Shown here: positions 1 to 32,000 of the stretch, in pieces | Numbering within the stretch: position 1 is the stretch's first letter | Layout of the letters: each line of letters begins with the position of its first letter | Translations under genes and position numbers: made by a program | The notes under the pieces: generated by a model | Seen by the model: the letters and a program-made list of their open reading frames with translations, nothing else | What the model was told of the DNA's origin: nothing | The model's database searches: none | From: Kiritimatiella glycovorans | GTDB taxonomy: Bacteria > Verrucomicrobiota > Kiritimatiellia > Kiritimatiellales > Kiritimatiellaceae | NCBI RefSeq assembly: GCF_001017655.1 | Contig: NZ_CP010904.1 | Coordinates: forward strand, 810,001-842,000 | Reading direction: 5' to 3' | DNA length: 32,000 nucleotides

Positions 1-2489
1 TTGAGCAACGCGGAACCGGAGGCGGTCAGGCTGGCGAGTGGTCCCTCGCGGGCATCGGAGAACGGCAGTAGATTGCGCAGCTTGCCCAGAGCGTTTTTGA
101 GCATGGTGAAGGGATAGGTCACCGCCGACCAGATCCCTTCGCCCAAGGTGACGAGCAGCTTCTTGCCCGCCTCGAAGAAGGTGGTGTCCCCGGCGAAGAA
201 GGAACGCACGGTGGCAAACATCTCCCGCAGGGTGCTGATGATCGGCAGATTCAGAATCGCCTGGCCGATCTGTCCGGCGGCGTCGGCCACCAGGCGTCCG
301 ATGGAGGTGAAGATGCCGGACATGAAATTCCAGACCCCGACCACCACATCCCGCGCCCAGCGGAACGGGGTGGCAAGAAAATCGTAGACCGCGCCGCCAA
401 TGGCCTTTAGACCGTCCAGCAGGGAGATGTCGCCGGTCAGCACCTGCCAGACCGCATAGACGATCTTCCCGGCGGCCACGAATGCCTCGCCGATCATGCG
501 CACGGGCAGCAGGAACTTGTAGATGAACTTGGTCGCTCCGATCAGGGACCCGACGAGGATCTTGCCGACCCAGACCACGCTGCGCACCACCACCGCCAGG
601 GCTCGGACGATGAGCGACAGGTTCCAGGCCACGATCTTCAACGCGAATGCCAGCCCCCGCAGAAGCACACCGGCGACGGTGCCGATAACCGTGCCGAAGG
701 TACGCCAGGACGACCCGTCGGTGGCGCTGGCCGCCACGCCGAAGATTTCCACCACTGAAAGGACCGCGCTGGCCAGTGCCGCATAGGCGCTCATCAGGGT
801 GCGGACGGTTGGTTCGAGGATGGCGCGGATGCGGCCAAAGGCATGGGAGAACGCGCCCCACAATCCGGCCAGAGCCTCGCGAACACGGTAATAAGCCTTG
901 AAGACGGTGACCACGAAACCCAGCAGTCCGGCGGATTCGAGCTTTTGGGCCAGTTCGGCCGACATCTGCCCGCCGCCGCCGCTGAGCGAACCCACCAGCT
1001 CTCTGATCCCCTGGAAGAGCAGCGTGACCTTGTTCCATGCCCCGGTGATGACATCCTGGATGCCGCCGAAGTTGGTTTCCCAGGCGCGTTTGAGCAGATA
1101 CACCGAAAGGATCACGCCCGCGATGATCGCGGTGACGGGCAGAAAATAGGTCGCGACCGCCGAACCCACCCCGGCCAGCGCGGCGCTGATGGCCACGAAC
1201 CCGGCCTTGATGGCGGGAAGCATGAGTCCCACCATGCCCACGGCGGCGGTGACGGCTCCGGCCACGACCAGAATGGTGCCGAAGGCCATGGACAGCCCCA
1301 GGATCACCCGGGTCACGCCCGGCATCGATTTGGCCATGCGCTGCAGGAACAGAATGAAGCGGGAGACCCCGTTGATCACCGGCGTGACCACCGGCAGCAG
1401 AGTGCGGCCCAGGATTTCGCTGAGGTTGGCCATCTGCTGGCGCAGGAGCAGAAACCGGGCTCCGATGTCCTGGTTCATGGCGTCAGCCATCTGTTCGGTG
1501 ACCGCCGTGCCGGTCTTCATGGCCCGGCCCACCGACTGGATATTGCCTTCGAGGCTCTCCATGCCCGCCGACATCTGCAACAGGAACTTGACCGCCTCGT
1601 CGGAGCCGAAGGCCTTCTTCAGCTTCACCTGGGCGGCGGCGTTGGAGAGGTCGGGGAACTGGCGCTTGATCTCCTGCAGGATGGGAACCACGCCCTTGAG
1701 ACGGCCGCTGGTGTCGGTGAAGGACAGCCCCAGCTCGTCCCCGGCCTCGGCCGCCTTCATGATGAACGCCTTGTACAGCGTGCCCGCCTCGGAGCCGGGC
1801 ATGGTGGTCTGAAGCTGGCCAAGCACGGCGAGCTGCTCGTTCAGGGGAATGTTGCTCGCCGCCGCCACCGCGCCGATGTTCTTGATGGCGTCGGCCATCT
1901 GGGTGCCATTGGTCTTGAACGAGGCCACGGTCTGCGCCATGGCTCCGGAAAAGGCGGTCGCCCATTCCATGTCGTTCATGTCGGCCATGATGGGCTTGAA
2001 GATCCCGTAGGCGGTGGTGAAGGTGCCGACCATCTCCTGGGTGGTGGCTTTGGTCGCCTTGGCGGTCATGGCGGCCATGGAGGTGAAGACGCCCACCGCC
2101 TCATCGCTGAGGTTGGACAGGGCCGATTTTACGTCATAGGTGGCGGTGATGAAGGCGGCCTTGTCGGCACCGGACCATTGGTTGGTGAAGGATTCGGCGG
2201 CGTCCTCGATGGCACGGAGATCCTGCACGCCCAAGGACGCCAGATCTCCCAGGGCCTTCTGGGTCGCGGTGGTGGAGGCGACCAGGGCGGCGGGCATGGC
2301 CATCAGGGCCAGTCCCGCCCCCAGCATCATGGTGCCTTGCTGGATGCGGTCCAGGTTGCGGGTCATCCGCTCGCTGGCATCCGCCACGGTGGAATCGAGG
2401 TCCATCATGGAACCACGGATGCGCTGCGCGTTCTGCGAGAACGCATCCTTCATCGATACCACTATGCCCAGTCCGAGATCGCCGTTCAT
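1..2489 (-). CDS. Phage tail tape measure protein (C-terminal part lies beyond window start)
   Basis: Absent from the ORF track because it has no stop in the window. Manual minus-strand translation from ATG 2489-2487 stays open to base 1 (about 829 codons): MNGDLGLGIVVSMKDAFSQNAQRIRGSMMDLDSTVADASERMTRNLDRIQQGTMMLGAGLALMAM...IKNIGAVAAASNIPLNEQLAVLGQLQTTMPGSEAGTLYKAFIMKAAEAGDELGLSFTDTSGRLKGVVPILQEIKRQF... This resembles a TP901/TIGR01760-type tape-measure core, followed by Gly/Ala/Val-rich hydrophobic helices. It lies directly after the tail chaperone. Confidence 0.85.
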   Translation of the reverse strand, partial: MNGDLGLGIVVSMKDAFSQNAQRIRGSMMDLDSTVADASERMTRNLDRIQQGTMMLGAGLALMAMPAALVASTTATQKALGDLASLGVQDLRAIEDAAESFTNQWSGADKAAFITATYDVKSALSNLSDEAVGVFTSMAAMTAKATKATTQEMVGTFTTAYGIFKPIMADMNDMEWATAFSGAMAQTVASFKTNGTQMADAIKNIGAVAAASNIPLNEQLAVLGQLQTTMPGSEAGTLYKAFIMKAAEAGDELGLSFTDTSGRLKGVVPILQEIKRQFPDLSNAAAQVKLKKAFGSDEAVKFLLQMSAGMESLEGNIQSVGRAMKTGTAVTEQMADAMNQDIGARFLLLRQQMANLSEILGRTLLPVVTPVINGVSRFILFLQRMAKSMPGVTRVILGLSMAFGTILVVAGAVTAAVGMVGLMLPAIKAGFVAISAALAGVGSAVATYFLPVTAIIAGVILSVYLLKRAWETNFGGIQDVITGAWNKVTLLFQGIRELVGSLSGGGGQMSAELAQKLESAGLLGFVVTVFKAYYRVREALAGLWGAFSHAFGRIRAILEPTVRTLMSAYAALASAVLSVVEIFGVAASATDGSSWRTFGTVIGTVAGVLLRGLAFALKIVAWNLSLIVRALAVVVRSVVWVGKILVGSLIGATKFIYKFLLPVRMIGEAFVAAGKIVYAVWQVLTGDISLLDGLKAIGGAVYDFLATPFRWARDVVVGVWNFMSGIFTSIGRLVADAAGQIGQAILNLPIISTLREMFATVRSFFAGDTTFFEAGKKLLVTLGEGIWSAVTYPFTMLKNALGKLRNLLPFSDAREGPLASLTASGSALL

Positions 2490-2660
2490 CTATCGCCGTT
2501 CCGTTTGCTCATGTTCAAAATCAAGTTGCCGCTCAAGGGCCTCGACGAACTGACGCCGGACCCTGAGCGGCAGCGAGCGGGTTTCCGACCAGCTCCAGTG
2601 CAGTCCGCCGTAAGCGAGAAAGAATGCGTCGCTTACAAGCGAACTCCAGGGAACAAAAAA
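2490..2660 (-). CDS. Predicted -1 frameshift extension of the tail assembly chaperone (G/GT-like long form)
   Basis: A slippery heptamer T_TTT_TTG (plus-strand caaaaaa, 2654-2660) sits in the zero frame (GCT TTT TTG) 7 codons before the chaperone stop. The -1 frame is open from there for about 55 codons (VPWSSLVSDAFFLAYGGLHWSWSETRSLPLRVRRQFVEALERQLDFEHEQTERR). It stops at TAG 2492-2490, directly abutting the tape-measure ATG at 2489. Confidence 0.55.
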   Translation of the reverse strand, partial: FFVPWSSLVSDAFFLAYGGLHWSWSETRSLPLRVRRQFVEALERQLDFEHEQTERR

Positions 2661-3316
2661 GCCGGTTCGGCCTCCAGACGGGTGCGGATCTTAGTGCCGC
2701 AGCCATCGCATTCGGTCTCGACCGAGGTGTCGATTCCCGCGTCGACCCGCAACATCTCCTGCCGCAGGGCGTTGCGGTCGCGCATCGACATTTCCGCCAG
2801 GCTCTTCTTGGAGGGAGCCTTGCCGTCGATGTCGAGGACGCGGATGAGCATGGCCGAGGTGATGTTGGGCTCGCGCAGGCTGGCCAGGCGTTTTTCCTTA
2901 TGGCCGTCAAGATATCCGAAGCGCACGGTTTTCTTCGAGCCGGGCAGTTTGAAGACGAACTCCCGCTCCTCGCCGTAGGGGGTAACCTTGAGATCCTCGA
3001 GATTGATGGTCACAAAGTTGGTCATGCGGCAGGCGCTGTTCGGGCAGCTCAGCTCCAGCTCCACCTCGTCGCCGAGGGAAATCTGGCGCAGGCGGACCAG
3101 GGCGAACAGCCGGTCACCCGAGAGCAGGTTCATCACCTCGGCGAGATCGGGATCGGTCTTCTCGCCCAGCCGGACGAAACAGTTGCGGAGCACCTGGTTG
3201 ATCGCCTCTCCGGAACGGATCAGGCGCTGGTTGGTGAGCAGTTCTTCCTCGGCCCCGGTCATTTCCCGAAGCTCGAGTTCAGGGCCGCTTGGCAGTTCAA
3301 AGCTGTACATGGTCAA
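2633..3316 (-). CDS. Tail assembly chaperone (T4 gp26 / 'T4 baseplate' PF12322-like by recalled pattern)
   Basis: 227-aa ORF between the tube and tape-measure genes. The pattern LPSG..ELELREMTGAEEELL...LLSGDRLFALVRLRQISLGD...CPNSAC and the C-terminal CDGCG resemble the 206-232 aa T4 gp26-like family. Its position and the downstream frameshift fit a chaperone role. Confidence 0.6.
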   Translation of the reverse strand: MTMYSFELPSGPELELREMTGAEEELLTNQRLIRSGEAINQVLRNCFVRLGEKTDPDLAEVMNLLSGDRLFALVRLRQISLGDEVELELSCPNSACRMTNFVTINLEDLKVTPYGEEREFVFKLPGSKKTVRFGYLDGHKEKRLASLREPNITSAMLIRVLDIDGKAPSKKSLAEMSMRDRNALRQEMLRVDAGIDTSVETECDGCGTKIRTRLEAEPAFLFPGVRL

Positions 3317-3325
3317 TCCTCCGGT

Positions 3326-3787
3326 TTAGGTCCAGTATTGGAAGCAGATGGTGAGCTTCTCGATGGTGTTCTCGGTGTTGCCGCCTTCGAGCTCGTCATA
3401 TTCGAGCGCCTTCACCCAGGCCCCGTGCAGGGTCCAGCGGCGGGTCTCGTTGCCGGTGCGGTCGTAGCGGACAACGTCGATGTCGCGCATGTAGTCGGCC
3501 GGAAGGCCGCCGGTGACAGCGTTCACGTCTACCTGTTTCTTGATCCATTCGCGGGCCGCCTCGTCGGAGCCATCCTGCAGGGTGCCTTTCTCGAGGGTGA
3601 TGTCCTCGAACTTGACCCGCCCCGCCACCTTCTGGTCGAACATCGAACCGGCCGGGGCGAAGGCCACTTCCTCGAATTCGGTTTTGGGCTCCTGTCCCTT
3701 GTGGAACAGGGCCACGTCGAAGCCGTTTACCTCGATGGCAAACTGCCAGTTCTGATAAAGGCTCTTAGGCATGTTTCCGCTTCTCAT
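3326..3787 (-). CDS. Contractile tail tube protein (T4 gp19 / PF06841-like)
   Basis: 153 aa: NWQFAIEVNGFDVALFHKGQEPKTEFEEVAFAPAGS...KFEDITLEKGT...RWTLHGAWVKALEYDELEGGNTENTIEKLTICFQYWT. This matches the conserved phage tail region / tube family pattern. It lies immediately downstream of the sheath gene. Confidence 0.8.
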   Translation of the reverse strand: MRSGNMPKSLYQNWQFAIEVNGFDVALFHKGQEPKTEFEEVAFAPAGSMFDQKVAGRVKFEDITLEKGTLQDGSDEAAREWIKKQVDVNAVTGGLPADYMRDIDVVRYDRTGNETRRWTLHGAWVKALEYDELEGGNTENTIEKLTICFQYWT

Positions 3788-3802
3788 AGCCGTATTCTCC
3801 CG

Positions 3803-5332
3803 TTAGATGATTTCTTTGAAGTCCGCGCCGGTGCTGGTCAGGATGAAGTTCAGCTCGATGAACTCCGCCGTTTTGGTCGGCTTGACGAACACGCGGGCCA
3901 CCATTTCGTTGCGGTCGATGACCGCCGGGGTGTTGGTCTCCTCGTCGCACTGAAAGGCGAAGTCGTAGAGGCCACCCTTGTCCTTGATGTCCTGCAGGAA
4001 GGGATTGATCAGGCGGCCGAGGGCACGCCAGGTCTGGGGATGGTTCGGCTCGAACACCACGAAGCGAGAGGACTCCGAGATGGCTTCCTCCATGTACATC
4101 ATCAGGCGGCGCACGTTGATGCGGTCCACGGCCGAGGGCTGGCTCTGCAGTGTCTTCTGCCCCCAGATGTTGATGCCGGTGTCGGGGAACACGGCGATGA
4201 CGTTGATCCCCTCCGGATAGAGCACATCGCGCTCGCCACGGCTGGTCTTGTAGGCCAGGGAGAGCGTGTTGAAGATGCGGCCACGGTCGATACCGGCGGG
4301 CGCGTTCCAGACGTTGGTCTTCTGGTCGCTGCGGGCGATGCAGCCAGCCACCGCGCCGCAGGGCGGCACCAGTTTCTTGCGCGAGTTGACCGGATCGCTG
4401 ATCTCCAGCCAGGGGAAATAGAGCGCCGCGTAGGAGGAGTTGAAGGCCGCGTGGCTGTACATCCCTTGTCCCTTGCGGAAGTCGACCGCTTCGAGCGGCT
4501 CCAGATGCATGGGCGTGTCGGCGATGAACAGCAGATCCTTGCGTCCTTCGGCATAGGTGATTCCAGCGTTGATGACCGGCACCGTGGTGACGCCGGGAAC
4601 CATCAGCAGATTCAGGGCGTCGATCTCGTCAAAGCCATAGAGGCCGGTATGCTGCGAGGGATCGCCGATGAAATCGGCATCGGCCAGATCGGTCAGTCCA
4701 TTGTCGCCGCCGCCGAGCGTGAACCCGCCCAAGGCCGGACGGTCGCCGGGCGTTCCCATTGCTGCTGCCAGATCCTGGACCAGGATGAAATCCGAACGGT
4801 CGTTGATCGTCAGCTCCACATGGTTGGGCAGCGTCTCGTCCATGCTCAGATCCTTGAACACCTCGACCACATCGCCTTTGTGCCGGACCACCAGGTTGAA
4901 ATGGTTGGCCGGGTCAAGGGAGCCGTCCTCGATGGAGACGGAGAGCCGGTCGCCCCAGACGCCTTCGTTCACGGCCTCGATCCGCAGGGCGTCGGCGGGC
5001 GTCGCCTCCCGGTTCTGCAGCACGATGGAAGACTTGAGCGCCGTCAGAGTGTCCCGGTCGGTTGGGTCGGTGAGATGGGCGATACGGATGACATAGAGGA
5101 CCGAGCCGCCGTTGTCGAAAAACGCCCGGGCGGCGTAGGCCAGATAGCTCTCGTTGATGTAGGAGCCGAAACGGTTGATGAACTGCTCCCAGCTCGTCAC
5201 CAGCACGGGCTTGTTGATGGGGCCTTTCTCGGCCACTCCGACCATGGCGGCCGACGAGGTCGAGATCTGCTTCACATAGAAACTGAAGTCCGTTTCCCGG
5301 GTGTAAATCCCGGGGGATAGATAGGTCGGCAT
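3803..5332 (-). CDS. Contractile tail sheath protein
   Basis: 509 aa with the N-terminus MPTYLSPGIYTRETDFS typical of phage, PVC and T4 gp18-type sheaths (PF04984-like). The size and the sheath-tube gene order also fit. Confidence 0.9.
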   Translation of the reverse strand: MPTYLSPGIYTRETDFSFYVKQISTSSAAMVGVAEKGPINKPVLVTSWEQFINRFGSYINESYLAYAARAFFDNGGSVLYVIRIAHLTDPTDRDTLTALKSSIVLQNREATPADALRIEAVNEGVWGDRLSVSIEDGSLDPANHFNLVVRHKGDVVEVFKDLSMDETLPNHVELTINDRSDFILVQDLAAAMGTPGDRPALGGFTLGGGDNGLTDLADADFIGDPSQHTGLYGFDEIDALNLLMVPGVTTVPVINAGITYAEGRKDLLFIADTPMHLEPLEAVDFRKGQGMYSHAAFNSSYAALYFPWLEISDPVNSRKKLVPPCGAVAGCIARSDQKTNVWNAPAGIDRGRIFNTLSLAYKTSRGERDVLYPEGINVIAVFPDTGINIWGQKTLQSQPSAVDRINVRRLMMYMEEAISESSRFVVFEPNHPQTWRALGRLINPFLQDIKDKGGLYDFAFQCDEETNTPAVIDRNEMVARVFVKPTKTAEFIELNFILTSTGADFKEII

Positions 5333-5334
5333 GG

Positions 5335-5592
5335 TTATTTCCTCCGCTTGCTGGTGGTCTTGGCCTCATCGGCTGCGGCGTCCTCGGTCGCCGTGGGTTT
5401 TTCCGGCTCCGGTTCCGCGCCGCCGGTCAGGTCGGTGATGCGCACCAGGCCGCGTTTTCCGGCGGTCTTGATCTCGGCGGAGAGGTCCATGCGGGCGATG
5501 CTCTTGCGTTCTCGCGGCCCGAGGTGAAGGGTTCCCTGGCCGGAGAGGTTGAACGTCAGGGGTTGGAACTGGAGGTTTCTGATCTCGATCAC
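5335..5592 (-). CDS. Small hypothetical phage protein (acidic, Lys/Arg-rich C-terminal tail)
   Basis: 85-aa ORF tightly packed between the 182-aa gene (stop 5605) and the sheath start (5332). No family recognised. Confidence 0.5.
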   Translation of the reverse strand: MIEIRNLQFQPLTFNLSGQGTLHLGPRERKSIARMDLSAEIKTAGKRGLVRITDLTGGAEPEPEKPTATEDAAADEAKTTSKRRK

Positions 5593-5604
5593 GGTTGTTC
5601 TCCT

Positions 5605-6153
5605 TTACGGTTGAATGGTTCGTTGCTCTGTCACGTCGCCGTGAAACTGGAAGGTCCGGTCCCGGATCAGCCGACCGTCGCGCAGGTCGCCGTCGTACAC
5701 CGGGCAGGATTCGATACGGATGCGTCCGGAGCTTTGCCGGAGGTTGGAGAGGTTCACCCGGGCCAGACCGCCCAGAGGAACCAGTTCAGTGAGGTTCAAA
5801 CTGCCCTGGTCGGCGATGGCGATCTCCGCGTGAAGCTGGAGGAACCGCGACACCGATTCGTGAAAACCGAGCAGTTCGGCCTCCCGGTCCACGGTCACCA
5901 CCAGATCGAAATCGAGGTGATAGAGCCTGGGAAACCGGCACTCCTCGAAACTCAGCTCCGCAACATTCTTCTCGAACAGGCGGCTCTGGCTGCGGCGGAA
6001 ACGGTCTTCCGTCAGCTTCGGCCCCTGGAGGATGACGCTGGGGGTGCGCTGGACCTCGAACAGGTCATCCGGGAACACCAGCACGGTGTCCGGGTGGATG
6101 ATCTGCTTGGCCAGGCGGATCAGTGTTTCTGTGACGGTCTGTATCGTGCTCAA
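5605..6153 (-). CDS. Putative tail completion / tail terminator protein (assigned by synteny)
   Basis: 182-aa ORF with a TTG start preceded by GGAGG. It is the first gene after the 34-bp repeat and occupies the slot between the head-tail joining genes and the sheath. No motif recognised. Confidence 0.45.
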   Translation of the reverse strand: MSTIQTVTETLIRLAKQIIHPDTVLVFPDDLFEVQRTPSVILQGPKLTEDRFRRSQSRLFEKNVAELSFEECRFPRLYHLDFDLVVTVDREAELLGFHESVSRFLQLHAEIAIADQGSLNLTELVPLGGLARVNLSNLRQSSGRIRIESCPVYDGDLRDGRLIRDRTFQFHGDVTEQRTIQP

Positions 6154-6177
6154 GGGACGCCTCCGTTTTCTGCTTGG

Positions 6178-6211
6178 TTACTTACCGGAAGCGCTGGCGA
6201 TGTGTCGGAGG
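6178..6211 (-). promoter_or_regulatory. Conserved 34-bp element, copy 1 (upstream of tail operon)
   Basis: The minus strand reads CCTCCGACACATCGCCAGCGCTTCCGGTAAGTAA. It matches 11588-11621 at 32 of 34 positions. It fills the gap between the stop of the gp10-like gene (6213) and the RBS and start of the 182-aa gene (6153). Confidence 0.5.
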
Positions 6212-6212
6212 C

Positions 6213-6698
6213 TCAAAGCGCGGAGCGGATCGCCTCGCGATAGTTCTGGAGGATCTGTTCGCGGTACTTCTCCATCACCGGATGCAGAAAGGGTCTGGCG
6301 GGGATGACGATGGTCGCGCCGTTCGGATGTTTAATGGTGGCTCCGTACTCCATGACGGCACCGATGTTCACCATGTCTTCACCGTCCTTGTTGACGGTGC
6401 CGCGCAGCAGGCCGACGAACGCCTTGTCGGCCATGATCTTCTGGGTGATGGCGTTGACGAGAAAGCCAGTGTCGATGAGCGCCTTGCTTGAGCCTTTGCG
6501 CAGGGTGGTGCTTTCGGCGAGTTTCACGAAGGCCTGTCCGCCCGGGGCCTGGGAGCGAATCCCCCGCTGGATCTCGCGCACCAGAAAAAGGGCGTTGCGG
6601 ATCGTGGCCTGACGCAGGGCCGTGGCCAGGCGCGGCCCCATGCCGGTGGTCAGCTTGGCGCGGGCCTTGTCCCAGTCACCGGTCCGCCTAACGCCCAT
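6213..6698 (-). CDS. HK97 gp10-family head-tail joining / tail component protein
   Basis: 161 aa containing ...IVIPARPFLHPVMEKY..., which is typical of PF04883-like proteins. It lies in the connector gene block and overlaps the upstream gene by 11 nt. Confidence 0.65.
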   Translation of the reverse strand: MGVRRTGDWDKARAKLTTGMGPRLATALRQATIRNALFLVREIQRGIRSQAPGGQAFVKLAESTTLRKGSSKALIDTGFLVNAITQKIMADKAFVGLLRGTVNKDGEDMVNIGAVMEYGATIKHPNGATIVIPARPFLHPVMEKYREQILQNYREAIRSAL

Positions 6699-7047
6699 TG
6701 AGCTTCACCAGTTGCAGGTTCTTGTGGGTGACGGCCCCGAAAAAGTGTTCTTCCTCCACACTCTGTATGCGATAGGTTTCCCGGTCTGCGGCCAAACGGT
6801 CTTCCCCCCGGACATCGGCATCCGGAAGAACGCAGGCGAGCGCGTCGATCTTGCCGCTCAGCTCCTCCGGCGGGGTTTCGTTCAGTTCGAGGGGGATGAC
6901 GGAGATTTCCGTGTATTGGGCATCGTCGGTGCCGTAGAGCCGCTCGCCGGGAACGACGCGCAGGACGCGTGCGGTCTGGCCGGAGGAGAGGATCAGCCGG
7001 GCGACGTCGGCCACGGCTTCGGCGCGTTCCCGGTCATTCAACAACAT
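6688..7047 (-). CDS. Head closure / head-tail adaptor protein (SPP1 gp16-like, by size and synteny)
   Basis: 119-aa ORF, translationally coupled on both sides by 11-14 nt overlaps. It lies between the gp6-like and gp10-like genes. Confidence 0.5.
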   Translation of the reverse strand: MLLNDRERAEAVADVARLILSSGQTARVLRVVPGERLYGTDDAQYTEISVIPLELNETPPEELSGKIDALACVLPDADVRGEDRLAADRETYRIQSVEEEHFFGAVTHKNLQLVKLNGR

Positions 7048-7498
7048 CGAGATCGATCCCTTGTTCGTAGATGACCGGCGTAAGGCCGCTCGGAGTCAGG
7101 ATGTAGGCTTCCTGATCGAGCTGGGTGGCCGGACGCAGCTCGGTGAGCCGCTGGCGGTAGTCGACGAGCAGATCGGCTTCGAGCTTGGCCCAATGGCCGG
7201 GCTGACCGGTTTTGTCCACCCGCTTGTCGCCGCTGGAAAAGGAGAAGGCGTTGGCGGTGGCCGAACGCATGACCTGGCAGGCGTGGATCTGCGCCATGAT
7301 AACCAGGAGCTCGCGGACCTCGCCGGTGGGATCGGGGGTGATCTCTCCGGCCGTGATCGTCAGCGATTGGTCGAGGTCACGGCCGACCCGGAAAACGGCC
7401 TTCCGGACGCATCTCTCCAGAGTCTGATCCTCGAAGAGAGATGCGCCCGGATCGGACAGGTCGAGCCGCAGGTCGGCGATCAGATCACTCAGCAGCAC
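7034..7498 (-). CDS. Head-tail connector protein (gp6-like)
   Basis: 154 aa. The N-terminus LLSDLIADLRLDLSDPGASLFEDQTLERCVRKAVFRV resembles the gp6-like DNA-packaging/connector family pattern. It follows the capsid genes. Confidence 0.5.
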   Translation of the reverse strand: MLLSDLIADLRLDLSDPGASLFEDQTLERCVRKAVFRVGRDLDQSLTITAGEITPDPTGEVRELLVIMAQIHACQVMRSATANAFSFSSGDKRVDKTGQPGHWAKLEADLLVDYRQRLTELRPATQLDQEAYILTPSGLTPVIYEQGIDLDVVE

Positions 7499-7844
7499 CT
7501 TGCAGACCCTCCAGACGGCTCTTGAGCGCGTCGATCACCGTGCGGCGTTTCTCGGTGTCCATGTAGCCTTTGAGGGTTTCCGGATTGGCTTCCTCGTTAA
7601 CCTTGGAAATGGCGTCGGTGGCGGAGAGTTTGCTCAGGTCCACCGGTTCCGCGTCCTGGTCAGGCTCTGGAGGGGCGAGCGGTTCCTGCTTCGGTTTGTC
7701 GGCCATGGCCAGGCGGCCGTTCTTGAGCGCCGCCTGGATCTGCTTGGTGAGGCGTTCCACCTCGACCACCTGACCGGGTTTGAGCTTCAACCCGGCGTCG
7801 GGGATCACCAGAACGCCGGGACGGATGTTCTTGATGCGATTCAT
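7485..7844 (-). CDS. Hypothetical phage head-associated protein
   Basis: 119-aa ORF directly after the major capsid gene. It has a Pro/Glu-rich linker and a helical C-terminal segment (LSKLSATDAISKVNEEANPETLKGYMDTEKRRTVIDALKSRL, possibly HeH/SAP-like). Confidence 0.5.
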   Translation of the reverse strand: MNRIKNIRPGVLVIPDAGLKLKPGQVVEVERLTKQIQAALKNGRLAMADKPKQEPLAPPEPDQDAEPVDLSKLSATDAISKVNEEANPETLKGYMDTEKRRTVIDALKSRLEGLQGAAE

Positions 7845-7862
7845 GTCACATCACCTCCAGGA

Positions 7863-8726
7863 TTACGGAACCAGTTTGACCTTGGCCATGATGTCGGGGC
7901 GGGTAATGCCCTGACCGATCTCGGACCACACCAGCCAGCCGGTCTTGAAGCGGGTCTTCTGATCGATGGACTCCGTCTTCAGGTTTTCGCGCACCGGCAT
8001 CTTTCCGACCTCTTCATCCGGGACGATGATGATCTCGTCCAACGGCATGGAGGCGGTCAGCAGAATGCCGCCGGTGCCGTAGTTCTTGATGACACCCTTC
8101 TGACGCAGCTCGAGCTTGGTCTGGGGATCGAGGTTCCAGCCGCGCATGTCGTTGAACCGGCGGCCGCGCATGACGATGTACTTCACCGACAGCTCCAGGT
8201 CCTCGATGATCGAGATGGCCTCGTTCAGCGCCTCTTCGGTGAGCAGGTCGCCGGTGACCTCGATGGTGTTGGTCGCCGGGATGGCCGAGGAGAGCACCGA
8301 GATGGTGCGGCGGTCCATCTCCTTGCGGATGGCGTCGGCGGCGCTGGTCTGGATGTCCATCAGCGTGCCGATGTTGCCGTTCTTGAGGACGGAAACGTCC
8401 ACCATCGGATTTGAGTGGATGCGGTTGGTGGGAAACTCGACCTCGTCCTTGCCCACCTCCTGTTCCTGAGCCTCACCTTCTTTACTGATCCAGTGGGCCT
8501 TGACCGTAGGCTTCTTCTGATAGACCGGTCGTTCGCCCTTGGGCAGCGTATGCTTGGTGAGCAGCAGCGAGGAGATCTCCTTGCGCTTGATCTCCTGTTC
8601 GATGGGCGCGGCGATGGCGGCGGCAAGCGCCTGCATGCCTTCCGGCGACTCGAGAGCCTCGCTCATGAGCCGCGCCATGGTTTCCATGTACTCCTGGGAA
8701 TGGATCTTCAACTGATTGGTTTTCAT
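7863..8726 (-). CDS. Major capsid protein, HK97 fold
   Basis: 287 aa, placed after the protease/scaffold and decoration genes. The segment ...TGDLLTEEALNEAISIIEDLELSVKYIVMRGRRFNDMRGWNL... fits the HK97-family MCP pattern. Confidence 0.75.
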   Translation of the reverse strand: MKTNQLKIHSQEYMETMARLMSEALESPEGMQALAAAIAAPIEQEIKRKEISSLLLTKHTLPKGERPVYQKKPTVKAHWISKEGEAQEQEVGKDEVEFPTNRIHSNPMVDVSVLKNGNIGTLMDIQTSAADAIRKEMDRRTISVLSSAIPATNTIEVTGDLLTEEALNEAISIIEDLELSVKYIVMRGRRFNDMRGWNLDPQTKLELRQKGVIKNYGTGGILLTASMPLDEIIIVPDEEVGKMPVRENLKTESIDQKTRFKTGWLVWSEIGQGITRPDIMAKVKLVP

Positions 8727-8744
8727 GTGCGTTGGCTCCTTGGG

Positions 8745-9110
8745 TTAGACAAGCAGGCGGAATTTGAGAACGCCGCTCCGGACGGAAATGGCCTGGGCGA
8801 TAACAAGCTGCCTGTTGGCGATGTTGCCGCCTTCGAGTTTTCCGGTGGCGGAAACCTTGAGGTTGTCTCCGGGATTGATCGTTCCCTCGAAAACATCCGT
8901 TTCGTAGATCCCGCCGCCGCAGTAAATGCCCGGCATTTCACCTCCGGCGTAGTCCTTGATCAGAATGCCGAACGAGCGAAGTTCGGGATCGGTGTTGACG
9001 GCGAACAGGTCGTCGCCGACCACGCGGACCACCTGGCCGAGCTGGCCGTCGCCCTGGATGTGGCCATCGCCATAGGCGAGGCCCCGGTGACACGGATTGA
9101 TGAATGACAT
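8745..9110 (-). CDS. Head decoration protein (lambda gpD-like / DUF2190-like)
   Basis: 121 aa between the scaffold and the MCP. The segment FGILIKDYAGGEMPGIYCGGGIYETDVFEG is reminiscent of gpD VGILAVAADQ...FYKSGTFRYEDV. Confidence 0.5.
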   Translation of the reverse strand: MSFINPCHRGLAYGDGHIQGDGQLGQVVRVVGDDLFAVNTDPELRSFGILIKDYAGGEMPGIYCGGGIYETDVFEGTINPGDNLKVSATGKLEGGNIANRQLVIAQAISVRSGVLKFRLLV

Positions 9111-9122
9111 GGTGTTTCCTCC

Positions 9123-11534
9123 TTATGCGTTGATTTGCGAATGTTCGGGAGATTCCTCGCCGACACGGTTGCGGTAAGCGGCCATGAACCCGTCGCGCAG
9201 ACGGTCCTCGAGCGACACCTTGCGGTCGTCCACATCGAGAGGCCGGACACCGGCGTCGCTGCGTAGCGGGGTTTCCGTCGATGCCTTGGCGGCGGGCTTG
9301 CCGCCCTGGTCGCTGTCGGCGGGTTTCTCTTCCTTGTCCTTGTCCGCTTTGGCCGACTTGGGCAGGCGCTCGTAAGCGGCCTCGGTGGCGGCGAAGGCTT
9401 CGTCGGACAGTTCGGCCAGGCGTTTCAGCTCGGCTTCCCGGTCCTCCTCGGACGCAAAGGAGAGCCCCTGCTTCTCCAGCCGGGTGAGCAGTTTCTTGGC
9501 GCGGGAGCGGCAGGCGGCCGCCTTTTGTTCGGCTTCCAGTTCCTGGACGCGCTTCTGCAGCTCGGCCACCTGGGCCTTGAGCTGCCGGTTTTCCTTTTCC
9601 AGGTCGGTAACGCGAGCGGGATCGCCTTCCTGCTGGGCCGGTTTCTTCTTGGCCGCGTCTGATTCGGTCTTGGCGGCCTGGTCATCGGTGGGTTTGGTTT
9701 TGTCTTCCATCGTGGAATCTCCTTCGGGTTGGGATTGGTCGGGCTGGCTCTGAAGGGACGCCACCTGCAGAATCCTGGCGTTCTCGTCCGCGCCCTTGCG
9801 GTCGAGCAGTCCCAGTCCGGTGAAAGTGACGCCGTGCAGAATCTCGAAAACGGGTTGGCCATTGAAATCACGGCCCTTGAATTTGCGCAGGTGGGTGCAG
9901 TAGTCGGCCTTGTTCTGGAAGCGCTTGTGACAGACCGAGCATTCGCCCTCCTGGTAGTCGCACTCCATGGAGACCTGGGAGATGATCCCGCGCTTCATCA
10001 GCTTGTAAGCCAACCGGGCGGCCGGGGTGTCGTGGACGTACAGCTCGCCGACGCATTCCACCCGGCCGCCGTTGTCGTCCTCCAGGTAGTCGGCGGCGAC
10101 AACGCCACCCACGATGTCGTTGAACTCCTGCGAATGCTGCAGATCGACCTTCTTGTTCACGGCCGTCATGTGCCGACCGGACAACTCCTCGGCGGTGAAG
10201 TGATCGCCGTTCTTGTTGGTCCCGGTGCGGCAGAGCACGAAGCTGAACTGGGGGTCGCCCGCCGAGCCGACATCCATGGCCTCGGTCGCGAGACGTTCGC
10301 CTTCGCCCAGCCGGATGTCCACGGGGATGCTGGTGTGGAAGTTCGCGGCGGCGGCCATCGGAACGGGTTTCTCCTCCCGCTCGGCGCTGGCCTTGGCCCC
10401 GGGGGCGCAGACGAACAGACGCTCCTTGGCGTTGGATGCCTCGCCGTGCTTGGAGGTGATGGCGTAGTGGTGATCCTTGGACTTCATCCGGCTCTGTTTG
10501 CCGAAGGAGCCGATGATCCGCTTCATCTCCTGCTCGTTGGGATAGGCGTGATCGCGGTAGGAAATCAGCCAGTGCGGAATGTGCTTGGCATTGCCGAGAA
10601 AGGTCTGGAAGAACTCGCTGGCGTTGGCCTTGGTGACGGTCTTGTGGTCGATCTCGTAATACTTGACCTTGGTGTCGGCCTTGATTTCGAGCCCTTCCCA
10701 ATAGGTCATGAGCCCCTCCACGAAGTGGTAGGCCCGCTCGTAGTTGGTGGTCGAAAACTCGGTGGCGTAGGGCGGATCGAAGTAGGCCAGATCCGCCTTG
10801 GCTTTCGGCAGCAGGTCGTTGATGTCCTGCCGGTGGGCCTTGTTCTCCTTGTCGTTGTCGAAGACCAGGGCGTTGATGCGCTGCAGGTTCTTGCGCAGAC
10901 GATCCTTGAACTCGTCTGGGGTGTCCTGGCGGCGGCCATAATCGGTGGACGACGAGAAGTGGCCGAAGCCACCCTTGCCGCTCATGCAGGTTTTGCCGAG
11001 GCCGAACAGGGCGATGTCTTTCTTGAAGCCGGAGAGCTTGTCGCAGTTGGCGCGGATGGTGTCGATCAGCGCATGGACGCCCTTGGCGAAGAAGATGCCC
11101 TTGAAGTTGTCCTGAACGAAGCTGCCCGCCTTGGCGTTGTCGGCCAGAAGCGCTTCGATCTCGTCCTCGCTCAGGCGAACCGAGTTGTTCTCGATGATCG
11201 CCTTGGCGGCGTGGTGGCAGTAGCGGAGCCGGTCGTTGGCGATGACCTGGAGGCCCTTGGTCTTGTACATGTAGGCCACGACCGCAGACCCCGAAAAGGC
11301 GTCGAGCACGGTGCCAACGCCTTCCGGGGTATGCTTCCAGATCCAGTCGACGAGCTTCTGCTTGCTGCCGATGTAGTTGGTGATGTACTTGGGGCGCTTC
11401 TCGGGAGGGAGCTCTTCAGGAGCGGACTGTTCGGCGGCCTCGGTCCCAAGCGCATCGGGATCGAGAGTCAGCGCCGCATCGGCCTCCAGTAGAAACGCCA
11501 GCCTTTCCAGGTCTGTGGCGAACAGTTCCATCAA
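9123..11534 (-). CDS. Fusion protein: D12-class N6-adenine DNA methyltransferase + HK97-type (S78-like) prohead protease domain + coiled-coil scaffolding domain
   Basis: Uninterrupted 803-aa ORF. Residues ~48-378 carry YIGSKQKL, DAFSGSAVV (FxGxG) and FDPPY (aa 252-256), which are Dam/D12 MTase motifs. Residues ~425-595 (NKNGDHFTAEEL..VDLQHS..VGGVVAADYLEDDNGGRVECVGELYV..AARLAYKLMKRGIISQVSMEC) match the HK97 gp4 protease pattern, with candidate catalytic residues H467 and S522. Residues ~640-730 form a heptad-like coiled coil (LEKENRQLKAQVAELQKRVQELEAEQK) with a charged tail, as in scaffolds. It occupies the protease/scaffold slot upstream of the MCP. Confidence 0.7.
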   Translation of the reverse strand: MMELFATDLERLAFLLEADAALTLDPDALGTEAAEQSAPEELPPEKRPKYITNYIGSKQKLVDWIWKHTPEGVGTVLDAFSGSAVVAYMYKTKGLQVIANDRLRYCHHAAKAIIENNSVRLSEDEIEALLADNAKAGSFVQDNFKGIFFAKGVHALIDTIRANCDKLSGFKKDIALFGLGKTCMSGKGGFGHFSSSTDYGRRQDTPDEFKDRLRKNLQRINALVFDNDKENKAHRQDINDLLPKAKADLAYFDPPYATEFSTTNYERAYHFVEGLMTYWEGLEIKADTKVKYYEIDHKTVTKANASEFFQTFLGNAKHIPHWLISYRDHAYPNEQEMKRIIGSFGKQSRMKSKDHHYAITSKHGEASNAKERLFVCAPGAKASAEREEKPVPMAAAANFHTSIPVDIRLGEGERLATEAMDVGSAGDPQFSFVLCRTGTNKNGDHFTAEELSGRHMTAVNKKVDLQHSQEFNDIVGGVVAADYLEDDNGGRVECVGELYVHDTPAARLAYKLMKRGIISQVSMECDYQEGECSVCHKRFQNKADYCTHLRKFKGRDFNGQPVFEILHGVTFTGLGLLDRKGADENARILQVASLQSQPDQSQPEGDSTMEDKTKPTDDQAAKTESDAAKKKPAQQEGDPARVTDLEKENRQLKAQVAELQKRVQELEAEQKAAACRSRAKKLLTRLEKQGLSFASEEDREAELKRLAELSDEAFAATEAAYERLPKSAKADKDKEEKPADSDQGGKPAAKASTETPLRSDAGVRPLDVDDRKVSLEDRLRDGFMAAYRNRVGEESPEHSQINA

Positions 11535-11587
11535 TGTCTCCGGTCAGTTTGCTGTGCTCTCCGCGACCTGCGGGGAGCGTTCAGCGA

Positions 11588-11621
11588 TTACTTACCGGAA
11601 GCGTCGGCGATGTGTCGGAGG
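11588..11621 (-). promoter_or_regulatory. Conserved 34-bp element, copy 2 (upstream of head operon)
   Basis: The minus strand reads CCTCCGACACATCGCCGACGCTTCCGGTAAGTAA. It begins 13 nt after the stop of the truncated upstream gene and ends 53 nt before the start of the 803-aa ORF. Confidence 0.5.
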
Positions 11622-11634
11622 GTGACTGCGAATT

Positions 11635-11826
11635 TCAGCGGGCGGGGTTCAGCCGCGCCAGAACGGCCTTGCCGCAGGCGTCGAGGGAGGGGTATTCGTC
11701 GCTCTCGGTGATCTCGGAAAAGACCCCGTCATAAGGTGAGCGGGACAGCCGGTGGTATTCGAGAAAATCCGCCGGAAGCGAGGTGGCACAGGACGATGAG
11801 GACGGGTTCGGGCACCTGATGCTGAT
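11635..11826 (-). pseudogene. 3' fragment of a truncated gene (possibly the preceding phage head gene)
   Basis: The minus-strand frame ends at TGA 11637-11635 and reads ...SIRCPNPSSSSCATSLPADFLEYHRLSRSPYDGVFSEITESDEYPSLDACGKAVLARLNPAR*. It contains no ATG, GTG or TTG and is closed upstream by an in-frame TAA at 11829-11827, exactly where GC content drops. Confidence 0.5.
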
Positions 11827-11924
11827 TTAATTTACTTCATTTGGAATGTGGTAACCGTACTCCGTAATTTGGAATAGAGTTCCATTAGACAATCGAAGGG
11901 GTCTATTTCTCCTGCCGCAGCACG

Positions 11925-12842
11925 CTATGCACTACGAGGTGCTTCTGTAGAATCCCTTTGAGCACGCGCCAAAGCCAAAAATCCACGTACATAGTCGATG
12001 CTATCGTCTGCCTCACGAATACCGAGGAATAACTGCTTGTCCACACCTGATTTTCCCAGCCGCACCGGGAAGACATCAAACCGGTCTGCGTATTCTTCGA
12101 CGATCCAGCGTGGCAAAGCTCCAACGCCTCGGCCGCTGGCTATCATTTGCAGCATGATGTCAGTTGTCTCGATCAGTTTGTGTCGTTTCGGGCTGATGCC
12201 CGCAGGCGTGAGGAACCGTGTATAAATGTCGAGCCGGTCAATGGTGATCGGATAGGTGATCAGGATTTCTTTGGATAATTGCTCCGGGCTCACATGGCTT
12301 GCTTGACGCAATGGATGTTGCGGGCCGACGACCAACACCTGTTCATAATCAAAAACTGACTCAAAAAGTAGACCTTTCTTGTGAAAAGGATCAGGTGTTA
12401 CCAACAAATCAATATCGTAGCTAAACAGTGCACCGACGCCCCCGAATTGAAATTTTTGCTTAACATCTAAATCGACCGAGGGCCATGCAGCCAGAAAATG
12501 CGATGCGATCTTCAGCAGCCACTGATAGCAAGGATGGCATTCCATGCCAATGCGCAACGTACCGCGCTCACCTCGCGCAAACTGCTCAATGCGTTCCTCA
12601 GCGTGGACAAATTGTGGCACTAGACGATTGGCCAAACCCAACAGGTATTCCCCTGTCTGGGTTGGGCACAAACTACGTCCCTCACGACGCCATATCGCAG
12701 CACCCAACTGATCCTCCAGCTTGCGAATGCTATGGCTGAGTGCGGACTGGGTGAGGTGTAGTTTTTCTGCGGCGGCCGTGAGTGAGCCATTTTGGTCGAC
12801 GGCACGGATAATTTCCAGGTGGATACGTTCAAGAATGGCCAT
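11925..12842 (-). CDS. metR: LysR-family transcriptional activator MetR
   Basis: Close resemblance to E. coli MetR: [20 protein letters not shown] vs [20 protein letters not shown], and [10 protein letters not shown] vs IECHSCIQWL. It is divergent from metE. The ATG at 12842 ([10 protein letters not shown]...) is preferred over the TTG at 12866. Confidence 0.85.
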
Positions 12843-12859
12843 TGGGGCACCTTTCACTA

Positions 12860-12893
12860 TGAGCAAATTTCATCGTTCTCTGAAAATATATCA
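12860..12893. promoter_or_regulatory. Two MetR-box-like sites in the metR-metE divergent promoter region
   Basis: TGAGCAAATTTCA (12860-12872) and TGAAAATATATCA (12881-12893) each match the enterobacterial MetR consensus TGAA-N5-TTCA at 7 of 8 defined positions. Confidence 0.4.
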
Positions 12894-12959
12894 TTTTACT
12901 TCATACATGCAAGCTGTATATTTAGCGCATGTGTTCAAAATCAAAAGAAAGGATCTGCA

Positions 12960-15275
12960 ATGGCAAAAACGCATAATCTTGGTTTCCCGCGCATCGGAGC
13001 CAAACGCGAGCTGAAATTCGCCCTCGAAGCCTACTGGAAGAGAGAATCATCCCGTGACGAACTAAAAGAGTTGGGGGCCGTTTTACGTAAACGCCACTGG
13101 GAGGATCAGGCCGGACTTGATCTTGTGCCCGTCGGCGATTTCTCCTTTTATGATCAAGTGCTGGACATGAGCTTTGCTCTAGGTAACCTGCCTGAGCGCG
13201 TCCAGGGCTTTCAAGGTGACCAGCTGGACAATTACTTTCGTGTCGCACGAGGTCGGTCAGCACAATCGACTGAAAATCATGCGCAGTGCTGCGACGGGGT
13301 TGCGGCTGGCGAGATGACCAAGTGGTTCGATACCAACTACCATTACATTGTCCCAGAATTCAACGCGAAGACCACGTTCAATCTCGATGCCACGCAGCTG
13401 TTGGCGCAACTGGATGAAGCCAAGTCTCAGGGCGTGAAGGCCAAGCCGGTGATTATCGGTCCACTCACCTATCTCGCCATCGGCAAGGCCAAGGACGACT
13501 CGAACAAGCTGGCTCTCTTGGAGCGCCTGCTGCCGGTCTATGGCGAACTGCTGGATAACCTGGCTTCTCAGGGCGTGGAATGGGTGCAGATTGATGAACC
13601 CGTCCTCGTCACCGAGCTCGATGCCGAATGGCAGCATGCCTTCAACACCGCTTACCACCAGCTCAAGAGCACTAAAGTCAATCTGCTGGTCGCGACCTAC
13701 TTCGGCCAGTTGCAGGAGAACGCCTATCTCGCGGCCAATCTCCCGGTCGCGGGCCTGCACCTCGACGCGCTCAACGACCGCGACGGTGTACTGCCGCTGC
13801 TGAACATATTGCCCTCGCACAAAATTCTGTCGCTTGGGGTGATCAACGGCCGCAACATCTGGAAGACCGACCTTAATGCCGTGCTCGACTGGCTGGAACC
13901 GCTGCACGCCCGCCTGGGAGATCGCCTGTGGATTGCTCCGTCGTGTTCGCTGCTTCATGTGCCGGTCGATCTTGACAGCGAACAGCGGCTCGATAACGAG
14001 ATCAAATCCTGGATGGCCTTCGCCAAACAGAAACTAGGCGAAATAGTTGTGCTCGCCACCGCGCTAAACCGGGGCCGCGCTGCGGTTAAGGTCGAGCTGG
14101 ACGTTAACCGCAGAGCAATTGAAACCCGCCGCAATTCGCCGCGTGTCACCAATCCGGCGGTTAGGGCCGCTCTGACCGGAATTACTCCAGAATTGGGATG
14201 CCGTAAAAACCCCTATGATGTGCGTGCAGCCAAGCAAGCACCGCTGTTGAATCTGCCAAAATTCCCGACGACCACCATCGGCTCCTTCCCACAGACGGCG
14301 GAGATCCGTCAGGTACGCAGTCAGTTCAAGTCCGGGAAAATCGATCAGGTCGAGTACAGGCAAGCCATTCAAGGTGAGATCGCCCGCTGTGTGCGTGAAC
14401 AGGAATCCCTGAACCTGGATGTGTTCGTGCATGGGGAGGCCGAGCGTAACGACATGGTTGAATATTTCGGCGAACAGCTCGAAGGCTATGCCTTCAGCCA
14501 GTTCGGGTGGGTGCAGTCTTATGGTTCGCGCTGCGTCAAGCCGCCTATCCTCTTCGGAGACATCCGACGTCCGAAAGTCATGACGGTGGACTGGATCAGC
14601 TACGCTCAATCCCTGACCGACAAGCCTGTGAAAGGCATGCTAACCGGTCCAGTGACCATCCTTAACTGGTCCTTCGTCCGAGACGACCAGCCGCGCTCAG
14701 TGTCCTGCAAGCAGCTGGCGCTGGCCATCCGCGAGGAGGTGCTGGATCTGGAGAAGGCTGGGGTGCGCGTGATCCAGATCGACGAGGCCGCCCTTCGCGA
14801 AGGATTGCCCCTTCGCAAGTCTCAGTGGAAGGAGTACCTTGACTGGGCCGTGGAATCTTTCCGCATCACCGCCAACGGAGTAAGCGACGAAACCCAGATC
14901 CATACACATATGTGCTACTCCGAGTTCAATGACATAATTTCGGCCATAGCTGATATGGATGCTGACGTCATCACCATTGAAACTTCGCGTTCCGATATGG
15001 AGCTTCTCGATGTTTTCGACGACTTCAAGTATCCGAACGAGATCGGTCCGGGGGTGTACGATATACACTCGCCCAACATTCCCAGCGAAGAGCACATTGT
15101 CGCACTGATGAAAAAAGCCGCCGAACGTATCCCGGTCGAACGGTTGTGGGTCAATCCCGACTGCGGCCTGAAGACCCGGCAGTGGAAAGAGGTGATTCCG
15201 GCCCTGACCAATATGGTTGCCGCCGCGAAGAGATTGCGTGCCGAGCTGCACTTATCGAGGAATGACCATGTTTGA
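12960..15275 (+). CDS. metE: Cobalamin-independent methionine synthase
   Basis: 771 aa starting [26 protein letters not shown], the canonical MetE N-terminus, with an AAGGA RBS upstream. It contains the full two-domain length, including ...[13 protein letters not shown]... Confidence 0.95.
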
Positions 15276-15851
15276 ACGGATAAAATACAGTATCGACCGG
15301 ATCGATCCGGAATTGTTCGCCGCGATGGAGCAGGAAAATCAGCGACAGGAGGAGCATATTGAGCTGATCGCTTCGGAAAACTATGCATCTCCGGCTGTGA
15401 TGGCTGCCCAAGGTTCGCAGCTCACCAATAAGTACGCCGAAGGCTATCCCGGGAAGCGTTATTACGGTGGATGCGGGAACGTCGATGTTGTGGAGCAGTT
15501 AGCCATAGACCGGGTAAAGCAGCTCTTCGGAGCCGAAGCCGCAAATGTGCAGCCCAATTCGGGCTCACAAGCAAACCAGGGTGTCTTCTTCGCCGTGCTT
15601 AATCCAGGCGACACCATCATGGGCATGAGCCTCGCCGAAGGCGGCCATCTTACCCATGGCATGAAGCTGAACATGAGTGGGAAGTGGTTCAATGCGGTCA
15701 GTTACGGCCTGAACGCCAAGGAGGACATTGACTATGAATCTTTGGACGTCAAGGCCCGCGAAACCAAACCCAAGCTGATTGTTGCAGGGGCATCGGCCTT
15801 TTCGTTGCGTATCGACTTCGAGCGCATTGCGCACGTGGCGAGGACAGTTGG
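15268..15851 (+). pseudogene. glyA: Serine hydroxymethyltransferase, 5' half only (truncated by IS insertion or rearrangement)
   Basis: [69 protein letters not shown]... is canonical SHMT. Homology stops after about 194 of the roughly 417 expected residues, where the IS left inverted repeat begins (15852). The remaining ORF tail ([14 protein letters not shown]) is IS sequence. Confidence 0.85.
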
Positions 15852-15940
15852 TGAGCGGTGGTCCCGGAAAACGGAGCCAGTGAGGGGCGGATAGACCGCA
15901 TCGGGTTCTCCCGGTAAAAAGGAGACCGAAAGGAGAACCG

Positions 15941-16246
15941 ATGAAGAAGCCGAGACGAAATCACAGCGCGCAGTTCAAGGCGCGTATCGCGATGGAAGCG
16001 TTGCGCGGCATCAAGACCGTGGCGGAGATCGCGGCGGAAAACAACGTGCATCCGACCATGGTGACTCGATGGAAGACGGAGCTCACAGAGGGCGCAGCCG
16101 ATCTCTTTGAGCGCAAGAACGCGCCGGACCTAGAAAAGCGCGGGCTGGAAAAGAACTGCGAGCGGCTGGAGCGAAAAGTAGGTCAGCTGGTGATTGAGAA
16201 GGAGTGGATGGAAAAAAAATGCGTCGAGTTGGGGATCGATCCGTGA
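15941..16246 (+). CDS. IS3-family transposase OrfA (HTH)
   Basis: MKKPRRNHSAQFKARIAMEALRGIKTVAEIAAENNVHPTMVTRWK... followed by a leucine-zipper-like C-terminus. The slippery A_AAA_AAA lies at 16213-16219 in the orfA frame. Confidence 0.9.
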   Translation: MKKPRRNHSAQFKARIAMEALRGIKTVAEIAAENNVHPTMVTRWKTELTEGAADLFERKNAPDLEKRGLEKNCERLERKVGQLVIEKEWMEKKCVELGIDP

Positions 16247-17100
16247 GGAAGGCTCTGGTGGATCCTTCTGATGCTCAACTCTCGCTGCGGCGCCAATGTG
16301 CTCTGCTGGGCGTCAACCGGAACCGGTTGACGCCGCCGGAGCCCAGGGCGACGATCACGGACTTACGGATTATGAGGATGCTCGACGAACTTCATCTGCG
16401 TTTCCCGACGTTCGGGACGCGGGGGCTGCGCCGATTACTCAAGCGCGAACAGGGGCTGAACGTGGGGCGAAAGCGGCTTCGCCGGCTGATGAGGCTCGCG
16501 CATATCTCGGCTCTCCGCCCGCGGCCGCGGACCAGCGCACCGGGCAAGGGGCATCGCATCTATCCGTATTTGCTGCGTGGAGTGGATGTTACGCGGCCGA
16601 ATCAGGTCTGGTGCGCCGATATCACCTATATCCCGATGCCGCGAGGGTATTGCTACCTGGTGGCCGTCATGGACTGGTACAGCCGGAAAGTGCTCGGGTG
16701 GGAACTGAGCACCACGATGGATACCGCGTTCTGCCTGCGGGCCTTTCGATCGGCGGTGGCCACGGCCGGACGGGCGCCGGAGATCATGAATACCGATCAG
16801 GGCTCGCAGTTCACGTCGACGGATTGGATCAGGGAGATGAAACAGCACGAGGGCTTAAAAATCAGCATGGATGGGACGGGCCGCTGGGTGGACAATGTGT
16901 TCATCGAGCGGCTGTGGTGGAGCCTGAAGTATGAGGATGTTTATCTGAAAAGCTATGAAACGCCCCGGGAAACCGGGCGCGGCGTGGGGGCGTGGCTGGA
17001 GCGCTACAATACCGAACGTCCGCATTCATCGATCGGGGATCGAACGCCCGATGAGGCGTACTTCGGAATCGAGGCGGAGTCGAAATGGAGAGCGGCATGA
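16204..17100 (+). CDS. IS3-family transposase OrfB (DDE/rve integrase core), expressed as an OrfAB fusion by -1 frameshift
   Basis: ...NQVWCADITYIPM...LVAVMDWYSRKVLGW...MNTDQGSQFTS...ERLWWSLKYE...YNTERPHSSIG is the DDE signature. The -1 frame entered at 16219 reads MRRVGDRSVRKALV... continuously. Confidence 0.9.
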   Translation: MDGKKMRRVGDRSVRKALVDPSDAQLSLRRQCALLGVNRNRLTPPEPRATITDLRIMRMLDELHLRFPTFGTRGLRRLLKREQGLNVGRKRLRRLMRLAHISALRPRPRTSAPGKGHRIYPYLLRGVDVTRPNQVWCADITYIPMPRGYCYLVAVMDWYSRKVLGWELSTTMDTAFCLRAFRSAVATAGRAPEIMNTDQGSQFTSTDWIREMKQHEGLKISMDGTGRWVDNVFIERLWWSLKYEDVYLKSYETPRETGRGVGAWLERYNTERPHSSIGDRTPDEAYFGIEAESKWRAA

Positions 17101-17482
17101 AGAGGCGAGTTGCCCACAGCCATGCGACCGTCTCCGACGAGTTCAATGACCCATTCTCGACGGCCGCAGGCTATGGACAACTCGCCGGAGTTGTGGCAGA
17201 ACACTCGCAGGAAGCGGGAGCCCTGATGCTGACTTAAAGTTCGAAAAAACTGGCTCCGCTATCGGGACCACCGCTGTCTTAACACAACCCCAAAATACCG
17301 TCATTCGGCTAACTGCTTAATCTGAAAGGATATCTGTAACCGGACGCGTGTCGGACCCTGTCCGAAGAAAACAGAGAATACCGCCCCAAACAGAGAATGA
17401 ACGTGGTGAGAATGGAGAGAATCTGGTGGCTGGAGAGAGGTTCCGGAAAGATGTTAAAACGGCCGAAACCCTTTGAATACAA

Positions 17483-17531
17483 GGGGAAAAAGAAAACCCG
17501 CCTACCCAGAGAATCACTCTGGAGAGACGGG
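17483..17531 (-). terminator. Rho-independent terminator of ssrA
   Basis: The minus strand reads CCCGTCTCTCCAGAG-TGATT-CTCTGGGTAGGCGGG, a 15-position stem (about 11 Watson-Crick pairs, plus G-U wobbles and one mismatch), followed by TTTTCTTTTTCCCC. It starts 16 nt after the tmRNA CCA end. Confidence 0.7.
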
Positions 17532-17546
17532 TTGTCTTTTTCAAAA

Positions 17547-17903
17547 TGGTGGAGGCGGGGGGATTCGAACCCCCGTCCGTGCAAGCGTTACGTCTGCTTC
17601 TACGTGCGTAGTCCATCTTTAAGTGTCGCTCGCGGGCCGCCGATGAACGGGCAATCCCGGTCGCCAGTAACCGGAAAAAAACTTCGCTCCGCACCCCCGG
17701 TTACCCGGGATTGGAGCTAACCTGCTGTCGTCGCCGCTATCCCCTAGCAGGTGTCAGAGTAGCGACGCCACTGCGTTATTTACGCAGCGAGGGCCAATTC
17801 TTCGTTGGCACTTGTATGGTTACCGGATGATTTACGAGGCCAACCGGTGTCCTCGGCACGCCACAAACGCTCCGATTCTTACACGTCGAAGCCTGTCGCC
17901 CCC
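17547..17903 (-). ncRNA. ssrA: tmRNA (SsrA), 357 nt; tag peptide ANEELALAA
   Basis: The minus strand starts GGGGGCGACAGGCTTCGACG...GCGTGCCGAGG..GGTTGGCCTCGTAAA and ends ...GGACGGGGGTTCGAATCCCCCCGCCTCCACCA, the tRNA-like domain. The tag reading frame is GCC AAC GAA GAA TTG GCC CTC GCT GCG TAA at 17809-17780. Confidence 0.95.
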
Positions 17904-17919
17904 TCCTTTTCTAGACCCC

Positions 17920-17948
17920 ATTAGACCACATGGGGCGGAGGTGTTCAA
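17920..17948 (-). promoter_or_regulatory. Candidate sigma70-type promoter of ssrA
   Basis: The minus strand reads TTGAAC (17948-17943), a 17-nt spacer, then TCTAAT (17925-17920). The -10 ends 16 nt upstream of the mature 5' end. Confidence 0.4.
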
Positions 17949-18048
17949 TGTTTGGAACGCTCGTAGTAGGCCCGCAGACCTGCGAAGCAGGGCCAGGGCC
18001 GTGATCTTCACGCGCCTGGCCGCCGGCTTTATTCACCCCTTTCATGTC

Positions 18049-18115
18049 TTGACACCCTTCGCCGTTCATCATAAAACGCATCACATGATCACAAAGTGAT
18101 CACAAAAAGGTGATG
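18049..18115 (+). promoter_or_regulatory. Candidate promoter (TTGACA-17 nt-TAAAAC) followed by a nested palindromic operator
   Basis: TTGACA lies at 18049-18054 and TAAAAC at 18072-18077. They are followed by CATCAC-A-TGATCAC-AAA-GTGATCA-CAAAAAG-GTGATG (18079-18115). This contains a perfect 7-bp inverted repeat flanked by a 6-bp inverted repeat and carries two GATC sites. Confidence 0.45.
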
Positions 18116-18119
18116 CGAA

Positions 18120-18317
18120 ATGGCGGGAAGTTTTGAAGGTACGGGGGTGCGGAATCTGAAGGTCCGCGGCGGCGTGTACTACTGGCGGCAGAGAATCGAC
18201 GGGGTGCAGTACTCGGAATCGCTGGAGACGCGCGACCCGGAAGAGGCGCGCAGGCGCATGGAGGCGCGGGCGGCGGAGGTTCGGGCGGGGAAGGATCACA
18301 ACAGGGAGAAGAGCGGG
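18120..18317 (+). pseudogene. Integrase N-terminal (Arm-type DNA-binding domain) remnant, in frame with the aldolase ORF
   Basis: MAGSFEGTGVRNLKVRGGVYYWRQRIDGVQYSESLETRDPEEARRRMEARAAEVRAGK fits the N-terminal pattern of P4-type tyrosine integrases (G.Y.WR.R..G...S.SLGT.D..EA....). No SAM-like or catalytic domain follows; the HMGL domain does instead. Confidence 0.4.
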
Positions 18318-19301
18318 ATGACGACGAGAAAGAAACGGAACCTGAGCGAGGAATGGGTCGATTACCGGGCGGATCTGAAGCTGCTGGACTGCTCGATCCG
18401 GGACGGCGGTCTGGTCACTAACTGCGAGTTCGAGGACAAGTTCGTCAAGGCGGTCTACAACGCGCTGGTGGCGGCGGGTGTTGACTACATGGAGCTGGGG
18501 TACAAGGCCGACCAAAAGATCTTCAGCCCGGAGGAGCACGGCCGCTGGAAGTTCTGCACGGAGGAGGACCTGCGCAGTGTGCTGGACGACAATCCCTCCG
18601 AAATGAAGATCAGCGTGATGGCCGACGCCGGCCGCACGGACTATCACAACGACATTCTCCCGAAAAAGGACAGTGTGATCGACCTGGTCCGCGTGGCCTG
18701 CTACATCCACCAGATCCCGGCCGCACTGGAGATGGTCAAGGATGCGCACGACAAGGGCTACGAGGTTTCCGTCAACCTGATGGCGGTCTCGACCGTGCCG
18801 GACTACGAGCTGGACCGGGGGATCGAACTGATCGGCCGCAGCGAGATCGATATCCTCTACCTGGTCGACAGCTTCGGTTCGCTCTACTACGAGCAGATCG
18901 ACGACCTCCTGCGCCGCTATATCGCCGCGGCGCCGGACAAGCAGATCGGAATCCATGCGCACAACAATCAGCAGATGGCCTACGCAAACACCACGTACGC
19001 CGCCATCCACGGCGCGACGATGCTCGACGGCACCATCGAAGGCCTCGGCCGCGGCGCGGGCAACTGCCCGCTGGAGCTGCTGATCGGGTTTCTCAAGAAC
19101 CCGAAGTTCAACCTGCGCCCGATCGTGGATGTGATCGAGAAGGAGATCCTGCCGTTGCGCGAGCGCTACGACTGGGGGTACAGCCTGCCGTACATGATCA
19201 CCGGCCTGCTCAACGAGCACCCGCGGCCGGCGATCGCCCTGCGCAGCGGCGACCGCAAGGAGCAGTTCCTCTCGTTCTACGATGAGATGATCGATTCCTG
19301 A
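18318..19301 (+). CDS. HMGL-like (DRE-TIM) aldolase family protein
   Basis: The sequence from MTTRKKRNLSEEWVDYRADLKLLDCSIRDGG (a GGGAGAAGAG RBS lies upstream) carries ...GVDYMELGY... and ...IGIHAHNNQQMAYANT...GLGRGAGNCPLE, the pyruvate carboxyltransferase / 4-hydroxy-2-oxovalerate-aldolase-like motifs. The track ORF starts 66 codons earlier, at 18120. Confidence 0.75.
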   Translation: MTTRKKRNLSEEWVDYRADLKLLDCSIRDGGLVTNCEFEDKFVKAVYNALVAAGVDYMELGYKADQKIFSPEEHGRWKFCTEEDLRSVLDDNPSEMKISVMADAGRTDYHNDILPKKDSVIDLVRVACYIHQIPAALEMVKDAHDKGYEVSVNLMAVSTVPDYELDRGIELIGRSEIDILYLVDSFGSLYYEQIDDLLRRYIAAAPDKQIGIHAHNNQQMAYANTTYAAIHGATMLDGTIEGLGRGAGNCPLELLIGFLKNPKFNLRPIVDVIEKEILPLRERYDWGYSLPYMITGLLNEHPRPAIALRSGDRKEQFLSFYDEMIDS

Positions 19302-22300
19302 TTTCCGCGCCTTCGCGTGAGCTGACCGAACGCGTCCCGGAACTCGGCGCCGAGGCGGGAGGCGTCGTCGAGAATCAGGTACAGCGACGGCACCAGCACC
19401 AGCGTGATCAGCGTCGCGAAGAGGATCCCGAACCCGAGCGAGATCGCCATCGGGATCAGAAACCGTGCCTGCAGCGAGGTCTCGAGGATCATCGGTGACA
19501 ACCCGCCGAAGGTCGTGAACGTGGTCAGCATGATCGGCCGGAAGCGCTGCAGACCCGCCATGTGTACGGCGTCGTGCGGACTGAGATCCTCCTGCCGGCG
19601 GCGCCGGTTGGCGTATTCGATCAGCACCAGCGAGTCGTTCACCACCACGCCGGAGAGGGCGACGATCCCCAGCATGCTGATCACGCTGAGCGAGTAGCCC
19701 ATGATCAGGTGTCCGGCCACGGCGCCGATGATCCCGAAGGGAATGCTGACCATCACGATCAGCGGCTGGATATAGGAGCGGAAGGGGACCGCCAGCATCG
19801 CGAAGATCGCCAGCATCGCCATCAGGAAACTGGTCTTGAGGCTTCCCAGACTTTCGCGCATGTCCGCCTGCCGCCCCTCGAAGCTGTAGCTGAGTCCCGG
19901 GTAGTGGGCAACCAGCCCGGGCAGCACGCTGCGCTGCAGATCTTCCAGAATCACCGGCGCCTCGCTGCGCGGCTCGACGTTCGCCGTCGCCGACACCACC
20001 CGCCGTCCGTCGCGCCGGTCGATGGTCGTGTACGCCCGCCCGCGCGTTCGCTCCACGGCTTCGTCCAGCGGGATTTCCCCGCCCGCCGGCGTGCGCAGCA
20101 GGAGGGATTCCAGGTCGTATTCCGAATCGCGCTCCGACACCGGCCGCCGCACCATGATCTTGATTTCGTTGCGTCCCCGCTGCTGGCGAATGGCCTCCGC
20201 CCCGTAGAAGGCATGGCGGAGCTGGTTGGCCACGTCGCGCGCGGTCAGCCCCAGGCTCTCGCCCGCCGCCGTCATCCGGAAATCGATCTGCTCCTTGCCC
20301 GGCTGAAATCCGTCGTCGATGTCCGACACCTGCGGATAGGTCGCCAGCGCCTCCGCGAGTTCCGCGCTCGCCGCCTCGAGCACGTCCAGCTTGCGGTGGC
20401 TGAGTTCGACGGTCAGGCCCGGACCCCCGCCCGGCCCGCCGAAGTCGGACTGGAACCGGATCGATTCCACACCTGGAACCGGGCCGGTCGCCTCCCGCCA
20501 CCGCTCCACGAACTCCTGCGTGCTGATCCCGATCCGGCGCCGCACCTCGGCGTCGGCGAGGAACGCCCGCATCGAGGCCCGGTGGTTGCCGCCGGCGCCG
20601 ATGTCGGCGAAGATCCCCTCCAGCAGCTCGTCGTGCCCGCTCTCGCGGATTACGTCGTGCGCGGCGTCCTTGAGACGCCGCACCACCGCCTCGGTCGTCT
20701 CCACCGGCGAGCCGACGGGGAGCGTGACGGTGACCCTCGCGAAGTCGGATTCGACGCGCGGAAAGAGGTCCATGCCCATCCGCCCGCTGCCCACGTAGCC
20801 GAGCGTCAGCGTCAGCACGGCGACGGCCACGGCGAACACGAAGTAGCGGCGACGCAGCACGCCCGCGAGAAAGGCGCTGTAGCGCGTGTTGATCCAGCGC
20901 ACGAAGGCGTCGCTGAACGCGCGCTGTTTCCCGTGCAGCCAGCGCATCAGTCCGTGGCGGCGGCGGTCCCGCTGGTGGCCCAGGTGGGCGGGAAGGACGA
21001 AGAGCGACTCGATCAGCGAGATGAGGAACGCGGTCGAGACGACCAGCGGGATCATCTTGAATATCTTGCCCATCGTGCCGGGGATGAAGTAGAGCGGCAG
21101 GAAGGCGACAATGTTCGTCATGATGCTGAACGTCACCGGCATCGCCACCTCGCGCGCGCCCCGCACCGCCGCCTGCATGAAGGGGAGCCCCTGCTGGTGG
21201 TGGTAATAGATATTCTCGCCCACGACGATCGCGTCGTCGACCACGATCCCGAGCGCAATGATGTAGGCGAACAGCGAGACCATGTTGATCGAAACCCCGA
21301 GCATCGGCAGCGCGAGCATCGAACCGAGGAACGAGATCGGGATGCCGAGCATCACCCAGAAGGCGAGGCGGGCCTCGAGAAAGATGCCCAGCAGGATCAG
21401 CACCAGGACCAGCCCGAGCGCGCCGTTGCGCAGGAGAAGATTGACGCGCTGCGCGTAGATCTCCGACATGTCGCGCAGTTCGTCGATCGCAATCCCCGGC
21501 GGCAGAGTGGGGCGGATCGTTTGGAGCTGTGCGCGCACGGCGTCGGCGACCGTGATCGGCGTTTGTTCGCCGACGCGGAAGACCGTCAGCATCAGCGCCG
21601 GTTCGCCGTCGTAGATGGCATGCCGGTCCTCGTCGGCCGCGAATCCGTCCTGCACGTCCGCGATGTCGGCCAGCTCCACATCGGTGCCGCCCGGGGGCGA
21701 GATGACCGGGAGCCGGGCGAACTCGCGCCCGTAGTCGCGCCGCTCCTTCATCCGGATCATCAGGTCGCCGCCCGGGGTCTCCAGCTGGCCGCCGGGCAGC
21801 TCGAGCGACCGCGAACGCAGTCGCGCGGCGAGGTCGCCGAGCGTCAGGCCGTACCGCCGCAGCTGTGCCTGATCGAGCGAGACGCCGATCTCGAGCGACC
21901 GCGCGCCGCCCAGTTCGACCTGGGTGATGCCGGGGTCCTGCAGCAGGACGTCGCGCAGGTCCTCGGTCAGCTCGCGCAGCACCGTGCGCGGGGTCTGCCC
22001 GTGGACCACGATCGTGAGCACCTCGCGCTTGCGCGATACGATCCGTACCTCGGGCTCCTCGGCCTCCTCGGGGAAGGTGATGATCCGGTCGACCTCGCTC
22101 CGGATATCCTGGTAGAGCTGCTGCAGATCCGCGCCGCGGATCAGTTCGGCCGTCACCGTGCCCACGCCCTCCGCGGCCGTGGAGCGGATTTCGTCGATCC
22201 CGTCCAGCCCGCGGATGGCCTCCTCGACCGCGAGCACGATCCCGCGCTCGACCTCTTCGGGACTCGCGCCGGGATAGGCGACCGTCACGCGTACCTGGTC

Positions 22301-22450
22301 CAGATCGAGATCGGGAAAGACCTCCTGTCTGATCTGCGAGAACATGATCAGCCCGCCGATCAGACAGACGAACATGATCAGATTGGCGGCGACGTGGTTG
22401 CCCGCCATCCATGCGATCGGCCCGCCCGCTTTGCCGGTTCGTTCAGTCAT
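19277..22450 (-). CDS. RND efflux transporter permease (AcrB/HAE family)
   Basis: 1057 aa. The N-terminus ...IAWMAGNHVAANLIMFVCLIGGL... is followed by a 12-TM, two-large-loop layout typical of AcrB-like pumps. It is the last gene of the OMF-MFP-RND operon. Confidence 0.9.
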   Translation of the reverse strand: MTERTGKAGGPIAWMAGNHVAANLIMFVCLIGGLIMFSQIRQEVFPDLDLDQVRVTVAYPGASPEEVERGIVLAVEEAIRGLDGIDEIRSTAAEGVGTVTAELIRGADLQQLYQDIRSEVDRIITFPEEAEEPEVRIVSRKREVLTIVVHGQTPRTVLRELTEDLRDVLLQDPGITQVELGGARSLEIGVSLDQAQLRRYGLTLGDLAARLRSRSLELPGGQLETPGGDLMIRMKERRDYGREFARLPVISPPGGTDVELADIADVQDGFAADEDRHAIYDGEPALMLTVFRVGEQTPITVADAVRAQLQTIRPTLPPGIAIDELRDMSEIYAQRVNLLLRNGALGLVLVLILLGIFLEARLAFWVMLGIPISFLGSMLALPMLGVSINMVSLFAYIIALGIVVDDAIVVGENIYYHHQQGLPFMQAAVRGAREVAMPVTFSIMTNIVAFLPLYFIPGTMGKIFKMIPLVVSTAFLISLIESLFVLPAHLGHQRDRRRHGLMRWLHGKQRAFSDAFVRWINTRYSAFLAGVLRRRYFVFAVAVAVLTLTLGYVGSGRMGMDLFPRVESDFARVTVTLPVGSPVETTEAVVRRLKDAAHDVIRESGHDELLEGIFADIGAGGNHRASMRAFLADAEVRRRIGISTQEFVERWREATGPVPGVESIRFQSDFGGPGGGPGLTVELSHRKLDVLEAASAELAEALATYPQVSDIDDGFQPGKEQIDFRMTAAGESLGLTARDVANQLRHAFYGAEAIRQQRGRNEIKIMVRRPVSERDSEYDLESLLLRTPAGGEIPLDEAVERTRGRAYTTIDRRDGRRVVSATANVEPRSEAPVILEDLQRSVLPGLVAHYPGLSYSFEGRQADMRESLGSLKTSFLMAMLAIFAMLAVPFRSYIQPLIVMVSIPFGIIGAVAGHLIMGYSLSVISMLGIVALSGVVVNDSLVLIEYANRRRRQEDLSPHDAVHMAGLQRFRPIMLTTFTTFGGLSPMILETSLQARFLIPMAISLGFGILFATLITLVLVPSLYLILDDASRLGAEFRDAFGQLTRRRGNQESIISS

Positions 22451-22475
22451 GACTTCCGGTACCCGCGGCCGGGAT

Positions 22476-22616
22476 GCATTTCACTTTCTCAGGTCTCACA
22501 CTCATTCTAACTCTAACTCTGATTCTGATTCTGACTCTGACTCTTATTCTGACTCTGATTCTAACTCTGACTCAGACTCTGATTCTCACTCAGGTTTCAG
22601 GTCTCAGCCTTCACAC
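22476..22616. repeat. Hexamer-phased tandem repeat (TGAYTC-like) plus an aggtttcaggtctcag motif, inside the MFP-RND intergenic spacer
   Basis: About 15 consecutive 6-bp units (taactc taactc tgattc tgattc tgactc tgactc ttattc tgactc tgattc taactc tgactc agactc tgattc tcactc). The 3' part, cactcaggtttcaggtctcag, is the reverse complement of the core of the 27.3-kb array. Confidence 0.9.
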
Positions 22617-23843
22617 TCAGCCCCCTTCTTCCGCTCCTCCCCCTTCAACCTCGATCCGCATCCCCTCGACCGGGGCGGCGAGGTTGGAGGTGATCAGCCG
22701 CTCGCCTTCCTCGAGTCCGTCCCGGACGAGCACGACGTCGTCGCCGCGCCAGACGGGTTCGACGTCGCGGATGCGGAGCCGGTTCTCCGGGTCGGCAATC
22801 CAGACCCGGTCGTTTTCGCGCAGCGCGGCGCGCGGGATGGCAATGACGCCGGAGGCCGTGCGGCCGGTGAGTTCCACATCGACGAAGCTGTCGAGGAGCA
22901 TCGGGACGCGCCCGTCGGGCGACCGGTCGAGCGCCAGCGGATCGGGGACTTCGACGATTGCCCGCGCGAGCCGTCCCTGCGGCTCGAGATCCGGGAGCCG
23001 CTTGAGGACCCGTCCGTCGCGTACGCCTCCGGCGCGCAGGCGGATGCGAGCCGACGACGCGGCTCCGCCGGATTCGGGGAATACGATCCACTTGAGCTGA
23101 TCCACGGGGATGAGCACGCGCACCCACCAGACGTCGGTACCCACCAGCCGCGCGAGCGGGGTCTGGGGGGACGCCAGGTCGCCGACTTCCACCATCCGCT
23201 CGCGGATGACCGCGTTGAACGGGGCGCGGACCTCCGTACGCGCGAGGTCGAGTTCGGCCTGTTTCAGTTCGGCCTCCGCGGCGGCGACGGCGGCACGGCT
23301 GCTCTCGAACTGCGGCTGGCGCAGGGCGAGGCGCCGGTCCGTGGAGTCCATCGAGTTGGTGTCCAGCCCCACCGTCTCCCAGTCCCGGCGCGCGACCTCG
23401 CGTCGCCCCCGCTCCAGCGCGAGTTCGCCGCGCGCCCTGACCAGCGCGCTCTCTTTTCTCTCAAGGGCATGACGGTAGTCGCGGTCGTCGATGCGCACGA
23501 GTACCTCGTCCTCCCGCACGCGCCCGCCCGGCGTCCAGTCCTCGTGGACCGCCCTGACGTGACCGGTCACACGCGGCGTGAGGGTGATCTCGCGGCGCGG
23601 AATCACGGTGCCCATCACGGGGACGACCACGGCGCGGCTGCCGCGTTCGAGTCGCGTCACCTCGACCCACGGCGTCCGCGCGGGCCGCGCGCCGCGTTCG
23701 GGCTTTTTGCGGTTACGTATCAGTCCCATCGCGGCGGCGAAGGCCAGCACGAGGATCAGCGTGCCCGTCACTGCGAGCAGTGTTTTCTGCCTCCGGCTCA
23801 GCGGACGCTGCGGGTCGCCGGGAAACGTGCGGGGATCGGTCAT
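22617..23843 (-). CDS. Efflux RND periplasmic adaptor (MFP/HlyD family)
   Basis: 408 aa with an N-terminal TM anchor, a barrel-sandwich plus coiled-coil hairpin pattern (...VLVRIDDRDYRHALERKESALVRARGELA...), and a start overlapping the OMF stop (ATGA). Confidence 0.85.
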   Translation of the reverse strand: MTDPRTFPGDPQRPLSRRQKTLLAVTGTLILVLAFAAAMGLIRNRKKPERGARPARTPWVEVTRLERGSRAVVVPVMGTVIPRREITLTPRVTGHVRAVHEDWTPGGRVREDEVLVRIDDRDYRHALERKESALVRARGELALERGRREVARRDWETVGLDTNSMDSTDRRLALRQPQFESSRAAVAAAEAELKQAELDLARTEVRAPFNAVIRERMVEVGDLASPQTPLARLVGTDVWWVRVLIPVDQLKWIVFPESGGAASSARIRLRAGGVRDGRVLKRLPDLEPQGRLARAIVEVPDPLALDRSPDGRVPMLLDSFVDVELTGRTASGVIAIPRAALRENDRVWIADPENRLRIRDVEPVWRGDDVVLVRDGLEEGERLITSNLAAPVEGMRIEVEGGGAEEGG

Positions 23844-25252
23844 GATCGGTTCCTCCCGAGGGTCGCGGTTTTCATCCAGTCGCCGCCCAGCGCGCGGTAC
23901 AGCTCGATACGGAAGCTGAGCCGCTCGAAGCGCGCCCGGATGAGTCGGCGTTCCAGTTCCTGGGTTCGTGTGAGCGCGGAAAGTACGGTGAGGTAATCGG
24001 CCTGTCCCTTGCGGTAGCGGAAGCGCGATTCCTCGAGTGTGGCGCGGGACTGCTCGAGCTGGGTGCTCAGACGATGCACGGTCTCGCTCTGGTTCGTCTC
24101 GCGCACGAGGGCGTCGCTGACCTCCCGTACGGCGGTAAGGACGGTCGAGCGGTACGCCGCCAGGGCCTCCCGCGCCGCGGCGCGGGCGCGCTCGACCTCG
24201 GCCCGCCGCCGACCGGCATCAAACAGCGGCGCGGTCAGTCCGGCGGCGAGCGACTGCGACCAGTTGTCGAGGAGCAGGTCGAGTCCGTTCGGGTCTCCGT
24301 ACCGCTGCGCGGCGGTGAGCGAGATCCGCGGCAGACGGTCGGCACGCGCGGCGCCGACGTCCCATCCGGCGGCTTCGAGCCGGTACCGCGCCTGCCGGAT
24401 GTCGGGCCTGCGGTCGAGCAGCGTGCAGGGGATGCCCGCGTCCGGAACGGGTCCGGGCTCGGGGAGGGAAGGGGTGCTGATCTCGATCTCCGCGGTGCCC
24501 GGTGCCCGTCCCAGCAGAACGGCCAGTTCGTGGCGCAGCGTGTCCCGCCGCGACTCGAGCGGGGGCAGCAGCGCGCGGGTGGCGGCGAGCAGTTCGCGCT
24601 GCTGCAGGACGTCGAGCGCGGTGCCGGTGCCCTGTCCGAAACGGTGTTCCAGCAGCTCAAGGCTCTGGCGGTTGGCCTCGATCTGCGCGCGGACCCGTTC
24701 GATCCGACGGTTGTGATGAATCAGGTTCAGCCAGCGCACCGCCGTCTCGGCGGTCAGGCTCAGCGCGAGATCATGGCCGGCCTCCACCGCGGCGTCCCGG
24801 TCGAGTTCGCGGGCACGGGTCTGCGCGCGGACGCGTCCCCACAGGTCGAGTTCCCACAGACTGACCAGATCGAGCCCGTAGGCGTTGTTCGAGTCGCGCG
24901 CGACCGTCCGGCCGTCGTCCACCCTCGTGCGCGACACGGAGGCGGCGGACTCGACATCCAGCGAGGGAAACAGCCCGGAGCGTGAGCGGCGCGCGAGCGC
25001 GCGAGCCTGGTCGATGCGCGCGAGGGCCTGTTCGAGGTCGTAGTTGCCTTCGAGCGTGCGCGCGATCAGTCGGTCGAGTTCGGGCGAATCGAACGCGGTC
25101 CACCACCGATCCGGGGCGTGCCGGACCGCGTGCCCTTCCGCATAGCGTTCCGGAAGGGCGGGGGCGGGTTCGTCCGGAATCTCGGGACGATTGAGTACGC
25201 AGCCCGCAGAGAAAAGGACCAGGATCAGGGCGCTGACGGGGATGCGGATCAT
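23840..25252 (-). CDS. Efflux outer membrane factor lipoprotein (NodT/TolC family)
   Basis: 470 aa with the lipobox LFSAGC and the motifs WWTAFDSPELDRLI and LDLWGRVR characteristic of NodT-family OMFs. Confidence 0.9.
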   Translation of the reverse strand: MIRIPVSALILVLFSAGCVLNRPEIPDEPAPALPERYAEGHAVRHAPDRWWTAFDSPELDRLIARTLEGNYDLEQALARIDQARALARRSRSGLFPSLDVESAASVSRTRVDDGRTVARDSNNAYGLDLVSLWELDLWGRVRAQTRARELDRDAAVEAGHDLALSLTAETAVRWLNLIHHNRRIERVRAQIEANRQSLELLEHRFGQGTGTALDVLQQRELLAATRALLPPLESRRDTLRHELAVLLGRAPGTAEIEISTPSLPEPGPVPDAGIPCTLLDRRPDIRQARYRLEAAGWDVGAARADRLPRISLTAAQRYGDPNGLDLLLDNWSQSLAAGLTAPLFDAGRRRAEVERARAAAREALAAYRSTVLTAVREVSDALVRETNQSETVHRLSTQLEQSRATLEESRFRYRKGQADYLTVLSALTRTQELERRLIRARFERLSFRIELYRALGGDWMKTATLGRNRS

Positions 25253-25303
25253 GCGTCGACCTCCATATCCTTCATGGTAAATCCCGACCCCGCGCCGCGG
25301 GAG

Positions 25304-25915
25304 TCAGTCTGACGCGGCGTCCCCGGCGCCGATCTTCCGGGCGAGGTGGACATGGCCGCGGTCGCGTGCGAAGTCGGCCGCGGTGTCGCCGTCGGCATCT
25401 TTAAGGGACGGGTCCGCGCCGTGTTCGAGCAGCACGTCGACGACGGCCTCATGGCCTTCTCCTGCGGCGAACATGAGCGGCGACCAGTGTTCGCCGCCGT
25501 CGACCGCGTTGACGTCCGCGCCGTGGCGCAGCAGCAGGCGCACCGCCTCCGGGAAGGCGCCCGTGGAGGCGAACATCAGGGGCGTCCGGTCGTTGATATC
25601 TTTAGCGTCCGGATCCGCGCCCGCCTTCAGAAGTATGCGAAGGGTTTCGACGTGGCCGTTGAATGACGCGAGCATCAGCGGGGTGCGTTTCTGTTCGTCG
25701 CGTCCGTCGGCCTCCAGTCCGCTCTTCAGCATCGTGCGCACCTTTCCGGCCTCGCCTCGAAAGGCCGCTTCCGCAAGCTGGGTGGAGGTGTACGTCTGCT
25801 TTTCCGCTTCCTGCGGCGGCGGGGATGATTCGGCGGTGTCCCTGCCGCAGCCCTGTGCGAGGCCGAGACAGAGGCAGCAGGCGATCAGGGCGGCAACGGA
25901 CGGGTGCATATTCAT
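25304..25915 (-). CDS. Secreted ankyrin-repeat lipoprotein
   Basis: MNMHPSVAALIACCLCLGLAQGC (signal peptide plus lipobox), then 4-5 ANK repeats (TPLMLASFNGHVETLRILLKAGADPDAKD...). The start at 25915 has a GGGAGA RBS; the track ORF extends upstream to 25966. Confidence 0.8.
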   Translation of the reverse strand: MNMHPSVAALIACCLCLGLAQGCGRDTAESSPPPQEAEKQTYTSTQLAEAAFRGEAGKVRTMLKSGLEADGRDEQKRTPLMLASFNGHVETLRILLKAGADPDAKDINDRTPLMFASTGAFPEAVRLLLRHGADVNAVDGGEHWSPLMFAAGEGHEAVVDVLLEHGADPSLKDADGDTAADFARDRGHVHLARKIGAGDAASD

Positions 25916-26003
25916 GGCGGTCTCCCGGATTCGTGTATGCTGAACCGTAATTCGATCGAAACGCACAGGCTAATGGTCTGGATCGCGGAAGGGAAGGGCC
26001 AAT

Positions 26004-26149
26004 CCAGCAGTTCTCATTATGGCCGCATTCCGACCGCGGACGGCGTGGCAGCCGTCCCTCCCGAGTCGATATCCGACGCATTTTCGGGCACTGGGAGGGT
26101 CGGGTGCCACCCCGACCGAAAAGGGTGAAGCCATAATGAGAATCGCTGG
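26004..26149. other. 146-bp quasi-palindromic structured element (ncRNA, MITE or operator; unresolved)
   Basis: The outer inverted repeat is CCAGCAGTTCTCATTATGGC (26004-26023) and GCCATAATGAGAATCGCTGG (26130-26149), with a perfect 13-bp core. The internal hairpins are GGACGGC-gtggca-GCCGTCC (26038-26057) and GGTCGGG-tgccac-CCCGACC (26098-26117). Their loops are mutually complementary. Confidence 0.6.
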
Positions 26150-26223
26150 GGCCAATCGGGATCGGTTTGCCGGATGGGCGCGAATGTCCTAGACTGACTG
26201 CTGGTCTGTAAGGAGAGAGAATC

Positions 26224-26505
26224 ATGATCATCGGCTCGCTGAGTGTGCACCTCAGTATCCCCGAAGCGCGGTCGCTCAAGGACAAACGTGCCGTGCTCCG
26301 GAGCATGAAGGATCGCGCGCGCAACAGGATGAACATCAGCGTCGCGGAAGTGGGGCGCCAAAACGAATGGAAGTTCGCGGAGCTGGCCTTCGTGACCGTC
26401 GCCTCCGAATCGAAGGCCGTTCAGCAGCGCCTCTCGAAGCTGATGACGTTCGTGCGCTCGGAACCCCGCTGCGTCGTCACGCATATGGAAACCGAGATGG
26501 GTTGA
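26224..26505 (+). CDS. DUF503 family protein (YlxP-like)
   Basis: 93 aa. MIIGSLSVHLSIPEARSLKDKRAVLRSMKDRARNRMNISVAEVGRQNEW fits the DUF503 pattern. An AAGGAGAG RBS lies upstream. Confidence 0.75.
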   Translation: MIIGSLSVHLSIPEARSLKDKRAVLRSMKDRARNRMNISVAEVGRQNEWKFAELAFVTVASESKAVQQRLSKLMTFVRSEPRCVVTHMETEMG

Positions 26506-26506
26506 G

Positions 26507-27241
26507 ATGTGGGACGACCTGACCTGGGTGCAGTGGGCGGCGGCCGCGGTAGCCGCTTTGCTGGTCGGTTTCGCCAAGACCGGCCTGCCCGGCGCGGGCA
26601 TCGTGATCGTCCCGCTCATGGCACTGGCCTTTCCGGCCCGGGAGTCGGTGGGACGGCTGCTCATCCTCCTGATTCTCGGCGACGTGTTCGCCGTGTCCTT
26701 CTACTGCCGCCACGCCCGGTTCCGTACGCTGTTGAAGCTGCTCCCCGGCGTGCTGGCCGGCATCGTGCTCGGCGCGTTTTCGCTCGATGCGCTGGACGAC
26801 CGCGGATTCCGCCTGCTGCTCGGCGCGCTCGTGCTGGTACTGCTGGCGATCGATATTCAGCGTCGTCTGTCGGGCATGAATCCGGGCCGTCACCCGGCGG
26901 CCGCGCCGCTCGTGGGCGCCGCCGCGGGGTGGGCGACGGCGGTGGGCAACGCCGCGGGATCGATCATGGCGATCTATTTCGTGATGATGGGGTTCCCCAA
27001 AAAAAAGTTCCTCGGGACCGCCGCGCTTTTTTTCGCCGTCGTGAACTGGATCAAGCTGCCGGTCTTTGCCGGGATCGGTATCGTGGATAAAGGGATCGTC
27101 TGGTCCGGTCTTTCCCTGCTCCCCGCCGTCGCCGCAGGCGCGCTGCTCGGCCGCGCCGTGCTCTACCGCATTCCGCAGAAGATGTTCGAGACCGTCGTCC
27201 TCATCCTCGCCGCCGCCGCGGCCCTGATGCTGCTGGTGTAG
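26507..27241 (+). CDS. TauE/SafE (TSUP) family anion exporter
   Basis: 244 aa, polytopic, with the glycine-rich repeated halves (..GFAKTGLPGAGIV.., ..GWATAVGNAAGSIM..) typical of the TSUP family. Confidence 0.75.
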   Translation: MWDDLTWVQWAAAAVAALLVGFAKTGLPGAGIVIVPLMALAFPARESVGRLLILLILGDVFAVSFYCRHARFRTLLKLLPGVLAGIVLGAFSLDALDDRGFRLLLGALVLVLLAIDIQRRLSGMNPGRHPAAAPLVGAAAGWATAVGNAAGSIMAIYFVMMGFPKKKFLGTAALFFAVVNWIKLPVFAGIGIVDKGIVWSGLSLLPAVAAGALLGRAVLYRIPQKMFETVVLILAAAAALMLLV

Positions 27242-27266
27242 GCGGCCGGGGAGGAAGAAGGAGCAG

Positions 27267-27590
27267 AGTAAGAGTGAGTGGGAAACCTGAGACCTGAAAC
27301 CTGAGTAAGAGTGAGTGGGAAACCTGAGACCTGAAACCTGAGTAAGAGGGAGTGGGAAATCTGAGTGAGAAACCTGAGACCTGAAACCTGAGTAAGAGGG
27401 AGTGGGAAATCTGAGTGAGAAACCTGAGACCTGAGACCTGAGTAAGAGGGAGTGGGAAATCTGAGTGAGAAACCTGAGACCTGAAACCTGAGTAAGAGGG
27501 AGTGGGAAATCTGAGTGGGAAACCTGAGACCTGAGACCTGAGTAAGAGAATCAGAGTGAGAGGGAGGGGGAGACCTGAGTAAGATAGAAT
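27267..27590 (+). repeat. Near-perfect tandem repeat: 2 x 37 bp, then 4 x 50 bp, then a degenerate unit
   Basis: Unit starts (agtaagag...) fall at 27267, 27304, 27341, 27391, 27441, 27491 and 27541. The 37-bp unit is agtaagagtgagtgggaaacctgagacctgaaacctg. The 50-bp unit is 13 bp longer, apparently by an internal partial duplication spanning gggaaatctgagt (units align best with about one further substitution). The sequence is purine-rich on the plus (transcribed) strand. Confidence 0.95.
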
Positions 27591-27779
27591 CGCTGGCGGC
27601 GGGCATGAGTGGATCCGGGGTTGTGAAGGGTGGGTCGCCGATTTTCGCGGCGGTTATTGAGTCGCGGCCTTCCTCCCGCTACGGTATAGACTTTGAACCG
27701 AACGGACTGTGACCGGTCTGACAGACGAGTATTCGCCCGGCAGCGCAAGTCCCGGAGCGGCAGCCCCCGAAAGGACGGG

Positions 27780-28394
27780 ATGATGAAAAAGGAGAAGCCT
27801 ACACCCGCGTACGTATGGTTCGACACCGAGTACACCACGCTTGAACTCGAAAACGCGCGGCTGCTGCAGGTCGCGGCGATGATCACCGACCGCGACCTCG
27901 AGCGGCTGCACCCCCCGGAGGAGGATTTCAACCGCTGTGTGCGGCTGCCGCGCAATGCCGGGCTGAGTTCCTGGGTGAAACGGAATCTGGCGGGGTTGAT
28001 CGAGCGCTGCCGCGGACCGGAGGCCGTCCCGGCGGATGAGATCGACGGGCTGCTCTGCGATTATATCGACCGCTGGCTGGGGCTTCCGAAGGACGAGATC
28101 GAACTGCGACCGGTGCTCGCCGGCAACAGTATCCACGCCGACTGGTTTCTGGCCCGCCGCTTCTGCCCGGCGTTTCTGACCCGGATGCACTACCGGCTGC
28201 TGGATGTTAGCGCGCTGAAGATTCAATGGAAAGACCGCGGCGAGGGAGAGGAACTGAACAAGAGCGATCCGCAGCAGGTGGCGCGCTACTTTCCGGAGGC
28301 GGACGTGGACCGCGCCGCCGAACACGACGCCTTGTATGACATCAAGGCCTCGGCCGCCGAGCTGGCCTACTATCGCGAGCGGTTCGGGATTTGA
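27780..28394 (+). CDS. orn: Oligoribonuclease
   Basis: WFDTEYTTL (DxE), LAGNSIHADWFL, HYRLLDVSALK and the C-terminal ELAYYRERF parallel E. coli Orn (WIDLEMTGL, CGNSIGQDRRFL, HYRYLDVSTLK, ELAYYREHF). The start MMKKEK at 27780 follows an AAAGGA RBS. Confidence 0.85.
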   Translation: MMKKEKPTPAYVWFDTEYTTLELENARLLQVAAMITDRDLERLHPPEEDFNRCVRLPRNAGLSSWVKRNLAGLIERCRGPEAVPADEIDGLLCDYIDRWLGLPKDEIELRPVLAGNSIHADWFLARRFCPAFLTRMHYRLLDVSALKIQWKDRGEGEELNKSDPQQVARYFPEADVDRAAEHDALYDIKASAAELAYYRERFGI

Positions 28395-28424
28395 AGAAAT
28401 GCAAAGCGAAGATCGGGAGGACCC

Positions 28425-29492
28425 ATGCGTAAGGCGGCAAAGAAGTTTCTGAGCGAACTGGTAAACAGCATCGGCCCGTCAGGGTATGAAGGGGATGTGG
28501 CCGACGTGTGGCGGACAGAGGCGCGCACGTTTGCGGATACGGTGGAAACCGACGTCCACGGCAACAGCCGCGCCGTGATCAATCCCGGCGGCGGCGTGCG
28601 GGTCATGCTCGCCGGCCACTACGATGAAATCGGCTTTCTGATCACGCATATCGATGACCAGGGCTTTCTGCGCATCTCGCCGGTCGGTGGTTGGGACGCG
28701 CAGATCGCGCAGGGTCAGCGGGTGAAGATCCGGGGTAAGAAGGAAACCGTCTACGGCGTGATCGGCAAGGCGCCGATCCACCTCCAGAAGAGCGAAGAGC
28801 GGAAGAAGGTGCCGGACATCCGCGATCTGTGGATCGATATCGGGGCCGCGAATAGAGCCGGGGCCAGGCGGCGCGTGGAGGTCGGCGATCCCGTGGTGGT
28901 GGACCGCGGGCTGGACGAGTGGCCCGGCGGGCGGGCGGCGGGCAAGGCGCTGGACGACCGCGCCGGCGCGTTCGTCATTCTGGAGACGGCGCGGCGGCTC
29001 GCGCGCCGCAAGATCGAGGCCGAAGTGCACGCCGTAGCGACTGTGCAGGAGGAAATCGGCCTGCGCGGAGCGCGCACCGCGGCCTTCGGCATCGAGCCGC
29101 AGATCGGAATCGCCGTCGACGTGACCTTTGCCACCGACCACCCCGGGCTGGGCGAGGTGGTCCAGCGCAATGGCAAAATAACCTTGGGAGGCGGGCCGGT
29201 GGTGACCCGGGGGCCGAACATTCACCCGAAGATCTTCGACCTGTTCATGGACACCGCCCGGCGCGAGGATATTCCCGTGCAGGTGGCCGCCGAGTCGCGC
29301 GGGACCGGGACCGACGCGAACGCGATCCAGCTCAACCGGGCCGGGGTGGCCGCGGGGCTGCTGGGGATTCCGCTGCGCTACATGCACAGCCCCTGTGAAA
29401 TCATCGACCTGAAAGATCTCGACCGCGCCGTAGCGCTGCTCACGGCCGTAACGGCGCGGCTCGACACGAAACTCGATCTCCAACCCTTCTGA
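28425..29492 (+). CDS. M42 family metallopeptidase (glutamyl aminopeptidase / FrvX-like)
   Basis: 355 aa. LVNSIGPSGYEGDV..., MLAGHYDEIGFLITHIDDQGFLRISPVGGW and ALDDRAGAFV are typical M42 motifs. Confidence 0.85.
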   Translation: MRKAAKKFLSELVNSIGPSGYEGDVADVWRTEARTFADTVETDVHGNSRAVINPGGGVRVMLAGHYDEIGFLITHIDDQGFLRISPVGGWDAQIAQGQRVKIRGKKETVYGVIGKAPIHLQKSEERKKVPDIRDLWIDIGAANRAGARRRVEVGDPVVVDRGLDEWPGGRAAGKALDDRAGAFVILETARRLARRKIEAEVHAVATVQEEIGLRGARTAAFGIEPQIGIAVDVTFATDHPGLGEVVQRNGKITLGGGPVVTRGPNIHPKIFDLFMDTARREDIPVQVAAESRGTGTDANAIQLNRAGVAAGLLGIPLRYMHSPCEIIDLKDLDRAVALLTAVTARLDTKLDLQPF

Positions 29493-29496
29493 GCGG

Positions 29497-30747
29497 ATGC
29501 CTGTCTACAGCTATACTGCGCGCGACCGCCACGGTGAAAAGACCGGCGGAAGGCTTGAGGCGGCGGGTCGCCCCGCCGCGCTGAGCGCGCTTCAGCGTCA
29601 GGGACTGGTGCCGATCGAACTGAAGGAGGGGGCGGTCGCCGCGGATGGACGGTCGGGTAGCGCTGAGCGGAAACGGCTTTTCTCGGGATTCGGGTTCAAC
29701 CGCGCCCCCCGCATGTCCTCCCGCGAGAATCTCCTGTTCTCGCGGGAACTCGCCGACCTGCTCTCTTCCGGTATGAAACTGGGCCACGCCCTGCATACGC
29801 TCGCTTTGAGAAAGACCGGCCGGGGGCGGGATGAGCTGGTGACGTCGCTGCGCGACGACGTGATGCAGGGCGCCGCGCTTTCCGAGGCGATGAGCCGCTA
29901 CCCGAAGACGTTCTCGACGCTCTACATCAGCATGATCCGCGCCGGCGAGGCGGCGGGCGCACTGCCCGAGACGCTCGAGGCGCTCTGTACGCACTTCGAG
30001 CGTGTGCACGGTGCGCGGGAGAAAGTGGCCATGGCCCTGGTCTATCCGGGGATCGTGCTCAGCCTGGGGATCCTCACGCTGCTCGGCCTGGTGATCTTTA
30101 TCATCCCGCGGTTCTCCGCCGTGTTCGAGGAACTCGGCGGCACCCTGCCGCTGATGACGCGGATGCTGATCGGCGGCAGCCGCTTTCTGCTCGACTACGG
30201 CTGGGCGGTCGTGCTCGTGCTCGGCGTGCTGGTGTGGCTGGCGCGCCGCTGGCTGCGTACGCCGAACGGGATCCTGTGGTGGGACCGCAGCCAGCTCCGC
30301 TGGCCGGTGCTCAAGGGCATCACGGCCTCCAACGCCTACGCAAATTTCGCGAGGACACTGGAGACCCTGGTCCGCAACGGCGTCCCCATCCTCCAGGCGC
30401 TCTCGATCGTCGAGCAGACCGTCGGCAATGCCGTGATCGCCCGCGAGATCCACGCCGCGCGCGAGCGGGTGACGGACGGATCGAGCATAGCCGCGCCGCT
30501 CGCCGCCGGCGGGGTGTTCCCGGTTGCGCTGACCGATATGCTGGCGATCGGCGAGCAGTCCGGAGACCTGGCCGGGGCCCTGCGGCACATCGGGCGGCGG
30601 TATGAGCGGCGGCTCGAGCATGCCATCGCCCTGCTGACGACCATTCTGGAGCCGGTCCTGATCCTCTTCGTGGCGATCATGGTGGGGTTTGTCGCGATCA
30701 GTATGCTTACCGCGGTATTCGACCTCACCAGCGGACTGCAGATGTGA
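29497..30747 (+). CDS. gspF: Type II secretion system inner-membrane platform protein
   Basis: 416 aa. MPVYSYTARDRHGEKTGGRLEAA... is followed by two T2SSF repeats, and the gene is directly followed by pseudopilin genes. Confidence 0.85.
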   Translation: MPVYSYTARDRHGEKTGGRLEAAGRPAALSALQRQGLVPIELKEGAVAADGRSGSAERKRLFSGFGFNRAPRMSSRENLLFSRELADLLSSGMKLGHALHTLALRKTGRGRDELVTSLRDDVMQGAALSEAMSRYPKTFSTLYISMIRAGEAAGALPETLEALCTHFERVHGAREKVAMALVYPGIVLSLGILTLLGLVIFIIPRFSAVFEELGGTLPLMTRMLIGGSRFLLDYGWAVVLVLGVLVWLARRWLRTPNGILWWDRSQLRWPVLKGITASNAYANFARTLETLVRNGVPILQALSIVEQTVGNAVIAREIHAARERVTDGSSIAAPLAAGGVFPVALTDMLAIGEQSGDLAGALRHIGRRYERRLEHAIALLTTILEPVLILFVAIMVGFVAISMLTAVFDLTSGLQM

Positions 30748-30761
30748 AACAAGGAGGCGTC

Positions 30762-31178
30762 ATGAAACGCAAGGAAAGACGGACGGCGGGGCGGGCGGCC
30801 CGCGAGGGATTCACGCTGATCGAGATCCTGCTGGTGGTCGTGATCATCGGCATCCTGGTCGGGATCGCCGTGCCGCGGTTTACCGGTCGCGTGGAGCAGT
30901 CGCGCGTCGCGGCCGCGGAGTCGACGCTCAAGAGCATCAGTACCGCGCTCGACCTGTACGAGCTGGATATGGGGCGCTATCCGGATGATCTGGAGGCGCT
31001 GGAGAAGCAGCCCGAGGGGGCGGACAACTGGCGCGGCCCCTATCTCAAAAGCGGTATCCCCGAAGATCCCTGGGGACAGGAATATGTCTATAAACATCCC
31101 GGCACGCACAACCCGCACGGCTACGACCTCCATTCCCTGGGCCCCCAGGGCGGCGAGCCGATCACGAACTGGGAGTAG
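30762..31178 (+). CDS. gspG: Type II secretion major pseudopilin
   Basis: It carries the prepilin leader and GFTLIEILLVVVIIGILVGIAVPRF, and a C-terminal DPWGQEYVYKHPGTHNPHGYDLHSLGPQG, the GspG signature. The ATG at 30762 has an AAGGAGG RBS, so the track start at 30744 is less likely. Confidence 0.9.
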   Translation: MKRKERRTAGRAAREGFTLIEILLVVVIIGILVGIAVPRFTGRVEQSRVAAAESTLKSISTALDLYELDMGRYPDDLEALEKQPEGADNWRGPYLKSGIPEDPWGQEYVYKHPGTHNPHGYDLHSLGPQGGEPITNWE

Positions 31179-31665
31179 GCGCCGGCCGCGGCGGGCGTTT
31201 TCGCTGATCGAGGTGCTGCTCGTGGTCGCGATCGTGATGATCGCGGGCGTCGTGACGGTTCCGATGATGGCGCGCTCGTTCGAGGGGAGCCGGCTCCGGA
31301 TGTCGACGCGCGCGCTCGTGCGTATGCACCGCTGGGCGCGCAGCCGGGCCGTGCTCGAGCAGCGGGCCCTGCGGCTGGAGATCGACCCTGAAACGGGGCG
31401 GATGCAGATTCTCACCGGACGCTCCGCACCCGAAGACGACGACCCGCGCTCGACCGCGGTCCGCCGCGTGCGTTCGGTGGAAGAGGGGATCGACATAGCG
31501 GAGGTGCGCGTCGGCGACGATCCGGCCGTCGAGGACGGGCCTGTGCGAATACGCTATACGCCCGGCGGGCGATGCGACAGCTTTAGCGTCATTCTTCGCG
31601 ATTCGGAGGGACATGAGATGACGGTGGCGGTCGACGGCGTGGCCGGCAAGGCGGTGATTGAATGA
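31084..31665 (+). CDS. Minor pseudopilin (GspH-like); start uncertain
   Basis: It carries a prepilin-type N-terminal segment RRAFSLIEVLLVVAIVMIAGVVTV. The only canonical start in frame downstream of 30985 is the ATG at 31084, which overlaps gspG by 95 nt. Confidence 0.6.
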   Translation: MSINIPARTTRTATTSIPWAPRAASRSRTGSRRRPRRAFSLIEVLLVVAIVMIAGVVTVPMMARSFEGSRLRMSTRALVRMHRWARSRAVLEQRALRLEIDPETGRMQILTGRSAPEDDDPRSTAVRRVRSVEEGIDIAEVRVGDDPAVEDGPVRIRYTPGGRCDSFSVILRDSEGHEMTVAVDGVAGKAVIE

Positions 31666-32000
31666 AACGGCGGCGGGCGGCAAAGCGCGGATTGACGCTG
31701 ATCGAGGTCCTGCTCGCCGTGGTGATTCTGGGGATCAGCAGTTCCGCGATCCTCGTCGGCGTCTCGCGGTGCCTCGCGGTCATCCGCAAGGCGCGCCATT
31801 ACGAAAATGCGCGCCGGTTCCTGTATCGGGTCGAACTCGAGCATCCCCTCGACCGCGAGGATATTGAAGCCTCGGACCGCTCGGGATCGTTCGAGGGGGT
31901 GGCGGGATATTCGTGGACGCGGGAAATCGAGCCGGTGGACCCCGAGTTCCGGCCGGGGTTGTACCGGGTGAGCACCCGCGTGCTCTGGAGCGACCGCGGC
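31662..32000 (+). CDS. Minor pseudopilin (GspI-like), 5' partial (runs off window end)
   Basis: Not in the track because it has no stop in the window. Manual translation from ATG 31662, which overlaps the previous stop as ATGA, gives MKRRRAAKRGLTLIEVLLAVVILGISSSAILVGVSRCLAVIRKARHYENARRFLYRVELEHPL...YRVSTRVLWSDRG. Confidence 0.7.
   Translation, partial: MKRRRAAKRGLTLIEVLLAVVILGISSSAILVGVSRCLAVIRKARHYENARRFLYRVELEHPLDREDIEASDRSGSFEGVAGYSWTREIEPVDPEFRPGLYRVSTRVLWSDRG

What the first reader, a model, noticed from the sequence alone, without database searches (positions are those of the whole stretch)
9123..11534. DNA adenine methyltransferase fused in frame to a prohead protease and scaffold: candidate capsid-packaged, co-injected methyltransferase
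A single 803-aa ORF without stops joins three parts. The first is a D12/Dam-class MTase (YIGSK, FxGxG = DAFSGS, DPPY; nt ~11393-10401). The second is a domain matching the HK97 gp4-type prohead protease pattern (candidate H467 and S522; nt ~10262-9750). It carries an inserted CxxC-x10-CxH zinc-ribbon-like motif (CSVCHKRFQNKADYCTH, nt 9941-9891). The third is a coiled-coil scaffolding tail (nt 9710-9126). The ORF sits in the protease/scaffold slot immediately upstream of the decoration and major capsid genes. Proteases and scaffolds are targeted to the procapsid interior, so this architecture would place an MTase inside the capsid. That is analogous in logic to P1 DarB, to T4 internal proteins carrying capsid-targeting sequences, and to MuF-fused polyvalent proteins. 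A plausible role is protecting injected DNA from host restriction, or methylating DNA during or after packaging. I do not know of a characterised MTase-protease-scaffold fusion.
Basis: partly seen in the sequence, partly recalled or inferred. Interest (0 to 1): 0.8.

Follow-up and report, generated by a model that had tools for sequence, protein, structure and literature searches.

The report
Methyltransferase fused to phage head protease-scaffold
A prophage gene joins a DNA-methylating enzyme to the protease and scaffold that build the virus head, a conserved design that probably loads the enzyme into the capsid, although in this genome the prophage is a truncated remnant.

Summary
ORF 9123-11534 (-) is one uninterrupted 802/803-aa gene with three modules joined by disordered linkers. 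They are a D12/Dam-type DNA adenine methyltransferase, an HK97/assemblin-fold prohead serine protease (invariant H467 and S522, plus a conserved CxxC...CxH zinc motif), and a coiled-coil scaffold.

New points:
- The fusion is not a sequencing error. It recurs in well over 150 independent contigs from many phyla, down to 43% identity. Variants carry two methyltransferases or an unknown ~90-aa domain.
- A Shine-Dalgarno sequence plus start codon at M609 is conserved in 25/25 divergent relatives. The scaffold is therefore also made alone, as with lambda C/Nu3 and Mu I/Z. The protease has no start codon of its own.
- The zinc motif is a feature of the whole protease clade, not a private insertion.
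- The window copy is a prophage truncated 253 bp upstream, lacking terminase, portal and MuF.
- The phage is about 95-97% identical in DNA across three phyla and lacks nine GC-rich palindromic hexamers entirely.

Capsid loading of the methyltransferase is the best-supported mechanism (about 0.55). Co-injection is untested. I found no paper describing this fusion. Databases call it only "DNA adenine methylase".

The parts
9123..11534 (-). Full MTase-protease-scaffold ORF: 803 codons from TTG 11534, with the probable start at ATG 11531 (802 aa)
   Evidence: 100% identical to a Kiritimatiella glycovorans protein annotated 'DNA adenine methylase'. Matches PHROG 27806 over its full length.
10392..11393 (-). 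D12/Dam-class N6-adenine DNA methyltransferase module (aa 48-381). YIGSK is aa 54-58, DAFSGS is aa 78-83 (nt 11286-11303), and DPPY is aa 253-256 (nt 10767-10778).
   Evidence: Pfam PF02086 E=2.7e-25. Motifs invariant in relatives. Fold matches E. coli Dam. pLDDT 85-96.
10263..10391 (-). Disordered linker 1 (aa 382-424) between methyltransferase and protease. It contains the conserved HTSIPV motif that marks the N-terminal arm of the protease module.
   Evidence: pLDDT <50 over aa 381-423 of the 802-aa model. Variable in length and sequence among relatives apart from HT(S/T). M393 is not conserved.
9756..10262 (-). HK97/assemblin-fold prohead serine protease module (aa 425-593). Candidate catalytic residues are H467 (nt 10134-10136) and S522 (nt 9969-9971).
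   Evidence: AlphaFold pLDDT 88.6. Foldseek hits to herpesvirus proteases and to annotated prohead proteases. H and S invariant. Weak Peptidase_S78 and TIGR01543 hits.
9891..9941 (-). CxxC-x10-CxH zinc-finger-like motif (aa 532-548) inside the protease module
   Evidence: C532, C535, C546 and H548 are at least 90% conserved across the protease clade. The profile resembles C2H2 fingers.
9621..9755 (-). Disordered linker 2 (aa 594-638) between protease and scaffold. It contains the internal ribosome-binding site and start codon.
   Evidence: pLDDT <50. Alignment.
9719..9724 (-). Internal Shine-Dalgarno sequence (AAGGAG), 8 nt upstream of ATG 9710
   Evidence: AGGAG(A/G) lies 7-9 nt upstream of ATG, GTG or TTG at the same aligned position in 25/25 divergent relatives.
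9123..9710 (-). Nested in-frame scaffold gene (M609 to stop, 195 aa, about 21 kDa). Coiled-coil helix at aa 639-688 (nt 9471-9620). Conserved C-terminal tail LRSDAGVRPxDVDD...GFMAAYxxR at aa 757-790 (nt 9165-9266).
8745..9110 (-). 121-aa gene between scaffold and MCP, function unknown.
   Evidence: No hit in Pfam, PHROGs or NCBIfam. Its position is conserved in all intact copies.
7863..8726 (-). Major capsid protein (287 aa, HK97 fold, no delta domain)
   Evidence: NF042927 E=3.9e-90. phrog_2522.
11635..11787 (-). 3' remnant of the 117-aa phage gene that precedes the fusion gene in intact copies. Homology to all other copies ends at 11787, which is the truncation point of this prophage.
1..7844 (-). 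Rest of the prophage structural module present in the window: head-tail genes, neck (6213-6698), sheath (3803-5332), tube (3326-3787), a baseplate-like gene, and the start of the tape measure, which runs off the window.

Best explanation
The gene encodes a head-assembly polyprotein of a temperate contractile-tailed phage. It uses the protease-scaffold as a covalent vehicle to place a DNA adenine methyltransferase inside the procapsid.

Proposed steps:
1. Translation from ATG 11531 gives the 88-kDa MTase-protease-scaffold chain.
2. Translation from the conserved internal SD/ATG at 9710 gives a 21-kDa scaffold alone, presumably in excess. This is the lambda C/Nu3 and Mu I/Z arrangement.
3. The shared coiled coil and C-terminal tail let both products co-assemble with the capsid protein. 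Each incorporated protease therefore drags one methyltransferase into the shell.
4. After shell closure the H467/S522 protease digests the scaffold and cuts the disordered linkers.
5. The folded 43-kDa methyltransferase is too large to leave through capsid pores. It stays as an internal protein and most likely leaves with the DNA at the next infection. There it would methylate the incoming genome before host restriction enzymes act.

Shown here: the three folds, the invariant catalytic motifs, the conserved nested start, the absence of a separate protease start, conservation of the fusion, and its gene position.

Inferred: co-assembly, cleavage at the linkers, retention in the head, ejection, and protection.
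For: - Fusion conserved. It occurs in 78 genome loci and 79 viral contigs at 43-100% identity, from many phyla. About 20 of the 44 closest 50%-identity cluster representatives of the protease domain carry the methyltransferase.
- Purifying selection. Synonymous codon changes greatly outnumber non-synonymous ones in all three modules, for example 83 against 17 in the methyltransferase for L012. The methyltransferase and protease catalytic motifs are invariant.
- Nested scaffold start conserved in 25/25 relatives. The alternative start codons GTG and TTG occur where Met is replaced.
- No conserved start for the protease alone. M393 is replaced by Leu in close relatives.
- The N-terminus of this protease clade carries varied additions: MT-PR-SC, MT1-X-MT2-PR-SC (about 1290 aa, the two methyltransferases 42% identical), MT-X-PR-SC and X-PR-SC.
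- The AlphaFold model is beads on a string, with two linkers of about 40 disordered residues.
- In intact copies the gene lies in the order terminase, portal, MuF, then this gene, then MCP, and it is the only protease candidate there.
- The phage is under strong restriction pressure. Nine palindromic hexamers expected 10-48 times each are absent, while none of 1222 non-palindromic hexamers is absent.
- Precedents for capsid-targeted, ejected anti-restriction proteins exist in P1 DarB and the T4 CTS proteins (PMC9024508).
- From my own knowledge: the C-terminal part of the HK97 protease is a capsid-targeting signal that can load foreign proteins.
Against: - No virion proteome, methylome or expression data exist for this phage.
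- A related phage with a stand-alone protease-scaffold encodes the orthologous methyltransferase (47% identity) as a separate gene upstream of its terminase. The enzyme can therefore serve the phage from the cytoplasm.
- The protease might release the methyltransferase before assembly, or degrade it inside the head.
- The enzyme's target sequence is unknown. Oligonucleotide statistics do not single out GATC.
- The copy in this window belongs to a prophage lacking terminase, portal and MuF. Here the mechanism can operate only if those functions are supplied from elsewhere.
Confidence: 0.55

Rival explanations
1. The methyltransferase works in the cytoplasm, like ordinary phage orphan methyltransferases. 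It methylates replicating phage DNA before packaging. The fusion only couples its synthesis to late head-gene expression. The enzyme is cut off before assembly, or is destroyed inside the procapsid, and is not a functional virion component.
For: An orthologous stand-alone methyltransferase gene sits in the late/packaging module of a related phage. The long disordered linker would allow early autocleavage. Nothing here shows virion association.
Against: Expression coupling does not need a covalent fusion. The fusion has nevertheless been kept through divergence to 43% identity, and has been rebuilt with two methyltransferases and other N-terminal domains. The protease has no start of its own, so the two are obligatorily linked at synthesis.
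Confidence: 0.27
2. The methyltransferase is encapsidated but acts inside the head. It methylates DNA as it is packaged, with SAM diffusing in or already bound. Only packaged DNA is then marked, and the host chromosome is spared. Ejection into the next cell is irrelevant.
For: The same architectural evidence as for capsid loading. This reading would explain why a potentially toxic enzyme is tethered to the procapsid interior.
Against: I know of no precedent. Densely packed DNA is a poor substrate, and each enzyme molecule would need a supply of cofactor. Known capsid-loaded anti-restriction proteins act after ejection (PMC9024508).
Confidence: 0.1
3. The methyltransferase domain has a non-catalytic role as an internal DNA-binding head protein, for example in organising or piloting the genome.
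For: Internal proteins without enzymatic roles exist in other phages (my own knowledge). The domain is a DNA binder.
Against: The SAM-binding and DPPY catalytic motifs are invariant across 37-70% identity relatives and in both copies of the tandem form. This points to selection on catalysis.
Confidence: 0.05
4. The single ORF is an assembly or frameshift artefact that joins two genes.
For: None found.
Against: The same uninterrupted ORF is present in more than 150 independent contigs and several closed genomes. More than 100 protein clusters of 98-100% identity have the same 800-802 aa length.
Confidence: 0.01

Closest known systems
Lambda C/Nu3 and Mu gpI/gpZ nested protease-scaffold genes
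   Same: One ORF encodes a protease followed by a scaffold. An in-frame internal start gives the C-terminal scaffold alone. The gene lies between portal/MuF and MCP.
   Different: Here a 43-kDa DNA methyltransferase (two in some relatives) precedes the protease. The protease has the HK97/assemblin (S78-like) fold with a zinc motif, whereas lambda C is a ClpP/S49-type protease. Expression of the nested product is inferred from the conserved SD and start codon, not demonstrated.
HK97 gp4-type prohead protease (MEROPS S78, COG3740, assemblin fold)
   Same: Same fold, a His/Ser pair with similar spacing, the same head-module position, and the capsid-binding part C-terminal to the catalytic domain.
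   Different: Sequence scores fall below the Pfam and TIGRFAM cut-offs. The clade has a CxxC...CxH zinc motif after the catalytic Ser strand. It is fused to a long coiled-coil scaffold and to N-terminal cargo.
P1 Dar system (DarB methyltransferase/helicase packaged in the head)
   Same: A DNA-methyltransferase-containing protein is placed in the capsid and is believed to enter the cell with the DNA to defeat restriction (PMC9024508).
   Different: DarB is a separate 250-kDa protein. It is targeted by a 30-residue N-terminal signal and helper proteins (DarA, Hdf, DdrB, Ulx), not by covalent fusion to the protease-scaffold. I found no sequence relationship.
T4 internal proteins and Alt with capsid-targeting sequences
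   Same: Cargo is directed to the scaffold core, trimmed by the prohead protease, retained in the head and ejected. IPI* is an anti-restriction protein.
   Different: T4 uses a short cleavable N-terminal peptide on separate proteins. Here the targeting module would be the whole protease-scaffold, C-terminal to the cargo.
MuF (SPP1 gp7) polyvalent proteins
   Same: Multi-domain virion-delivered proteins that carry enzymatic effector domains, including methyltransferases. Intact copies of this phage carry a 1529-aa MuF protein two genes upstream.
   Different: The ORF studied has no MuF domain. Its carrier is the protease-scaffold, which enters through the scaffold core rather than by association with the portal.
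Encapsulin cargo loading
   Same: An HK97-fold shell is filled with enzymes through a C-terminal targeting segment or by fusion.
   Different: Encapsulins are not viruses and have no protease, portal or DNA. The resemblance is in logic only.

Membership tests
D12-class (Dam-type) N6-adenine DNA methyltransferase, Pfam PF02086 | Profile match above the curated threshold | tested here: met
   90 bits against a cut-off of 22, E=2.7e-25, aa 54-269.
D12-class (Dam-type) N6-adenine DNA methyltransferase, Pfam PF02086 | SAM-binding FxGxG-type motif and catalytic DPPY motif present and conserved | tested here: met
   D78-F-G82 and D253-P-P-Y256 are invariant in relatives. The model matches E. coli Dam structures.
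D12-class (Dam-type) N6-adenine DNA methyltransferase, Pfam PF02086 | Methylates adenine in a defined DNA motif | not testable with these tools
   No REBASE comparison or methylome was available. Oligonucleotide statistics do not discriminate.
HK97-family prohead serine protease (S78 / COG3740 / assemblin fold) | Assemblin-like fold | tested here: met
   Model pLDDT 88.6. The top PDB hits are herpesvirus proteases at probability about 1. 198 BFVD hits at E<=1e-3 include annotated prohead proteases.
HK97-family prohead serine protease (S78 / COG3740 / assemblin fold) | Conserved catalytic His and Ser | tested here: met
   H467 and S522 are invariant in 43 sequences down to 23% identity. They lie inside the stretch that aligns to Peptidase_S78 positions 51-117.
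HK97-family prohead serine protease (S78 / COG3740 / assemblin fold) | Sequence-profile membership (Pfam PF04586 or TIGR01543 above cut-off) | tested here: not met
   17-19 bits against a cut-off of 21, and 18 bits against a cut-off of 59. It is a divergent clade that only fold comparison recognises.
HK97-family prohead serine protease (S78 / COG3740 / assemblin fold) | Gene lies between portal and MCP in a head module | tested here: met
   Intact copies have the order TerL, portal, MuF, 170 aa, 117 aa, this gene, 120 aa, MCP. The phage G homologue gp19 lies between the portal and the MCP.
HK97-family prohead serine protease (S78 / COG3740 / assemblin fold) | Cleaves scaffold or capsid proteins during maturation | not testable with these tools
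   Needs biochemistry or virion proteomics.
Nested protease/scaffold gene pair (lambda C/Nu3, Mu I/Z type) | In-frame internal ribosome-binding site and start codon yielding the C-terminal scaffold | tested here: met
   AAGGAG lies 8 nt before ATG 9710. The equivalent is present in 25/25 divergent relatives, including GTG and TTG variants.
Nested protease/scaffold gene pair (lambda C/Nu3, Mu I/Z type) | Two protein products observed | not testable with these tools
   No expression data.
Capsid-targeted, ejected anti-restriction proteins (P1 Dar, T4 IP/Alt) | Protein present in the mature virion and delivered to the infected cell | not testable with these tools
   Inferred only from the architecture.
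MuF polyvalent proteins | MuF (PF04233) domain in the same polypeptide | tested here: not met
   No MuF hit in the ORF. MuF is in a separate 1529-aa protein in intact copies.

The most novel reading that the evidence does not exclude
The zinc-bearing prohead-protease-scaffold of this phage group is a natural, modular cargo-loading platform. Whatever is fused to its N-terminus is carried into the capsid and delivered to the next host. Known fusions are one or two DNA methyltransferases of different specificity and an unknown ~90-aa repeat domain. Together with a giant MuF protein and near-total avoidance of GC-rich palindromes, this pre-loaded methylation would help one temperate phage lineage keep about 95-97% DNA identity across at least three bacterial phyla.
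Probability: 0.3. Interest if true: 0.85.

Novelty: new variant of a known kind. Interest (0 to 1): 0.64.

Why it matters
If the methyltransferase is loaded through the protease-scaffold, this would be a third route for arming virions against restriction. The known routes are short targeting peptides (T4, P1) and MuF fusions. It would be a purely covalent route, readable from sequence alone.

It would also give a natural template for packaging foreign enzymes into HK97-fold capsids.

It may help explain how a temperate phage can be found almost unchanged in Kiritimatiellota, Thermodesulfobacteriota and Gammaproteobacteria.

In practical terms, hundreds of database entries named only 'DNA adenine methylase' are in fact the head protease and scaffold of their phage.

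Tried and rejected
- Megablast of the prophage against 50,697 phage records found nothing. tblastn found only partial hits: a methyltransferase in Erysipelothrix phage phi1605, and the protease domain in Bacillus phage G and Vibrio jumbo phages.
- An internal start for the protease at M393 is rejected. The Met is not conserved, and the SD-like run lies 13 nt away.
- I tried to infer GATC specificity from site statistics. GATC and TGATCA are not depleted, while GGATCC and CGATCG are absent. Many unrelated palindromes are also undepleted, so this does not discriminate.
- P0127 looked like a stand-alone protease-scaffold, but its contig is cut and the frame is open to the contig end. P0131 and P0147 are true stand-alone forms.
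- The ~90-aa 'X' repeat, the 121-aa neighbouring gene and the 170-aa and 117-aa upstream genes have no Pfam, PHROG or PDB match.
- The promoter/terminator scan of 9000-12000 was uninformative.
- Seven literature searches found no description of a methyltransferase-prohead-protease fusion or of this cross-phylum phage. The library lacks most subscription journals, so absence is not proof.
The full-length model therefore rests on 16 sequences.
Full report
**What is in the window.** The minus-strand ORF 9123-11534 is open for 803 codons. The TTG at 11534 is followed directly by ATG 11531, which has GGAG 7 nt upstream. Public records annotate the 802-aa form. The product is 100% identical to a Kiritimatiella glycovorans protein named only 'DNA adenine methylase'. 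It matches PHROG 27806 ('DNA methyltransferase') end to end at 1722 bits. The sequence family is therefore already in databases, but only its first third is recognised there.

**Three modules.**
- *Methyltransferase.* Pfam places a D12-class methyltransferase at aa 54-269, with E=2.7e-25. The motifs Y54-G-K58, D78-F-G82 and D253-P-P-Y256 are invariant in relatives of 37-70% identity.
- *Protease, by sequence.* For aa 425-593 the sequence profiles give only sub-threshold hits to Peptidase_S78, S78_2 and TIGR01543.
- *Protease, by fold.* I built a 43-sequence alignment from a full HMMER scan of 1.84 billion representatives and predicted the structure, obtaining pLDDT 88.6. Foldseek ranks herpesvirus assemblins first in the PDB, with probability about 1. 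In BFVD it finds 198 viral proteins at E<=1e-3, many annotated as prohead or head-maturation protease or XkdF. The best is Bacillus phage G gp19 at 2e-17, and that gene lies between the portal and the MCP of phage G.
C532, C535, C546 and H548 are at least 90% conserved throughout the clade, including stand-alone proteases. The zinc motif is therefore a clade character and not a private insertion.
- *Whole protein.* The full-length model shows confident methyltransferase and protease domains, a 50-residue helix and further helices in the tail, and two disordered linkers of about 40 residues. The same model hits E. coli Dam (E about 2e-6) and the assemblins.

**A nested scaffold gene.** ATG 9710 (M609) is preceded by AAGGAG at a spacing of 8 nt. 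In 25 of 25 relatives spanning about 45-99% identity, an AGGAG(A/G) lies 7-9 nt upstream of a start codon at the same aligned position. The surrounding linker is otherwise unconserved. Where Met is replaced, the codon is GTG or TTG. This is the lambda C/Nu3 and Mu I/Z arrangement (my own knowledge): the scaffold is made alone, and a smaller amount of the long form carries the protease. M393, at the start of the protease module, is not conserved. The protease is therefore only ever synthesised with the methyltransferase attached. The scaffold part has a conserved coiled coil and a conserved C-terminal tail, LRSDAGVRPxDVDD...GFMAAYxxR. That tail is the likely capsid-binding element.

**The fusion is real, old and variable.**
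- The genome collection gave 78 loci and IMG/VR gave 79, at 43-100% protein identity. They come from Thermodesulfobacteriota, Verrucomicrobiota/Kiritimatiellota, Gammaproteobacteria, Acidobacteriota, Myxococcota, Armatimonadota, Nitrospirota, Planctomycetota, Chloroflexota and others.
- Synonymous codon differences far exceed non-synonymous ones in each module.
- Architectures among relatives are MT-PR-SC, MT1-X-MT2-PR-SC (about 1290 aa, the two methyltransferases 42% identical and both with DPPY), MT-X-PR-SC, X-PR-SC and plain PR-SC. X is a repeated ~90-aa domain with no Pfam, PHROG or PDB match.
- A related phage with a plain PR-SC gene has the orthologous methyltransferase (47% identity) as a separate gene upstream of its terminase.
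- The protease N-terminus is thus a site where cargo has been added, and fusion is a derived state.

**Context, and a correction.** Downstream of the ORF lie a 121-aa gene without any family match, then the MCP (NF042927, E=3.9e-90), neck, sheath and tube. Upstream in the window there is no portal or terminase. Instead there are metR, metE, a glyA fragment, an IS3 transposase and the tmRNA gene, in DNA of lower G+C. Comparison with other copies shows why. All of them continue upstream with a 117-aa gene, a 170-aa gene, a 1529-aa MuF protein, the portal, the large terminase and a tyrosine integrase. Homology with the window stops at nt 11787, inside the 117-aa gene. The window copy is therefore a prophage remnant that still has intact ORFs. 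Other genomes have different breakpoints about 120 bp upstream of the start codon, followed by an HTH_17 gene and restriction or GTPase cassettes.

**Mechanism.** The best-supported reading is covalent cargo loading. The long form co-assembles with free scaffold and the capsid protein. The protease then clears the scaffold and cuts the linkers. The folded 43-kDa methyltransferase remains in the head. The architecture, the obligatory linkage at synthesis, the alternative cargoes and the conservation all point this way. Precedents exist for capsid-targeted, ejected anti-restriction proteins in P1 DarB and the T4 CTS proteins (PMC9024508). What the enzyme does next is inference. The rival readings, with my estimates, are:
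- Capsid loading, most likely with action after ejection: about 0.55.
- A purely cytoplasmic role, with the fusion serving only expression coupling. The stand-alone orthologue supports this: about 0.27.
- Action inside the head during packaging: about 0.10.
- A non-catalytic DNA-binding role: about 0.05.
- An assembly artefact: about 0.01. The comparative data exclude it.

**The phage itself.** Copies sharing about 95-97% nucleotide identity over at least 11.8 kb of shared sequence (about 22 kb between intact copies) occur in closed or isolate genomes of very different bacteria. These include Kiritimatiella glycovorans, Desulfosarcina alkanivorans, Desulfofustis glycolicus and Ectothiorhodospira shaposhnikovii. 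By protein identity of 98-99% they also include Geoalkalibacter subterraneus, Mangrovibacter phragmitis and Pasteurella multocida. The 153-aa tube protein is found unchanged in 2083 data blocks.

In 42.8 kb of the phage, nine palindromic hexamers expected 10-48 times each are completely absent: GCCGGC, CCGCGG, GGCGCC, CGATCG, GCGCGC, CAGCTG, GGATCC, CGCGCG and GGGCCC. None of 1222 comparably frequent non-palindromic hexamers is absent. The host part of the window shows no such gaps. Restriction is evidently a dominant selective force on this element. That fits an anti-restriction role for the fused methyltransferase, but does not prove it.

**Novelty and score.** Nested protease-scaffold genes, HK97-type proteases and capsid-loaded anti-restriction proteins are each known. 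Their combination as a conserved MTase-protease-scaffold polyprotein with exchangeable cargo was not found in seven literature searches. Databases name it only as a methylase. I rate it a new variant of a known kind, with interest 0.64. The claim is specific and testable with virion proteomics and methylome sequencing of any intact lysogen.

Noticed in passing
window 1-11787; loci L001-L027, L079-L085: The prophage is about 95-97% identical in DNA in isolate or closed genomes of three phyla: Kiritimatiellota, Thermodesulfobacteriota and Gammaproteobacteria. It also occurs in many MAGs. Its 153-aa tube protein occurs unchanged in 2083 data blocks. I found no paper on it.
   Followed up: partly
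window 1-11787, and L083 + L177 (42.8 kb composite): Nine GC-rich palindromic hexamers are completely absent despite 10-48 expected occurrences each. They are GCCGGC, CCGCGG, GGCGCC, CGATCG, GCGCGC, CAGCTG, GGATCC, CGCGCG and GGGCCC. No non-palindromic hexamer of similar expectation is absent, and host DNA at 18000-32000 shows no such gaps. CTAG is also depleted (4 observed, 33 expected).
   Followed up: yes
window 11787-17903: The prophage is truncated inside the 117-aa gene at nt 11787. It abuts a lower-G+C segment (50-57%) that carries metR, metE, a truncated glyA and an IS3-family transposase. That segment ends at the 3' side of the tmRNA gene (17547-17903, minus strand). This looks like an IS-associated replacement of the integrase-to-MuF part of a phage originally integrated at ssrA.
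   Followed up: partly
L083:4449-9035 (intact copies; absent from the window): A 1529-aa protein has an N-terminal MuF domain (aa 5-280), a weak endonuclease VII-like stretch (aa 321-366) and about 1100 residues of unknown function. It is a candidate polyvalent virion-delivered protein two genes upstream of the fusion gene.
   Followed up: partly
L036, L040, L043, L047, L049, L050, L055, L064, L069, L078 (ORFs of about 1290 aa): Relatives carry two diverged D12 methyltransferases in tandem (42% identical, both with DPPY). They are separated by an unknown domain, and all of this is fused in frame to the protease-scaffold.
   Followed up: partly
P0126, P0135, P0140, P0143, P0146, P0161; L059:10001-12115: A repeated ~90-aa domain (W.ET..E.RYRVR.P..F..SFR...LEG.DGV..I.GKL...VPEG....M.VQS..F.....W....A..W...H) sits between the methyltransferase and the protease, or N-terminal to the protease. 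It has no Pfam, PHROG or PDB match.
   Followed up: partly
L081:1-2100, L082:1-2270, L003:7898-9880: In some genomes the DNA about 120 bp upstream of the fusion gene is replaced. The replacing cassette has an HTH_17 gene on the opposite strand plus either a type IIG-like N6_Mtase/Eco57I gene or a GTPase gene. This suggests a recombination or insertion hotspot in the 104-nt intergenic region.
   Followed up: partly
BFVD hits A0A6J5N5R9 and A0A6J5RFH1: Uncultured phage proteins of 620-680 aa annotated as ferritin/Dps-domain proteins contain the same prohead-protease fold. Other cargo-protease fusions therefore probably exist.
   Followed up: no
CAXXHC010000001/4 (L032-L035) and OZ252029.1 (L052, L053, L062, L063): Single MAG genomes carry four copies each of related elements with the fusion gene.
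   Followed up: no
window 18081-22510: Very long overlapping ORFs lie in several frames in 65-70% G+C DNA: 1443 aa and 1057 aa on the minus strand, 982 aa on the plus strand. The 1443-aa ORF has no Pfam hit. I did not resolve which of them, if any, is a real gene.
   Followed up: no

Follow-up and report, generated by a model that had tools for sequence, protein, structure and literature searches.

Heptamer repeats next to stop codons

Arrays of tandem heptamers adjoining stop codons are widespread in bacteria and have been noted for decades, and they are still unexplained. STRR heptanucleotide repeats are found in heterocystous cyanobacteria, and long simple sequence repeats (LSSR) with units of 5–11 nt occur in prokaryotes. 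Like the family analyzed here, these repeats consist of tandem 7-nt units, are intergenic, occupy many loci per genome and bloom in particular lineages. To our knowledge, no composite higher-order structure has been described for them, and they are built from other heptads and reside in clades other than PVC.

Rehm et al. (2015) described the heptamers GGGAATC in Xanthomonas and GGGGA(C/T)T in Nostoc (PMC4692102). The Xanthomonas GGGAATC repeats are 89%–93% intergenic, lie on the coding strand at or overlapping a stop codon, 28 nt from the 5' ORF versus 160 nt from the next one, and form 70–75 convergent inverted pairs with no leading- or lagging-strand bias. Transcripts were found to start or stop at heptamer repeats more often than at controls, and the function was left open (PMC4692102). 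TAACTGA direct repeats were reported in marine Beggiatoaceae, cyanobacteria and Bacteroidetes, where a role in binding CsrA, S1 or Csp was proposed only (MacGregor 2015; PMC4679880).

The window analyzed here is a 32,000-nt stretch of the chromosome of Kiritimatiella glycovorans L21-Fru-AB (NZ_CP010904.1, positions 810,001 to 842,000), in which a tandem array follows a TauE/SafE-family gene. The array is a member of the known, still unexplained heptamer class and is distinguished by the 37/50-bp higher-order amplification of a solo purine arm. The repeat family to which it belongs falls into the heptamer simple-sequence-repeat class, sharing with the repeats of Rehm et al. the tandem 7-nt units, the intergenic placement after stop codons in the sense orientation, and the convergent inverted pairs. 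Unlike those heptamers, the CCTGAR-A heptad has no G-tracts, so that no G-quadruplex logic applies, and it carries TGA, which places stops in all frames. Moreover, the heptads are mixed with hexads in higher-order units of 31–89 bp that are themselves tandemly amplified, and solo purine arrays predominate over pairs, the TauE array having no partner. The TAACTGA repeats resemble the family in being a stop-containing intergenic heptamer with a patchy cross-phylum spread suggestive of horizontal transfer, but they lie mostly a few nucleotides upstream of start codons rather than just after stops.

We found no description of such repeats in PVC bacteria in the literature, nor are they mentioned in the publication on the K. 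glycovorans genome (PMC5148204). The TauE locus provides a clean example from the closed genome of a cultured PVC bacterium (DSM 26986). Our analysis suggests that the array is probably a dispersed 37-nt module that was amplified locally and is tolerated as an inert transcribed spacer, the rules of its placement acting as a survival filter.

Structure of the array downstream of the TauE/SafE gene

The features relevant to the array are as follows (window positions).

22489–22607, minus strand: sister array (one heptad block and GAGTCA/GAATCA hexads) between HlyD-like and AcrB-like genes, in their sense
26507–27241, plus strand: gene for a TauE/SafE-family membrane protein (Pfam PF01925, E 3.7e-28; GC3 0.87)
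27239–27241, plus strand: TAG stop codon of the TauE gene
27163–27606, minus strand: 147-aa antisense ORF, not a gene (antisense stops per frame 0/1/0; no Pfam family above threshold)
27242–27266, plus strand: G/A-rich leader from the TauE stop to the first unit, read from the sequence itself
27267–27340, plus strand: two identical 37-bp units, each of GAGTAAGAG, GAGTGGGAA and ACCTGAR heptads
27341–27540, plus strand: four 50-bp units, each the 37-mer lengthened by 13 nt that are duplicated internally, arranged A-B-A-B'
27541–27590, plus strand: decayed terminal unit of the array
27591–27779, plus strand: non-repetitive spacer ahead of the exonuclease gene; neither an inverted partner arm nor a site resembling a promoter or terminator was seen
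27780–28394, plus strand: gene for an RNase T-family (DEDD) exonuclease, downstream of the array (Pfam PF00929)

The 324-bp array begins 24–25 nt 3' of the TauE stop and has its purine strand in the sense of that gene. The first-pass annotation had described two 37-bp and four 50-bp near-identical units, the longer ones arising by a 13-bp internal duplication, and each of these points was borne out. TRF detected at 27266–27548 a 37-bp period of 2.7 copies (96%) and a 50-bp period of 4.7 copies (97%, score 446). When the units were cut by hand, the two 37-mers (27267–27303 and 27304–27340) were identical, and the four 50-mers differed pairwise at 0–2 positions. When 13 nt, TCTGAGTGAGAAA, are taken out of the 50-mer, what is left matches the 37-mer at all but one position. 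The additional nucleotides are therefore an internal duplication of GAGTGRGAAAYCT, and the junction of this duplication, GGGAAATCTGAGTGAGAAACC, is absent from the rest of the genome. The first and third 50-mers are the same, while the second and fourth have a variant in common, which suggests that a two-unit block of 100 bp was duplicated. ACCTGAR heptads occur in runs of two or three in every unit (TRF period 7). The units are contiguous, without spacers, and identification of the array as a CRISPR was rejected. No inverted repeat was found inside the array, and neither an inverted partner arm nor a cargo ORF was found within 1.3 kb of it. Since the genome is a closed PacBio chromosome sequenced at 265x coverage (PMC5148204), a single contig of 2,949,723 bp with 63.3% G+C, the array is not a short-read artefact.

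The sense strand of the array is 71% purine, lacks ATG and contains 38 stop codons (14, 11 and 13 by frame), as opposed to a single stop over the three antisense frames. The 147-aa antisense ORF is thus merely a stop-free strand. It had no credible Pfam match and was not picked by the GC3 gene caller, in agreement with the earlier view that it does not encode a repeat protein, and it should be flagged as spurious in annotations.

Searches with blastn-short showed that the 37-nt module is present, 89%–94% identical, at about nine other loci of the genome, and a relative of the 50-nt unit at one further locus. Copies within the TauE array are 96%–100% identical. The higher identity within the array means that the expansion is recent, as the first-pass annotation had proposed. 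Each array of the family has its own period, from 31 to 89 bp, with an internal identity of 87%–100%. Judged from these sequence identities, the TauE array appears to be a dispersed module that later underwent recent local amplification. With regard to strain variants, an exact 26-mer from the right flank matched no metagenome contig.

The repeat family in the K. glycovorans genome

The building blocks of the family are ACCTGAR heptads and GAGTCA/GAATCA/GAGTAA hexads. A motif census revealed 79 clusters, 72 of them intergenic, which together occupy 7.2 kb; double heptads were found 190 times genome-wide, and the reversed control 0 times. The core 20-mer, CTGAGACCTGAAACCTGAGT, occurs 38 times in the genome. 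Its reverse complement, which had been placed at 22587–22606 of the window, is indeed present in the sister array, one base further on, at 22588–22607. On the minus strand, this array is separated by 10 nt from the preceding HlyD-like stop and by 39 nt from the AcrB-like start that follows, confirming that the efflux-operon copy belongs to the same family and has the same transcriptional sense. Arrays in the sense orientation within operons, such as the HlyD/AcrB one, evidently still allow the downstream gene to be expressed.

The first-pass annotation took a dispersed REP-like family as the null model. Of this, the dispersed family stood and proved closest to the truth, but the label REP-like does not apply, as the units are non-palindromic. 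The arrays do resemble REP/REPIN sequences in being short, dispersed and intergenic, often located after genes and sometimes arranged as inverted pairs; they differ in consisting of non-palindromic, non-folding, strand-asymmetric purine tracts. Matches to the Y1 transposase family PF01797 were found three times in the genome, none of them near an array in the census.

Gene contexts were taken from a home-made GC3-based caller (2000 genes, 81% genome coverage), and some context classes are wrong. With these calls, arrays start a median of 17.5 nt past the stop of a co-oriented gene and about 107 nt before the next gene. Most solo arrays, including the TauE array, lie between co-directional genes, and there 28 are in sense and 6 in antisense orientation (p=2e-4). 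The genome-wide check of orientation thus upheld the sense bias, and the copies, which occupy some 70 loci, are neither randomly oriented nor confined to two places. A leading- or lagging-strand cause of this orientation was rejected, as the purine strand is the leading strand in 42 of the 72 arrays versus 60% of genes, with no effect beyond the genes' own. Where arrays of opposite strands lie no more than 600 nt apart in this genome, the purine arm precedes the pyrimidine arm in all nine cases (9:0), a count that does not need gene calls. Solo purine arrays outnumber such pairs in K. glycovorans.

The association with stop codons extends to the sequence around them. The stop codon is overlapped or provided by the array at seven loci or more, so that the C-terminal residues and the stop are repeat-encoded in such genes, a point for their annotation as well. 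Stops inside or flush with an array were seen at genome positions 929140, 962566, 993927, 1127751, 1917022, 2547033 and 2788975. Genes linked to an array are enriched in purines over their final seven codons (0.66 vs 0.57, p=2e-4), and in 25 of 35 such genes a G comes directly after the stop, compared to a background of 31%. G-rich leaders like that at 27242–27266 follow the stop at most loci of the family. For TGA as the stop codon there was a trend only (27 of 35 vs 62%, p=0.08).

The two strands of the arrays differ strongly in composition. Over all arrays, the sense strand contains 10.3 stops, 0.19 ATG and 8.4 YC per 100 nt, with G at 0.33 and C at 0.14; ordinary intergenic DNA contains 2.9 stops, 1.25 ATG and 15.8 YC per 100 nt. 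On the antisense strand YC reaches 25.3 per 100 nt, with C at 0.33 and G at 0.14. Given this C-over-G excess and the presence of Rho in the genome, one could imagine the arrays as directional insulators, in which Rho would load strongly on the pyrimidine-rich complement, stopping antisense or incoming convergent transcription and letting sense transcription pass. Convergent contexts are somewhat enriched (15 vs 7 divergent, p=0.05, by the same gene calls), in line with this idea. However, no incoming transcription is expected at most solo arrays, the TauE array among them, where the flanking genes are co-directional, and we regard an insulator role as quite improbable.

GGA motifs and the proposed sponge or SD-mimic RNA

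The first-pass annotation counted about a dozen GGGA or AGGGAG motifs and raised the hypothesis that the array acts as a protein-sponge or Shine-Dalgarno (SD)-mimic small RNA similar to CsrB/RsmZ. The motif count was accurate: GGGA occurs 13 times and AGGGAG 5 times, and the array carries 13 GGA and 12 SD-like 4-mers. Like the CsrB/RsmZ RNAs, it therefore has many GGA in one RNA stretch, and the 16S rRNA has the canonical CCUCC tail that an SD mimic could address.

The other evidence pointed the opposite way. Searches of this 99.97%-complete closed genome, in which positive controls were matched, revealed neither CsrA (PF02599) nor Hfq (PF17209). The predicted folding energy of the array RNA was close to that of dinucleotide shuffles (MFE z -0.51), and the centroid structure was almost unpaired, without GGA-presenting hairpins. 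Rfam searches gave no match on the array, either at gathering thresholds over the whole window or at E<=1 over 27100–27800. A crude scan of 26900–27900, in a group whose promoters may differ, revealed no sigma-70-like or intrinsic-terminator-like site. Among the 72 family arrays, 34 are without GGA and 38 without an SD-like 4-mer; the sister array lacks both, and the CCTGAR heptad arms in other phyla carry no GGA either. The GGA and SD-like motifs are thus a local trait of some arrays and not a family-wide one. In addition, the family occupies about 70 loci, compared to 1–3 genes for CsrB/RsmZ, and no independent transcription signals were seen at the array in the crude scan. Taken together, the missing CsrA and Hfq, the lack of GGA in half of the arrays and the absence of structure, recognizable signals and Rfam matches make a sponge or SD mimic very unlikely indeed. 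G-quadruplex formation was also considered and is unlikely, since each 50-bp unit contains only two GGG runs and the heptads contain none.

Occurrence of the repeats in other genomes

The exact 20-mer was found in 87 stretches in a collection of 185,579 species. All named matches belong to PVC bacteria, namely Opitutaceae and relatives, Chthoniobacterales, Puniceicoccaceae, Lentisphaerota and Victivallales, and none of the named matches lies outside PVC; the 20-mer is present in Kiritimatiellia as well as Opitutae. Three IMG/VR viral contigs also hold the exact 20-mer, one of them twice. In the other genomes the 20-mer is part of a sharply bounded run of 4–5 heptads, about 32 nt long, with no flanks common between species. 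Inverted pairs are usual there, the purine arm starting 0–16 nt after a stop codon, and at 20-mer loci in Verrucomicrobiota and Lentisphaerota the order of the arms is purine then pyrimidine in 33 of 33 pairs (33:0). The sense bias of solo arrays in other phyla has the same direction and is not significant (14 vs 6, p=0.12); 29 arrays were classed as "genic?" by the crude caller.

At the level of the phylum, a triple heptad was found in 33 of the 401 sampled genomes and in 26 of 185 genera. It blooms in a few genomes, with 70 occurrences in K. glycovorans and 63 and 25 elsewhere, and most relatives of the same order have none. The exonuclease gene has orthologues in 29 of 30 same-order relatives (51%–61% identity), while neither TauE nor the M42 peptidase adjoined it at any of the 11 relative loci inspected, the order of genes having changed in the nearest relatives available. 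In the Opitutaceae MAG bin-0516 (CAITEC01...), a heptad block with conserved flanks, TTGCAGAAACCTGAGA...CTGAGTCGATCCTTCAAAC, is present at more than 30 loci and has the appearance of a discrete dispersed element organized around the heptads.

This distribution bears on whether the arrays are a functional cis-acting RNA signal of 3' untranslated or intercistronic regions. Such a signal could consist of periodic GAR triplets and CCUGAR heptads bound by a putative PVC-specific RNA-binding factor, or of a platform for ribosome standby or release, modulating the stability or translation of flanking genes. The heptad is common to PVC classes and absent elsewhere among the named matches, and its run length is sharply bounded at 4–5 units in other phyla; the strict sense orientation and placement directly after stops, and the transcript starts and stops above controls at the repeats of Rehm et al. 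(PMC4692102), agree with this. On the other hand, the repeats are patchy even within the phylum and absent from most same-order relatives, their period and unit composition vary between loci, and the arrays follow unrelated genes in tandem, convergent and divergent contexts at roughly background frequencies. With CsrA and Hfq not found, there is also no candidate partner. We consider a cis-acting signal unlikely.

Inverted pairs and the origin of the family

At genome positions 1,026,203–1,027,052, inverted arms of the same repeat family enclose an ORF, an arrangement not seen at the TauE array. The enclosed gene belongs to PF05635 (56 bits; "23S rRNA IVS protein", a four-helix bundle) and is bracketed exactly by the inverted arrays at 1,026,203 and 1,026,921. 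It is conceivable that the family derives from a mobile intergenic cassette made up of a purine arm, a cargo and a pyrimidine arm, solo arrays being arms that stayed behind when the cargo and the 3' arm were lost and that were then amplified. Polarity is the same in all 42 inverted pairs of this and other genomes, the 37-nt module is common to about 10 loci, the 20-mer is carried by three viral contigs and the occurrence across phyla is patchy, all of which would fit mobility. Several observations weaken the case, namely that the TauE locus has no partner arm or cargo ORF within 1.3 kb, that only two strong PF05635 genes face 72 arrays, and that no mobilizing enzyme is linked, the Y1 transposase and reverse transcriptase genes being not adjacent to arrays. 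The TauE array thus has a low chance of being the remnant or arm of such a cassette. As a proposal about origin, the cassette does not conflict with the inert-spacer explanation.

A further reading, in which the CCTGAR-A arrays would be a PVC-specific cis signal, either read by a putative clade-specific factor at mRNA 3' ends or serving as recombination or processing arms of a putative mobile cassette system that targets stop codons, seems improbable. If it were true, the amplified solo arrays would be functional modules, and the 42:0 polarity together with the sharing of the 20-mer across classes would be their signature.

Under the inert-spacer explanation, the TauE array is a non-coding, solo purine-strand member of a family of CCTGAR-A heptads and GAGTRA-type hexads located after stop codons in K. 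glycovorans and, as shorter arrays, in other PVC bacteria. The composite 37-nt module, found at about nine other loci, was probably amplified by slipped-strand or unequal recombination. The variant pattern suggests that two 37-mers came first, followed by the 13-nt internal duplication and then by expansion to four 50-mers, a step in which two adjacent units were probably copied as one block. The array most likely shares a transcript with the TauE gene and acts as an inert spacer. Its sense RNA has stops in three frames, no ATG and no stable predicted structure, is G-rich and C-poor, and can neither extend the upstream protein nor provide a spurious translation start. The few C residues, the lack of structure and the stops would also make the sense strand a poor Rho substrate, so that Rho loading is not expected. 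The opposite orientation, stop-free and rich in YC, a composition favoured by Rho, would seldom be tolerated unless preceded by a paired purine arm. The rules of orientation and placement may then reflect a survival filter on a fast-turnover repeat rather than a dedicated function. The anatomy of the array, the placement rules and the strand properties were observed directly; co-transcription, the Rho argument and neutrality we infer from the sequence.

Some findings do not sit easily with this explanation. The exact 20-mer heptad sequence is kept across Kiritimatiellia, Opitutae, Chthoniobacterales and Lentisphaerota, which points against pure neutrality, since a neutral slippage product is not expected to keep its sequence that far; it points to horizontal spread or a clade-specific constraint. 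Slippage also does not account for the presence of the 37-nt module at about 10 separate loci, and both findings would fit horizontal or cassette-borne spread as well as some constraint. The invariant purine-then-pyrimidine polarity (42:0) can be explained equally well by descent from one element type or by selection. The family in K. glycovorans follows three quantifiable rules, placement after stops, sense orientation and invariant arm polarity, and has undergone recent higher-order amplification, which makes this strain usable for deciding between an inert spacer and a signal.

Other features of the window and the genome

The window contains a tmRNA gene at 17547–17903 on the minus strand (Rfam RF00023, 172 bits). 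A 91-aa ORF predicted by the GC3 caller at 17309–17584 overlaps this gene and is probably spurious.

Two further families of tandem repeats were seen in the genome. The second, unrelated to the heptad arrays, is GC-rich and REP-like and consists of units of about 41 bp with a GGGACGGG...CCCGTCC hairpin, at genome positions 371556–372010, 475275–475528, 483011–483246 and 2813435–2813928. The third comprises compound arrays on the kilobase scale, built from TCGTGGCAATCGGGGGA and CGTTTCCACGAGGCGCGAAGCGCC units and reaching periods of 425 bp, at 708094–709087, 1031510–1032466, 2500279–2501777, 2734130–2735115 and 2737509–2740157.

The genome also encodes seven RVT_1 matches with near-equal scores (113.9–114.8 bits) in open frames of 432–447 aa, at positions 76925, 280643, 1264854, 1699601, 1747611, 2519495 and 2723099, along with two more distant reverse-transcriptase matches. 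The seven copies resemble an active retroelement present many times over, perhaps a group II intron, and no link between them and the arrays was seen. Two equal-scoring Y1-transposase (PF01797) genes are located at 2430288–2430620 and 2856464–2856796, the latter beside perfect 81–188-bp tandem repeats (2855730–2857107). With dnaA at position 1, the cumulative GC skew is lowest near 2.94 Mb and highest near 1.22 Mb, and the replichores are thus unequal, about 1.2 and 1.7 Mb long.
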